A DNA stretch of 64,000 nucleotides, from positions 152,460,001-152,524,000 of the forward strand of contig CM059431.1 of assembly GCA_030390025.1 (NCBI GenBank), written 5' to 3'. The translations under genes were made by a program, and so were the position numbers. Position 1 is the stretch's first letter, and every line of letters begins with the position of its first letter. A model generated the notes under the pieces. It saw nothing but the letters and a program-made list of their open reading frames with translations, was not told the origin of the DNA and did no database searches. Positions 1 through 64,000 of this stretch are shown here, piece after piece. This stretch comes from Squalus acanthias (taxonomy: Eukaryota).

Positions 1-99
1 AGCTGGGAGAGGTGGTAGTGGTTCTGTCGATGTTTGGATAGAATCTCACTCTGCATGGTTTCGATGTTTCTTGTAATGGCAAAGCTATCAAGTACATTC

Positions 100-3000
100 C
101 TCTAATTGCTCAGTACCAGAAATGACATAACCGTGAAAGCGGACGTGAGCAAGATGAGGAGCGGCGGCATAAAAGCAGCGATAGAAAAGATCCTGGGGCG
201 GAGCAGACCGGAGCAGCAGCGGCATATTTATTCGGGTAATTCAAAAACAACAACAAATTATCAAGGAGTGACGTCACCGGACAGCAGGTAGGTGATTGGT
301 TGGTGAGTTTTACAGTTTATTTTGCTCTCAGCCAGCGAAGTGGGTTCAACCTATAACTTGAACTAGATTTAGTAAGTATTTAAAAACTAAATCATGAGCT
401 AAGTTAATTGAATGCATAAACATTAATTAATTAAATAACTAAAACGAGGTTATATAGTGATGGCAGTGCGGGTGATATGGTGCAACTGCACCATGTGGTA
501 TGTTTGTGTCGAGAATCGCGATTCCTGATGACCACGTTTGCAGTTAGTGCCTGAACCTCGAGGAACTTCTTCTCAGAGTTGTTGAACGAGGTGCAGACAT
601 TGCGAGGCATCAGGGCGGGGGAGAGTTACCTGGACACTTTGATCCAGGGGGCAGTCACACCCCTTCGGTTAGGTAGTGGAACAGGCCTGGTTAGTGGTCA
701 GGGACAGGAGGGTGTGACTGCGACTCAGGCAGGTAAGGTGACCCCAGGTGCAGTGCTGGAGGAGCCTCGGCTTAGTACGTATTCAGCAGGTATGAGGTTC
801 TTGCTGCCTGTGTGGATGAGGGCAAAATCTGCAGTATGGATGAGCAAACTGACCACGGCACCTTGGCATAGGAGGCCATTCCAGTGGGACGAGTGAAAAT
901 GAATGTAGTTGTGGTAGAGGACAGCATAGTCAGGGGGAGAAATACTGTTTTCTGCAGCCAGGACCGGTGTTCCGAAGGCTCTGTTGCCTGTCAGGTTTAA
1001 GGATACCTCCCCGCAGCTGGATAAATATTTGTAGTGGGAGGGGGAGGATCCAGTGGTCGTATTCCACGTCGGAACCACAGACATACGTCGAACTAGGAAT
1101 GAGGTTCTGCTGAGAGAGCTTGAGGAGCGAGCATACAATTTAAAACGCAGGACCTCAAAAGTAATCATTTCTGGATTGTGACCTCATCCACGTGCAAATT
1201 GCCACCGTGATAAGCAGAACTGAGAGTTAAATGTTTTGCTGGAAGAATGGTTTGGGAGGAAAAGGTTTCGATTCATGGGCACTGGCACCAGTACTGGAGA
1301 AAGAGTGAGCTGCTCCATATTGAAGGGGCTCCATTAAACCGGGCTGGGACATGTATCCTGTTGAAGCAAATAACTTGACTGTTCATAGGGCTTTCAACTA
1401 AAATTCAAGGCATTGGAGCAGTGTATCGATTTGGATAAAGATAAGCAGAGTGTGACAGGAAGGAACAGAGAGCTTAATGGTAATAGTGCATCAGCGAATA
1501 AGGAGAAAGCAGGGAATAATGGTAAGAAAGCTAAAAGTAAAGGCTGTTTATCTGAATGCACGAAGCATTCGTAACAAGGGATCTATAAGAAATGAAACCA
1601 GACTAAATATAAACGAAACAGGAACGCAGAACCTAGGAAGGAACAAACTAAGGTAGGTCATAGACTCTAGGTAATAAATAGAGTTATAGATATAGGGAGT
1701 AAAAATATGGTTGAAAATAAAGTGACAAGAACTGCTATTAAACATGAGTTAAACTCTCTGTAGAGCAATACACACTCTGTCCTAACAAAACAGGGGAACT
1801 GGAGGCAATATTATGTTGCGATGAACCAGATATTGTAGGGAATACTTTGCCATGGCTAGAGAAAGCAGGACTGGGAATTAAACATTGCAGGGCATAACAT
1901 ATTTAGAAAAGAAAGAGTGGGCAAAATAGGAAGTGGGTTCGCTGTGCTTATTAGAGATAACATAATGGCAGTAAAAACATGACAGAGTTATCAGTTAGAC
2001 AGAAATAGAATCCACGTGGATAGAGATAAAAGATAATGAAGGTTCATTCACACTAATAGAGGTAGTCTATAGACCACTAATGTTGGAAGAAGAAGAGATG
2101 ATTGAAGAAATATGGAAAAAAGTTTGATAAATTAGTAAAAAAAAGAATATTAATGGGAAATTTAAACTGCCCCGAAATTAATTGTGCAGAAGAGGTAGGT
2201 AAAGGGGATAGGGGAATGGAGTTGCGACTATGTTCAAATGATTCCTTTCTAACCCAATATGTAAGAAGCCGAAAAGGGAGGATTAGCGATTGGATCGAGT
2301 AATGGGGAATGAACCAGAGCAGATAAGAGAAGAAAAAGTGGGGCAGCATCTAGGTAACAGTGACCATAATATAATACTCTTTCAGCTAATAATTGAGAAG
2401 GACATAAGTATGATGACGATCAAGGTAACAGATTGGAGAAAATGCGATTGTGAGGGGCTGAGAATAGAACTTGGAAAATAAAATGTACAGCAATATTGGC
2501 AAGCAATGATGTAGAACAACAATGGGAAACATTTAAAACGGTATTCAGCAGAGTGCAGGAAAATATATTCCACTAAAAATCAAGAACAAGCTAAACACTA
2601 ATGAGACGCCATGGATGAATAAAGGCAAAATAAAAAAAAATGAGGATAAAAAAAGAGGCAAACACTAAGAAAATGGACAATAGGTGAGATAATGGCAAGG
2701 AAGAATACAAAGAGATAGGAGATAAGTCAAAAAAAGTAGGAATGCAAAGGGGAACTATGCGATTAAATTTGCAAGGAACATAAAACAATGTAATAAAATA
2801 TTCTGCAGGCACATAAATAAAAAAGGAAATTCGAGATGGGAATAGGGCCGTTAAGGAACGGCCAGTATTAAATCACAGGCAGCGATAGCGAAATGCCAGA
2901 AATATTATGTACTTACTTTATTTCTGTATTTACCAGGGAGACGGTCAGGTAGACGTGACATCGGAAGATGAGATTAGAAATGATATAACCGCATTTAAAA

Positions 3001-4640
3001 TTTAAAAGGAGAAATATTAAATCAACTAATCAAACTCAAACAGGATAAATGCGCTGCTCCAGCCGAATTACATCCACGCATTTTAAAGGAATCTAGGGAA
3101 GCGATAGCAGAGGCACTATTACACATATTTAATAATTCGTTCGAAAAAGGTATAGTGCAAAAGGACTGGTGGATTGCTAACGTAATACCTATATTTAAGA
3201 AGGGATATGGAACTAATCCGTGGGACTATAGTTAATTCAGCTTAACATCGGTGGAAGGAAAATTAATGGAATCCCTACTAAAGGAAAACAATAGAAGAAC
3301 ATCTCGAATCCAAAAATCTAATCATGAATAGTCAGCATGCGTTTCAAATCAAAATGTCTTGTTGGACCACATTATTTGAATTCTTTGAAGAGGTAACATA
3401 GAGCGTAGACAAGCTTTGAGTAGTTGATGTAATTTATCAAGATTTCAAAAAAGTCTTCGATAAAGAACTACATGACAGATTAATGAAAAATGTCAGAGAA
3501 TGCAGAGTCAGGTTACAAGTAGCAGAATGGATAGCGAGCTGGTTTCAAGACAGAAATCAGAGAATATGGGTAAAGATTAGCTATACGGAGCGGCAGAATG
3601 TGGAAAGTGGGTTCACACAATGTTCAGGGCATGGGACCATGTTTGTTCATAATTTATGTTAACAATTTAGACTTTGGAATCAAAAGCTCCATTTCTAAAT
3701 TGTCGGATGTCACCAAATTGGTGGGGGTGGGGGGCTGTGATAGTCAGTACTGAGGAGGACTGCAACAAATTACAAGAAGACATTAATAAACTTGCAGAAT
3801 GGGCATATAATTGGCAAATGAATTTAAACACAGAAAAATGGGAGGTATTACATTTTGGTCAGTAAAATAAGGAGGTCACATATTATCTAATAAGAATCTA
3901 AATGGGATAGAAGAGCATAGCGATCTTGGATTACACATACACTAATCACTGAAACTAGCAACACTGGTTTACAAAAGCTAGCGACGCATAAAAAAGCAAA
4001 CCAAGCACTAGGGTTTATTTCAAGAAGGATATCATTGAAAAGTAGAGCATTATGCTAAACCTGTATCTAACCTTAGTAATACCACACTTGGAGAACAGTG
4101 TACAATGCTGGACTCCATATTATTAAAAAGATTTAGAGGCACTGGAGAGGGTGCAAAAAAGATTTACAAGGATGATAGAAGAATTGCGAGGATATACCTA
4201 TCAGGAAAGTATGAACAGACTGAGTCTCTTTTCTATTGAAAAGAGAAAGCTGAGAGGTGACCTAATAGAGGGCTTTAAAATATGGAAAGGTTTTGATCCA
4301 GAGTAGACTCAGAGAGAATGTTTCCACTGGTGGGGAAGAGCAAAACTAAAGGCCGTCAATATAAGATAGTCACCAAGAAATCAAATACGAAATTCATAAG
4401 AAAGTTATTACCAATAGAATGTGAGGATGTGAACCTCGCTACCACAGGGAGTGGTTCTAGCAAACAGTATAGACACATTTGAAAGGAGGCTAGATAAGCA
4501 TATGAGGGAGAAGGAAATATAGAGTTGTGCTGATAGAGGTAGATGAGGAAAGATGAGAGGAGGCTCGAGTGGAGCTTAAACGCCGACATGGACTGGTTTG
4601 GCGAATTTCCTGTTTCTGTGCTGTATATCCTAAGTAAAAC
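100..4640 (+). mobile_element. Degenerate near full-length CR1 LINE (ORF1 zinc finger/esterase remnant, ORF2 EN-RT remnant)
   Basis: ORF1-like remnants from ~460 (Cys-rich start, VVGDS/HVGTTD-like esterase motifs) and ORF2 remnants (YLNARSIRNK, SDHN, LAEWAYNWQM) broken by many stops and frameshifts; CR1-type 3' end near 4640. Confidence 0.85.
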
Positions 4641-6921
4641 GCTTTCATCTCCAAGAGACAGCAACCAATTAAGTATCTTAACTACACTTACCTGACTTGC
4701 ACTAGATGCGAATTGATGCCAGGATGAGATTTTTGGCGAGTTGTGCCCAGGTGATTTACGTTAAGACGGAACGGGACAGAATAGAAAGAAGCAGACTGCT
4801 GCCATTATTTGAGGGATCTGGAACTAACAACTATAGATTAAAAAATGTACCGAAGAGATTTAGAACGGATGTTCGGAGACTTCTCTTTAAATGGAGAGTG
4901 GTGAAGCTGTGAAATTAACAGAGGCAGAAATTATGTCAATATTGGAGACTAATTGTACAGATGGATGAACAAAAATAGGTTGAAGTGATGTTGAGACCGG
5001 CGGATAAAGTGATTGGAACAATTTGATCGGCTGAAGGGTAAACGCTGAGTAGGTCTGATTGGGTTAAACAGTTGTTTCCCCTCTCATAACATTCCACCAT
5101 TTTGTTGACCAGTTGAGATTTTCAGTAAATATCTGTGAACAAAGATGTATAATGTCACATTGACGGGTCAAGTTCCTACTGTCTCCATCATTAGACACTG
5201 ATCAGGAGACAGGGCCCCGTTCTATTGGTCCAGGAGACAATGGGGGGCGGAGTCTGATGGGGAGTCCAGCGCCTGCAACATTCAAACCAAGATTACAGAT
5301 TTACAAATAAGCATGATTTCAAAACCCTTAAATATGTCCAAACTAAAGGAATGTCTATCTGTTAATTAAACTGAGCGTCTCCTTCCAGTAGCTGCTGTGT
5401 GAGGCAGTTAACGCTGACGCACACATGTTCTACTCCACTGTTGAATCTCAATCATGACGGTTCTCTTTGAATCTTGAGCGGGAAGGGCGCTGTTTTAGCG
5501 GGAATCGATTATGTTCACACGGGGAAAGAAGCAGACATCAAACACCCGGCACAAATTGGGAACTATATTTCCTGAAAACTGCTCATTTTCACAAGAACAA
5601 TCCGCTTTTGTCCCAAGGGAAAAATTGCCATTCTAAAACGGAACACCGGCTGTAATTGAGCTCTAGTTAGGACAGGAAGCTATGCTTTAATTCTTCATTT
5701 ATTAACCAATATCAGAATCAATGTCCAAGGAGATTTCACCATCCTCACCAACTCTTGCCTGAATTTGGTTTGTGTCGCTGCATAAATGCAGGTGTTTGTG
5801 CAGGAACTCAAATACATGAGCATATATCCACTTTCAGACAGGATGTAAGCAGGGTTTTCAAACTCACCTTTGTAATAAACGGCCAGGCTGTCAGTGATGA
5901 AGCTAATGGCAGATGTGAACCACAACAGTATAAAACTGCCCGATACAGTGAACAGTAAAATGATGGATTTCCTCCGGCTCTCCATCTCTGGATCGCTCTG
6001 ATTCTCATTGCAGTGACCCCGGAGTCGCCTGCGAGCCCTACTGCTTACTACAATTCGTCTGACTGTCAAACAATTAAACAGTAATATCAAAGCAACAGCA
6101 AACCATGGAACTAAAATACTTTGAATGCGGTAATAGGCTATGGCTGCAGGCGATGAATAAAAGGCTTCGTTGGCGCGGCATCCCCAGGAAACATTGTTAA
6201 TGATTCGTTGAGATTAATAAGAGAAAGCAAAGGGGATATTCTCTATACAGGCCAGCACAAGGACTGTTGTTAAAACAGCTGGCGCAGTTCTCACTGTGCA
6301 ATACTTTGTTTTAAACTTCTGACAGCATATAGTTACAAATCGGTCAAAAGTGAAAAAGATTGTAAACCACACCGACATATCCAGGGTGACGGTATTGATG
6401 TAATGAATGGACTTACAGACGGCAGTGTAGGACAGGAATGAATGCGGAAAGTGGTTACAGAAAATCTGAAACACCAGTATATGGAAGATGATGACCAGTA
6501 GATCTGCTGTCGCCATGGCCACCATGTAGACCGAGATACATTTGGAAAGGCCACAATTTCCTCTGGAGAGAATCAGGATTGTCAGTAGGTTCGCTGTAAG
6601 GAAGAGGCAGAAGAGGTCAGTAACGGGGATACTCAGATAAATCTCACAGCATATTGTGGGGAAATGCTCAGATGTGTCCCTACTTGGCGTCACGTACACT
6701 GATTTGTTGCCATATAGGCGAGTGCTGAGGAGATTTGATTTAAAAGGAAAGAAACATTGAAGATTCAGTATGGAGTGACTCAAAATCCGAATCCCTTCCA
6801 CCATACTTCAGACAGTGGCTAAATATAATTTCGCAGCAATTGCTGGAAATATATGGATCAATAAAACATTCAGCTTTTGTGTGGAGGTAGCTGCAGTCCG
6901 AGCAATTACCAACTTAAAATA

Positions 6922-7151
6922 TGAGAAGTCGCATAACACCAGGTTTTAGTGCAACAGTTTTATTTGAAATCACAAGCTTTCGGAGCGCTGCTCCTTCGTC
7001 AGGTGAAGTAAAGGGCCTTGACTTCACCTGACGAAGGAGCAGCGCTCCGAAAGCTTGTGCTTTCAAATAAAACTGTTGGACTATAACCTGGTGTTGTGCA
7101 ACTTCTCACATTTGTCCACCCCAGTCCAACACCGGCATCTCCACATCATGG
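6922..7151. mobile_element. Palindromic Penelope-like terminal-repeat remnant in the GPCR intron
   Basis: ~90-bp inverted arms; 12-bp direct repeat CAACTTAAAATA at 6910-6921 and 7152-7163; single (empty) site in the paralogous intron at ~41984-41995. Confidence 0.75.
7025..7059 (+). ncRNA. Minimal type I hammerhead ribozyme motif (mirror copy on minus strand at 6970-7006)
   Basis: CAC-CTGACGA-A-GGAGC(AGC)GCTCC-GAAA-G-CTT-GTG: conserved cores, stem I CAC/GTG, stem II, palindromic AGCT helix III. Confidence 0.7.
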
Positions 7152-7628
7152 CAACTTAAAATAGACAGGGAACCACGGTACAAATGAAGTGATTACTAGG
7201 GACACTAAGCAACACATTCTGTACTGGACTATGTACTGTTGGAGGGGCCGGGGAATCACCCTCGCCTCAGTGTAGAGAGGGAGTTTGAGTGCCCCGTGCC
7301 CAAGATCTACCGGACAGAATAGCGCCTAACCGGCAGGGCGAACAGGTAGGATTCCCGCTGATATTCACCAAATTATCCCGGTGGATAAGTGACTCTGCAA
7401 TGAGACCCATCACGGAATCAGTTACATAATCATTAACAGTGAGATCGTCATCAGCTATTAAACAACAGGATGCATTGACTTACCGAGAACACCAAAGACA
7501 ACGAGAAAATGATAGTATATGTCCTTTATCTGTAGAATTATTGGCCGTGCCATTTTCAGAAGGCTGTGCGACTTCTGTCCTGCTTTACGGTTCCGACTGC
7601 GTGTATCTGAGATCCGTAAATGCTCCCC

Positions 7629-7635
7629 CTTTATA
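7629..7635 (-). promoter_or_regulatory. Candidate TATA box of GPCR copy A
   Basis: TATAAAG ~80 nt upstream of the ATG, conserved in copy B (41521-41527). Confidence 0.5.
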
Positions 7636-9816
7636 GAACAGTCCGTGGCCTGGTGAGAAAATCAGGTGACACAATAATGGATCTTAGTTACAGTCACTTA
7701 ACAAACAAAGGGCGATTTTCCGCTTCAGTGCGCCCGGGCCACAATTGAAAAGTTCAGTCCGTGAAACACCGTCCATTAAATTCAATGAAAGGGAGTTAAT
7801 CCCAGTGGGAATGCGCTCTGCGCCCGCCGAGTGAACCCTAAAGGGAACATCTCTCCAAATCCCTGTGTTAGCTTCTTGGGCCTCACATAATTTGGTGAAA
7901 CATTCTCACATCATTACATAATAAACGCTTCAACTTCACTGTTGTAGAACCTACTGTAACATTACTGTTGATGTCTCTGCTCTAACATTACTGGTAGTGA
8001 CTCTACTCTAACATTACTGGTGGTGACTCTACTCTAACATTACTGGTGGTGACTTTACTCTAACATTACTGGTGGTGACTTTACTCTAACTTTACTGGTG
8101 GTGATTCTACTCTAAATTTACTGGTGGTGACTCTACTCTAACATTACTGGTGATGATTCTACTCTAACATTACTGGTGGTGAATCTACTCTAACATTACT
8201 GGTAGTGACTCTACTCTAACATTACTGGTGGTGACTCTACTCTAACATTAATGCTGGTGACTCTGCTCTAACATTACTGGTTTTAACCCTACTCTAACAT
8301 TACTGGTGGTGATCCTAGTCTAACATTACTGGTGGTGACCCTACTCTAACATTACTGGTGGTGATCCTAGTCTAACATTACTGGTGGTGACCCTACTCTA
8401 ACATTACTGGTGGTGACCCTAGTCTAACATTACTGGTGGTGACACTACTCTAACATTACTGGTGGTGACCCTACTCTAACATTACTGGTGGTGAGTCTAT
8501 TCTAACATTACTGGTGGTGACCCTACTCTAACATTACTGGTGGTGAGTCTATTCTAACATTACTGGTGGTGACCCTACTCTAACATTACTGGTGGTGAGT
8601 CTATTCTAACATTACTGGTTGTAACCCTAGTCTAACATCACTAGTGGTGACTCTGCACTAACATTACTGGTGGTGATCCTAGTCTAACATTGCTGGTGGT
8701 GACATTACTCAAGCATTACTGGTGGTGCCCCTACACTTTCATTACTGGTAGTGCTCCTACTCTAACCTAAGACGTGCTGCCCCTTCACTTAACATTACTG
8801 TGGATGACTATACTCCATCATTACTGGTGGTGACCCTACACGAACATTAATGGTGGTGACCCTACTCTAACATAACTGGTGGTGCCCCTACTCTAACATT
8901 AATGGTGGTGACCCTACTCTAACATAACTGGTGGTGCCCCTACTCTAAGATAACTGGTGGTTCCCCTACTCTAACATTACTGGTGGTGCCCCTACTCTAA
9001 CATTACTGGTGGTGCCCCTACTCTAACATTACTGGTGGTGACCCTACTCTAACATTACTGGTGGTGACCCAACACGAACATTAATGCTGGTGACTCTACT
9101 CTAACATTACGGGTGGTGACCCTACACGAACATTAATGGTGGTGCCGCTACTCTAACATTAAGGATGGTGACTGTGCTCTAACATTACTGGTGGTGACTC
9201 TACTCTAACATTACTGATGGTGATCCTACTCTAACATTACTGGTAGTGACTCTTCTCTAATATTACTGGTGGTGCCCCTACTCTAACATTACTGGTGGTG
9301 TTCCTACTCCAATATTATTGATGATAATCCTGCTAATACATTACTGGTGTTGATTCTACACTAACATGACTGGTGATGACCCGATTCTAACACTACTGGT
9401 GGTGACCCTACACTAAAATTACTGGCATTGAATCTGCTCTATCATTAATTGTGATGCCTCTTCTCTAACATTACTGGTGGTTATCCTACTATAACATTAC
9501 TGGGGGTAATACTAATCTAACGTAACGTGTGGTGACCCTAGTCTAACATTATTTGTTGTTGCATTACTCTAACACTCTAACATTACTGGTGGTGATCTTA
9601 TGATAACATTACTGGTGATGATACTTCTCTGACATTACTGGTGGTGACACTGCATTAACATTACCTGTGCAGACCCTACTCTAACATTACTGGTGTTGAC
9701 CCTACTCTAACCTTACTGGTGGTGACTCTAATCTAACATTTCTGTTTGTGACTCTACTGTAACATTAGAGATTGAAACCCTACATTACCAATACTGGTGG
9801 TGACTCTACTCTTACT

Positions 9817-10880
9817 TACTCCGTCGCCTCCAGTGCAGATCCAAGGTCGTCACATCCTGTGTCATCGAATTACAGTATGCAGACGACGCTTGCGTCTTCG
9901 CACACTCTGAGGCCAAATTCCAAACAGTCAACACCTTCACCGAAGCGTACGAGAGCATGGGCCTTACACTAAACATCCAGAAGACAAACGTCCTCTGCCA
10001 ACTTGCCCCCACCACACAGTACTGCTCCCTGATTATCAAAATCCATGACGAGGCCTTAGACAACGTGAACCACTTTCCATACCAGGGGAGCCTACTGTCA
10101 ACAAGAGTATCTGTCGATGTCAAAGACCAACACTGCCTTCAGTGTGCCAGTGCAGCCTTCGGTCGCCTGAGGAAGAGAGTGTTTGAAGACCAGGGCTTCA
10201 AACCCAGCACCAAGCTCATGGTCTACAGAGCAGTAGTGATACGAGCCCTCCAGAATGCTTCAGAGACATGGACCATGTATTGCAGGCACCTCAAAGCACT
10301 GGAGAGGTACCACCAACGCTGCCTCCGCAAGATCCTGCAAATCCATTGGCAGGATAGGCGCACCAACGTCAGTGTTCTCGCTCAGGCCAACATCCCCAGC
10401 ATCGAAGCTGAGACCACGCTCGCTCAGCTCCGATGGTTGGGTCATATCGTCCGCATGCCCGATACGAGACTCCCAAAACAATCCCTGTACTCGGAGCTTC
10501 GACAGGGCATAAGAGAGCCCCAGGTGGGCAGAGGAAACGCTTCAAGGAGAGTCATAAAGCCTCCTTGAAAATGTGCTACATCCCCACCGACACCTGGGAT
10601 TCGCTTGCCCAAGACCGCACAAAGTGGAGGTGAAGCCTCCGGGAAGGCGCCGAATACCTCGAGTCTCTTCGCCGGGAGCAAGCGGAAGCGAAGCTCAAAC
10701 AGCGGAAGGGGCGCACGTCAACCGAAGCACCCAACCCACCCGTCCATCAACAACCGTCTGCCCCGCCTGTGACATAGACTGTAGGTCCCGCATTGGACTC
10801 ATCAGTCACCTGAGAACTCATTTTTAGTGTGGAAGCAAGTCATCCTCGGTTCCAAGGACTGCCGAAGAAGAGAAGAAGGG
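9817..10880 (+). mobile_element. 5'-truncated RTE-clade (BovB-like) LINE
   Basis: ELQYADD RT motif, ASAAFGRLRKRVF, GGQRKRFK, C-terminal CPAC...SHLRTH zinc finger, (GAA)n-like tail. Confidence 0.85.
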
Positions 10881-11919
10881 ATCAATACTTGTGGTGACTC
10901 TATTCTAAATTGCTGTTTGTGACACTACGCTAACATTGCTGGTGTTGACACTACTCTTTCATTATTGGTGGTGACCATACTCTAACATTACTGGTGTTGA
11001 CTCTACTCTGTCATTACTGGTGGTGAATTTACTCGAACATTAATGGTTCTGACTCTACACTAACAATACTGGTGATGACCCTACTCCAACATTACTGTTG
11101 ATGATTGAACTCTAATGTTACTGGTGGTGACACCACTATAACATTACTGGTCGTGAATCTACTGTAACATGACTTATGATGGCCGTAATCAAACATTACT
11201 GCTGTTGACACTACTCTAACATTACTATTGGTAACCCCACTCTATCATTACATGTTGTAGCTCTACTCTTACACTACTGGTATTGACTCAACTCTAACAT
11301 TACTGGTGGTGACCAGATTCTAACATTACTGCTGCTGACCCTAGTCTAACATTACTGGTGTTGACCACAGCTTAAAATAACTGTTTGTGACTCTACTCTA
11401 GCCTTACCTGTGATCACCCTACTCTAGAATTACTGCTGGTGACTCTACTGGAACATTACTGCTGACGACCAAACTCTAAAATTAATGGTGTTGAGCCTAA
11501 TCTATAATTATTGCAGATTAAACTAATCTAACAATTGTGATGCTGAGTCTACTCTACCATTATTATGATGACCCTATTCCAACATTACTGGTGGTGACCC
11601 TACTCTAACCTTACTGGTTGTGCACCTAATCTAACATTACTGGTGTTGCCCCTACATTAACATTAATGATTGCGACTGTACTCTAACATTAATGATTGTG
11701 CCTCTGCACTAAAATTGTTGTTTCTGACTGTAATCTAATATTCCTGAAGTTGATTCCGCCCTAACATTACTGGTGGTGGCCAAACTCTAAGATTATTATT
11801 GATACCCACACTATAACATTACTGGTGGTGACTCCACTCTAACATTAATGTTGATAAACCCACTATATCATTAGAGTTGGTGACCAAACTATATCATTAC
11901 CGTTGGTCACCTTAATAGA

Positions 11920-12195
11920 AAAACATAGAAACATAGAAACATAGAATCTAGGAGCAGGAGTAGGCCATTCGGCCCGTCGAGCCTGCACCACCATTCAATA
12001 CGATCATGGCTGATCATTCAAATCCAGTACCCTGTCCCTGCTTTAATCCCCACAGTACACATATCCCACCCGACCGCCGTAACCCCACGTATTTAATTCC
12101 CCCTAACATATCCCATCCTATCCCCATAACCCCACATATTTAATCCCCCCCTAACACTAAGGGTCAATTTATCATAGCCAAATCAACCTAACTTA
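11920..12195 (-). mobile_element. 3' fragment of HE1/V-SINE-like SINE with CR1-derived tail
   Basis: Near-identical to 13525-13780; (CATAGAAA)n tail on + strand. Confidence 0.75.
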
Positions 12196-13419
12196 TGTTT
12201 GTGAATCTACACTAGCATTACTTGAGATGACGCTACTGTAACATTTCTGGTTGTGACTCTACTCTAAAATTACTGGTGTAGATCCTACTATAATTTTAAA
12301 GCGTGTCACCATACTCTAATTTTGTATCTCTACATGAACATTACTGGTGGTGACTCGACTCTAACAATGCTGTTTGTGACCCTACTCTAACATTACTGGT
12401 AGTGACCCTTCTCTAACATTGCTGGTGGAGACTCTACTCTAACATTACTGGTGGTGACACTACTCTAACATTACTGGTGGTGATTGTACTCTAACATTAC
12501 TGGTGGTGACTCTACTCTAACATTACTGGTAGTGACAATACTCTAACATTACTGCTGGTGATCGACTCTAACATTACTGGTAGTGACACTACTCTAACAT
12601 TACTGATGCTGACTTTACTCTGTCATTACTGGTGGTGACACTACTCTAACATTACTGGTTGTGACACTACTCTAACATTACTGGTGGTGACTCTACTCTA
12701 ACATTATTGGTGGTGACATTACTCTAACATTATTTTTGGTGACTCTACTCTAACATTACTGGTAGTGACTCAACTCTAACATTACTTGGAGTGAATTTAC
12801 TCTAACATTTATGTTGGTGAATCTAATTTAACATTACTGGTGGTGACTTGACTCTAACATTACTGGTAGTGACCTACACTAACATTACTGGTGTTGACCC
12901 TACTGTAACATTACTGGTGGTGGCTCTACTATAGCATTACTGGTGGTGACTCTACACTAACATTACTGGTGGTGAATCTACTCTAACGCAACTGGTGGTG
13001 AGACTTATCTAACATTACTGGTTGTGACGATACTCTAACATTACTGGCGGTGGCTCTACACTAACATTACTGGTGGTGACCCTACACTAACACTACTGGT
13101 AGTGACCCTACTCTAACATTACTGTGGGTGAATCTACTCTAACATTACTCTTGGTGAATCTAATTTAACATTACTGGTGGTGACTAGACTCTAACATTAC
13201 TGGTAGTGACCCTACTCTAACATTACTGGTGGTGACCCTACTGGTAGTGACCCTATTCTAACATTACTGGTGGTGACCCTACTCTAACATTACTGGTGGT
13301 GACCCTACTCTAAAATTACTGGTATTGATCCTATTCTAACATTACTGGTGGTGACGCTACTCCAGCATAGCTGGTGATGACGCTACTGTAACATTACTGT
13401 AGGATACGCTACTCTATCA

Positions 13420-14900
13420 TAAGTTCCGCCATTCAATAAGATCACGGCTGATCTTGTACCTCATCTCCACTTTCCTCCACATCCCTTGAATCCATTAATA
13501 TTCAGAATCTATCGATCTCTGTCTTACATAGAAACAAGGAGCACGAGTAGGCCATTCAGCCCGTCGAGCCTGCTCCACCATTCAATACGATCATGGCTGA
13601 TCATCCAAGTCCAGTACCCTGTCCCTGCTTTAATCCCCACAGTACACATATCCCACCCTACCCCCGTAACCCCACGTATTTAATTCCCCCTAACATATCC
13701 CATCCTATTCCCATAACCCCACATATTTAATCCCCCCCTAACACTAAGGGTCAATTTATCGTAGCCAAATCAACCTAACCCGCACATTTTTGGACTGTGG
13801 GAGGAAACCGGAGCACCCGGAGGAAACCCACGCAGACACGGGGAGAATGTGCAAACTCCACACAGACAGTCACCCGAGGTCAGATTCGAACCCGGGTCCC
13901 TGGCGCTGTGAGGCACCAGTGCTAACCACTATGCCACCGTGTCTTGAATATACTGAAAGACTGAGCCTCCACAGCCCAATCCAATTCCAAAGATTCACCA
14001 TCCTCTGAGTGAAAAAATATCTCCTCATCTCAGGCCTAAATGGTCGACCCTTTATTCTGAGACTTTGACCTCTGGTTGTAGACTCCCCAGCCAGGGGAAA
14101 CATCCTCGCTGCATCTACCCTGTCAAGTCCTGTAAGAATTTTGTATGTTTCAATGAGATCACCTCTCATTCTTCGAAACTCGAGAGAATATAGGCCTAGT
14201 CTACTCAATCTCACCGCATAGGACAATGCCCCCATCCTCGGAACCATTCTCGTGAATCTTCGTTGCGCTCCCTCTATGGTAAATATATCCTTCCTTAGGT
14301 AAGGAGACCAAAATTGTACACAATACTCCAGGTTTGGTCTCACCAGGGCCCTATATAATTGCAGTAAGTCGTCTTTACACTTATACTCAAAATCTTTTGT
14401 AATAAAGTCCAACATACCATTTGCTATCCTAATTGCTTACTGTACCTGCTTGTTAACTTTCATTGGATCTTGTACAAGGACAGTCGTTCCCTCTGAACAC
14501 CAACATTTCCCAATCCCTTACAATTTAAAAAAATTCTCTGATTTTCATCCCAATGTGGATAACTTCATATTTCTCCACATTATATTCCAATTGTCATGTT
14601 CTTGCTAATTCACTTAGCCTGTCTATATCCCCTTGAAGTCTTCTTGCATCCTCTTCACAACTTACAATCACCCAGCTTTGTATCATCAGCAAATCTGGAT
14701 ATATTACATTGGGTCCCATCATCAAAATCATTGAACTAGATTGTGAATAGCTGAGGCCCAAGCACTGATCCTTGCGGCACGCCACCAGTTACAGACTGCC
14801 AACCCGTTTATTCCTACTCTCTGTTTTCTGTCCGTTAACCAATTCTCAATCCATGAAAGTAAAATACACCCAAATCCCTGAGTCCTAATTTTGTTTATAG
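13420..14900 (-). mobile_element. CR1 LINE 3' fragment (RT C-terminal part) interrupted by the SINE
   Basis: LYRALVRPNLEYCVQFWSPY and LEFRRMRGDLIETYKI motifs. Confidence 0.85.
13525..13942 (-). mobile_element. tRNA-derived V-SINE (HE1-like)
   Basis: Minus strand has A box TGGCATAGTGG, B box GGTTCGAATC, V-domain-like core (GTTTGCACATTCTCCCCGTGTCTGCGTGGGTTTCC) and CR1-like tail. Confidence 0.8.
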
Positions 14901-15970
14901 ACTCATAGAGTCATAACGGAACAGAAGGAGGCCATTGGGCCCAACGAGTCCGTGCCGGCTCTCTCTAGAGCAATCCAGTCAGCCCCAGTCCCCCACTTAT
15001 CCCTGTAGCCCTGCAAAATTATTTCCCTCAAATGCCTATCCAGTCTCCCCTTGAAAACATTGAGTGTCTCCGCTTCTACCACTTTCGTCGGCAGCGAATT
15101 CTAGTTCATCACCACTCGCTGTGTACATTTTTTTTCCTCATATCCCCCTGCATCTCTTGGCCAAAACCTTAAATCTATGTCCCATAGGCCTTGTACCATC
15201 AACTAGTGGGAACAGCCTTTCCCACTCCAGTCTATCCAAAACCGTCATTATATTGTACATCTCTATCAAATCACCCCTCAACCTCCTTTGCTCTAATGAA
15301 AACAAATCCATCTTCTCCAACATGTCCTTGTAGCTAAGATTCCCCCATCCCCGGAACCATTCTGCTAAAACTATTCTGCACCCTCTCAAGTGCATTCACA
15401 GCCTTCCTAAAGTGTGGTGACCAGACATGGACGCAATACTCCAGTTGTGGCCTAACCAGCGCTCTATAAAGTGTCAGCATAACTTATCGAGCTTTGTACA
15501 CAATACCACTACTTATGAAGCCCAAGGTCCCATATGCTTTGTTAACCACTCTCTCAATATGTCCTGCAACCTTCAGGGACCTATGCACATTAACTCCCAG
15601 GTCCCTCTGTCCCTGCACACTCTTTAAATATGTGCCATTATAAGTATATTGCCTCTCCCTGTTGCTTGTGCCAAAAATGCATCACCTCACACTTCTCTGT
15701 ATTAAATTTAATCTGCCACTTCTCTGTCCATTCTGCCAGCCTTTCTATATTCTGCTGCAGTCGATTGATATTATCATCAATGCTTGCCATTCCCCCAAGC
15801 TTGGTGTCATCGGCACATTTGGAAGTTCTACTCTTATTTCCAATAACCATGTCTTTTATATGTATCAAAAATGCAGTGGCCCCAGCACCGACCATTGGGG
15901 AACACCACTGTCTATCATCCTGCAGACTGCAAAACAGCCATTTACAGCAACTCGCTGTTTATTGTCCTTA
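14900..15970 (-). mobile_element. CR1 LINE 3' fragment
   Basis: SGVPQWSVLGP, ADDTKLGG and LEQRRLRGDLIE motifs. Confidence 0.85.
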
Positions 15971-15974
15971 AACA

Positions 15975-17188
15975 GGGGGGGGGGGGAGAACTCTAGAATG
16001 CTCAAGAGAAAAGACAAGAAAACAGTGCAGGAAAGTAATTGGGGTAAGGATAACCAGATTGTGTCAGGAAGGGACAGAGCGTAGAAACAACGAAGTGCAC
16101 TAAAAAATAGGGACCGGGTAAGAAAAAATGGTAATAAACAAATTGGGACATAATAAAAAAAAATGTTTAATATGTCTAAAAATGTTAAAAATACAAATCT
16201 AAAGGCACTGTATCTGAATGCACGAAGCATTCGTAATAAGGTAGACGAACTAACAGCGCAAATAGATGTAAATGGATACGATATCATTGTGATTCCGGAG
16301 ACCTGGCTGCAGGGTGTCCAAGACTGGGAGCTGAATATCCAAGGATATTCGATATTAAGGAAGGACAGGCAAAAAAGAAAAGGAGGTGGGTGGCTTTGTT
16401 AGTAAAGGAAGTAATCAGAGCAATAGTGACAAAGGATATTGGCTCAGAAAATCAAGATGTAGAATCAGTCTGGATGGAGCTAAGAAGCCCAAGGGGCAGA
16501 ACACATTGGTGGGAGTTGTCGAAAGGCCTCCAAAGAGTAGTGCTATTTTAGGGGATGGAATCAAACTGGAAATTATAGATGCATGTAAAAAGGGTACTAT
16601 AGTAATCATGTGTGACTTTAATCTACATATAGACTGGCTAAACCAAATTAGCAATAATACTGTGGAGGATGAATTCCTGGAGTGTGTACGAGATGTCTTT
16701 TTGGATCAGTACGTTGAGGAGCCAACTGGGGAACAGGCTATCCTAGATTGGGTATTGTGCACTGAGAAGGGTTTAAATAATAATCGTGTTGTGCAGAGTC
16801 CTTTAGGGAAGAGAGACCAGAACATGAGGAATTCTTCATTTAGATGGAATGTCATGAAGTTCAATCCGAAACTAGGGTCCTAACTCTAAACAAAGGAAAC
16901 TACGAAGGTATGAGGAGTGAGTTGGCTATGATAGATTGGGGAGCTTCATTAAAAGCCATGCTGGTCGATAGGCAGTGGCTAACATTTTGGGAACAAATGC
17001 ATGAATTGCGACAGTTATACATTCCTTGCTGGCGCAAAACACAAAAGGAAAAGCAGCCCAAACATGGCGAACAAAATAAATTAAGTATAGTATTAGATCC
17101 AAAGGGGAGTCATATCAAGTTGCCAGAAAAAGCAGGCTGTAAAAGCTTCTACAAGTATGTAAAAAGAAAAAGATTAGTGAAGACAAAT
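15975..17188 (+). mobile_element. CR1 LINE ORF2 5' part (endonuclease), interrupted by the provirus
   Basis: YLNARSIRNKVDEL, ETWL, DFN and ILDWVL motifs; reading continues at 29881. Confidence 0.85.
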
Positions 17189-18813
17189 TGTAAGGGATTC
17201 TGACCCTGCGTGTCTCGCAGCCTGTGAGATTCACGTGGCTCTGTGCAGCCTGTATGTCAGTGCGGGTCTAGGCCTTGTTGCCTGTTCTGGTCTCCAGCCA
17301 GTCTGGGAACACTAGACACACCTGTGAGTGGTTCGAATCACTCGCCCTTACGGTTCTAGACACTGGACTTAGATGCGAGAGCAGTAATGGAGATAAAACT
17401 CATGTAGACTCGGTTTGAATGGTACGAAATGGAAAATCATTATTGCATGATACTTAAGATTATGAAATACATGTCATAAGCACAGATTAATGACAGTACA
17501 ATCTTACAAGCAGTTATATAGTCGATCTTAGGGAAACGAGGAACGAACGGCACACAGTAAATAGGGGCACACATTACAAATATCCTTAATCCTTAAACCC
17601 TCCCCTATCAATATCTATCCTAACTAGATTCGTAGGATTTCGAGACTCATGCTCACCACTCGTGATAACTCGGAGCAATTCCGAATAGCTGATCGGATGT
17701 TTTTCACCGCAGCACCCACGTGTTGGTCAGGAGATCTCCTGGTCCCACTTGTTTACTTGCTTCTGCTGCTCCGGCTAGCAGGCTGGACCGTCTGCTGTGA
17801 TGAAGACCTGTGTTGGTTGGTTTAACAGGTACTTTTCCGAGCACAGTTGTCAATATCATCGATGTGATATGTTCTTTGCAAGTTCGAAGAAGTCTTCCTG
17901 GCAAGGAAAACTTGGCTGTTCGACCTACAGGCGCGGTCGGGATTTACTGACCGTGGCGATGAATATGGTCTTCCTCTCTTCTCATCTCATCTCATCTCAT
18001 CTCATCTCGGGCCTTTGGTTCCGCTGCCAGTTACCAACATAGGTCTTCGTTACGCGACACGAGGTAGATCCGAACGGATCAGAAAGTTCAACAGTCCTTT
18101 TCAAAGAGTCAACAGGCAAGCAGGAGCCCGACTACGAGTACACAGGAGCAGCCACGAGGTTACGAGTCGATCGGATAAGAGAAAGATGGACGGTTTGGAG
18201 CCTGCAATTATAGTGCAAAATCTTCCGTTTCCCGCCCAACCTTAATGTCCATTCTTTTGTTCAGGGTCTGGCGCTCAAATGTCTTGTATGGGTGATTTCC
18301 GTTCTTAATGGGTTTCGGGGCTACTCGTAAATGTCTGAGTACCTGTTAATATTTCTCCCATTGTTAAATCGGTCGGTGTTCTCCCTGGAGGGGTTGTGGG
18401 GCTTCCAAGTGTTTTGTATAACTACCTGTTAACGGCTCTCTCATCGTAGAGTCGTTGGGATTTTACATATTAATGTCTTTTGGATGGGCCCTTGATTACT
18501 CGGTACAATGGCTTTCATTTGTACCTGGGAGACCGATTTCAGTATTTATGTGTATACTGCAAACCAATAATGTCTCGTGTATTATCTTCACTGTGCTGAA
18601 TCTTAATCGATCTTGCACAAATGTTTATTGGAACGCCATCTTGTCTGCCTGTTGAAAAGTCTAGAATGTTCTGTCACGAGGTGCGGCGGCCATTTTACAG
18701 GCTGCTTGTGTCCACTTTAAACCTGGCAGCATTCTGCTGAAATAAAAGCTGTTTGAACGAAACTCTGTGTTTTCTCCTTATTAATAAAATCGCGATATAT
18801 TGCGAATTCTACA
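17189..18813 (-). repeat. 3' LTR (1625 bp)
   Basis: Direct repeat of 28251-29880; TG...CA termini. Confidence 0.97.
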
Positions 18814-18825
18814 GTCCCTCCTGTT
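18814..18825 (-). other. Polypurine tract
   Basis: Minus strand AACAGGAGGGAC immediately precedes the TGTAG start of the 3' LTR. Confidence 0.7.
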
Positions 18826-19263
18826 GATGCGAATAACTCCGCTTATCGTATCAAAAATCATAGTGGTGAGCAATATTATCTCGATTTCTCTCCGAATCCA
18901 GCAAATTAATCCCATAATTTTAACCTAGCTAGGGTCTCTGTGTCGTCCTTATTTCCCAAGAAAATTACATTTTATATCACCGTAGGCATTATTTGCCCTT
19001 AAACTTACACCACTTGTTTTCCTTCCCGGCGTAACCAGGCCGATGCCTCTCGTATCACCTGTATATTCATCTTTTATTCAGGGAAAGGAAAAACAAAACC
19101 CAAAACCAAACAATCATTTTTAACTGTAACACCATTACCAAAATAATCAACACCAACTCTTAAAACATGTCGAGTTCCCAACGTATTTACAATCTCTGAA
19201 AATCATGATCGAGTACAAACTTCCGCGGCGCACGTGGCGAGCGGGAGTGACGCCATTTTCCGA

Positions 19264-21615
19264 TCACACGGTGCTTTCATCATGCACGCGCACGTAACGT
19301 TCTCGCCACTCTCCCGTGTTTTCATGCTTGGTGAGGCGCTTGTCTCTTTTACAATGTACGACCAATAGGTACACTACAATGAAAACTTGGCATACGACTA
19401 AAATGTGGAAGGCTATTCTGATCCATGAGGGCACTTCAATATTGGTGAACAGATTCCACCACGGTGGAACTACTATATCCAGAATGTCTGTCCCTATTTC
19501 GACAGTTTTCTGTTCTAATGTGTAAAAATGTTTCTGTGATACCGCGACGGCTTTTAAAAGTTTGGTGAGGTGTTCAGGGAGAGGGGGAATGAGGTATCCA
19601 AAATGCGCGACGAATCGCTGCAAGTCGGTGAAATTCTCTTTTACTGTGAGATGAACAGTGGATGGTTCAGGGATTGGGACAATTCGCTGTTGTGCTACTT
19701 GAACTTCCGCCCTGGGTTTAAAACAGAAACTGCTGTCACTCACCGGACACCGGCTGCGGTTTCCATGCTGGTAGTGTTGCGCTGCAGTGGTAACACAATA
19801 TGTTCCACCCCCGATGTATGCTACCTGCGGAGGCACATGATCTTGTGCCATTGCCTCCATGGTGCAATTCATGGACTTGGCGCCAGTCGTTCTGAACCCA
19901 CACTGTAGTGTTAAAAAGGCATTCAAGTGCTGGGGGCACAGTATTATGTGTGCTCCCCTGCCACGACAACCAGAGAGATCTGTACCTGTCATCGTTTGCT
20001 CCCAGCGGATGACGTAAGGTGGAACCGCTGCATAACGAATGTGGGCTCCCCCCTGAATGACACCAATGTTCTCTACCCGATACACCGGGGCGGGCTTTGG
20101 TGTGTCGCCCAAAACCGGCATGCGTAATACTATTCCCATAATAGTATGGTTTGATCGTCCGCAGTCCACGGGGACTGGGTATGCTTCTGAAGCTAGCCTG
20201 AGCTGGCACGGACTTAATGCGTTCTGAAAAGGGTGGAGCGCCCGCAGGTGTTTGTTACTTATCCAGGACGGAACCAAACCTTGTTTTAAATCCTCCAGAT
20301 TACTGCGGCCCTCGCCCAGTAACCACGCCCCGTAAAGCACGCACACCTCGTTCTGCGCAGCTTGATCGGATGCATTCCGATCTTCCCTAATCAGGGCATT
20401 TACCGTTTTTGCATGTTTCACCAGCTCTGCTATAATTTCCTTTAAATGGAGAGTCATGGCTTGGTCCTCGTGTAAACCTGACCCTACCACTTTATTCTCA
20501 TCTGTTAGAATGTCTTTTAATTGTGTCTTTAAACCATTAATCTGGGTCTGCAGCTCCACACTGTCTAGAGCGTTGACCACAGATGTACCCGTGTTAAAAG
20601 TAGTGAACGCATCGTTCACCAAACCCCTTCTTTGCCTCCCTACTTGATCCAAAACTTCCTGTGGTGCGGTGTACAAACTTGTTTTATCAATTTCCGCGAA
20701 ATCGAATTCGTAAAATTGTCTGCACATCTTGGTCAACAGGACCTGATACAACTGTTCCGTCTTTTTGGGGCACCACTCTGGTAACCGCACCTCGGTGAGA
20801 TTTAAAATCACCGAGGCCACCGCGTAATGTACTCCCTGAAATAGTATCTGGTCTGTGGGGACCAGTACCAAACCATTCCCGGGTCCCTTACTAGTTTTAG
20901 GGCACCCTTCTTCCTCAGCTAGAACCACCGGAATCGTGGGCGGGGCTTTGCGTGGGCGCGTAATGAGCTCAGTGGCATTTACTGGGATCGGGGAGAATGG
21001 GGCTCCGCACCCCCTGGTGCTCGCATCCCACCTCATCCCCTGTCCGTTATCCTGCCATTGATTAATGAAAAATATGGAGATGCCTTTGGGGCAAACGTAC
21101 TTTGACCCCCACATACATACATAAATTCCCTCGTCCGGTTCCCACCATTTGTCCCAACAGACTTTCACTTGTCCGTTTGTCCCCGTAATTGTCCGATGGG
21201 TATTATTACCCAGTCGTTCCCACTCGACCGAAGAGTTCCTCATAGTTTTGCTCAGCTTTCGCAGCCACCACCATCGGCTCAATGGGACATTCCCACTACA
21301 AGTCAAACAAATCCGTTTGCCGACGGTGACGCTGATCCTGGGTGCGATGATCCTTACTTTGGGGCACAGTAAAGAAGTCTCTTTGTAGGCAAACCCCGAT
21401 GTGCTAGAATACTCCGTTGAGTTCGTTCCCAGCCATCCTGGCCACCTTCCCTTGTGGAAATAGGTGCTGGTCTCCTCTGCCTCCCGTCTTCTGGTCCCAT
21501 CCACCGCGATGGGGGCCGTGTCCCCGGAACATCCAAACACCACAACATCCTTGGTGCGGCCTCGATAGGCCAATCCACATCCGATTGCCGCGAGCAATAC
21601 TAGAATTCGTTCCAT
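19264..21615 (-). CDS. env: Envelope/fusion glycoprotein (783 aa from ATG 21615; open frame extends to 21798): signal peptide, Ig-like domain, F-type fusion module, TM anchor
   Basis: Signal peptide MERILVLLAAIGCGLA; RQRR furin site (20637-20626) followed by fusion-peptide/heptad region; Cys-rich region; multiple N-glycosylation sequons; C-terminal TM IAFHILVVCQVFIVVYLLVV. Confidence 0.9.
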   Translation of the reverse strand: MERILVLLAAIGCGLAYRGRTKDVVVFGCSGDTAPIAVDGTRRREAEETSTYFHKGRWPGWLGTNSTEYSSTSGFAYKETSLLCPKVRIIAPRISVTVGKRICLTCSGNVPLSRWWWLRKLSKTMRNSSVEWERLGNNTHRTITGTNGQVKVCWDKWWEPDEGIYVCMWGSKYVCPKGISIFFINQWQDNGQGMRWDASTRGCGAPFSPIPVNATELITRPRKAPPTIPVVLAEEEGCPKTSKGPGNGLVLVPTDQILFQGVHYAVASVILNLTEVRLPEWCPKKTEQLYQVLLTKMCRQFYEFDFAEIDKTSLYTAPQEVLDQVGRQRRGLVNDAFTTFNTGTSVVNALDSVELQTQINGLKTQLKDILTDENKVVGSGLHEDQAMTLHLKEIIAELVKHAKTVNALIREDRNASDQAAQNEVCVLYGAWLLGEGRSNLEDLKQGLVPSWISNKHLRALHPFQNALSPCQLRLASEAYPVPVDCGRSNHTIMGIVLRMPVLGDTPKPAPVYRVENIGVIQGGAHIRYAAVPPYVIRWEQTMTGTDLSGCRGRGAHIILCPQHLNAFLTLQCGFRTTGAKSMNCTMEAMAQDHVPPQVAYIGGGTYCVTTAAQHYQHGNRSRCPVSDSSFCFKPRAEVQVAQQRIVPIPEPSTVHLTVKENFTDLQRFVAHFGYLIPPLPEHLTKLLKAVAVSQKHFYTLEQKTVEIGTDILDIVVPPWWNLFTNIEVPSWIRIAFHILVVCQVFIVVYLLVVHCKRDKRLTKHENTGEWRERYVRVHDESTV

Positions 21616-21904
21616 CCTTCCTTGGTTCCTGTGATCAGATAGAATGAGGTAGCCAGCCTCGCAAGAGTCTCTGGCTTCTGTGAAGGGTGAGCGGGTCCCC
21701 TGACCTCGCCTCACGTAAACTTCAACGTTCGCTGAATAAACTTTAACTAAACCTATCCTTAAAGCTCCCATCATTTTATCGTTTTCTGTTAAAAACACTA
21801 CAATCTTAACCTTATCAAAAAAACTATAAACTTAACCTTGAACTATAAACTTAAGACTTAAAACTTATAACTTTACAGTGCCGCCCGTTCTCAGGGCGGC
21901 CCCT

Positions 21905-24900
21905 TTAAATTCTGAGAAGGCTGCTGCGAGCTCTTCCCGACGGTGGGAGGGCACTGACCCTTCCCTTTGATCTGCCGCAGCCTGTTGCTGCACTGACCCC
22001 TTCCTCTGATCTGCCGCAGCCTGTTGCTGCTGCGATGGGGCCGGGCTGTATCTGGGTTGCCTTAACCTTAAGTCTACGCCTTGGGGCAGTCTGGGGACAT
22101 GACCACATCCTCCTGGGCTGGGGTTCTCTACTTGACCTACGGGGAGTTGCTATGGGCGGGGGTTCCGTGACGGACGGACCGGGTTCCGAGACTTCCATCG
22201 GGATGACCTGGGGTTCCATCACAGTCGCTGGCTCCGCCTCCGCTGACTCCGCCTCCCTAACCTCGGGGCTTGCAGTTTGTGGCCCCGCCCTGCTCGGCCC
22301 AGCAGGCGGCCCTTCACTCGTGATCTCTGCCTCCCCCGAGGGCGGGACGTTCAAAACGGGCGGCCACATCTCTGGGAGCCACACCGGTACTCTCTGTGCT
22401 CCCATAGCGGCTGGCCCTGCCTCCCCTAGCTCCTCCCTCCTGTCTTCGGGACCTGCAGCTTGTGTGTCCACCCTGTGTGGATCTCTACCTGCAGCCCCCG
22501 TTCCCTCCATATCGTAAATGGGACCGTTCCTGAGAAACCACCCGTCGTCATCACTATTCTCATCTGCACTGTCCTCATCTGACCCGGGTACCCTGAATTC
22601 TTCCTCATCTAACCCCCAATTCCAGAAAAACGCTGCATGATCGTCCGGGATGTCCCTTCCCCTGATGCAAGCTGCTATGCCTGCCTGTGTGCCTTGTGGT
22701 CCTACCTGGGGCTGTGCTTTCCCACTGGCGGGATTTACCCCTGTAGTTTTCCCCTGCGCACCTGGCTGGTACAGTTTGCATTGGTTTATGTGGAACCACT
22801 TAGTGCGCCGAGGTACTTTTACGGCGTAAACCATGGGACTCACCTTGTCTACAATGTTGTAGGGTCCCATATACAGTGGTTCCAGACTCCCTACTCTGGC
22901 GTAGTTTCTGACCATGACCTGGTCTCCTACTTCCCACTCCCGCGTTTTGCGGGGTTCCAGCAACAAGCGATTGCCCTGATGCTGCCTTCCCATGTTCCCA
23001 GCCGCCTGCTCATAAACCTGTTTCAGGCGCTCCAAGAGAGTCTGGGCGAACTTGTCCCTGCTTATCTCTTGGAGCTGACCCTCAGTGAGCACCGGCGCTA
23101 GCACATGGGTGGGGGTTCGCATGAGCCTCCCAGTCATTACCTCGTGCGGGGAGTACCCCGTACTTTTTGACTGACTGGCCCGGACCCCCATGAGGACTAA
23201 AGGCAGAACCTCCGCCCATTTTTGGGGCGAGTTCCTAGTCTCTTTCCTCAATTTCTCCTTCAGGGTCCGGTTCATACGTTCAACAATCCCGGATGACTGG
23301 GGATTGTGTGCTACGTGCCACTTCCCTTCAATGCCCAAAAGCATGAGGGTGTTCTGCATCACCTGGCCGGTGAAATGACTCCCTTGGTCTGACTCCACAA
23401 AACGGGGAAGTCCCCACCGCGAGAACACTTCCCGGACCAAGATTTTTGCTGTACCCAGTGCCGTAGCTGTTCGACAAGGGAAGGCTTCCACCCACTTGGA
23501 AAACACATCCACCAGGACGAGGCAGTACTTATAACCTCCCTGGGTGGTGGGCAGGGGTCCTATGTAGTCGATCTGTATCGACTGCCATGGTCCCTCTACC
23601 CTTCTTACGTGTCCCATGGGCACCTTCCTTTTCTGGGGGTCTGGGTTGTTTGCAGCGCACACAAGACAGCTTGCACAGAACTCGCGGACTTGTTCCCTGA
23701 GCCCTGGCCACCATCCCGCTTGCTCTACCCGTTGCCAGGTAACCTCGGGCCCGGGGTGCCCTGCCCCTGGTCCCTCGTGAGCCAACTGGAGGAATTCCCT
23801 CCTGTGCTGCTGCGGCACAACCCACTGCTCCTCGCGGAACAGCATGCCTTCCTTAACTGAGAGGGTTGCCGTACTGTACGGACCTTCTACCTGTCTCCCC
23901 TCAGCAATGGTTTTTAGGACTGCTTTTAGGGCGGGATCCTGGGCTTGGACGGTCTTAAGGTCTAGGGGCAATGCTACCCTGGTGTTCCCGGGATTCCCGT
24001 CCCTGCCTCGGACCGCTGCTATGGGTCTGGTCCCATAGGGGTTCCAGAAAATGCCGTTGCGGGCACCTTCCCTGGCTAGCGCATCCGCCTGCTGGTTGCC
24101 CTCCCCACGGGGCTCTGTGGAGGAGTGAGCTTTCACCTTATGGATGAAAATCTCTCCTTCCTCTCCTACTGCTGCTGCTAAGATCTTTTCCAGCAAGGGC
24201 TTCACCGTTAAAGGTCGCCCGTCCGCGGAGGTGTATCCACGGCGGGACCAAATGGCCAGGTATTCCGTACACGAATTGCAGGTGAACATACTGTCCGAGC
24301 AAATCGTGTATGGGGTTGGGAAAATGTCTGGGTGGGTAACAACGTACACCACGGCAGACAGCTCAGCCTGCTGCGCGCTCATGGTGCTGGGGAGCTTGAT
24401 CGCCAGGGCAAGGTTTGCCGCAGGGTCATAAACTCCACACCCTGTGAGTCGTTCGCCAGCAGATACTGTGCTAGACCCATCAACATAAATCTCGCGCCCA
24501 GTGGGATGTATCCCGGCCCGTAAACCTATGTTGACGTCCCACACCCCTTCCACCGAACTGGCTGTACCGGGGTATACCAAATTGGCCGCAAGCCTGGGCT
24601 CGCAAAGACCTTTTACTCTAAGATCCAAATGGGAGAGAAGAAGGGTCCAGCGCGCAATGCGCACGCTGCTTACGGTCCCATCTTTAATCCTCCCATCCAG
24701 AAGCATCTTAGTTGGTGTGTGATGTGTGAGGAGAGTGATGGGAGAGAGCCCTATGAAGATCGCTGATCTTTTCACAGCCCAATGCGTGGCTAAAAGGTGC
24801 CTTTCGCAATTGGAGAAACTTCTCTCCACATCCGTTAACACCCTGGATGAATAGACAACCGGCCTCAGCTTGCCGTGACGCTCTTGGAGCAGCACAGCGC

Positions 24901-26434
24901 TCAAGCTGTCTCCGCTGGCAGCTACCTCCAGGAAAAACTCCTTCCCCCCATCTATGGCCCCTACGGCTGGCGCGGTCTGCAGATCCCCTTTTAACTTCTC
25001 GAAGGCTGCTTGGCAGCCCTCGTCCCAAGACCACTCCACCCCCTTATGGAGGAGTCGGAGGAGCGGCGCTGCTGTGGCCGCATAGTCTTCGATAAAATCC
25101 CTGCAGTAACCGGTCAGTCCCAAGAAGGACCTCACACCCCTTACGTTGTTGGGAATCGGTAATTCTTGCACCGACTCCCTCCTTGCTTTGTCTATGGCTC
25201 TTTCCCCAGCGCGTATGGTCAGTCCCAGGAATTTTACTTCCCGCTGACCGATACGTGCTTTCTTAGGATTTATTTTAAAACCCTTTCTCGCTAGCAGCTC
25301 CAATAACTCGTCCAGTAGTGGTCCATGCTCCTCCCTTGAGTCCGTAAATAGGAGCAAATCATCCACATACTGCACTATCTGATTGGGCTGACTAAACTCC
25401 TTTAAACTTCCTGCCATACACTGATGAAAAATACTGGGGCTATTGTGGAAACCCTGTGGCAGACAGTTCCATGTGTACTGTTGTCCTTTGAAAGTAAAGG
25501 CAAACTTGTACTGGTCCTCTCGCCGCAGCGGGATGGACCAAAAACCGTTCGAGATATCCAGCACCGTGAACGTGGTCGCGGACGCTGGGATGCTTCCTAT
25601 TAGGTCAGCAACTGCTGCTACCGTGGGCGCGCAGGCGGGAATGTTACTGTTAAGGACTCTGTAGTCCACCGTGGCTCTCCACGAATTATCCGGCTTCCTA
25701 ACCGGCCATAATGGGGAGTTCACGTGTGTGGCTATCGGCCTCAACACGCCCTGCTGCACCAAGGAAGACATTGCTGTCTCCATATCGGGTTCTGCTTCTT
25801 TGGGGAAGTTATACTGCTTTTGGGGTCGGGTCATGGGGTCCCCATCTACGCTGACCTCAAACCCGACAACCCTCCCACAATCGTGCTTGTGGGTTGCAAA
25901 CGCGTGCATATTATCTGACACGTACGTTTGCATGTCCGTTGGGACATCTGCGACCATAAGCCTGAGGTCGTAGCCTCCGGATGGCTGTACGGTACACAGG
26001 ACCCCTGTTTCTTCCTCCCCCGGAATCACTATTACCTCGCCTTTTTCACCTTTAGCCCCCCAGAGACAGTGATTTCTGAGGTCCACGAGGATCCCGTGTC
26101 CCGATAGGAGATCAGACCCGAGAATACCTCTTCCACCCCCCTCCTGCCATGCCATCAGTATACACTTCCACTTAAGGCGAAGTGTTCCTAAACGAATGGA
26201 TAGCGGAAGGGAAAACGTGCCAGCCTGTTCTTTTCCTGTGAACCCCGCTAACGTGAATGGGACCTTGGTAGATAGCGGCGAGTCAAAAGGGTTATCTGTA
26301 TGGATTATGGTGCAAGAAGCTCCCGTGTCCAACAAATAACTACCCCTCTGTTTCTCTACCTCCATTTCCACCAAAGGTCGCTTCCACGCATCATAGCTAA
26401 GCGGACACAGGTAGACGGGCTGCGCCGGTTCTAG
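21905..26434 (-). CDS. pol: Pol polyprotein: protease, RT, tether, RNase H, integrase, low-complexity C-terminal extension (in frame with gag)
   Basis: LLDTGA protease; LPQGF and YVDD (25369-25358) RT; YVDGSS/AQQAEL/SDS/GNQQAD RNase H; HHCC, IDYIG-SDQG-IVERMN DDE and GPY integrase motifs; no internal stops. Confidence 0.97.
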   Translation of the reverse strand, partial: LEPAQPVYLCPLSYDAWKRPLVEMEVEKQRGSYLLDTGASCTIIHTDNPFDSPLSTKVPFTLAGFTGKEQAGTFSLPLSIRLGTLRLKWKCILMAWQEGGGRGILGSDLLSGHGILVDLRNHCLWGAKGEKGEVIVIPGEEETGVLCTVQPSGGYDLRLMVADVPTDMQTYVSDNMHAFATHKHDCGRVVGFEVSVDGDPMTRPQKQYNFPKEAEPDMETAMSSLVQQGVLRPIATHVNSPLWPVRKPDNSWRATVDYRVLNSNIPACAPTVAAVADLIGSIPASATTFTVLDISNGFWSIPLRREDQYKFAFTFKGQQYTWNCLPQGFHNSPSIFHQCMAGSLKEFSQPNQIVQYVDDLLLFTDSREEHGPLLDELLELLARKGFKINPKKARIGQREVKFLGLTIRAGERAIDKARRESVQELPIPNNVRGVRSFLGLTGYCRDFIEDYAATAAPLLRLLHKGVEWSWDEGCQAAFEKLKGDLQTAPAVGAIDGGKEFFLEVAASGDSLSAVLLQERHGKLRPVVYSSRVLTDVERSFSNCERHLLATHWAVKRSAIFIGLSPITLLTHHTPTKMLLDGRIKDGTVSSVRIARWTLLLSHLDLRVKGLCEPRLAANLVYPGTASSVEGVWDVNIGLRAGIHPTGREIYVDGSSTVSAGERLTGCGVYDPAANLALAIKLPSTMSAQQAELSAVVYVVTHPDIFPTPYTICSDSMFTCNSCTEYLAIWSRRGYTSADGRPLTVKPLLEKILAAAVGEEGEIFIHKVKAHSSTEPRGEGNQQADALAREGARNGIFWNPYGTRPIAAVRGRDGNPGNTRVALPLDLKTVQAQDPALKAVLKTIAEGRQVEGPYSTATLSVKEGMLFREEQWVVPQQHRREFLQLAHEGPGAGHPGPEVTWQRVEQAGWWPGLREQVREFCASCLVCAANNPDPQKRKVPMGHVRRVEGPWQSIQIDYIGPLPTTQGGYKYCLVLVDVFSKWVEAFPCRTATALGTAKILVREVFSRWGLPRFVESDQGSHFTGQVMQNTLMLLGIEGKWHVAHNPQSSGIVERMNRTLKEKLRKETRNSPQKWAEVLPLVLMGVRASQSKSTGYSPHEVMTGRLMRTPTHVLAPVLTEGQLQEISRDKFAQTLLERLKQVYEQAAGNMGRQHQGNRLLLEPRKTREWEVGDQVMVRNYARVGSLEPLYMGPYNIVDKVSPMVYAVKVPRRTKWFHINQCKLYQPGAQGKTTGVNPASGKAQPQVGPQGTQAGIAACIRGRDIPDDHAAFFWNWGLDEEEFRVPGSDEDSADENSDDDGWFLRNGPIYDMEGTGAAGRDPHRVDTQAAGPEDRREELGEAGPAAMGAQRVPVWLPEMWPPVLNVPPSGEAEITSEGPPAGPSRAGPQTASPEVREAESAEAEPATVMEPQVIPMEVSEPGPSVTEPPPIATPRRSSREPQPRRMWSCPQTAPRRRLKVKATQIQPGPIAAATGCGRSEEGVSAATGCGRSKGRVSALPPSGRARSSLLRI

Positions 26435-28246
26435 TCATGGGGTACTATTAGACGGTCCTGCGGCACCTACAGGGCCGGTTGCGACCGCCACCTGTCCACG
26501 CGCACTCAAGATTAGATTGCGCATGGCTCCTAACACTACTTCGAGGTCGTCAGGAGGGGTGCGTGCCTTAGCTTCCTTAGCCGGGACAGGCGCCTGGGCT
26601 CGGACCGTGGGATTTTTATCCTTGGAATCCTTCCAAGGGTTCCTGCAATGCTTGCGCCAGTGCCCTGTCTTCCCACACCCGTAACAAGCATTACCTGCCT
26701 GTGGGGCGCGATTACCCTCCTGATGCCACTCTCTTTGATACGGGGCTGCGGGTCGTACCTCATGTCCTCTTCCCTTAAGGGGACGTGTTGCCATACCCCT
26801 TATATTGCGATAACCTAACGTGAGTCGATTCAAGACCGACTCTTCCGTAATGTTGGGGTCATTGGGATCAAACCATGCTTTTGCCTGCTCTCTGACGGCT
26901 GGTAAACTGTTGGCTATTATGCACCTAAGCCAATGAGTTAAAGCGGTGCCTTCCACATCTTCGCGCTCGGGCGCACCTAGGCAGCTGCGCTCATATACTG
27001 GCCACAGCCTGTCGGCAAAAACCTTCGGGGGTTCTCCCTCCATCTGCACTGTCTGTCCCACTCTAGCAAACGGACCTTCATCGTTCGCCCCCAACACTTC
27101 CAGGACCTCATCCCTCAATTCCTCATAAGTCTTGGTTCCCCTCTTGCTCTCGCCCGAGAGACACTGGAGAACCGAGCTGTCTAGTGAGAACAGCAGCATT
27201 TTTGCTGTCTCCCCATCATCGCAGCCGTTGATGGCTGCGGCTTGCTCAACTTCTCTGAAATGTACGGAAGGGTCGTCTGACTCGGTCAGCTTCCGTACGT
27301 GATTTATCATAGCTCTCAGCTGATGTGAGCTGTGAGGCAACACCAGCTGTCCGAGGAGATCCCCCGGTTCTTCCCCACCGTTTCTGTTTGGGCCCCTTTT
27401 AATGCCCGTTACTGGATACAACGGTCCCTTTCCTACTTCTTTTTCAATGGGCTCTTTTGTTTCTTCCATTGCTTCCTCCCTTACCCAGGTTTCCGAATAG
27501 CTGGGTGGCGCGGAGGGCGCAGTGGCTACTACTTCCTCTGCTTTACTTGGTGGGGATTTCTTAAACTTCTCACTTACTAACGGCTGGTGTGCTGACGGAC
27601 TGATCAGGCACACCATGCCGTTCGCTTTGTTTACGGCCTTCTTGAGGTGCTCTATCTCCCTTTGGCAGGCGCTATGGTCGGCTCCCTCAAACTTATCCTT
27701 AAGGGCCAACTTATATGCCGCCCTAACCCCCGTTAAGCTCTCTTCTTGAGTTCTTATCTGGGCAGCTTGGCGGTTACATCTTTCCTTTAACCTGCTCTCA
27801 TTCAACTTTGCCTCAGTGACCTGGCACTCGAGATAATCTATCCTTGTTTTAAGGTGACTGGAGATTTCCTGGCTTTCTTGGTGCAACTCATTTAAATTCT
27901 TAATGAGCACCTCCACTCCAGAAACCTTCTCATCCATTTCTCCCTCTAAATGACTGATTCGAGCTACTAGCGCTGTAATGGTCTGGTTTGAAATCTGAAC
28001 CTGCCTTTTGTAACACATAAGCCAGACTGCTTTCTCAAGTGTCTTTCTAAGTTCTTTACTATCTGTCCACCTTTCGGCTGCCTCTAGCGGGCTTTTATCC
28101 GCTAACAATTCACTTATCCATTTCTTAGTTAGATTAACCTTTCCAAACACATAATCTGCTATCTTTTCCTGCATAACATTTCGTACAGTCATTCCAAAGT
28201 CTAACACACTACCCTCTCGCTGCCAGTGTCCTGCCGCGGTCGCCAT
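26435..28246 (-). CDS. gag: Gag polyprotein (up to 603 aa)
   Basis: Lies directly after the PBS; heptad-rich N-terminal half, PSAPPSY, single CCHC knuckle CYGCGKTGHWRKHC (26686-26645). Confidence 0.93.
   Translation of the reverse strand: MATAAGHWQREGSVLDFGMTVRNVMQEKIADYVFGKVNLTKKWISELLADKSPLEAAERWTDSKELRKTLEKAVWLMCYKRQVQISNQTITALVARISHLEGEMDEKVSGVEVLIKNLNELHQESQEISSHLKTRIDYLECQVTEAKLNESRLKERCNRQAAQIRTQEESLTGVRAAYKLALKDKFEGADHSACQREIEHLKKAVNKANGMVCLISPSAHQPLVSEKFKKSPPSKAEEVVATAPSAPPSYSETWVREEAMEETKEPIEKEVGKGPLYPVTGIKRGPNRNGGEEPGDLLGQLVLPHSSHQLRAMINHVRKLTESDDPSVHFREVEQAAAINGCDDGETAKMLLFSLDSSVLQCLSGESKRGTKTYEELRDEVLEVLGANDEGPFARVGQTVQMEGEPPKVFADRLWPVYERSCLGAPEREDVEGTALTHWLRCIIANSLPAVREQAKAWFDPNDPNITEESVLNRLTLGYRNIRGMATRPLKGRGHEVRPAAPYQREWHQEGNRAPQAGNACYGCGKTGHWRKHCRNPWKDSKDKNPTVRAQAPVPAKEAKARTPPDDLEVVLGAMRNLILSARGQVAVATGPVGAAGPSNSTP
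28228..28245 (-). other. Primer-binding site complementary to tRNA-Arg(UCG)
   Basis: TGGCGACCGCGGCAGGAC, 5 nt after the LTR end; complement of the vertebrate tRNA-Arg-TCG 3' end GUCCUGCCGCGGUCG-CCA (recalled sequence). Confidence 0.85.
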
Positions 28247-28250
28247 TTTC

Positions 28251-29880
28251 TGTAAGGGATTCTGACCCTGCGTGTCTCGCAGCCTGTGAGATTCACGCGG
28301 CTCTGTGCAGCCTGTATGTCAGTGCGGGTCTAGGCCTTGTTGCCTGTTCTGGTCTCCAGCCAGTCTGGGAACACTAGACACACCTGTGAGTGGTTCGAAT
28401 CACTCGCCCTTACGGTTCTAGACACTGGACTTAGATGCGAGAGCAGTAATGGAGATAAAACTCATGTAGACTCGGTTTGAATGGTACGAAATGGAAAATC
28501 TTTATTGCATGATACTTAAGATTATGAAATACATGTCATAAGCACAGATTAATGACAGTACAATCTTACAAGCAGTTATATAGTCGATCTTAGGGAAACG
28601 AGGAACGAACGGCACACAGTAAATAGGGGCACACATTACAAATATCCTTAATCCTTAAACCCTCCCCTATCAATATCTATCCTAACTAGATTCGTAGGAT
28701 TTCGAGACTCATGCTCACCACTCGTGATAACTCGGAGCAATTCCGAATAGCTGATCGGATGTTTTTCACCGCAGCACCCACGTGTCGGTCAGGAGATCTC
28801 CTGGTCCCACTTGTTTACTTGCTTCTGCTGCTCCGGCTAGCAGGCTGGACCGTCTGCTGTGATGAAGACCTGTGTTGGTTGGTTTAACAAGTACTTTTCC
28901 GAGCACAGTTGTCAATATCATCGATGTGATATGTTCTTTGCAAGTTCGAAGAAGTCTTCCTGGCAAGGAAAACTTGGCTGTTCGACCTACAGGCGCGGTC
29001 GGGATTTACTGACCGTGGCGATGAATATGGTCTTCCTCTCTTCTCATCTCATCTCATCTCATCTCATCTCATCTCGGGCCTTTGGTTCCGCTGCCAGTTA
29101 CCAACATAGGTCTTCGTTACGCGACACGAGGTAGATCCGAACGGATCAGAAAGTTCAACAGTCCTTTTCAAAGAGTCAACAGGCAAGCAGGAGCCCGACT
29201 ACGAGTACACAGGAGCAGCCACGAGGTTACGAGTCGATCGGATAAGAGAAAGATGGACGGTTTGGAGCCTGCAATTATAGTGCAAAATCTTCCGTTTCCC
29301 GCCCAACCTTAATGTCCATTCTTTTGTTTAGGGTCTGGCGCTCAAATGTCTTGTATGGGTGATCTCCGTTCTTAATGGGTTTCGGGGCTACTCGTAAATG
29401 TCTGAGTACCTGTTAATATTTCTCCCATTGTTAAATTGGTCGGTGTTCTCCCTGGAGGGGTTGTGGGGCTTCCACGTGTTTTGTATAACTACCTGTTAAC
29501 GGCTCTCTCATCGTAGAGTCGTTGGGATTTTACATATTAATGTCTTTTGGATGGGCCCTTGATTACTCGGTACAATGGCTTTCATTTGTACCTGGGAGAC
29601 CGATTTCAGTATTTATGTGTATACTGCAAACCCATAATGTCTCGTGTATTATCTTCACTGTGCTGAATCTTAATCGATCTTGCACAAATGTTTATTGGAA
29701 CGCCATCTTGTCTGCCTGTTGAAAAGTCTAGAATGTTCTGTCACGAGGTGCGGCGGCCATTTTACAGGCTGCTTGTGTCCACTTTAAACCTGGCAGTATT
29801 CTGCTGAAATAAAAGCTGTTTGAACGAAACTCTGTGTTTTCTCCTTATTAATAAAATCGCGATATATTGCGAATTCTACA
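28251..29880 (-). repeat. 5' LTR (1630 bp)
   Basis: Direct repeat of 17189-18813 with one extra CTCAT unit; AATAAA at 28506-28501. Confidence 0.97.
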
Positions 29881-31660
29881 AAATGTAGCTCCGTTACATT
29901 CAGACACTGGAGAATTTATAATGGGCAAAAAGGAAATGGCTGAGCAAATAACAAATACTTTGGTTCTGTCTTCACGGATGGGACAAAAATAACTTCCCAG
30001 AAATGCGAGGGAACCAAGGGTCTAGTGAGAAGGAGGAATGAAAGGAAATTAGTATTAGGAAAAAAACAGTGCTGGAGAAATTAATGTGACTGAAAGCCGA
30101 TAATCTGCATCACAGAGTACTCAAAGAGGTAGCCATGGAAATAATGGATGCATTGGTTGTTATCTTCCAGAATTCTATAGATTATGGAACAGTTTTTCAG
30201 ATAATTGGAGGGTGGCAAATATAACCACATTATTTAAAAAGGGGAGGAGAGAGAAAACAGGGAACTACAGACTAACATCAGTAGCAGGAAAAATATTGGA
30301 GCCTATTATAAAGGATGTGATAACAGGAGAATTAGAAAATATCAACTGGATTAGACAAAGTCAACTTGGATTTTTGAAAGGGAAATCGTGTTTGACAAAC
30401 CAACTGGAGTTTTTGGAGGATGTAACTGGTAGAATAGATAAGGGAGAAACAGTGGATTTGGTGTATTTGGATTTTCAGAAGGCCTTTGATAAAGTCCCAC
30501 ATAAGAGGTTAGTGAGTAATATTAAAGCACATGGGTAGGGGTAATATACTGGCATGGATTGAAAATTGTTTAACAGCCAGGAAACAGAGAGTAGGAATAA
30601 ATTTGTTTTTTCGGGGTGGCAGGCGGTTACTAGTGGGGTACCGCAGGGATCAGTGTTTGGGTCCCAACTATTCACAATATATATCAATGAATTGGATGAG
30701 GGAACCAAATGTAATATTTCCAAGTTTGCTGACGACACGAAGCTAGGTGGGATTGTGAGTTGTGAGGAGGATGCAAAGAGGCTTCAAGGCGATTTAGACA
30801 AGTTGAGTGAGTGGGGACATACATGGCTGATGCAGTATAACTTGGATAAATGTGACGTTACCCACTTCGGTAGGAAAAACAGAAAGGCAGAGTATTATAT
30901 AAATGGTGATAGATCGGGAAAAGCTGATGTACAAAGCGATCTGAGTGTCCTTGTACACCAATCACTGAAAGCAAACATGCAGTTGCAGCAAGCAGTTAGG
31001 AATGCAAGTGGTGCGTTGGACTTCATTGCAAGAGGAATTGAGTACAGGAGCAAGTATGTGTTACTACAGTTATACAGGGCCTTGGTGAGACCACACCTGG
31101 AGTACTGTGTGCAGTTTTGGTCTCCTTACCTAAGAAAGAATATACTTGCCATAGAGGGAGTGTAGCGATGGTCCACCAGACAGATTCCTGGGATGGCAGG
31201 AATGTCGTATGAGGAGTGATTGGGTCGACTATGCCAGTATTCACTAGAGTTTAGAAGAATGAGAGCGGATCTCATTAAAACGTATACAATTCTGATAGGG
31301 CTTGTCAGGCTTGATGCAGGGAGGATGTTTCCCCTGTTTGGGAGGACTAGAATGAGGGGTCACAGTCTCAGGATACGGGGTAGGACATTTAGGACTGAGA
31401 TGAGGAGAAATTTCTTCGCTCAGAGGGTGGTGAACCTGTGGAATTCTCTACCACAGAAGGCTGTGGAGGCTAAGCCACTGAATATATTTAAGAAGGAGAT
31501 AGATAAATTTCTAGACACAAATGTCATCAAGGGGTATGGGGAGAGAGCGGGGATATGGTATTGAGATAGAGGATCAGCCATGATCACATTGTAGGCAGAG
31601 CAGGCTCGAAGGGCCGAATGGCCTACTCCTGCTCTTATTTTTCTATGTTTCTATATTTCT
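29881..31660 (+). mobile_element. CR1 LINE ORF2 3' part and tail (continuation of 15975-17188)
   Basis: YLDFQKAFDKVPH, SGVPQGSV, FADDTKLGG and LVRPHLEYC motifs; TTTCTATG-type tail. Confidence 0.9.
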
Positions 31661-32299
31661 ATTAAGCCACTTCCTTATCCAAGCTGCCACTGACCCAACT
31701 ATTCCCTGATCCACAATTTTGTTAACCAGCCTTCTATGTGGTACTTTGTGAAACGCCTTCCGAAATCCATGTAGACAACATCCATTGCATTCCCATCATC
31801 AATCCTCTCTGTTACTTCATTAAAAAATTCAATTACATTAGTCAAACACGTTCTCTCTTTTACAAACCAGTGTTGGCTCTCCATAATTAGCTTAAACCTC
31901 TCCAAATACTCGTTATTTTTTTCCTTGATTATTGTTTCTAAAATTTTACCCACCACTGAAGTTAAACTGACCGGCCTGTAGTTATTAGGATTGTCCTTAC
32001 ACCCTTTCATTGAACAATGGTGTCACATTACCCACTTTCCTATCCTCAGGCACCTCCCCCGTATCTAGGGAAGATTGGAAAATTATGGCAAGCCCTTCCG
32101 CTATCTCCTCTCCAAATTCCCTTAGCAACCTGGGATGCAAGCCATCTGGAGCAGGCGACTTGTCCACTCTAAGCATACCCAGCATTTCTCGTAAATCCTG
32201 TCTATCGATTTTCTTCCCCTTCCATTGCTTCTACCTTATCCACTTCTACTGATATTTTGTCAGCATCCATCTCCTCAGTAAACACCGATACAAAGTATT

Positions 32300-32608
32300 C
32301 AGCAGGCGAGGCAGCATCCGTGGAGAGAGAAACAGAGTTAACGTTTCAGGTCGATGACCTTTCGTCAGAACTGGAAAGAGCCGGAAATCAAATAGATTTA
32401 AGGCCAGGATAAAGCTGGGAAAAGGGGGAGGGGATGAAAGAACAAAAGGGGAAATTAAGAGACATTAAGAGACATTAAGAGATATGCAAGGCAAGAGGTG
32501 GTGTTAATGTGACAGGTTAAACCTCCACGGATGCTGGCTCGCCTGCTGAGTTTTTCCAGCGTTTTCTGTTGTTATTTCGGATTTCCAGCATCTACAGTAT
32601 TTTGCTAT
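32300..32608. mobile_element. Penelope-like remnant of a second family, inserted in CR1
   Basis: 14-bp direct repeat CGATACAAAGTATT at 32286-32299 and 32609-32622; partial inverted ends; hammerhead motif. Confidence 0.7.
32337..32371 (-). ncRNA. Minimal type I hammerhead ribozyme motif
   Basis: GTT-CTGACGA-A-AGGTC(ATC)GACCT-GAAA-C-GTT-AAC; stem I GTT/AAC, palindromic ACGT helix III. Confidence 0.7.
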
Positions 32609-33570
32609 CGATACAAAGTATTAGTTTGTCTTCCCTTGGCCTGTGCCTCTAAGCATCTATCACCTTCTTTGTCCCTAATAGGCTCCACCCCGCCTCTTAC
32701 TACCCGCTTACTGTTTACATGCAGGGAGAATATTTTTGAGTTTCCTTTTATGTTAACCGCCATTCCAATCTCATATTCTCTCTTTGTCAATCTTATTTTC
32801 ATTCTCACATCCCCTCTGAACTTATTTTATTTGGTCTGGTTCTCCCTTGAAGAATTCACCTGACATGCATCATACACCCTCTTTATTTGTTTCATCATCT
32901 TCTCTATCTCCCTCGTCATCCAAGGAGCCCTTGCATTGGTTCCCTTACACTTCCCTCTTGTTGGAATGTACCTAGCCTATTGGAACATCTTCTTAAAGAT
33001 CACCCATTGTTCCGTTACTGTTTTTCCTGTCAGTCTTTGGTTCCATTTTACCCTGGCTAGATCCTTTCACATCCTATTGAAGTTAGCCCTATTCCAGTTT
33101 AGATGTTCCACTCCAGATTGTTGCTGGCTCCTCTCCATTGCTAATCTAAATCTTATGATGCAATGATCAGTCGTACCCAAGTGTTCTTCCACAGACACTT
33201 GGTCGAAGAGGCCCACCTCATTCCCCAGCACCAGATCCAGCATTGCCTCTTTCCTGGTTGGGCCAAGAACATATCGGTCAATGAAATTCTCATGAACACA
33301 TTTCAGAAATTCCTCCCCCTCCTTTCCCTTTAACCTAGCATTATCCCAATTTATATTTGGGTAATTAAATTCCTCCAATATCACCACTCTATAGATCTTG
33401 CATATCTATGCGATTTCCCTGCAGAATTACTCCTCTACCTCCCTCTCACTATTTGGAGGCCTATAGAATCGCTCCAATTGCGTGATCATAGCCTTTTTGC
33501 TCCTCAGCTCCAACCAAATGGATTCTGTCCTTGTCCCCTCAAGAGCATCCTCCCTTGCGAACACTACAAT

Positions 33571-34302
33571 GGGCTGTATTTCCCGATCGGAGACCTCTTG
33601 CGTGCGGAGGCCTCCGATCTGGAATAATCTACGAACTTACCTGAGGGCTCACGGGGCGCCTACACTTCCGATCCTGGGCCTCTCCAAACTCCAAGTGCGC
33701 AGGGTATTATGTATCCCAGAGGCACATGCGGTCCGCAAGCATCTCTGAGATCACGTGGGCCAGGCCAGCCAACAGAAAAAGGGAATCTCCCTTCATACAC
33801 TTGACAGATGGACCTGTCAGATATATGAATGGAGAACAATGAAAAAACATAGTAGAATTTGATATAAATTAAAAAAAAAATCATCTTTTTAAAATTAGTT
33901 GAAATTACAATAAGTTTAATTTTTTGACAGTTAAAGATTTTTACGGGGCTAAAAATAAATTTACCTTACTTTAAATTAATTTTACATGATGAATTACTGA
34001 TAAATTCTTTTTTTTTTACTTTTTCAACTCTTATCCTGGTTAAATCAGCCCTGACGCCTGCTTTTACCAGGCGTAAGAATTCTAAGGGTTTTCTGCGGGC
34101 GTCGGGTCTCCAGAAAGCGCAACTATCCGGCTGCAGAGGCCCTTCTCCAGGGCAAACATCCAATCTGTCAAGAGCATTCTTGACAGATCAGAAACTCCGG
34201 TTTTCAGCGCATGCACTGTACATGCCTGAAACGGCATTTCTGATATCCCTGCGGGTGGGTACACAGCACGTACCCACCCATAGGCATCGGAATATCCAGG
34301 CC
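33571..34302. mobile_element. Non-autonomous TIR DNA element (MITE, possibly Harbinger-type)
   Basis: Imperfect 17-bp TIRs GGGCTGTATTTCCCGAT / ATCGGAATATCCAGGCC; interrupts a CR1; AT-rich centre, no ORF. Confidence 0.6.
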
Positions 34303-35702
34303 ACTGTCTTCCTTAATCAGCACTGCCACCCACCTCCCTTTTTTCCTTCCCGATCTTTTCTGAACACCTTGTGCCCTTGAATATTAAGTGCCCAGTCCTC
34401 ACCGTTATTAAGCCACGTTTCCATTATTGCCACAACATCATACCGCCACACAGCTGATTGTGCTTGTAGCTCACCAACCTTATTCACCAAACTTTGTTGC
34501 TTTTACGTACATGCATCCTAAACACATTTTTGAATTTTTCGTAGTCTTTCTTAGTCTGCTCCTATCTAATATGTTACTACTACCGCCTCTAGTGCTGTTT
34601 TCTCTAGTACTATCCAACACACTCACTCTTTTATGCACCTTATTCCTCTTTTCTACTCCTATATGCTGGTGCCCATCGCCCTGCCAGGTTAATTTAAACC
34701 CTCCCCAACAGCACTAACTAACCTCCCGGCGAGATCCCTCTTTCTGCCTGTGTCGTTGGTAGCGATATGGACAACGACCTCTGGCTGTTCACCCTCCTAC
34801 TTCAGAGTGTCCTGCAGCTGCCCAGTGACATCCTTGACCCTGGCACCAGGGAGGCAACATACCATCCTGGAGTCACGGCTAAGGCCACAGAAACGCCTGT
34901 CTGCTCCCCTAATAATTGTATCCACTGCGACTATTGCTCTCCCTATTATTCCTGCCCCTCTGTGCAGCTGAGCCACCCGTGTTGCCGTGGACTTGACTCT
35001 GGCTGCACTCCCCAGAGGAACCATCGCCCTCACCAGTACTCAGAACAGAATACTGGTTGGACAGCGCGATGCACTCCGGAGAATCCAGCACTATCTGCCT
35101 GGTCCTCCTCTTCTGTCTGCCGGTCACCCATTCCCTCTCTGCCTACATACTCTTAAGCTGCGGGGTGACCACCTCTAGAAATATGCCATCCACTTAACTC
35201 TCAGCTTCGTGGATGTACCACAGTGACTCCAGCCGCCGCTCAAGCTCCAAAACCCGGAGCTCGAGTTGCTGTAGCTGGCGACACTTCATGCGCATGTGGT
35301 CATCCAGGCTACGCGAAGCATCCAGGGCTTCCCAAATGGCACATGATGTGAACTCCACGGGACTGAGCTCCACACATTGCCTCTATTGAATAGACTAAGA
35401 ACTAACCCAGCAGAACCCAGCAGAAATAAAATTAAAAATAACAAAAAACACTCCCCAGCTACTCACCAATCAGTTCTTCACCCTCAATTTAATAGGCTAT
35501 TAACAAACTTAGCAGAAATAAACTTATGTACTTAAAAATTTACACCTACCAGCTACTCACCAATCAGCTCTTTCCTTTTGCCGATGTCATTTTTTTAACT
35601 CTGACGTCACTTTTTCCAAAAACTGCCTCTGTTGAGTTGCTGCCGCTCTTTATAACTGCTCCGCTCTCGCTGTACTCGCTCCACGTCCTCTCCTTCCGGT
35701 CT

Positions 35703-37170
35703 CAATAGTCGGGGCGCATCGCCTTTTCCGTATCCAGTACGCTCAGCTGTTTCTTGATATCACGTGGCGTAAATCGAATTGGCTGAAGACTGGTTTCTGT
35801 GTTGGTGGGGAACTCAGGAGGAGGCCGATATGGATCATCCACTCTGTACTTCTGGCTGAAGATGGTTGCAAACGCTTCAGCCTTGTCTCTTGCACTCCCG
35901 TGCTGGGCTCCACCATCATTGAGGATGTGCATATTCATGGCGCCTCCCACTCCCGTTTGTTGGTTAATGCTCCACCACCATTCACGACTGATTGTGGCAG
36001 GACCGCAGTGCTTTGATCTGACCCGTTGATTGTAGGATTTCTTCGCCCTGTCTGTAGCATGCTGCTTCCACTTTTTAAAATGCACGTATTCCTGTGTTGC
36101 AGCTAGTGCTGCTCCTGGCATGCTCTTCTACACTCCTTATTGAACCAGGGTTGGTCCCCTGACTTGATGTAATGGTAGAGTGAGGGATATGCCGGGCCAT
36201 GAGTTTATAGATTGTGGTGGAATACAATTCTGCTGCTGCTGATGGCCAGTTTTGAGCTGCTAGATTTGTTCTGAATCTATCACATTTAGCATGGTGGTAG
36301 TGTCACACACAAAGATGGAGGCTGTCCTCAGTATGAAAGCGGGACTTCGTCTCCACAATGATTGTGTGGTTGTCACTGCTACAAAATCTGTCATGGACAG
36401 ATGCATCTGCAACAGTTAGATTAGTGAGTACGTTGTCAAGTAGGTTTTTCCTTCGTGTTAGTTCTGTCACCACCTGTCGCAGGCCCAGACTGGCAGTTAT
36501 GTACTTAAGGACTCGACCAGCTGGGTCATTAGTGGCGGACCCGCGCCACTCTTGGTGATGGACATTGAAGTCCTGCACCCAGAGTACATTCTGTGCCCTT
36601 GATACTCTCAGTGCTTCTTCCAAGTGGTGTTCATCATGGAATATGACTCTTTGAGTATGATTATGTCAGTCTGTTGCTTGACTAGTCTGTGGGACAGCTC
36701 TCCCAATTTTGGCACAAGTCCCCAGATGTTGGTGAGGAAGACTTTGCAGAGTCGACCGGGCTGGGTGTGCCGTTGTCGTGTCCGTAGCTGGTGCCGAGGT
36801 CGAAGCTGGGTGGTTCTTCCGGTTTTATTCTTCTTATTGTGTTTCGTAGTGGTTTTTTTTATAACTGAGTGGCTTGCTGGGCCATTTCAGAGGGCAGTAT
36901 AGAGTCAACCACATTACTGTGTGTCTGGACTCACATATTGACCGGACCAGGTAAGGACGGCATGTATCCTTCCCGAAAGGATATTCGTGAACCAGATGGG
37001 GTTTTACGACAATCCGATGGTTACCATTACAGAAAGCTGCTTTTTTTTCCAGATGTATTTAATTAACTGAATTTCAATTCCCCAGCAGCCGTGGTGGGAT
37101 TTGAACTCACATCACTGGATCATTGGTCCTGGCCACTGGATTACTAGCCCAGTAAAATTACCACTATGTT
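35703..37170 (-). mobile_element. 5' part of a LINE (AP-endonuclease remnant) with tRNA-like head
   Basis: VQDFNVHHQEW, LLDNVLTN, SSDN and KAEAFATIFSQK remnants; A-box/B-box-like head at ~37090-37170. Confidence 0.65.
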
Positions 37171-37940
37171 AAAAGTTATCCTACTATAACATTATTGGGC
37201 TATTCCCTACTTTAACATTTCTAGTGTTGACCGTACTCTACCTTTACTGCTCGTGTTGATCCTACTCTAACCTTACTGGTGTTGACCCTACTCTATTATC
37301 ACCGGCGGTGATTCGACTCTGACCTTACTGATGGTGACTCTACTCCAACGTTACTGTTCGTGACCTGACTCTAACATTATTGATCATGACTCAGTTCTAA
37401 CACTACTGGTGTTGTAGCCTAATCTAACGTTACTGGTAGTCACCCTGCAGCAACATTAATGTTTGGAACTTCACGATAACAAGTTCTGTTCAATACTCGG
37501 ACCTAATAATATCAGAGGTGACCCTGCTATAAAATTACTGTTGATAACTCTACTCTAACAATACAGCTGGTGACCTTACTCTGACATCACCGGTGGTGAA
37601 CTTACTCTAACATGACTGATCTTTATTCCTACTCTAGCATTATTGTTGCTGACTCTAATCTAACACTGCTCTTGCTTACACTACCCTAACATTAACGGTG
37701 TTGATTGTATTCTAACATCAATGGTGGTGACCTATTTTACCATCAGCGGTGGAGATGCAACTCTAAAATTATTGTTTGTGAGCCCCATCTAACAAGACAT
37801 GTGGTGACTCGACTCTAACATTAACGGTGTTGAACCTACTCGAACATTACTGTTGATGACCCTACTCTATGATTATTGATGATGACTCCACACTAACAAT
37901 AATGGCGAGGACAAGTCTCTGACAATTCTGCTGTTGAACT
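37170..37940 (+). repeat. Degenerate 26-bp minisatellite array
   Basis: Same CTCTAACATTACTGGTGGTGAC unit, more diverged. Confidence 0.85.
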
Positions 37941-37944
37941 CTCC

Positions 37945-39400
37945 AAGGTACGGCAGCAAAATGGTTATGTTGCTTGACTGGTAATCCAGAGGGCGGGACT
38001 AATAGTACGAAGATGTGAGTTGCAAACCCGAGACTTCCCATGGCAATCTGCGAATTTCAATGCAGTCAGTTGAATAAATCTCTAATAAAATGAAAGTATC
38101 ACGCATGATGTACATGCAGCTATCAATTATTGTAGAAAGGCAAGTTGTTCACTAATGGTTAGTAGGGAAGAAACCTGCCATCCTTAGCCTGTAAGACCTA
38201 TATGTGACTCTGAATTATCTTCTGAAATGGCCGAAGAATTCACTCATTTGTATCAACGCGCTCTAAATGAGTACAATAGAATGAGAAGTCGCACAACACC
38301 AGGTTATAGTCCAACAGATTTATTTAAAATTAGAAGCTTTCGGAGCTATCGCCCCTTCTTCAGGTAAAGTTGCATTGAGTGAATCTACAAAAGTACACAG
38401 AAAATGCAGAGATACAATCTTTCCTTACATCAAAGACACACGAAGAGCACAGCCAAGAAAATGAGATGTGTCCCAGGGGGTCCAACGTGTCAAATCTTGC
38501 TGTCTGCAGTAGATCTCTCTCCATATCCCTTCCTCTCTCTCCGTCTTTTGTATCTCTGCATTTTCTGTGTTTATATTCTGTGAACTTTTGTAGATTCACT
38601 CATTGTAACTTTACCTGAAGAAGGGGCGATAGCTCCGAAAGCTTGTAATTTTAAATAAATCTGTTGGACTATAACCTGGTGTTGTGCGACATCTCATTTT
38701 TGTCCACCCCAGTCCAACGCCAGCATCTCCGCATTATAATAAGAATAACATTGGATGGATAGGGTTCGGACACGACAAAGGCACAAACCACCCATTCGAC
38801 CCTGCAAAGTCCTCATCACTAACATCTGGGGACTTGTGCTAAAATTAGCTGAGCTGTCCAACAGCAGCCTTACACAGTCATACTGACAGAATCATATCTT
38901 TCAGCCAATGTCCCAGTCTCTTCCATCTCCAACCCTGGATCTATCCTGTCCCACCAGCAGGACAGACCCACCAGATGTGGCGGTACTCCAGTTTATAGTC
39001 GGGTCGGAATGGCCCTGAGAGTCCTCAACATTTATTTTGAACTCCATGATGTCTCGGGGCAGCAGGTCAAACATGGGCAAGGAAAGCTCCGACTGATTAA
39101 CAACCGCCCTCCCTAAGCTGATGAGTCAGTCCGCCTCCTTGGATGAAACACTGCGGTTAGCGAGGCCGCAGAATGTACTCTGGGTCGTGGACTTCAATGT
39201 CCATCACCAGGACCGGCTCGTTAGCACCACTAAAGTACCTAACTGCCAGATTGGGCGTGCGGGAGTGGGTGAGTGAACGCACACGGGGGAAAACCCAGTT
39301 GACTTCCTCCTGATGCATCTGTGCTTGAAAGAATGTGTAGGAGTGATCACGCACAATCCTTGTGGAGACTAGACCCGTCCTCACACCGAGGGCACCCTAT
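37945..39400 (+). mobile_element. Second, more decayed copy of the tRNA-headed LINE 5' region
   Basis: Homologous to the reverse complement of 36300-37170 (CTAACATCTGGGGACTTGTG, GACTTCAATGTCCATCACCA). Confidence 0.65.
38282..38735. mobile_element. Palindromic Penelope-like remnant with hammerhead motif (38611-38648, +)
   Basis: ~130-bp inverted arms related to 6922-7151; TTAC-CTGAAGA-A-GGGGC(GATA)GCTCC-GAAA-G-CTT-GTAA. Confidence 0.7.
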
Positions 39401-39409
39401 CCCCAGTAA

Positions 39410-41215
39410 TGATAGAATAGAGTCAACACCAGGAATGTTAATGTAGTGTCACTAACAGAAAAGTTAGAAAAGAGCCACCAACAGTAACGTTAGAGTACAG
39501 TCACCACCAGCAACGTTGGAGTAGAGTCGCCTGCAGTAATGTTAGAGTAGAGTGACAACCAATAATTTTAGACGAGGATCACTACCAGTTATGTTCCAGT
39601 ACAGTCGCCTCCAGTAATGTTAGAGTAGGGTCATCACCAGTACTGTTAGATTAGAGTCACCACCAGTAATGTTAGAGTAGGTTCATCACCAGTATTGTTA
39701 GATTAGAGTCACCACCAGTAATGTTAGAGTAGGGTCATCACCAGTCTTGTTAGAGTGGAGTCAGCATCAGCAACGTTTGAGTAGGGTCAACAGCAGTAAG
39801 CTTAGAGTAGGGACTTCACCAGTAATGTTAGACAAGTGTCATGACCAGTTATATTAATGTTGATTCAGCACCAGTAATGTTAGAATAGGGTCTACAACAG
39901 TTTTGTTATACTTGGATCACCACTATTAATATTAGTGTAGATTCAGCACCAGCATTAATAAAGTAGAGTCACAATCAGCAATGATCGAGTAGGGTCAACA
40001 TCAGCAATGTTAGAGTAGGGTCACCATCAGCAATGTTAGAGTAGGATCACCATCAGTAATATTAGTGTAGGGTCACCACCAGTAATGTTAGAGTGCAGTC
40101 ACCACCAGTAACGTTAGAGTAGGATCACCATCAGTAATGTTAGAGTAGGGTCACCACCAGTAATGTTAGAGTAGGGTCACCACCAGTAAGGTTAGATTAG
40201 ATTCCGCAGCGGTAATGTTAGAATAGGTTCACCACCAGTAATGTTAGAGCAGATTAAACTCCAGTCTCTTCTTCTTCTTAGGCAGTCCCTCGGAACCGAG
40301 GATGACTTGCTTCCACGCTAAAAATGAGTCTCAGATGACTGATATGTCCAATGCGGGACCTACAGTCTCTGTCACAGGTGGGGCAGACGGTGGTTGAACG
40401 GGCGGGTGGGTGGGGTCCTTGGGTTGACGTGCGTTCCTTGAGTTACTTGCGCTTGGCTTCCGCTTGCTTCCGGCGAAGAGACTAGAGGTATTCGTCGCCT
40501 TCCCGGATGCTTCTTCTCCAGTAACGTTAACTCCAGTAACTTTAGACTAGCAAACAGTAATGTTAGAGTGCGGTCACAACCAATAATGTTTGAGTATTGT
40601 CACAGTCAGTAATGTTGGACTTGTGTCAACACCAGCAATGTTATTGTACAGTCACCGCAATTAACGTTAGAATAGGGTCAACACCACACATATTAGAGTA
40701 GAGTCAATACCAGCAATGTTACAGTAGCGTCGCCACCCTCAATGTTAGAGTAGAGTCACCACTAGTAATGTTAGATTGGAATCATCCCAGTACTGTTAAT
40801 TTAGGGTCACCACCAGTAATGTTAGTGTAGGTTCAATACCAGCAATGTTAGAGTAGATTTAACCCCAGTAATGGTTTAGTGCGCTCACCACCAGTAATGT
40901 TACGAGTGCTGTCACAAGCTGTAAGGCAAGAGTAGAGTCACCACCAGTAATGTTAAAGTTGGATCACTACCAGCAATGTTAGAGGAGGATCATCACCAGT
41001 AATGTTAGTTCAGGGTCTCCATCAGTAATCTTATGTTGAGTCATGACCAGTAATGTTAGTGTAGGTTCACCACCAGTAATATTAGAGTAGGGACATCACC
41101 ATTAATGTCAGATGATGGCCACCACCAGTAATATTAGTTTTGGATTACCAGTAGTAATATTAGAGAAGGGTGACGACCAGTAATGTCAGGGCAGAGATAT
41201 CAACAGTAACGTTAA
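39410..41215 (-). repeat. 26-bp minisatellite array, inverted orientation
   Basis: TAGGGTCACCACCAGTAATGTTAGAG units, the reverse complement of the 7940-13420 array. Confidence 0.92.
40266..40515 (-). mobile_element. Short RTE LINE 3' fragment
   Basis: Reverse complement of 10630-10880; flanked by CTCCAGT direct repeats. Confidence 0.8.
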
Positions 41216-41603
41216 AGCATTACTTATGTAATGGATGAGAGAAGATTTCACCAAATTATGTGAGGCCCTAAGAAGCTAACACAGGAACTTGGAGAGATGT
41301 TCCCTTCAGGGATCACATGACGGGCGCAGAGCACATTCCATCGGGGATTAACTCCCTTTCTTTGATTTAAATGGACGGAGTTTCATGGACTGAGCTGTTC
41401 AATTTCCCCATTGGTGGACCGGACGCACTGTAGCGGAAAATAGCCCCTTGTTTGTTAAGTGGCTGTAACTAAGTTCAATTATTGTGTAACCTGGTTTTCT
41501 CACCGGGGAATGGATTGTTCTATAAAGAGGGAGCATTTACTGATCTCGGATACAATCCAGTCGGAACTGTAAAACAGGACAGTATTCACACAGTCTTCTA
41601 AAA

Positions 41604-43661
41604 ATGGCACGGCCAATAATTCTACAGATAAAGGACATATACTATAATTTTCTCGCAACTTTGGTATTCTCGGTAAGTCAATGCATCCTGTTGTTTAATA
41701 GTTGTTGACGATCTCACTGTTAATGATTATGTAACAGATTCCGTGAAGATCATTTATCTACCGGGATAATTTGGTGAATATCAGCGGGAATCCGACCAGT
41801 CCGCGCGGCCGGTTAGGCTCTATTCTGTCGGGCAGATCTTGGCCACGGGGCACTCACATTTCCTCTCTACACTGAGGGAGGGCGAGGCTGATTCCCCGGC
41901 TCCTCCAACAGTGCATAGTCCATTAAAGAATGTGTTGCATAGTGTCCATAGTATTTATTTCATTTGTCCCGTGTTTCCCAGTCTATTTTAAGTTGATAAT
42001 TGCTCGGACTGCAGCTACCTCCACCTAACAATTTTTTATTGAATCCAGATATTTCCAGTAATTGCTGCGAAATTATATTTAACCACTGCCTGAAGTATGG
42101 TGGAAGGGAGTCGGAATTTGAGTCCCTCTATATTGAATATTCAATGTTTCATTCCTTTTAAATCAATTTTTTAAGATATATATAAATGACCTGGATATTG
42201 GAATACAGGGTAGAATTTCTAAATTTGCCGATGACACCAAACTTGGGGTTGTGGCAAACAGTAGCTGCAACAGGACATAGAAAGGCTCGCAGAATGGGCA
42301 GACACGTGGCAGATGGAATTTAATACAAAGAAGTGTGAGGTGATGCATTTTGGCAGAAGGAAAAGGGAGAGGCAATATACACTCAGTGGCACAATTTTAA
42401 AGAGTGTGCAGGGACACAGGGACCTGGGATTTAATTTCATAGGACCCTGATTGTGGCGGGGCATATTGAGAGAGTGGTTAAAAAAGCATATGGGATCTTG
42501 GGCTTCATAAATAGCGGTATTGAGTTCAAAGCAGAGAAGTGCTGCTGAACATTTATAAAGCAGTGGTTGGACCACAACTGGAGTATTGCGTCCAGTTCTG
42601 GTCACCACACTTTAGGAAGGATGTGAAGGCCTTAGAGAGGGTGCAGAGGAGATTTACCAGAATGTAGGGACACAGCTGAGCATTCCCCCACAATAAGCTG
42701 TGAGGTTTAACAGGATATCCCTTTTACTAAACTCTTCTCCATCTTCCTTACAGCGAACCTACTGACAATCCTGATTCTCTCCAGAGGAAATTGCGGCCTT
42801 TCCAAATGTATATCGGTCTACATGGTGTCCATGTCGACAGCAGATCTATTGGTCATCATCTTCCATTTACTGGTGTTTCAGATTTTCTGTTACCACTTTC
42901 CGCATTCATTCCTGGCCTACACTACCGTGTGTAAATCCATTAATTACATCAATACCGTCACCCTGGACATGTCCGTGTGGTTTACAGCCTTGTTCACTTT
43001 TGACCGATTTGTAACAATATGTTGTCAGAAGTTTAAAACGAAGTATTGCACAGTGAGAACTGCGGCCGCTGTTTTAACAACTGTCCTTGTGCTGGTCTGT
43101 ATAGAGTATATCCGCTTTGCTTTCTCCTATGAATCTCAACGAATCATTAACAATGTTTCCTGGGGATGCCGCGCCAATGTAGCCTTTTATTCATCGCCTG
43201 CAGGCATAGCCTATTTGCGCATTCAAATTATTTTAGTTCCATGGTTTGCTGTTGCTTTGATATTACTGTTTAATTGTTTGACAGTCAGACGAATTGTAGT
43301 GAGCAGTCGGGCCCGCAGGCGACTCCGGGGTCACTGCAGTGAGAATCAGAGCGATCCAGAGATGGAGAGCCGGAGGAAATCCATCATTTTACTGTTCACT
43401 GTATCGGGCAGTTTTATACTGTTGTGGTTGACATCTGTCGTTAGTAACTTGAAGAACAGCCTGGCCGTTTATTACAAAGGTGAATATGAAACCCCTGCAT
43501 ACATCCTGTCTGAAAGCGGATTTATGCTCATGTATTTGAGTTCCTGTACAAACACCTGCATTTATGCAGCGACACAAAACAAATTCAGGCAAGAGTTGGT
43601 GAAGATGGTGAAATCTCCTTGGACATTGATTCTGATATTGGTTAATAAAATGAAGAATTAA
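41604..43661 (+). pseudogene. GPR139-like class A GPCR, copy B (exons 41604-41672 and 42754-43661); exon 2 fully open, 1-bp deletion in exon 1
   Basis: Exon 1 is 69 nt versus 70 nt in copy A, so splicing GTAAG to TTACAG|CG shifts the frame. Exon 2 (279 aa from internal Met) retains TM2-TM7 motifs (DRF, PW, SSCTNTCIY). Confidence 0.75.
42165..42665 (+). mobile_element. CR1 RT fragment in the intron of GPCR copy B
   Basis: FADDTKLG, LAEWADTWQMEFN and LEYCVQFWSP remnants; absent from the copy A intron. Confidence 0.8.
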
Positions 43662-44699
43662 ACCATAGCTTCCTGTCCTAACTGGAGCTCAATTACAGAC
43701 CGTGTTCCGTTTTAGAATGGCAATCTTTCCCTTGGGACAAAAGCCGATTGTTCTTGTGAATATTAACAGGTATCAGGAAATATTTCTCCCACTTTGTGCC
43801 ATGTATTTGATGGCTGCTGCTTTCCCCGGGTGAACATAATCGATTCCCGCTAAAACAGCGCCCTTCCCGCTCAAGATTCAAGGGAACAGTCATGACTGAG
43901 CTTCAGCAGTGGAGTAGAACATGTGTGCGGTCAGCGTTAACTACCTCAGACAGCAGCTACTGGAGTGAGACGCTCAGTTTAATTAACAGATAGATATTCC
44001 TTTAGTGTAGTAACAATGTGTTGCAATGGTGTTTATTTGTAATTCTGTAATCTTGGTGTGAATGTTGCAGGCGCTGGACTCCCCATCAAACTCCGCCCCC
44101 CATTGTCACCTGGACCAATAGAACGGGGCCCTGTCTACTGATCATTGTCTAATGATGGAGACAGTAGGAACTTGACCCGTCAATATGACATTAGACATCT
44201 TTGTTCACAGATATTCACTGAACATCTCAAATAGTTATCAGTTTGTTGGAATGTTATGAGAGGGGAAAAGACTGTTTAACCCAATAGTCCTTCTCAGCAT
44301 TTACCCTCCAGACGATCAAATAGTTCCAATCACTTTATCTGCCCGGTCTCAACATCAATTCAACCTATTTTTGTTCATACAATATAGTCTCCAATATTGA
44401 CATAATTTCTGCCTCTGTTAATTCCACAGCTTCACCACTCTCTATGTAAAGAGGAGTCTCTGACCACCCGTTCTGAATCTCTTCAATCCATTCCTTAATC
44501 TATAGCCGTTAGTTCCAGATCCCTCAAATAATGGCAGCAGTCTGCTTCTTACTATTCTGTCCCGTACCTTCTTAACCTAAATCACCTGGGCACAACTCGC
44601 CAAAAAAACTCATCCTGGTATCAATTCACAATCTAGTACAAGTCAGGTAAGTGCAGTTAAGATAGTTAATTGATTAATATTTCTTGGAGATGGACGCGG

Positions 44700-47600
44700 T
44701 TTACATAGGATATACAGTACAGAAACAGGCCATTCGGCCCAACCAGTCCATGTCGGCGTTTAAGCTCCACTCGAGCCTCCTTTCATCTTTCCTCATCTAA
44801 CTCTATCAGCACAATCCTATATTCCCTTCTCCCTCCTATTCTTATCTAGCCTCCCTTCAAATGTGTCTATACTGTTTGCTGGAACCACTCCCTGTGGTAG
44901 CGAGGTTCACATCCTCACATTCTATTGGTAAGAACTTTCTTATGAATTCCGTTATTGATTTGTTTGTGACTCTCTTACATTGATGGCCTTAAGTTTTGCT
45001 CTTCCCCACAAGTTGAAACATTCTTTCTCTGTCTACTCTATCAAAACCGTTTCATATTTTAAAGAACTCTATTAGGTCACCCCTCAGCCTTCTCTTTTCA
45101 ATAGAAAAGAGACCCAGCCTGTTCATACGTTCCTGATAGGTATATCCTCGCAGTTCTTGTATCATCCTTGTAAATATTTTTTGCACCCTCTCCAGTGCCT
45201 CTATATCTTTTTTATAATATGGCGACCAGAACTATTCGCAGTTCTCCAAGGGTGGTATTAATAAGGTTCGATACAAGTTTCGCATAATTCACAAATTTTC
45301 ATTTCTATCCCTCTTGAAATAAACCCGAGTGCTTGGTTTGCTTTTTTATGTGTCGCTTGCATGTATAAACCTGCGTCGCTAGTTTTAGTGACTTGTGTAT
45401 TTGTAATCCAATATCGCTTTGCTTTTCTGTCCCATTTAGATTCTTATTTTCCAAATAATATGTGACTTCCTTATTTTTCTTAACAAAATGTAATACCTCC
45501 CATTTATCTGTGTTGATATGCATTTAGCCATTCTGTAAGTTTATTAATGTCTTCTTGTAATTTGTTGCAGCCCTCCTCAATATTGACTATCACCGCCGCA
45601 CCCTTCCCCCAATTTGGTGACATCCGTCAATTTAGAAATAGTGTTTTTGAGTCAAAGTCTAAACTGTTAACATAAATTGTGAACAAACATGGCCCCAGCA
45701 CTGATCAATATGGGACCCCACTTTTCATATCCTGCAAGTTCTGTATAGGTAACCTTTACCCCTACTCGCTGCTTTCTGTCTTGAAGCCAGCTAGCTATCC
45801 ATTCTGCTACTTGTCACCTCACTCCGCAATCTCTGATCTTTTTCATTAGTCTGTTATTCAGTACTTTATCAAAGGCTTTTTTGAAATCTCGATAAATTAC
45901 GTTTACTACTTTACCCTTGTCAACGCTCTCTGTTTCCTCTTCAAAGAATTAAATGATTGTGGTCAAGCAAGACTTTCTCCTTTGAAATGCATGCTGACTA
46001 TTCATTATTATATTTTTGGCTTATAGATGTTCTTCTATTTTTTCCTTTAGTAGGGATTCCATTATTTTTCCTACCACCGATGTTAAGCTGACTGGTGTAT
46101 TGTCCCATGGACATGTTCCAACTCCTTTCTTATATATAGCTATAACGTTAGCTATCCGCCAGTCCTTTTGCACAATACCTTTTTCAAACGAATTATTAAA
46201 TATGTGTAATAGTACCTCTTCTATCGCTTCCCTAGATTCCATTAAAATGCGCGGATGTAATTCGTCTGGAGCAGGGCATTTATTCTGTTTGAGTTTGATT
46301 CGTTTATTTAATAGTTCTCCTTTTTAATTTTAAATGCGGTTATATCATTTCTAATCTCATTTTCAGATGTCACATCTACCTGACCGTCTCCCTGGTAAAT
46401 ACTGAAGTAGAGTAATTATATAATATTTCTGTCATTTCGCTATTGCTACCTGTGAATGTATCCAGAACTTTCCTTAATTGCCCTATTCCCATCCCGACTT
46501 TCCTTTTTTATTTATGCGCCTGTAGAATATTTTATTACATTGTTTTATGTTCCTTGCTAATTTAATCGCATAGTTCCCCTTTGCCTTCCTATTATTTTTT
46601 TGACTTCTCTCCTATTCGCTTCATATTCTCCCTTGCCATGCTTTCCCCTGTTGTCCATTTTCTTAGTGTATGCCTCTTTCCTTATTCTCAATTTTTCCCC
46701 TATGTCTTTATTCATCCATGGCGTCTCATTGGTGTTTAACTTGTACTTCATTTTTAGTGGAATATATTTTCCTGGATCCTGCTGAATAAATATTTCCCAT
46801 TGTTGTTCTACATCTTTGCTTGCCAATATTGTTGTACATTTTATTGTCCCAAGTTCTATTCTCAAAATCGCATTTTCTCCAATATATTGCCCTGTTCGTC
46901 GTCATACCTATGTCCTTCTCAAATATTACCTGAAAGCATATTATATTATGGTCACTATTACCTAGATGCTGCCCCACTTTTACTTCTCTTATCTGCTCTG
47001 GTTCATTCCGAATTACTCGATCCAGTAGCTAATACTCCCTTTTCGGCTTCTTACCTATTGGGTTCGGATGGAATCCTTTGCACATAGTAGGAACTCTATT
47101 TTCTTATTCCCTTTACCTACCTCTTCTGCCCAATTAATTTCGGGGCAGTTTAAACTCCCCATGATGTTTTTTTTTAAACTAATTTCTCTCATTTGTTTCC
47201 ATATTTCTTCCTTCATCTCCACCATTAGTGGTCTGTAGACTACCTCTAGGAGTGTGATAGATCCTTTATTATCTTTAATCTCTATGCACTTGGATTCTAT
47301 TTCGTTCTTACTGATAGCTGCGTTATTTTTCCTACTGCCATTATGTTATCTATAATAAGCACAGCTACTCCATCTCTCTTTTCCCCTCTCTAACTTTTCT
47401 AAATAAGTTATACCCTGCAATGTTTAATTCCCAGTCCTTATTTTTCTGTAGCCATGTCTTAGTATTCCCCACAATATATGGTTGCTCGCAACATATTAGT
47501 GCCTCCAGTTCGCCTGTTTTATTACGGACAGAATGTGCATCGCTGTACAGAGAGTTTAACTCATGCTTAATAGCAGTTCTTGTCACTTTATTTTTAACCA

Positions 47601-48130
47601 TATTTTTACTCTCTAGTTCTATAACTCTATTTAATACCTAGAGTCTATGTCCTCTCTTAGTTTATTCCTTCCTATGCTCTCCGTTCCTGTTTCGTTTATA
47701 TTTTGCCTGGTTTCATTTATTTTAGATCCCTTGTTACGAATGCTTCGTGCATTCAGATAAACAGCCTTTAATTTTAACTTTTTACCATTATCCCCTGCTT
47801 TCTCCTTATTCGCTGTTGCACTATTACCTTTACGCTGTCTGTCCTTTCCTGTCACACTCTGCTTATCTTTACCCAAATCGATACACTGCTCAATCGCCTT
47901 GACGTTTAGTTTAAAGCCCCATCAACAGTCCGTGTTATTCGATTCACCAGTATACAGGTCCTAGTCCGGGTAAGTGGAGCCCCTGCCAATGGAACAGCTC
48001 ACTCTTTCTCGAAAACTGGTGCCAGTGCCCATGAATCGAAAACTCTTCCTCCCAAACCACTCATTAAGCAAAACATTGAACTCTCAGTTCTGCTTATCCC
48101 TATGGGAATTTACACGTGGCTGAGGTTACC
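44700..48130 (-). mobile_element. Degenerate CR1 LINE, paralog of 1180-4640
   Basis: Reverse-complement match to the CR1 at the window start, including its unusual duplicated ORF2 start. Confidence 0.85.
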
Positions 48131-49454
48131 CCCTCTCTCAGCTTTGTTTAGAAAGCCAGAAAGGGGAGGAATGGCTTGTATTGGATGCCTCCCTCTGCCT
48201 GATCTTGTGTTATCGCTGTGTATGCAGAAGTGCGGTTATGCCCGTAAATGCGCTACCAGCATGCGAGGTACATGATGAAGATGCCCTTAAGAATGTGTCC
48301 AAGACATGGTCAGTCACGCTGAGGTCAGCACGACAAGAAATGGTTAATGTGGCTCTGGAGAGCGTAATGTGTGATGCAAATGGTTTGAGATCTGCAGAAG
48401 AGGATAGATCGAGATAGATATATAATGCTTATGAGATTTAGTTTACTGTTGGCCTTAACTAATCTATCGCCAACAGTGGGGTATTGTAAGGAAAGAGATA
48501 ATCAGACTGTCCTAAAGTTTGTTAATGTTATACTATATTGGTTTATCTTTCTATAGCTTTAATCTTAATATTTAGCGTTTGCCTGTTAAGCAGGGAAGGA
48601 CAAGTCTATTTAAAGTAACAGTGGACTGATGTGCCAGGGCCGTTCCTGCATCAATGGTCAGTCTCAGGATGAACCAATAAGAGATTTATGTAACACATGT
48701 CATTGCAAACTGATTCATAAATTTCAGAGAACTTTCATCATTTGCTACAATGTGGGAAGATAGTTAGTTCCAGAACGGAAAATCGGGGCATGCATCATCA
48801 TTTTAATTGGTACGAAAGATCCAGAAATAAAGGTAGATTTATAATTAATGGTTTCCCTTGGTAGAATTGAAAAGCTGTGGATCAAGAGTGAAACTATTGA
48901 TAAGATAATGACTCGAAGGGAATTACGCTTGTAAGCCCACCAGGAAAAGTGATTGTTTAGTGAGGAAAACTATCCTTATTGATCAACGATTCGTCGATGG
49001 AAGTCTCCATATATGGAGATACATGTTAACAACGACAACACATTGGGGGAAACATTCGGTTGGTTTGCGGCTCCCATTATCACCCTAAAAGGACGCTAAT
49101 GGGTTGCAAGGCAGCTAGTTCCAGGGCACGCCGGTTTTTGTGCCGCTCGCGAAATTGACGACATTTTGCGGCAGCACTGAACACTACCACTACGATCTCC
49201 TGCACCCGCAGATCGTGACGTCAGTTCCCTTTCCTCCTTTAAGACGCTCCTTAAAAACTACCTCTTCGACCAAGCTTTTGTTCATCTGGCCTAGCATCTC
49301 CTTATATGGTTCGGTGTCCAATTTTTTTTAATAACACTCCTGTGAAGCGCTTTGGGACGATTTATTATGTTAAAGGTGCAATATAAATATACGTTGTTTC
49401 TGTTGTTAAAGTAAAAGGAAAAAAGGAAATGATTGAATAAATGGAAAGTCTGAG

Positions 49455-50125
49455 AATTTTACCTGTGCAGGTGAGTGAGGCCCCCCACCGTGGATCAGCC
49501 CATTGCTCATCTGTACTCAATGGTTAAAGATCAGAGCAATGTACCTGTACAGGTGAGTGAGGCCCCCACCGTGGATCAGCCCATTGCTCATCTGTACTCA
49601 ATGGTTAAAGATCAGAGCAATGTACCTGTACAGGTGAGTGAGGCCCCCACCGTGGATCAGCCCACTGCTCATCTGTACTCAATGGTTAAAGATCAGAGCA
49701 GTGTACCTGTACAGGTGAGTGAGGCCCCCCACGATATATCAGTTCGGTGCCTGCCTGCTTTCAATGGTTAAACATCAGAGCAATGTATCTGTGCAGGTGA
49801 GTGAGGCCCCCACCGTGGATCAGCCCACTGCTCATCTGTACTCAATGGTTAAAGATCTGAGCAATGCACCTGTGCAGGTGAGCGAGGATCCCCACGACGG
49901 ATCAGCAGTTGCTCATCCGTTATCGATGAAAATAAAATCTATTCAATATAACTGAGCAGGTCAGTGAGTCTCCCCACAGTGGATCAGCCCACTGCTCATC
50001 TGCTGCCAATGGTTAAAGATCTCAGCAATGCACCAGTGCAGATGCGTGAGTCCCCCCACGGTGGATCAGCCCTGTGCTTGTCTGTACTCATTAGTTAAAG
50101 ATCTGAACAATGTTCCTGTACCTGA
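49455..50125 (+). repeat. 81-bp tandem repeat, ~8 copies
   Basis: GTGAGTGAGGCCCCCACCGTGGATCAGCCC... recurring at 49471, 49553, 49634 and onward. Confidence 0.9.
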
Positions 50126-50599
50126 TAAATCTGTGAGTGAGTCAAGTGAATGATAGAGAGAGACACGACCACAAGGAAATAGATAAATGTGTCACTGAAT
50201 ACATTGAGTGAAACAGAGACACACGGAACGAGAGATAGATTAATGTGACACTGAATACAGTGAGTGACACAGAGAGACACCAACAGAGGGAGATCTATAA
50301 AAGTGACACTGAATGCCGTGAGTGACACCGAGAGACACCAACAGAGGGAGATATATAAAGGTGAGACCAAATGCAATGAGTAATACAGAAAGAAACCAAC
50401 AGAGAGAGACAGAGAGATCAAGGTGTGTATTAATACATATAGTGTCACAGCAAGGGAACACTTCAATCAGGATTGTGCTGACTATACCCTATTAAAATTA
50501 CCCCTGATCCCGTGTATCGGGGTAAAGAGATCAGCACTGTTCAGTGTAATACAAATTGACAATGAGAGGGCTGATTAAACACGGCCTGACTGAGTTGGA

Positions 50600-51170
50600 G
50601 CGCCCTAGTGTAATATAAACAGAGACCTGGTCTAGTACAGTAATAAGTGAGACAGCGTCTAGTGTAATATAAACAGAGACAGGGTCTAGTGTAATATAAA
50701 CAGAGATCTGGTCTAGTGCATTAATAACTGAGACAGGGTCTAGTGTAATATAAACAGAGACAGGGCCTAGTGTAGTAATCACTGAGACAGGGTCTAGAGT
50801 GCTACAAACCGAGACAGGGTCTAGTGTAATATAAACAGAGACAGGGTCGAGTGTAATATAAACAGAGACAGAGTCTAGTGCATTAAATACTGAGACAGGG
50901 CCTAGTGTAATATAAACAGAGACAGGGTCACGTATAATATATACTGAGACAGGTTCTAATGCAGCCGTCACTGAGACAGGGTCTAGAGAGCTATAAACAG
51001 AGACAGGATCTAATGCAGTAATAACTGAGACAGGGTCCAGGGTAATATAAACACAGACAGGGTCTAGTGCAGTAATAACTGTGACAGGCCTAGTGCAACA
51101 TAAACAGAGACAGGGTCTAGTGCAGTAATAACTGTGACAGGCCTAGTGCAACATAAACAGAGACAGGGTC
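50600..51170 (+). repeat. 27-bp minisatellite (TCTAGTGTAATATAAACAGAGACAGGG); resumes at ~51850-51885
   Basis: 27-nt periodicity; explains the repetitive ORF 50531-50971. Confidence 0.9.
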
Positions 51171-51850
51171 GTGCAGGAAACACAGAAAGCTAGCATGCAG
51201 GTACAGCAAGCAAAAAGGAAGGGAAATGGCATGTCGGCTTTTATTGCAAGGGGGTTGGAGTATAAGAGTTAGGAAGTCTTGGTTCATTGTACAGGGCCTT
51301 GGTGAGACCACACATAGAGTACTGTGTATAGTTTTGGTCTCCTTATCTAAGGACGGATATACTTGCCTTGGAGGGGGTGCTGCGAAGGTTCACTAGATTG
51401 ATACCTGGGATGAGAGGGCTGTCCTATGACGAGAGATTGTTTAGAATGGGGCTATACTCTCTGGAGTTTAGAAGAATGAGAGGTGATCTCATTGAAATAT
51501 ACAAGATTCTAGAGGGGATTGACAGGGTAGATGCTGAGAGGTTGTTTCCCCTGGCTGGAGTGTTTAGAACTAGGGGACGTAGTCTAAGGATAAGGGGTAG
51601 GCCATTTAAGACTGAGATGAGGAGGAATTTCTTCACTCAGATGGCAGTGAATCTTTGGAATTCTCTGCCCCAGAGGGCTGTGAAGGCTGAGATAGATAGT
51701 TTATTGGACTCTAGGGGAATCAAGGAATATGGAGATCGGGCGGGAAAGTGGAGTTGAGGTCGACGATCAGCCATGATCTAATTGAATGGCGGAGCAGGCT
51801 CGAGGGGACGTATGGCCTACTCCTGCTCTTATTTCTTATGTTCTTATGTC
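51170..51850 (+). mobile_element. CR1 3' fragment inserted in the 27-bp minisatellite
   Basis: LEFRRMRGDLIE and NLWNSLP motifs; (TTCTTATG)n tail. Confidence 0.85.
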
Positions 51851-53859
51851 TAGTGCAGTAATAACTGAGACAGGGTCTAGTGTGACGTCAGTCTGTGTGA
51901 CGTCAGTCTGCAGTCTGTGTGATGTCAGCAGCCTGTGTGTGTCGCTGAGCTTCAGTCAGGGTTACTCTTTCTCGCCCTGTGTTTGAGGAACGTGTGTCTG
52001 CTGGCTGTCTGACGTGCCGTCGGCCATGTTTGACGGCTATGGGAATTGAGGGGAACACAGCAAAGGTTAATTTAGCAATAGAGGAAATGACAATATCAGG
52101 GATATGGTAACTGTTTAATCATAAATAGAGTGTCTCAAGGAAACAATATAAATATTTAATTAGAAACAGGGGCGGGGAATCACAAACATATGGATTAGAA
52201 TTTGACACGGCAATGCAATGGTTAACTTTTGCATGCCTTTGCTTTCTGCTTTATCTGTTGAATTTGGATGATGTGGTTGATTACACATCGCCTGCTCACG
52301 ATTGTAGCTGGGTGCAGATACAGCGCTGACTGACGGCATTAAATACTGTTGGTCGTCTGAATCCAGTTAAATGAGAATATGCCTATTGCACAAAACGGCC
52401 CGCAACTCATCGCCGCTTCCCCCAGAAGCTGGTTGCGAGCCGGAGAAGCAGAGCCTGGGCTCCCCGGGGACCTTAAACCATGTGGAGTTTGTTTGTTTTG
52501 ACAACGTCAGCATAAAGTGGAACGTGAGTTACGGGTAAAGGGGGCACTTAATCACAGTTAATAAATGAAGCCCATTGAAAATTATAGTACTAAGACTGTT
52601 GTTAGAGTAAACTTTTCAATAAGGTTCTTGATACTTGGACTGAGGTTTCATAGGTTTATTCAGCACACAGTATATGCAATAGTATTTAAACATACACGTA
52701 AAAGGTAGCACATGCAACCACAGCTGATGATGGTTGATTAGGGATTGAGAATTCTTACACTTCTGAGCTCAGTACCTTAGGCTTTCACGAATCGGAATAC
52801 TCAGTACAAACAGCCAATTGTATTAAAATTCTCTCGCTCCCTCTCCGTGAACATCCACACAATGTTGCATTATATAACTATATGAAAGTTAAAATGTAAC
52901 TCCATAGAAGGAGACTTTCATCGACCTATCCTTGATCAATAAGGATAGTTTTCCTTATTAACGATCTCCTTGTCTGGTGGGCTTACAAGTGTAATTACCT
53001 CAGAATCGTTAACTTATCGATAGTTTCACTCTTGATCAACAACATTTCAATTCTACCAAGTGAAACCGTTAATTATAAGTCTGCGTTTGATTTTGTATCA
53101 TTCCTACCAATTAAAATGATGATGTATGCCCCGATATTTTCCGATGTAGACCTAACTGCCTTCCAACATTGTAGCAAGTTATTAAAATTCTCTGAAATTT
53201 TTGAATCAGATTGCAATGGCATGTGTTTAATTAAGTCTCCAACTGCTTCTTCCTGAGACTGACCACTGCTACATGGTCAGCTCTGGCCCAGCAGTCCACT
53301 GGTACTTTAAATTGACTTATTCTTCCCTACTTAACAGAGAAAGGCTAAAGATTAGCATTACTACAATTTAAAGATAAACCAATACAGTATAACACTATCA
53401 GACTTTACGACAGTCTGATTAAACCTTTACCTACAATCTTCCCTCTGTTTGAGCTAGATTACTTAAGGCCAACGCTATGCAATACCTCATCAACATCATA
53501 TATCTATCACGATATCTTCTCTTCTGCAGATCTCTACCCATTTGTTTTAAACATTACTCTCTCCAGAGCTACATTAATCATTTCATGTAGTGGTGATGTC
53601 AGCGTGACGGACCATGTATTAAATAGGATTACATAGCATTACATAGGATATACGGCACTGAAAAAGGCTCTGCGGCCCGAGCAGTCCATGCCGCTTTTTA
53701 TGCTCTACTTGAATCTATTCCTGTTTTTCCCAATCTAAATCTATCAGCATAGCCCTCTATTCGCTTCTCTCTCATATGCTTGTCTAGACTCCCCTCCCCT
53801 TAAATGCATCTATGTATACTATTCACGTCACTCTCGCCCTGAATTTCAAATTCAGTTTG

Positions 53860-56112
53860 AGCGTGAGAAAGCTAGATCTCAAACTAGTGTGCTAACTTAA
53901 ATAAATATAATTACAAAGGTATGAAGACAAACTTGTTTAAGATGGACTGGGAAAATATATTACAGGGTAGGACTGTATAAAAGCAGTGGCAAACATTTAA
54001 GGAGATATTTCATAACTCTCAGCAAAGATATTTTTCAATGAGAAAGAAAGACTATAGAGAAGGATGAAGCATCCAGGGCTAACTAAAGAAGTAAAGGATG
54101 GTATCAAATTGAAAACAAAGCATACAATGTTGAGAAGAATAGTGGAAGGCCGAGGATTGGGAATTTTTTTAAACCAGCAATAGACGGACGACTAAAAAAA
54201 TGATAGAGAGAGAGGATAGCTTATGACAGTAAGCTAGCAAGGAATACAAAAACAGACAGTAAGAGCTTCTACAGGTATATAAAAAGGAAGAGAGTAGCTA
54301 ATGTAAAAGTTGGTCCGCTAGAGGATGAGTCTGCGGAATTAATAATTGCAAACAGGGAAATGGCAGAGACTTGAACAAATATTTTTTATCGGTCTTCACG
54401 GTAGAAGACACGAAAAGCATCCCGATAATGGATAATCAAGGGACTATTGGGGTGCTGAGGGGGGACTTAAAAAATCACTATCACTAGAGAAAAATACTAG
54501 GCAATCTAATGGGACCAAAGGTGGACAGGTCCCCTGGACCCGATGGCCGGCCTCGTAGGGTCTTACAAGAGGTGGTTGCAGAGATAGTGGATGCATTGGT
54601 TGTAATCTACCAAAATTCTCTGGATTCTAGAGAGGTCCCAGCGGACTGGAATATCGCAAATGTAACGCCTCTATTTAAGAAAGGAGGGAGACAGACAGTA
54701 AGCAACTATCGGCCAGTTAGTCTAACATCTGTCATTGGGAAAATGCTGGAGTCCATCATTAAGGAAGTGGTAGCAGGACATTTAGAATATCATAATATAG
54801 TCAAGCAGAGTCAGCATGGTTTTATGAAAGGTAAATTATGTTTGACAAATTTGCTGGAATTCTTTGAAGAGGTAACGAGCAGAATGGATAGAGGGGAACC
54901 AATAGATGTCGTATATTTAGATTTCCAGAGGGCATTCGATAAGGTGCCACTTAAAAGGTTACTGCACAAGATAAGAGCTCAGGGGTTGGGGGTAATATAT
55001 GAGCATGGATAGATGATTGGCTAACTGACAGAAAAAAGAGAGTCGGGATAAATGGGTCATTTTCAGGTTGGCAAACTGTAACTAGTGGGGTGCTACAGGG
55101 ATTTTTGCTGGGGCCTCAACTAGTTACAATCTATATTAATGACTTGGATGAAGGGACCGAGTGTAATGTAATCAAATTTGCTGAAGATACAAAGACAGGT
55201 GGGAAAGCAAACTATGTGGAGAACGCAAAGAATCTCCAAAGGGATATAGATAGGCTAAGTGAGTGGGCAAAAATCTGGCAGATGGAGTAAAATCTGGGAA
55301 AATGGGAGATTATCCACTTTGGTAGAAAAAATAAAAAAGCAAATTATTATTTCAATGGGGAGAGATTACAAAATGCTGAGGTACAGAGGGATCATGGGAT
55401 CCTTGTACATGAATCACAAAAAGTTAGCATGCAGGTACAGCAATTAATTAGGAAGGCAAATGGAAAGTTGGCGTTTATTGCAAAGGGAATGGAGTACAGA
55501 ATTAGGGAAATCCTGTTACAACTGTACAGGTCGTTGGTGAGACCACACCTGGAGTACTGCGTACAGTTTTGGACTCCTTATTTAAGGAAGGATATACCCG
55601 CAATGGAGGCAGTTCAGAGAAGGTTCACGAGGTTGATTCCGGAGATGAAGGGGTTGTCTTATGAAGAACGGTTGAGCAGGTTGGGCCTATACACATTGGA
55701 GTTTAGAAGAATGAGAGGCGATCTTATTGAAACATATAAGATTCTGAAGGGACTTGACAGGGTAGATGCAGAGAAGGTGTTTCCACTCGTTGGGGAATCT
55801 AGATTTAGTGGGCAAAGTTTCAGAATAAGGGGGCACACATTTAAAACATATGAGTAGGAATTTCTTCTCTCAGAGGATCGTGAATCTTTGGTATTCTATC
55901 CCCCAGAAAGCTGTGGAGGTTGGGTCATTGAATATATTTAATTTGGAGATAAACAGATTTTTGATTGGTAAGGGAGTTAAGGTTATGAGGAGCGGGCACG
56001 GAAGTGGAGTTGAGGCTAAGGTCAGATCAGCCATGAACTTAATGAATTGCGGAGCAGGCTCGAGGCCGAAATGACTTACTCCTGCTCCTACTACTTACTA
56101 TGTTCTTATGTT
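53860..56112 (+). mobile_element. CR1 LINE ORF2 fragment with 3' tail
   Basis: SPGPDG, NYRPVSLTS, YLDFQRAFDKVP and LVRPHLEYC motifs. Confidence 0.88.
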
Positions 56113-57225
56113 CTGTGGCAGCGAGTTCCATATTCTCACCACGCTTTGGGTAATGAAGGTTCTTCTGAATTACCTGTTGGATTTCTTGTTGACTATCTTA
56201 TATTGATGGCCTTCAGTTATGCTCTTCCAAACTAGTTGTAACATTGTCTCTGTATCCACTCTATCAAATCCTTTCATAATGTTATAGACCTCTATTAGTT
56301 CAATCCTCAGCCTTCTTTTTTCAAGAGAATAGAGACCCAGACTGTTCTTCCTTTCCTGATATGTATACCTTCACATTTCTGGTATCATCCTTGTAAATCT
56401 TCTCTGCAACCTCTCCAGTGCCTCTATATCCTTTTTATAATATGGCGATCAGAACTGCACGCAGTACTCTAAGTGTGGTCTAACCAAGGTTCGATACAGG
56501 TTCAGCATATTTTCCCTACTTTTCAATTGTATCCCTCCAGAAATAAACCCAAGTGCTTGGTTTGCATTTTAATGGCCTTGCTAACCTGTGGCGCAAATTT
56601 ACGTGATTTGTGCATTTGTACTCCTAGATCCCTTTGTGCCTCTACCCCACCTAGGCTGGCATCCTCCAAGTGATAAGTGACCTCCCTATTCTTCCTACCT
56701 AAATGTAATACCTCACATTTGTCTGTGTTGAATTTCATTTGCCAATTATTTGCCCATTCTGCAAGTTTATTAATGCCCTCCTGTAACTTGTTGCAGTCCT
56801 CCTCAATATTGACAATCACCCCCCACCCCCCCCCCCCCCCTTTGGTATAGTCCACAAATTTAGAATTTGTGTTTTTGATTACAAAGTCTAAATCGTTAAT
56901 ATAAGTTGGGAACAGCAGTGGTACCAGCACTGATCCTTGTGGAACACCACGAGCCAACTTCTGCACTGTGAATCGCCACCCTTTACTCCCACTCTCTGTT
57001 TTCTGTCTTGAAACCAGCTAGCTATCCATTCTGCTAATTGTACCCTGACTCCGCATTCTCTGACCTTATTCATTAATCTATTTTGTGGTACCTTATCGAA
57101 GGCCTTTTTTAAATCTAGATACATTACATCTACTGCATTCCCCTTGTCGACTCTCTATGTTAACTCTTCAAAAAATTCAATAAGGTTGATCAAGCAAGAT
57201 TTTCCCTTTCGAAATCCTTGTCTTG
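56113..57225 (-). mobile_element. CR1 LINE RT fragment
   Basis: YLDLKKAFDKVP, GVPQGSVL and LAEWANNWQMKFN motifs. Confidence 0.85.
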
Positions 57226-58281
57226 GATCCATTCTTCAGGGCATCTTTATCATGCAAATCTCGTGCTGTTATCACATTCACGGGCAACACATCACATCCA
57301 TTTAAAGATTGGATATCTGACGGTGTTTCATTAAAATCTCTCTGGTCCTGGTCCCGATGTTTAGGGATTGAATCGATACACGCAGACTACTTCCATTAAT
57401 TGAGGGATCAAGAAATAACGGCCATATATTAAAGAATAAATGTAAGACATATAGAACTGAGGTTAGGAGGAATCTCTGTACAATGAGAGTCGTGCGGCTG
57501 TGGAATTCACAGACTCAGAAATTATTCCAATATTCAAGATGAAATTGGATAGATGGATGAATGAAAATAGATCGAAGACATGTCGAGGCAGAGCGGGTAA
57601 AGTGATTGGAACTATTTGCTCGGGTGGATGGTGAACTGCGGCAGGGACTGGTTCGGTCGAATGCTCTATTCCCCAGTTATAACATTCCAACATTGTGATG
57701 ACAAGTTGTGATTTTAAATAAATATCTGTGAACAAAAATATCTAATGTCACATTAAGCAGCCAAGTTCCTACTGTCTCCATCATTAGACACTGATCAGGA
57801 GACAGGGCCCCGTTCTGTTGGTCCAGGAGACAAAGCCCGGCGGAGTCTGATGGAGAGTCCAGCGCCCAGAACGTTCGCACGAAGATTACAGAAGAATTAA
57901 AATAACCAGGATTGTAAAATCATTCGTTGGTTCTACACTAGATAAAGCTTTATATGTTAATTAAACTGAGCGTCTTATTCCAGTATCTGCGGAGTGAGAC
58001 AGTTAACGCTGACGTCCACATGTTCTATTCCACAGCTGAAGTTCGATCATTATTGTTCTCGTTGAATCTTGAGCGGAAAGTGTTCTGTTTTAGCGGGAAC
58101 CGATTATGTTCACCCGGGGAAAGCAGCAGACATCAAACACACGGCACAAAATTGGAGAAATATTTCCTGGAACCTGTTAATTTTCACAAGAACTACACGC
58201 TTTTATCCCAAGAGAAAGATTGCCATTCTAAAACGGAACACAGGCGGTAATTGAGCTCTAGTTAGGACAGGAAGCTCTCGT

Positions 58282-58556
58282 TTATTTCTTCATTTTATTA
58301 ACCAATATCAGAATCAATGTCCAAGGAGATTTCACCAACTTCACCAACCCTTCCATGAATTCGGTTTGGGACGCTGCATAAATACAGGTGTTTGTACAGG
58401 AACTTAAATATATGAGCAGATATCCGGTTTCTGTGGCGACATAAACAGGGGCTGCATAATCGCCTCGATAATTCGCGATGTTTGCCAGTCTGGCAGTTAA
58501 AAAGCTGACGGCAGTAGTCAGCCACAACACTATAGAACTACCTGATACACTGAACA
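58282..58556 (-). pseudogene. GPR139-like GPCR copy C, 5'-truncated (TM6-TM7 and C-terminus only), with 3' flank homology to ~57400
   Basis: FSVSGSSIVLWLTT...TETGYLLIYLSSCTNTCIYA...VKSPWTLILILVNKMKK; downstream DNA matches 4800-5695. Confidence 0.85.
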
Positions 58557-59275
58557 CTGGTGACCCTACTCTAACATTACTGGTGGTGATCCTACTCTAA
58601 CATTACTGGTGGTGACTCTTCTCTATCATTACTGGTGGTGAATGTAATCTAAAATTACTGACCTTGACTCTACTCTAACATTACTGGTGTTGACACTATT
58701 CTAATATTACTGGTGGTGACCCTACTCTAACATTACTGGTGGTGACACTACTCTAACATTACTGGTGATGACTCTACTCTAACATTACTGGTGGTGACTC
58801 TACTCTAACATTACTGCTGGTGACTCTTCTCTATCATTACTGGTGGTGAATCTAATCTAAAATTATTGACGTTGACTCTACTCTAACATTACCACTGGTG
58901 AACCTACTCTACCATTACTGGTGGTGATCCTACGCTAAAATTACTGATGGTGACCCGACTAGAACATGATTGATGGTGACTCTGCTCTAACATTACTGGT
59001 GGAGACGCTACTCTAATATTAGTGGTGAATCTAATCTAAATTTTCTGGTGGTGAACCTACTCAAAAATTACTGGTGGGGAATCGAATCTAACATTACTGG
59101 TGGTGACCCTAATCTAATATTACGTTTGGTGAATCTAATATGACATTACTGGTGGTGACCATACTCTTACATTACTGGTGTTGAATATACACTTAATTAC
59201 TGGTGGTGATCTACTCTCACTTTACTGGTGGTTAACCTACTCTAGCATTACTGGTGGTGACCCTACGCTAACATG
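58557..59275 (+). repeat. 26-bp minisatellite array
   Basis: Same unit as 7940-13420. Confidence 0.93.
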
Positions 59276-59442
59276 GATGTCTTGCTGCAGTTGTACAGGC
59301 CCTTGGTGAGACAACACCTTGAGTAATGTGTGCAGTTTTGGTCGCCTTATCTGAGAAAGGATGTTCTTGCAATGGAGGGAGTGCTGCGAAGATTGACCAG
59401 ACTGATACCTGCGATGGCTTGAATGACGTATGAAGAGAGATT

Positions 59443-59660
59443 GTGATGTGGAGATGCCGGTTTTGGACTGGGGTGGACAAATGTGAGAAGTCGCACAACA
59501 CCAGGTTATAGTCCAGCAGCTTTATTAGAAATCACAAGCTTTAGGAGCGCTGCTCCTTCGTCAGGTGAAGTGAAACTGACGAAGGAGCAGCGCTCCGAAA
59601 GCTTGTAATTTCTAATAAAGCTGTTGGACTATAACCTGGTGTTGTGCGACTTCTCACATT
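59443..59660. mobile_element. Palindromic Penelope-like remnant with hammerhead motifs
   Basis: Same family as 6922-7151, opposite orientation; flanked by TGAAG(A/T)GAGATT repeats; CTGACGA...GAAA core at 59576-59600. Confidence 0.72.
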
Positions 59661-60647
59661 TGAAGTGAGATTCGGTCGATTAGGTTCTATTCGCTGGAGT
59701 TTTGAAGAATTCGAGGGGATCTCATTGAAATTATAAAATTCTAACAGGACTGTGCAGATTAGATGCAGGAAGGATGTTAGCGATGGTGGGGGAGTCCAGA
59801 ACCAGTGGTCACAGTCTAAGGATAAGGGGTAAGCGATTTAGCACTGAGATGAGGAGGAATTTCTTCACCCAGAGAGTGGTGAACCTGTGGAATTCACTAA
59901 CACAGAAGGCTGTTGAGGTCAACTCATTAAATACATTCAAGAAGGAGTTACATATATTTTTTAAGGCTAAAGGGATCACGGGATATGTGGAGAAAGCAGG
60001 GACAGGGTACTGAATTTGCATGATCAGCCATGACATCATTAAATAGCGGAGCAGTCTCGAGGGGCCGAATGGCCTACGCCTGCTCCTATCTTCTAGGTTT
60101 CTATGTAGGAGAACATTTTGATGACAGTTGACCATAATTCGGTGAGATTTAAGGCAGTCACAGAAAATGACAAAGATGGACCGGAAATAAAGCTTCCAAA
60201 TTGGGGGAAGGCCAATTTTAATATGATAAGTCAGGATCTGGCCAAGGTGGACTGGGATCAGCTACATTTAGGAAAATCCACATCAGAGCAGTGGAAGTCA
60301 TTCAGAAAGGAAATAGAGAGAGTACAGCGCCAACATTTTCCCATCAAGGTCAAGTGTGGGATCAACAAGGCCAGGGAACCCTGAATGTCAAGGGATATAC
60401 AATAATGGATTAGGAAAAAAGGGAGGCTCTTGGCAGATACAAACGAGTAAAAACAGTGGAACCCCGAGAGGAGTATAGTAAGTGCAGGGGGGTACTTAAA
60501 AAAGAAATTGGAGAGCGAAGAGGGCATGAACAAACGCTGGCGGGCAAAATCAGGCTACAGGACGATATTGACGGGTTGGTCGGTCAGATGGGAAGAACAG
60601 TTGCAAATGGAATTTAACCCTGAAAAGTGTGAGGTGATGCATTTTCA

Positions 60648-60935
60648 GAGAATCACAGAATCCCCACAGTGCAGATAGAGGCCATTTCGGCCCATCGAGC
60701 CTGCACCGACACATATCCCACCGCATTTAATCCCCCTAACACTAAGGGCCAATTTATCATAGCCAAATCAACCTAACACGCACATCTTTGGACTGTGGGA
60801 GGAAACCGGAGGAAACCCACGCAGACACAGGGAGAATGTGCAAATTCCACACAAACAGTCACCCGTGGCCGGATTTGAACGCGGGTCCCTGGCGCTGTGA
60901 GGTAACAGTGCTAACCACTATGCCACCGTGTTGCC
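60648..60935 (-). mobile_element. tRNA-derived V-SINE (HE1-like)
   Basis: Same head and core as 13740-13942. Confidence 0.78.
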
Positions 60936-61707
60936 CATCTTGGGAGGACTAAGAAGGCAAGGGAATAAACTATGAATTGTAGGACCCTCGGAAGGACAGA
61001 GGATCAGACGGACCTTGGTGTGCATGTGCATAGATCCCTGAAGGCAGCAGGACAGGTAGATAAGGTGGTTAAGAAGGCATATGGGATACTTGCCTTCATT
61101 AGCCGAGGAATAGAATATAAGAGCAGGGAGTTTATGATGGAGCTGTACAAAACGCTAGTTAGGCCACAGCTGGAATACTGTGTGCAGTTCTGGTCGCCAC
61201 ACTATAGGAAGGATGTGATTGCATTAGAGAGGGTGCAGAGGAGATTCACCAGGATGTTACCTGGGCTGCAGCGCTTCAGCTAGAGAGACTGGATAGACTG
61301 GGGTTCTTTTCCTTGAAGCAGAGAAGGCCGAGGTGGGACCTGATTGAGGTGTACAAAATTATGAGGGGCATAGATAGGGTAGATAGAACGGAACTTTTAC
61401 CCTTAGTAGAGGGGTAAATAACCAGGGGCATAGTTTGAAGTTAAGGGGCAGGAGGTTTAAAGTGGGATTTGAGGAAAAACCTTTTCACCCAGAGGGTGGT
61501 TGGAATCTGGAACTCACTGCCTGAAAGGGTTTTAGAGGCAGTAACCCTCACAACATTTAAAGAAACATTTAGATGAGCACTTGAAATGCCATAGCATACA
61601 AGGCTACGGAACAAGTGCTGGGAAATGGGATTAGAATAGATAGGGCTTGATGGCCGGCGCAGACAGGATGGGCCGAATGGCCTCTCTCTGCGCTGTATAA
61701 CTCTATG

Positions 61708-62611
61708 GGGTAAAAATTCAGTTGGTTGCGCCACCCGTTAGCACCTTAAGAGGGCGCTAATGGGGCGCAAAGCCGCTAACGCCCGGGTGCAGCGATGTTT
61801 GCGCCGCTCGTGAACTTAACTAGAGATTGTGCGGCGGCGCTAAACTTTACCGCTGCGACCACCTGCGCGCGCAGATTGTGACGTCATTCCATGGTGCAAC
61901 GCCCTTGTGGCGCCCCGGAGCGGAAATTGAGTGGCACCCCCTGCCTTACCGCCTGGCGAATCCAACGACCAGAAGACTGGAACGCTATCAATCGCTGTGG
62001 GACTGGGGGGGGGGGGGTGGGGGCGCTATTTAAAGGGGGCCTCTTCCTGTCTTTTATTGTTGGTGGCATTTTTGAACTATGCATTCTGAGAGAGAGAGGG
62101 AGAGACTTCTGGAGAGATTCAACGTTGTGTGAAGGAGTTTTGGGTACTGAGCAGCATTTTGCAGGTTCATTTTGATTTGCCATTCCTTGTATCCATTTAG
62201 CAGAGACTGTGGGAGCTGCACTCTGAGCTCTTTGCCTGGTACTCCCCATTGTTCTTTCCAGCACATTTGATGTGCAAGTCTCTCCAGGCCGAGATTCAAG
62301 GCTGCAATGAACAGGATGTGGATGGAAAGCAAGATTAACCATCCCCTTTAAGAACTGGCCCGTGCCACTGTGTGTGTGTTCCATTGCTGACTGACATTAC
62401 ATGAGCTTCGCCAGCGCTCTGAGTTAGCGCCTCACTCCTTGGCCTTTGCGCCTTAAGACAGGTGTGCAGCGCCTGATTTAGCGCTCCACTCACCTCCCGG
62501 GGCGGTAAAAGTGAAGTTTCCAGTCAGTGCCGATAATTAGCGCCAGGCGCTAATATTTGCGTCCAGACGATATTTGCGCCCCAAATGGGGCGTGACCTAG
62601 TTTTTCCCCCC
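61708..62611 (+). mobile_element. Non-autonomous PIF/Harbinger element
   Basis: Ends GGGTAAAAATT...AGTTTTTCCCC; ATG on both sides; first ~350 bp nearly identical to 62623-62965; no transposase. Confidence 0.8.
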
Positions 62612-62622
62612 ATGACTCTATG

Positions 62623-64000
62623 GGGTAAAAATTCAGTTGGTTGCGCCTCCCGTTAGCGCCTTAAGAGGGCGCTAATGGGGCGCAAAGCCGCTAACGCCCG
62701 GGTGCAGCGATGTTTGCGCCGCTCGGGAACTTAACTAGAGATTGTGCGGCGGCTTTAAAACTTACCGCTGCGACCACCTGCGCGCGCAGATTGTGACGTC
62801 ATTCCATGGTGCAACGCCCTTGTGGTGCCCCGGAGCGGAAATTGAGTGGCACCCCCTGCCTTACCGCATGGCGCATCCAACGACCGGAAGACTGGAACGC
62901 TATCAATCGCTGTGGGGCTGGGGGGGGGCGCTATTTAAAGGGGGCCTCTTCCTGTCTTTTTCTGTGGTCGACATTTTTGCACCACTCGTTCTGAGAGAGA
63001 GAGAGAGATTCGGAGAGAGAGAAAGAGAGACTTCTGCATTGACTCAACGCTTTGTGAGGTAGTTTCGCCTACTGATCCTAACTTCGCTGGTACTTTAGTT
63101 GCTGTCCTTCATTACTTTGCTTGCAAAGAGAATATGGGGGCTGCACTGATTGGGGGCGTCGTCCTGCACCAGCTGAATCGGAGGATACAGAGACGCAGAG
63201 AGAGAGTGGCAATGATGGCCAGACGGAGGAGGGCCAACAGGCGTATGTACAGGAGAGCTTACCCACCCAGGGTATATCGTGAACAGCTCTCCTACATTCA
63301 TATGTCTGAGGAGCTGTGTTTGCGAAGGCTGCGATTCAGCAAGGAGGTGGTCACTGAGCTCTGCCACCTGCTGCAGCCAGATCTGCAGCCTTAACTGAGG
63401 TCCAGGACGTCTCTGTCGGTGGCAGTGAATGTCACAGTGGCTCTCAACTTTTACGCTACTGGCTCATTTCAAGCTGCTGCTGGGGACCTCGCCAATATCT
63501 CCCAGTTCGCGGTGCATTGCTGCATCCGGCAGGTCACAAATGCCCTCTTTAAAAGGAGACGAGAGTTCATCTCTTTCCCCATGACCCCAGACAAGCAGCG
63601 TGACCGCGCTCTGGGCTTTGCGAGGATACCGGGCTTCCCCATGGTGCAGGGCGCCATTGACTGCACGCATGTGGCTTTGCGTGCTCCGCATGAGAATGCC
63701 GAGGAATTCCAGAACAGAAAGGGGTTCCATTCCTTGAATGTTCAGTTGGTCTGTGACCACAGACAGCTGATACTCGCTGTCAATGCCCACTATCCTGGCA
63801 GCTGCCACGATGCTTTTATCCTGCGCCAGACTACTGTGGCAGAACTTTTCGAGGCACCGCATCAGCCAGCTGGTTGGCTTCTCGGGGACAAGGGGTATGC
63901 ATTGAGCACCTGGCTGATGACACCGCTCCGTACGCCCAACACCCCTGCTGAGCTGCGGTACAATGAGAGCCATCAAGCTACCAGGAACATAATTGAGCGC
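62623..64000 (+). mobile_element. PIF/Harbinger transposon (runs off the window)
   Basis: Same left end as 61708; carries a transposase gene. Confidence 0.9.
63134..64000 (+). pseudogene. Harbinger (HARBI1-like) DDE transposase with one in-frame stop (TAA 63392-63394)
   Basis: Frame continues past the stop: VALNFYATGSFQ, GFPMVQGAIDCTH, NRKGFHSLNVQLVCD, YPGSCHDAFIL, WLLGDKGY, TRNIIER. Confidence 0.9.

What the first reader, a model, noticed from the sequence alone, without database searches (positions are those of the whole stretch)
17189..29880. Intact, young lokiretrovirus-like provirus in a probable cartilaginous fish
Seen: complete LTR-PBS-gag-pol-env-PPT-LTR with all ORFs open, a perfect AAAT TSD, and the host CR1 rejoining across it. 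Known: lokiretroviruses are a retrovirus sister lineage with tether plus second RNase H and an Env resembling Mononegavirales F proteins; as I recall they were reported from lampreys, bony fishes, amphibians and reptiles. Inferred: this element has that combination in a genome with shark-type repeats, so it may be a new, potentially replication-competent lineage or a host-range extension.
Basis: partly seen in the sequence, partly recalled or inferred. Interest (0 to 1): 0.92.

Follow-up and report, generated by a model that had tools for sequence, protein, structure and literature searches.

The report
Young shark provirus, not a lokiretrovirus
This is a complete, recently inserted endogenous retrovirus in what looks like a shark or ray genome, one of about a thousand near-identical copies, and it belongs to an early-branching group of ordinary retroviruses, not to the lokiretroviruses, although its envelope protein does fold like the fusion protein of measles-type viruses.

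Summary
Window 17189-29880 (minus strand) is a full provirus: two 1.6-kb LTRs differing at 10 bases and one 5-nt gap, an AAAT target duplication, PBS, gag, in-frame stop, pol, env and PPT, inserted in a CR1-like LINE.

The lokiretrovirus reading does not hold. In a careful RT tree rooted on Ty3/gypsy, the element lies on the canonical-retrovirus side (100/99). It groups with frog, coelacanth and shark elements, next to a snakehead-retrovirus proxy. AU tests reject a clade with the lokiretrovirus proxies (p 0.003 and 0.002). Its RT carries LPQG, not the loki PFGY.

The F-like Env is real at fold level: top hit hPIV3 F, E 6e-11. It is not loki-specific, because walleye epsilonretrovirus and foamy virus Envs also match.

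The copy is not unique. The LTR-PBS junction occurs 975 times and the LTR end 1,903 times, so solo LTRs are few. In 10 sampled copies, 9 evaluable LTR pairs differ at 0-5 bases. Four of the 10 are a gag-env derivative with one shared pol deletion.

SnRV-like and foamy-like ERVs are already reported from cartilaginous fish, including a frog-shark clade known from pol only. This is a new, very young, high-copy member of a known kind.

The parts
29881..29884 (.). Target-site duplication AAAT, on the upstream side of the element
   Evidence: A 4-bp duplication was also perfect in 8 of 9 evaluable sampled copies.
28251..29880 (-). 5' LTR, 1630 nt, TG...CA. TATATAA at LTR nt 1299 and AATAAA at nt 1375 suggest a U3 of about 1.3 kb.
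   Evidence: The promoter and poly(A) roles are inferred from motifs only.
28228..28245 (-). Primer binding site, 18 nt, complementary to the tRNA-Arg(TCG) 3' end. It lies 5 nt after the LTR.
   Evidence: One search gives the sequence. One search finds 426 host sites holding the complementary tRNA 3' part. ARAGORN calls tRNA-Arg (tcg) at 2 of 2 loci examined.
26435..28246 (-). gag, 603 aa from the first ATG, which overlaps the PBS, so the true start is uncertain (other Met at residues 19 and 25). It has an N-terminal coiled-coil-like region, PSAPPSY late-domain motifs at residue 244, one CCHC knuckle (aa 521-534) and a UGA stop.
   Evidence: Pfam gives no significant family. The nearest Atlas clusters are Retrotrans_gag/PEG10/zf-CCHC at score 0.92, which is a lead only.
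26429..26437 (-). gag stop in the context UGA-CUA-GAA, read in frame into pol: a presumed translational readthrough site
   Evidence: The context is kept in 5 of 5 sampled full-length copies. UGACUAG is named as a readthrough context in PMC13517186 (passages). Readthrough was not tested.
21905..26434 (-). pol, 1509 aa stop to stop. Domains in window coordinates: protease 26386-26099, RT 25702-25214, tether 25027-24629, RNase H 24493-24062, integrase zinc domain 23818-23642, integrase core 23590-23300, weak GPY/F-type SH3 22897-22769. A tail of about 260 aa (22687-21908) has no family.
   Evidence: PDB matches: XMRV/MLV RT-RNase H 224-229 bits, foamy virus PR-RT 206-223 bits, PFV integrase 119 bits.
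19264..21774 (-). env, 836 aa. It has a hydrophobic signal-like stretch at aa 57-69, a poorly modelled N-terminal part with a weak Ig-like signal (aa 133-222), an F2-like strand region from aa 290, an RQRR cleavage motif at aa 380-383 (20626-20637), long heptad helices, a Cys-rich beta core, and a membrane anchor at aa 784-806 (19357-19425).
18814..18825 (-). Polypurine tract (AACAGGAGGGAC) abutting the 3' LTR
   Evidence: The function is inferred from position.
17189..18813 (-). 3' LTR, 1625 nt
17185..17188 (.). Target-site duplication AAAT, on the downstream side of the element
16157..17188 (+). Left half of the interrupted host CR1-like LINE (endonuclease part, frameshifted)
29885..31165 (+). 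Right half of the interrupted CR1-like LINE (linker and reverse transcriptase)

Best explanation
This is a full-length endogenous provirus of an early-branching lineage of canonical retroviruses. Its nearest relatives are elements in frogs, the coelacanth and sharks or rays. Snakehead retrovirus (SnRV) is the nearest named exogenous virus that I could place.

Inferred life cycle:
- Host tRNA-Arg(TCG) primes reverse transcription at the PBS.
- Gag carries late-domain motifs and one zinc knuckle.
- Occasional readthrough of the gag UGA, in a UGA-CUAG context, gives Gag-Pol with protease, RT, tether, RNase H and integrase.
- Integrase makes 4-bp target duplications.
- Env is a furin-type-cleaved class I fusion protein of the paramyxovirus-F / foamy-virus-Env kind ('class Ib'), with an extra N-terminal head that probably binds the receptor.

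The window's copy is one of about a thousand proviruses of a family that has spread very recently in this genome. A gag-env derivative that lacks all enzymes has spread with it and must be copied in trans.

Shown: the anatomy, the domains, the tree position relative to the loki and gypsy proxies, the Env fold match, the copy numbers, the LTR-pair divergences and the target duplications.

Inferred: readthrough, the primer tRNA in use, Env cleavage and receptor binding, trans-mobilisation and present-day activity.
For: Anatomy and domains.

RT tree (careful, 57 rows, 268 columns).
- Eight gypsy rows form the outgroup (100/100).
- Three lokiretrovirus proxies form a clade (100/98).
- The other 46 rows form a clade (100/99). 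It holds this element, the SnRV proxy P0124, MLV-like rows and ERV-L-like rows.
- The element sits in an 11-row group (91/83) with proteins named from Xenopus tropicalis, Aquarana, Pyxicephalus, Rhinophrynus and Latimeria.

AU tests. A clade of the element plus P0004 with the loki proxies gives p 0.0031. The 11-row group with the loki proxies gives p 0.0024.

Labels.
- P0124's RT matches the SnRV row of the published alignment almost letter for letter.
- P0142 and P0154 match the Loki rows.
- P0129 matches an unnamed alignment fragment shown just before the SnRV row. That this fragment is Loki-Aro is my guess. P0129 carries PFGY and clusters with P0142 and P0154.
- All comparisons were made by eye.

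RT identity to the element: own group 45-54%, SnRV proxy 44%, loki proxies 34-39%.

IN tree: quick, and the same order.

Env.
- 48 relatives at E<=1e-3. Named ones come from six elasmobranch genera, two frogs and Latimeria.
- AF2 model: pLDDT 60.6 overall, and mostly 80-96 in residues 290-360 and 470-700.
- Foldseek against the PDB: hPIV3 F 6.1e-11, followed by RSV, Langya, NDV, Nipah and Hendra F.
- BFVD: mononegaviral and baculoviral F-type proteins, WEHV-1 Env 2.7e-9, WDSV Env 2.9e-7, feline foamy virus gp130 3e-4.
- The Env profile's best PDB sequence hit is 8ozh 'Envelope glycoprotein' (E 0.006). That this is a foamy virus Env is my recollection.
- It is followed by gp130 chains 8rm1 and 8rm0 at E 0.074 and 0.097.

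Family size and age.
- 975 LTR-PBS junctions and 1,903 LTR ends, with 0 control hits each.
- 53 of the 54 best-scoring env matches and 69 of the 73 best-scoring gag matches have no stop.
- Only the best candidates were scored, so these are not family-wide rates.
- In 10 copies picked before their content was seen, 9 evaluable LTR pairs differ at 0-5 bases.
- 8 of 9 of those copies have perfect 4-bp duplications.

Priming and readthrough: PBS and tRNA; UGA-CUAG.
Against: Missing references. The tree has no named foamy virus, lentivirus, or alpha-, beta- or deltaretrovirus, and no XtrFLERV, CmiFLERV or CmiERV sequence. The exact place among basal canonical lineages is therefore open.

Weak nodes. 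The nodes that order the element's group, the SnRV proxy and the rest are weak (95/64 and 89/79). The 11-row group itself is unstarred (91/83).

Labels and test design. The SnRV and loki labels rest on my reading of a PDF alignment, not on accessions. The 11-row AU group was named after the tree was seen.

Loki-like or gypsy-like features.
- The integrase C-terminus gives weak SH3_Tf2-1 and Integrase_p58_C hits, as the loki proxies do. It lacks the MLVIN_C hit seen in the SnRV proxy.
- IN identity is higher to the loki proxies (37%) than to the SnRV proxy (31%).
- The Env fold class is the one reported for lokiretroviruses.

Model quality. The Env model is poor overall: pTM 0.43, with 348 of 836 residues under pLDDT 50.

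Unproven activity. Recent activity is inferred from one assembly. Insertional polymorphism and transcription were not shown.
Confidence: 0.75

Rival explanations
1. It is a lokiretrovirus: a member of the sister lineage of sampled retroviruses, newly found in cartilaginous fish.
For: It has a dual RNase H. Its Env is F-like in fold. It has a GPY/F-type integrase C-terminus like the loki proxies. IN identity to the loki proxies is 37%, against 31% to the SnRV proxy. Its relatives occur in frogs and the coelacanth, which also host lokiretroviruses (PMC7947760).
Against: In the RT tree the element lies in the 46-row canonical clade (100/99), apart from the loki clade (100/98). Both AU tests reject the union (p 0.0031 and 0.0024). 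The RT has LPQGF where the published loki RT rows I read have PFGY. Neither this Env nor any of 18 scanned relatives hit PF00523 by sequence at E<=0.1, unlike the published loki Env. The 2020 screen found 0 loki elements in 6 chondrichthyan genomes, including 3 Orectolobiformes (supplement), although an Env relative of this element is named from Chiloscyllium punctatum. Whether that species was among the genomes screened was not checked.
Confidence: 0.06
2. It is a true endogenous foamy virus (Spumaretrovirinae), that is, a cartilaginous-fish EFV.
For: The best PDB integrase match is PFV integrase at 119 bits. The Env profile's only sub-0.01 PDB sequence hit, 8ozh, is a foamy virus Env by my recollection, followed by gp130 chains. 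Feline foamy virus gp130 is among the BFVD fold matches. The literature places frog and shark 'foamy-like' ERVs together (PMC5512871, passages). A cartilaginous-fish EFV paper exists, but I saw its title only.
Against: Gag has a CCHC knuckle. pol lies in the gag frame behind a single stop. The lack of Cys-His boxes in foamy Gag and the separate pol mRNA are my recollection. The PBS is tRNA-Arg, whereas most mammalian foamy viruses use tRNA-Lys (PMC5512871 passage). No accessory ORFs follow env. The RT differs from the SFV, BFV, EFV and CoEFV rows at their shared motifs, by eye. RT-RNase H similarity to foamy virus and to MLV/XMRV is about equal. No foamy sequence could be put in the tree.
Confidence: 0.15
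3. It is an env-carrying Ty3/gypsy retrotransposon (errantivirus-like), not a retrovirus.
For: The Env features are nearest to Gypsy/Baculo_F clusters in the Atlas, at 0.95. The integrase has H2C2 and GPY/F-like parts. The top PDB hit for pol is Ty3 at 249 bits.
Against: The gypsy rows are separated by a 100/100 branch in the RT tree and by 95 in the IN tree. The element has a degenerate tether plus an added RNase H. PMC13524379 (passage) reports no intact vertebrate ERV homologous to the invertebrate elements.
Confidence: 0.02

Closest known systems
Frog-shark 'foamy-like' ERVs, XtrFLERV and CmiFLERV (Aiewsakun & Katzourakis 2017, PMC5512871, passages read)
   Same: They form a deep-branching retroviral clade that joins a frog (Xenopus tropicalis) with a cartilaginous fish. 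The element's nearest RT and IN relatives include two X. tropicalis proteins, other frogs and Latimeria.
   Different: That paper could detect no gene other than pol in X. tropicalis and C. milii. Here gag, pol and env are all open, the Env fold is assigned, and the family is young and high-copy. Identity with that clade was not tested, because I held none of their sequences.
Snakehead retrovirus (SnRV) and SnRV-related ERVs: clade 'Huo' of Xu et al. 2018 (PMC6001957), and CmiERV lineage I of Han 2015 (PMC4422223)
   Same: It is on the canonical-retrovirus side of the tree, and the SnRV proxy branches next to the element's group. Its RT is 44% identical. gag and pol are joined by stop-codon readthrough (PMC13517186 passage). 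SnRV-like ERVs are already reported from a cartilaginous fish.
   Different: It is not the direct sister in my tree. SnRV has UAG-GGC at the gag stop where this element has UGA-CUAG. The SnRV proxy's integrase has an MLVIN_C hit that this element lacks. The elephant-shark copies were dated at 54-75 My, whereas these LTR pairs are almost identical.
Lokiretroviruses (Wang & Han 2020, PMC7947760)
   Same: They share the LTR-gag-pol-env layout, the tether plus RNase H, an F-like Env and a GPY/F-type integrase end.
   Different: The RT clade differs. The RT motif is LPQG, not PFGY. There is no sequence-level PF00523 match. No smc gene was seen.
Foamy virus Env and paramyxo-/pneumovirus F ('class Ib' fusion proteins, PMC11468914)
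   Same: The fusion core has the same fold. There is weak sequence-profile similarity to 8ozh, which I recall as a foamy virus Env, and to the gp130 chains 8rm1 and 8rm0.
   Different: The extra, probably receptor-binding, part lies N-terminal to the F2-like strands, not between the subunits as described for foamy virus Env. A single C-terminal anchor is evident. The virus otherwise has orthoretrovirus-type Gag and Gag-Pol.

Membership tests
Lokiretroviruses | RT forms a clade with lokiretroviruses, outside the sampled canonical retroviruses | tested here: not met
   the element is in the 46-row canonical clade (100/99), and the loki proxies are a separate clade (100/98). AU p 0.0031 and 0.0024. 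The proxies were labelled by eye against the published alignment.
Lokiretroviruses | Env with detectable sequence similarity to Fusion_gly (PF00523) | tested here: not met
   No PF00523 hit for this Env at E<=10, nor for 18 of 18 relatives at E<=0.1. At fold level it is F-like, but so are the epsilonretrovirus and foamy virus Env models.
Lokiretroviruses | Tether (degenerate RNase H) plus a second RNase H | tested here: met
   The feature is shared with all retroviruses, so it does not discriminate.
Lokiretroviruses | Integrase groups with loki/CGIN1 integrases | tested here: inconclusive
   In the quick IN tree the loki proxies are apart (100) and the element is on the other side (SH-aLRT 92). 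Identity to loki IN (37%) nonetheless exceeds that to the SnRV proxy (31%). No CGIN1/NYNRIN reference was in the set.
Retroviridae (canonical, sensu Wang & Han) | LTR-gag-pol-env provirus with dual RNase H, and RT inside the canonical clade | tested here: met
   Caveat: that clade was sampled without named foamy, lenti, alpha, beta or delta references.
SnRV-related lineage | RT or Pol sister to snakehead retrovirus | tested here: inconclusive
   The SnRV proxy branches next to, not with, the element's group, and the nodes are 95/64 and 89/79.
Spumaretrovirinae | Gag without Cys-His knuckle, pol expressed separately, tRNA-Lys PBS, accessory genes after env | tested here: not met
   A CCHC knuckle is present. 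pol is in the gag frame behind one stop. The PBS is tRNA-Arg. There is no ORF after env. The list of foamy features is partly recalled.
Spumaretrovirinae / foamy-like ERVs | Pol clusters with foamy viruses and FLERVs | not testable with these tools
   No foamy virus or FLERV sequence could be brought into a tree. There is only PDB similarity: PFV IN is the best integrase hit, and PR-RT is about equal to MLV.
Gamma-/epsilonretroviruses | RT within the gamma/epsilon clade, MLV-type integrase C-terminal domain | tested here: not met
   The MLV-like rows are far from the element in the tree. There is no MLVIN_C hit. Shared features are gag-stop-pol readthrough and the 4-bp duplication.

The most novel reading that the evidence does not exclude
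This frog-coelacanth-shark clade branches between lokiretroviruses and the rest of the canonical retroviruses. It keeps a gypsy/loki-type integrase end and an F-type ('class Ib') Env alongside an orthoretrovirus-type Gag and Gag-Pol. Taken with the F-like Envs of lokiretroviruses, foamy viruses and epsilonretroviruses, this would mean that the F-type envelope was already present in the common ancestor of all retroviruses and was later replaced in the amniote-infecting genera, and not captured separately by each lineage. In addition, the family may still be infectious and moving in living elasmobranchs. It has about a thousand copies, almost no solo LTRs, many open env genes among the copies scored, and near-identical sequence in runs under several organism labels.
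Probability: 0.25. Interest if true: 0.75.

Novelty: new member of a known kind. Interest (0 to 1): 0.5.

Why it matters
It corrects an attractive but wrong label. An F-like envelope plus a dual RNase H is not enough to call a lokiretrovirus.

It also gives a complete, open gene set for a deep retroviral clade that one earlier survey could describe from pol alone. That gene set comprises Gag with late domains and a zinc knuckle, UGA-CUAG readthrough, a tRNA-Arg primer site, and an F-type Env with an added head.

It documents a very large and very recent burst in a cartilaginous-fish-like genome: about 975 proviruses, few solo LTRs, and a gag-env parasite derivative. A 2,004-genome survey of invading ERVs lists no chondrichthyan order among its 37 orders with such elements (PMC10435555, passages).

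If the clade's basal position holds, it bears on whether retroviral envelopes had one origin or several.

Tried and rejected
Env and Gag family searches.
- Pfam on Env and Gag gave no significant family.
- A single-sequence PDB search of Env gave only a weak JAM Ig-domain hit, E 0.79.

Finding named references.
- A word-index search with the RT region, meant to retrieve SnRV by name, returned no named exogenous virus. P0124 was recognised only by comparing its RT with the published alignment.
- Peptide look-ups in the Loki supplement for the Latimeria and Aquarana relatives found nothing. These relatives are therefore not the published Loki-Lch or Loki-Rca RTs.
- XtrFLERV and CmiFLERV appear in that supplement only as tree and table labels.
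- The cartilaginous-fish EFV paper (PMC9972966) is not held.
- One literature search was badly framed and gave only shark palaeontology.
- No paper among those listed for 'lokiretrovirus' (15 hold the term, 10 were listed) was seen to report them from cartilaginous fish. I checked PMC7947760, PMC9040795 and PMC13524379 for 'shark', and the first two also for 'Chondrichthyes'.

Sequencing runs.
- No RNA holder was listed.
- Seven runs are only guessed to be RNA. In the two that I laid (X7, X12), contig depth is several-fold higher over env and the LTR than over pol. Contig depth cannot rank genes, and the pol-deleted DNA variant would give the same picture.
- No leader-to-env joint was among the 15 joints listed.
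- Insertional polymorphism could not be read from contigs.

Other checks.
- ARAGORN finds no tRNA gene in the window.
- The loki proxies P0142 and P0154 carry no Env part, so no direct Env comparison with a lokiretrovirus was possible.
- Our-findings searches by sequence and by words added nothing beyond two Ig-head notes.
Full report
**1. The observation**

The element lies on the minus strand.
- Two direct repeats, 17189-18813 and 28251-29880, align over 1630 columns at 99.08% identity, with 10 mismatches and one gap. The gap is 5 nt.
- Each repeat starts TG and ends CA. The same four bases, AAAT, flank both ends.
- Between the repeats the minus strand holds three long frames:
  - gag, 28246-26435: 603 aa from the first ATG, 627 aa stop to stop.
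  - pol, 26434-21905: 1509 aa. It starts at the codon after the single gag stop, in the same frame.
  - env, 21774-19264: 836 aa.
- Pfam finds, in order along pol, a retroviral protease, RT, the degenerate RNase H-like tether, a second RNase H, the integrase zinc domain and the integrase core. It also gives weak hits to a GPY/F-type SH3 end.
- Gag has one CCHC knuckle and a PSAPPSY stretch.
- The flanks belong to one + strand non-LTR element. An endonuclease match lies on the left and two RT matches on the right.
- With one AAAT copy removed, that element's frame runs on for 35 codons.

**2. Priming and Gag-Pol**

- The 18 nt that start 5 nt after the 5' LTR are the complement of GTCCTGCCGCGGTCG plus CCA.
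- That 3' part, preceded by a T-loop motif, occurs 426 times in the host genome, against 0 times for the reversed control.
- At 2 of 2 loci examined, ARAGORN calls it tRNA-Arg (tcg).
- The first gag ATG overlaps this site, so the real start may be one of the Met codons at residues 19 or 25.
- The gag stop reads UGA-CUA-G.
  - The context is kept in 5 of 5 sampled full-length copies.
  - A 2026 review names UGACUAG as a readthrough context in human cells. It also lists SnRV, SSSV, ZFERV and a toad ERV among retroviruses with gag-pol readthrough (PMC13517186, passages).
  - Readthrough here is inferred.

**3. Is it a lokiretrovirus?**

The defining paper was read as follows: main text parts 1-2, the supplement searched, and one supplement part read (PMC7947760). 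It defines the group by an RT clade sister to the sampled retroviruses. Its supplement reports 0 of 6 chondrichthyan genomes with lokiretroviruses.

I could not type published sequences into tools, so I used stored proteins as proxies.
- P0124 (unnamed, 1362 aa) has an RT that matches the SnRV row of the published alignment almost letter for letter.
- P0142 and P0154 match the Loki rows.
- P0129 matches an unnamed alignment fragment shown just before the SnRV row. That this fragment is Loki-Aro is my guess.
- All of these were compared by eye.

The published Loki RT rows that I read carry ...CPFGY... The element, its relatives and the canonical rows carry ...LPQG....

*Careful RT tree.* It has 57 rows and 268 columns, uses LG+C20+F+G4, and is rooted on 8 gypsy rows.
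- The gypsy rows separate at 100/100.
- The three loki proxies form a clade at 100/98.
- The remaining 46 rows form a clade at 100/99.
- Inside that clade the element and P0004 (91% identical in RT) sit in an 11-row group (91/83). Its other members are named from Xenopus tropicalis, Aquarana catesbeiana, Pyxicephalus adspersus, Rhinophrynus dorsalis and Latimeria chalumnae.
- The SnRV proxy branches next, at the base of the rows that include MLV-like and ERV-L-like sequences (89/79).

An earlier quick tree of 82 rows gave the same picture. For the careful run I dropped 25 rows: near-duplicates, two long branches and some gypsy rows.

*AU tests.* They reject the element plus P0004 with the loki proxies (delta lnL 29.2, p 0.0031). 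They also reject the whole 11-row group with the loki proxies (delta lnL 25.7, p 0.0024). The second group was named after the tree was seen.

*Integrase tree.* A quick tree of 48 rows has the same order. The element's group forms a grade between the loki proxies and the rest.

*Points on the other side.*
- IN identity is 37% to the loki proxies and 31% to the SnRV proxy.
- The element shares weak SH3_Tf2-1 and Integrase_p58_C hits with the loki proxies. The SnRV proxy instead has an MLVIN_C hit.
- The set contains no named foamy virus, lentivirus, or alpha-, beta- or deltaretrovirus, and no FLERV.

My reading is a canonical retrovirus of an early-branching lineage, not a lokiretrovirus. Its exact neighbours are unresolved.

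**4. The envelope**

*Sequence level.*
- The word-index search gave only 3 relatives. One is named from the skate Rhinoraja longicauda (76% over 47% of the query). Two are chimeric models from the sawshark Pristiophorus japonicus.
- The exhaustive search gave 48 relatives at E<=1e-3.
- Ten were looked up. Their names come from Mustelus, Chiloscyllium, Heptranchias, Heterodontus, Pristiophorus, Pelodytes, Xenopus and Latimeria, and two are unnamed.
- This host range matches that of the pol relatives.
- None of 18 scanned relatives, nor the Env itself, matches Pfam Fusion_gly. One chimeric protein has a weak Baculo_F hit.

*Conserved layout.* An alignment of 33 sequences shows:
- a CP...GP...GL strand region;
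- an R-x-K/R-R site, RQRR at residues 380-383 here;
- a conserved post-cleavage segment;
- long helices;
- a Cys-rich core with ...Y.G.G.YCV.T...;
- a second helix;
- a membrane anchor.

*Structure model.*
- The AlphaFold model built on that alignment is poor overall: pLDDT 60.6 and pTM 0.43. It is confident in most of residues 290-360 and 470-700.
- Against the PDB, Foldseek matches hPIV3 F (6.1e-11), RSV F, Langya, NDV, PIV5, Nipah and Hendra F, over about 490-550 alignment columns.
- Against BFVD it matches the following:
  - F-type glycoproteins of mononegaviruses and baculoviruses;
  - the Envs of walleye epidermal hyperplasia virus 1 (2.7e-9) and walleye dermal sarcoma virus (2.9e-7);
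  - feline foamy virus gp130 (3e-4).
- The alignment profile's best PDB sequence hit is 8ozh 'Envelope glycoprotein' (E 0.006). That this is a foamy virus Env is my recollection.
- The gp130 chains 8rm1 and 8rm0 score 0.074 and 0.097.
- Protein-language features put the C-terminal 550 residues nearest to Gypsy/Baculo_F and Fusion_gly clusters, at 0.93-0.95. This is a lead only.

The foamy virus Env paper (PMC11468914, passages) already links foamy virus Env to F as 'class Ib'. My BFVD matches suggest the same for epsilonretroviruses. The feature does not mark lokiretroviruses.

The first ~290 residues are poorly modelled. They carry a weak Ig signal: Ig_3 at E 0.42 and JAM at E 0.79.

**5. The family in this genome**

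The window is part of a 3.71-Gb assembly.

*Copy numbers.*
- The 45-nt LTR-end/PBS junction occurs 975 times at up to 2 mismatches (control 0).
- A 32-nt LTR end occurs 1,903 times (control 0).
- That is close to two LTRs per provirus, so solo LTRs must be few.
- Among the best-scoring matches, which are the only ones scored, 53 of 54 env matches and 69 of 73 gag matches are 98-100% identical in protein and free of stops. These are not unbiased rates.

*A sample of ten copies.* I picked ten junctions from the listed zero-mismatch ones before seeing their content, and fetched them as two separate stretches each.
- Five are full length.
- Four are a 7.7-kb form that has lost element nt 3479-7092, with the same breakpoints in all four. 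The lost part covers protease through most of integrase. gag, the pol tail and env are kept.
- One carries a further deletion that also removes env.
- LTR pairs differ at 0-5 substitutions in the 9 evaluable copies. One pair is identical over 1654 nt.
- LTRs of different copies are only 94-97% like the window's LTR.
- Perfect 4-bp duplications flank 8 of 9 evaluable copies.
- Of the five full-length copies, gag is open in 5, pol is open at full length in 4, env is open at full length in 3, and all three are open in 2.
- The junction list also shows runs spaced about 11.05 kb or 7.7 kb apart. These are tandem units that share LTRs.

*Age of the window's copy.* It has 10 substitutions in 1625 nt, K = 0.006, and so is older than most of the sampled copies. 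At the 2.2e-10 per site per year that Han assumed for a chimaera (PMC4422223), this is about 14 My. At a mammal-like 2.2e-9 it is about 1.4 My. The host's rate is unknown.

**6. Other samples**

- Twenty listed runs from 9 studies hold the 4-kb env-pol query. Thirteen hold half of its sampled 31-mers or more, under five organism codes, A to E.
- I laid four of these runs, from organisms A, C and D. Their contigs cover all 30 bins, and some pieces show only 1-4 differences in 250-320 nt.
- Near-identical family members therefore exist in several samples and labels. I cannot say whether the labels are different species.

**7. What is known**

- Han 2015 reported three ERV lineages in the elephant shark. 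One clusters with SnRV, and the insertions were dated at 54-75 My (PMC4422223, first part of the text read).
- Xu et al. 2018 name an SnRV-related clade, 'Huo', found in all major vertebrate lineages (PMC6001957, passages).
- Aiewsakun and Katzourakis 2017 found that a frog element (XtrFLERV) clusters with shark elements (CmiFLERVs). They could detect only pol in both hosts (PMC5512871, passages).
- Song et al. 2023 built a catshark consensus ERV that they call Spuma-like (PMC10699275, passages).
- A J Virol 2023 paper on cartilaginous-fish endogenous foamy viruses exists, but I saw only its title.
- The 2,004-genome survey of ERVs with identical LTRs screened 13 cartilaginous fishes. Its list of 37 host orders contains no chondrichthyan order (PMC10435555, passages).

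Supplements that I could not see may already contain this family: those of the 2017, 2018 and 2023 papers, and the full alignments of the Loki paper, which are cut in the held copy.

**8. Verdict**

The provirus is real, intact and young. The lokiretrovirus label is not supported. The best description is a new, very young and very abundant member of a known, deep-branching fish-and-amphibian retrovirus group.

Three things are worth noting beyond that:
- a complete gene set for a clade previously seen as pol only;
- an F-type Env on a virus with an orthoretrovirus-type Gag-Pol;
- a burst of about a thousand copies, with a gag-env non-autonomous partner, in a cartilaginous-fish-like genome.

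Noticed in passing
Loci L001, L007, L015, L019 (and L013): A 7.7-kb non-autonomous derivative of the family has lost element nt 3479-7092, which covers protease through most of integrase. The breakpoints are identical in 4 of 4 such copies. It keeps gag, the pol tail and an env about 98% identical in protein to the window's. A fifth copy is deleted further and lacks env. Together these are half of my 10-copy sample.
   Followed up: partly
G000 C3:117796860-117819003, C1:143659754-143675240, C9:91703441-91727264 (listings): LTR-PBS junctions recur at regular spacings of about 11.05 kb or about 7.7 kb. These look like tandem arrays of proviral units sharing LTRs, not single insertions.
   Followed up: no
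G000 C26:38.99-42.2 Mb; loci L021, L022: The tRNA-Arg(TCG) 3' motif occurs 426 times. Most listed sites lie in long arrays with a 1,623-bp period on contig C26. One examined unit also holds a tRNA-Ser(GCT) gene. This is a very large tandem tRNA gene cluster, and it supplies the provirus's presumed primer.
   Followed up: partly
window 28244-28246 and 28228-28245: The first ATG of the gag frame lies inside the primer binding site, and the frame stays open back into the LTR (627 aa stop to stop). The true Gag start and the length of the leader are therefore unclear.
   Followed up: no
window 21908-22687 (-): The last ~260 residues of pol are a Pro/Gly/Ser/Glu-rich tail with no Pfam family. Most of the tail, from about pol residue 1215 onward, is retained in the pol-deleted derivative, where it follows the gag stop in frame. 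It may hold the env splice acceptor or have a function of its own.
   Followed up: no
window 42711-43661 (+): An uninterrupted 316-aa frame matches rhodopsin-family 7TM receptors (PF00001, E 1.8e-17). It is probably a single-exon host GPCR gene, about 13 kb from the provirus.
   Followed up: partly
protein P0093: One Env relative is a 545-aa protein with an N-terminal F-box domain and an Env-like C-terminal part that gives a weak Baculo_F hit (E 0.0011). It is either a chimeric gene model or a host gene that has captured part of an env.
   Followed up: no
window 14300-16400 and 30100-33400: There are several further decayed CR1-like LINE fragments on both strands around the insertion, with motifs such as FADDTKL and YLDF..AFD in the translations.
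   Followed up: no

Follow-up and report, generated by a model that had tools for sequence, protein, structure and literature searches.

We found that an intact provirus in the genome of Squalus acanthias encodes an envelope protein (Env) predicted to be a fusion protein of the paramyxovirus and pneumovirus F type (class Ib). The probable reading, in our judgement, is that the element is an intact, young, multi-copy endogenous retrovirus (ERV) on a deep branch near snakehead retrovirus (SnRV), whose Env joins a predicted class Ib fusogen to what is likely its own N-terminal receptor-binding module. The complete provirus, LTR-gag-pol-env-LTR, spans 17189-29880 on the minus strand of the window, the 64-kb stretch of DNA analysed here. 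Its parts are as follows:

28251..29880, minus strand: 5' LTR of 1630 nt, TG...CA, 99.08% identical to the 3' LTR by blastn (10 mismatches and one 5-nt gap)
28228..28245, minus strand: primer-binding site for tRNA-Arg(TCG), 15/15 nt match host tRNA-Arg(TCG) genes at their 3' end, and the complement of CCA is present
26435..28246, minus strand: gag, 603 aa, with a coiled-coil-like N-terminal region and one CCHC knuckle, ending in TGA
21905..26434, minus strand: pro-pol, 1509 aa, with Pfam matches to RVP, RVT_1, RT_RNaseH_2, RNase_H, Integrase_H2C2 and rve
19264..21615, minus strand: env, 783 aa, an open frame with a likely Met at 21615
18814..18826, minus strand: likely polypurine tract (PPT), a purine-rich tract ahead of the 3' LTR, judged from sequence context
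17189..18813, minus strand: 3' LTR of 1625 nt, paired with the 5' LTR in blastn
17185..17188, no strand: 4-bp target-site duplication AAAT, with a second copy at 29881-29884, flanking the provirus

The primer-binding site lies 5 nt past the 5' LTR and overlaps the gag start codon. We read the Gag knuckle, CX2CX4HX4C, directly from the protein; Pfam zf-CCHC scored it at E 0.3, below the cut-off. The gag terminator TGA is in frame with pol in the context UGA-CUAG, and RNA structure downstream of it was unremarkable (z 0.72). This context was absent from the gag-pro junctions of 12 other loci, which yielded six protease matches, mostly broken. Pro-pol runs from protease through reverse transcriptase (RT), tether, RNase H and integrase (IN) to an acidic, Pro-rich tail of ~270 aa, and Pfam identified the dual RNase H (tether and RNase H) that is common to all retroviruses. 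Between env and the 3' LTR there was no accessory ORF of at least 50 aa, the sole 51-aa Met ORF lying inside the LTR.

The env ORF extends from stop to stop over 19264-21831 (855 aa). Chance does not account for the frame: gag and pol precede it in a provirus flanked by a 4-bp target duplication, and 44 homologues were found at E<=0.001. A preliminary description had placed an F-like fusion module, as opposed to a gamma- or betaretroviral one, at 19264..20900. Every motif it named is real and falls within this one minus-strand ORF; its F-like span held, but it omits the signal peptide and an N-terminal ectodomain of ~220 aa (20900-21615). We divide the protein as follows, from its N terminus:

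21568..21615, minus strand: likely signal peptide of 16 aa, by sequence reading
20911..21567, minus strand: N-terminal variable module (~220 aa) comprising a Pro-rich linker and, at ~21115-21354, a beta domain that is weakly Ig-like
20638..20900, minus strand: F2-like segment, a long beta strand (GLVL...VILNL) and a helix (model strands 249-272, helix 284-308, pLDDT 81-92)
20626..20637, minus strand: RQRR, a furin-type cleavage site by motif, with R-x-K/R-R at the same place in several homologues
20284..20625, minus strand: putative fusion peptide, assigned by position only, and HRA helices (model helices 347-372, 391-410 and 418-444)
19723..19983, minus strand: Cys-rich block of 7 Cys in the F domain I/II beta core (motif scan, model and VIA)
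19474..19575, minus strand: HRB-like membrane-proximal helix (model helix 681-714)
19357..19425, minus strand: transmembrane (TM) anchor with a hydropathy peak of 2.74, then a tail of ~30 aa

Within the F2-like segment, GLVLVPT lies at 20874-20854 and VILNL at 20811-20797, and the VIA structural alignment to F begins at residue 245. The Cys-rich block of the preliminary description is present, with seven Cys between 19968 and 19723. Its long gap between cleavage site and membrane anchor is also present, although the distance from RQRR to the anchor start is 403 aa, and only counting to the far end of the anchor gives the figure of about 420 aa. The proposed succession of fusion peptide and long heptad fared unevenly: the heptad VELQTQ... 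is found at 20559-20506, but hydrophobicity past RQRR is only mild, with no 19-residue window above Kyte-Doolittle 1.5 (the anchor alone passed), and model confidence is low there (pLDDT <50 at residues 308-356). The env ORF contains neither a CX6CC motif nor a CKS17-type motif; the earlier claim that both are absent agrees with our scan.

To compare folds, we built an AlphaFold2 model of Env on a 34-sequence alignment. Mean pLDDT was 58.8, the core (residues 240-300 and 420-650) scoring mostly 76-94 and most of the N-terminal part below 50. The model contains the predicted domain I/II beta core and domain III helices of F, and motifs and model together give the order furin site, HRA, HRB and TM. 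Foldseek against the PDB returned 227 matches at E<=0.001, of which human parainfluenza virus 3 (hPIV3) F was best (E 2.1e-10) and the best 40 were all paramyxovirus or pneumovirus F. When VIA-align was run against 48,161 chains, rows 1-16 were all F proteins or foamy Env (Z 11.0-6.3), the first unrelated row appearing at Z 5.1. Newcastle disease virus F came top (Z 11.0, 289 aligned, rmsd 18.7), with prefusion hPIV3 F (Z 10.6, 347 aligned, rmsd 8.3) and foamy Env (Z 9.3, 291 aligned, rmsd 5.0) also prominent; whole-chain rmsd was high (5-30 A), which is expected when a monomer model is compared across conformations. Matches in BFVD comprised lispivirus G (the best rows, E 4.9e-15), paramyxovirus F, baculovirus F and the Env proteins of walleye WEHV-1 and WDSV. 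The ESM Atlas placed the protein with Fusion_gly and Baculo_F clusters at 0.93 (206/256 features), a measure of likeness only.

Sequence comparison was far quieter. Pfam matched env to neither Fusion_gly (PF00523) nor Baculo_F (PF12259) at E<=1, and PDB sequence searches with env or with the 34-sequence profile recovered no F protein. One of 28 env homologues matched Baculo_F, weakly (positions 463-585, E 0.0011). TLV_coat and gp41 families were likewise absent from the Pfam results; with Foldseek, VIA and the ESM Atlas all returning F-type proteins and the model F-like, the earlier view of this Env as F-like and not gamma/beta-retroviral stands, and neither a best profile match to TLV_coat/gp41 nor a model lacking a class I fold was found. 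The predicted protein resembles paramyxovirus and pneumovirus F (PF00523), baculovirus F (PF12259), errantivirus F-type Env and lispivirus G in fold, order of elements, furin site and Cys-rich beta core, but shares only 8-15% identity with viral F proteins and has no curated Pfam match. It also differs from these proteins in that its N-terminal module is fused on, in place of an attachment protein made separately, and from gamma-type Env (TLV_coat) in lacking CX6CC, CKS17 and a short TM ectodomain. Predicted structures of walleye epsilonretrovirus Env match as well (WEHV-1 Q9WHI8, E 1.0e-13; WDSV A4GTG3, E 2.0e-9), but those proteins are much longer (1159-1317 aa) and accompany an RT of the class I epsilon type. 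The statement that retroviral TM ectodomains are much shorter is correct for gamma-, beta- and lenti-type Env; it fails for foamy viruses, as described in PMC11468914, and for lokiretroviruses, as described in PMC7947760, so that the layout is less unexpected than the preliminary description held.

We placed the element using an RT tree of 53 rows rooted on gypsy: 47 drawn from the 141 of 171 homologues that cover the RT core, five loci from the same genome, and the window. Three rows carrying lokiretrovirus (Loki) motifs, labelled from the supplement of PMC7947760, group together (100/98), separate from the 44 rows among which the window falls (99/98). The window's RT thus lies outside the lokiretroviruses, in a poorly resolved deep group with frog (including Xenopus), coelacanth and turtle pols, and SnRV branches next; the SnRV position is that of row P0121, whose RT reads as the SnRV row of dataset S2 in PMC7947760. 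In approximately unbiased (AU) tests, with groups named after a tree was seen, joining the window's group with Loki was rejected (p-AU 0.020) and joining it with SnRV was not (p-AU 0.25), although the free tree does not unite the two. SnRV is also the closest named RT by identity (45%, versus 30-38% to the Loki-motif rows). For the other pol domains the order is reversed: 27% to SnRV versus 31-43% to Loki in the tether, and 35% versus 39-43% in integrase, with an integrase tree that places the window on the Loki/gypsy side (92/90) under long-branch warnings. We therefore use 'SnRV-like deep retrovirus' as the most suitable label, without implying a proven clade.

The anatomy of the provirus offers further points of comparison. 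SnRV itself, as described in PMC2717909, has an in-frame gag-pol with an amber stop, a coiled-coil Gag and one zinc finger; the element shares in-frame gag-pol with a stop, a coiled-coil-like Gag and one zinc finger, but its gag stop is UGA, it carries no accessory ORFs after env, and its tether and integrase are nearer to Loki. Related SnRV-like ERVs are described from the elephant shark (CmiERV lineage I, PMC4422223) and across vertebrates (clade Huo, PMC6001957). The element differs from Repbase ERV4, which is described in PMC4299795 as having no Gag zinc finger and a 5-bp target-site duplication, by its zinc knuckle and 4-bp duplication. Among the env homologues, the nearest that are named belong to Rhinoraja, Pristiophorus, Mustelus, Chiloscyllium, Heterodontus, Heptranchias and Scyliorhinus; more distantly related ones occur in Pelodytes, Xenopus and Latimeria, and the Env of SnRV itself did not turn up among the matches. 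SnRV uses a tRNA-Arg primer, as the element's primer-binding site indicates for this family too.

Lokiretrovirus was our first guess for the element, and we dropped it because the RT trees and AU test are against it. That the element is nevertheless a divergent lokiretrovirus, the first in cartilaginous fish, with an ordinary Loki env and an added N-terminal module, is a quite unlikely reading that draws on real likenesses. The Loki Env is described as resembling PF00523 in PMC7947760, which also places the Loki RT clade as sister to canonical retroviruses; by eye, the F core begins (PG..G.VL) like that of the published Loki Env, and the two share a likely signal peptide, a furin-type site, a putative fusion peptide, a coiled coil, a TM and a predicted F-like ectodomain, the last not exclusive to Loki, as well as dual RNase H and, as above, a similar tether and integrase. 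Besides the RT placement, the motifs LTVTC (integrase) and PFGY.NSP (RT) of the published rows are absent from the element. The published Loki Env rows that we inspected begin their F core directly after the signal peptide and have another Cys pattern, whereas the element's Env has the added ~220-aa module and seven-Cys block. The host class also differs: the survey in PMC7947760 records lokiretroviruses in 0/6 chondrichthyan genomes, yet two of those species have annotated fragments of related env.

Less probable again is membership of the foamy-like lineage of shark and frog for which pol alone is known (CmiFLERV/XtrFLERV), with a foamy-type Env. Such a cluster is described in PMC5512871, with no gag or env detected for it; Xenopus pols fall in the window's RT group, and our RT tree includes no foamy RT. 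Foamy Env, which shares the F core (PMC11468914), is moreover among the closest structures: PDB entries 8rm0 and 8rm1 align at VIA Z 9.3 and 7.2, suggesting a common class Ib F core, and the two proteins have in common a long TM ectodomain without CX6CC. Against this, a hand count over 193 RT columns gave 93 matches between the window and SnRV versus 74 for feline foamy virus (71 for WDSV and 70 for Loki-Lca). The foamy and teleost foamy-like viruses described in PMC5210030 have no Gag Cys-His box, GGGTG at the PPT/LTR border and a Lys, Asn or Thr primer, whereas the element has an orthoretrovirus-type Gag with a zinc knuckle, gag in frame with pol, an Arg primer-binding site and a PPT/LTR border that is not GGGTG; the traits given there for Spumaretrovirinae and foamy-like ERVs are thus lacking. 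Its Env has no leader-peptide subunit, and the variable domain is N-terminal, unlike that of foamy Env, which is inserted between the subunits.

The lispivirus glycoproteins at the head of the BFVD matches could suggest that a single family recently captured an F-like env from an RNA virus or a baculovirus-like donor. We consider this very improbable. Sharks, rays, frogs and the coelacanth have homologues at 18-38% identity, and identity to viral F proteins is only 8-15%, as given above. Several distant env families of the same genome also follow a related pol: a related integrase lies upstream on the same strand in 12/12 fetched loci of other F-core env families, and env with an F core is found downstream of pol to either side of the SnRV branch (L041, L046 and L052 on one, L044 and L045 on the other).

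The element on its deep branch near SnRV belongs to a large and recent family. We scored the best 111 of 9173 first-look env candidates in the genome, and all 111 matched, 110 of them with 99% protein identity across the query and the copy in the window with 100%, giving at least 111 copies; 99 of these best-scoring 111 retain an open frame of at least 786 aa. Env DNA divergence among 19 copies was 1.4-2.4%. Over these 19 copies, and outside the stretch used to find them, pN/pS was 0.21 in the N-terminal part (24 nonsynonymous and 34 synonymous changes) and 0.09 in the C-terminal part (7 and 22), revealing purifying selection on both. The LTR pair diverges by K2P 0.0062 (0.6%), which would correspond to 1.4 or 14 million years by the rates used in PMC7947760 and PMC4422223. 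Because env was under purifying selection while the copies diverged, the family was likely propagated by reinfection, an argument that is established knowledge and is also made in PMC5210030. A pol-deleted subfamily retains env. Read depth over env exceeded that over gag-pol in two contig sets presumed to be RNA and was flat in a third, contig depth being a poor measure; no env splice joint was seen in the three sets, and a scan of viral contigs with env gave three pattern matches, none confirmed. Least probable of all is that env is a host-domesticated gene or a mere passenger of intracellular retrotransposition. In favour of this, purifying selection alone is compatible with co-option and no read shows a virion or spliced env RNA; against it, the copies are dispersed and near-identical, they lie inside a provirus with little LTR divergence, selection is seen across them, and the pol-deleted subfamily keeps env.

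The N-terminal module differs between env families. Hints of an Ig fold are weak: Pfam Ig_3 scored E 0.45, a PDB sequence search gave JAM-A at E 0.81, and the ESM Atlas returned Ig clusters at 0.85-0.87. One env homologue is named Ig-like by UniRef and another matches V-set at E 0.045. A single-sequence model of the module alone was too poor to use (pLDDT 37.6), its best VIA row being a phage protein at Z 7.3 and human Ig-superfamily domains appearing only at Z 4.9. The module gave no match in 12/12 loci from other env families with an F core, and the N-termini there form several sets unrelated to one another. In PMC11468914, F is presented as a minimal scaffold to which receptor-binding modules are attached at the N-terminus, as in coronavirus spike, or between the subunits, as in foamy Env; by analogy, receptor binding by the N-terminal module is likely here.

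From the biology of F and foamy Env, a working cycle can be proposed. Env would be made from spliced RNA, enter the ER by its signal peptide, trimerise and undergo furin cleavage at RQRR. The N-terminal subunit, comprising the variable module and the F2 strand and helix, would presumably remain bound to the F1-like subunit. Receptor binding may then cause HRA to extend, so that the new N-terminus enters the target membrane, and HRB would zip back to bring about membrane fusion.

F-type Env is known from other retroelements; what is new here is its presence on a deep SnRV-like branch, its variable N-terminal module, and a young family under selection. F-like Env in invertebrate errantiviruses is described in bioRxiv 10.1101/2023.10.26.564294, which promises vertebrate elements separately. 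A literature search covering titles and the openings of abstracts, with few subscription journals, found no report of F-type Env in SnRV-like or epsilon retroviruses. Wang and Han (PMC7947760) set out four scenarios for how retroviral Env arose without settling on one, and later, in PMC9040795, preferred that Loki and canonical retroviruses gained Env separately. Having an F-type Env on a deep canonical branch, alongside foamy Env and the walleye viruses, makes a single ancient F-type origin testable by Env-versus-Pol trees. We tentatively suggest, drawing on lokiretroviruses, foamy viruses, the deep group of shark, frog, coelacanth and turtle elements and the predicted structures of walleye epsilonretroviruses, that the ancestral retroviral Env may have been an F-type fusogen, gamma- and beta-type Envs being later replacements; that the swappable, often Ig-like N-terminal module may be a receptor-binding domain in the manner of coronavirus spike; and that this family may have been infectious very recently in its host. 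ERV screens that require a known TM motif, such as that described in PMC10435555, could miss such families because their Envs have no Pfam match. As a young, intact, high-copy family, these elements provide natural sequences for the structure of the simplest F-plus-N-terminal-module design.

In the provirus, the primer-binding site and the gag start codon overlap (window 28228-28246, minus strand), and the 5' LTR is therefore followed by gag with hardly any leader sequence. The gag stop (window 26431-26437, minus strand) reads UGA-CUAG, a context that signals stop-codon readthrough in both alphavirus and mammalian genes. Whereas gamma- and epsilonretroviruses carry an amber gag stop, the provirus has UGA at the same place, and we found no stable structure downstream of it. 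Beyond integrase, pol continues for ~270 acidic, proline-rich residues (window 21905-22700, minus strand), an extension that includes a 39-nt duplication (window 21951-22028).

Elsewhere in the genome, we observed a subfamily lacking most of pol, represented by L059 (G000:C3311:2259000-2268900), L060 and L061. In these elements ~245 nt stand where the equivalent of window 22788-26403 would be, and both gag and env are retained. The units lie in tandem at three of the four fetched loci, spaced ~7.7 kb apart with one LTR common to neighbours. The joint is also present in one contig of run X1.

Long tandem arrays at G000:C26:38.9-42.2 Mb combine tRNA-Arg(TCG) with tRNA-Ser(GCT) in a unit of ~1.6 kb; genome-wide, the search pattern has 429 exact matches.

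Further features of the window are as follows.

42711-43661, plus strand: single-exon rhodopsin-family GPCR ORF (7tm_1, E 1.8e-17)
5698-6683, minus strand: inverted copy of the GPCR ORF (93%), interrupted by an in-frame stop
7951-13420, 39403-41186 and 58558-59274, both orientations: 26-bp satellite arrays
63395-64000, plus strand: DDE_Tnp_4 (Harbinger-type) transposase fragment
30563-31162, plus strand: RT fragment

Predicted Env structures of two walleye retroviruses, epidermal hyperplasia virus 1 and dermal sarcoma virus (BFVD Q9WHI8 and A4GTG3), match the F-like model of the provirus Env. Within the same genome, loci L041-L052 hold several further, mostly older ERV families whose env has a predicted F-type core, preceded by 62-261 open codons that encode unrelated N-terminal modules.
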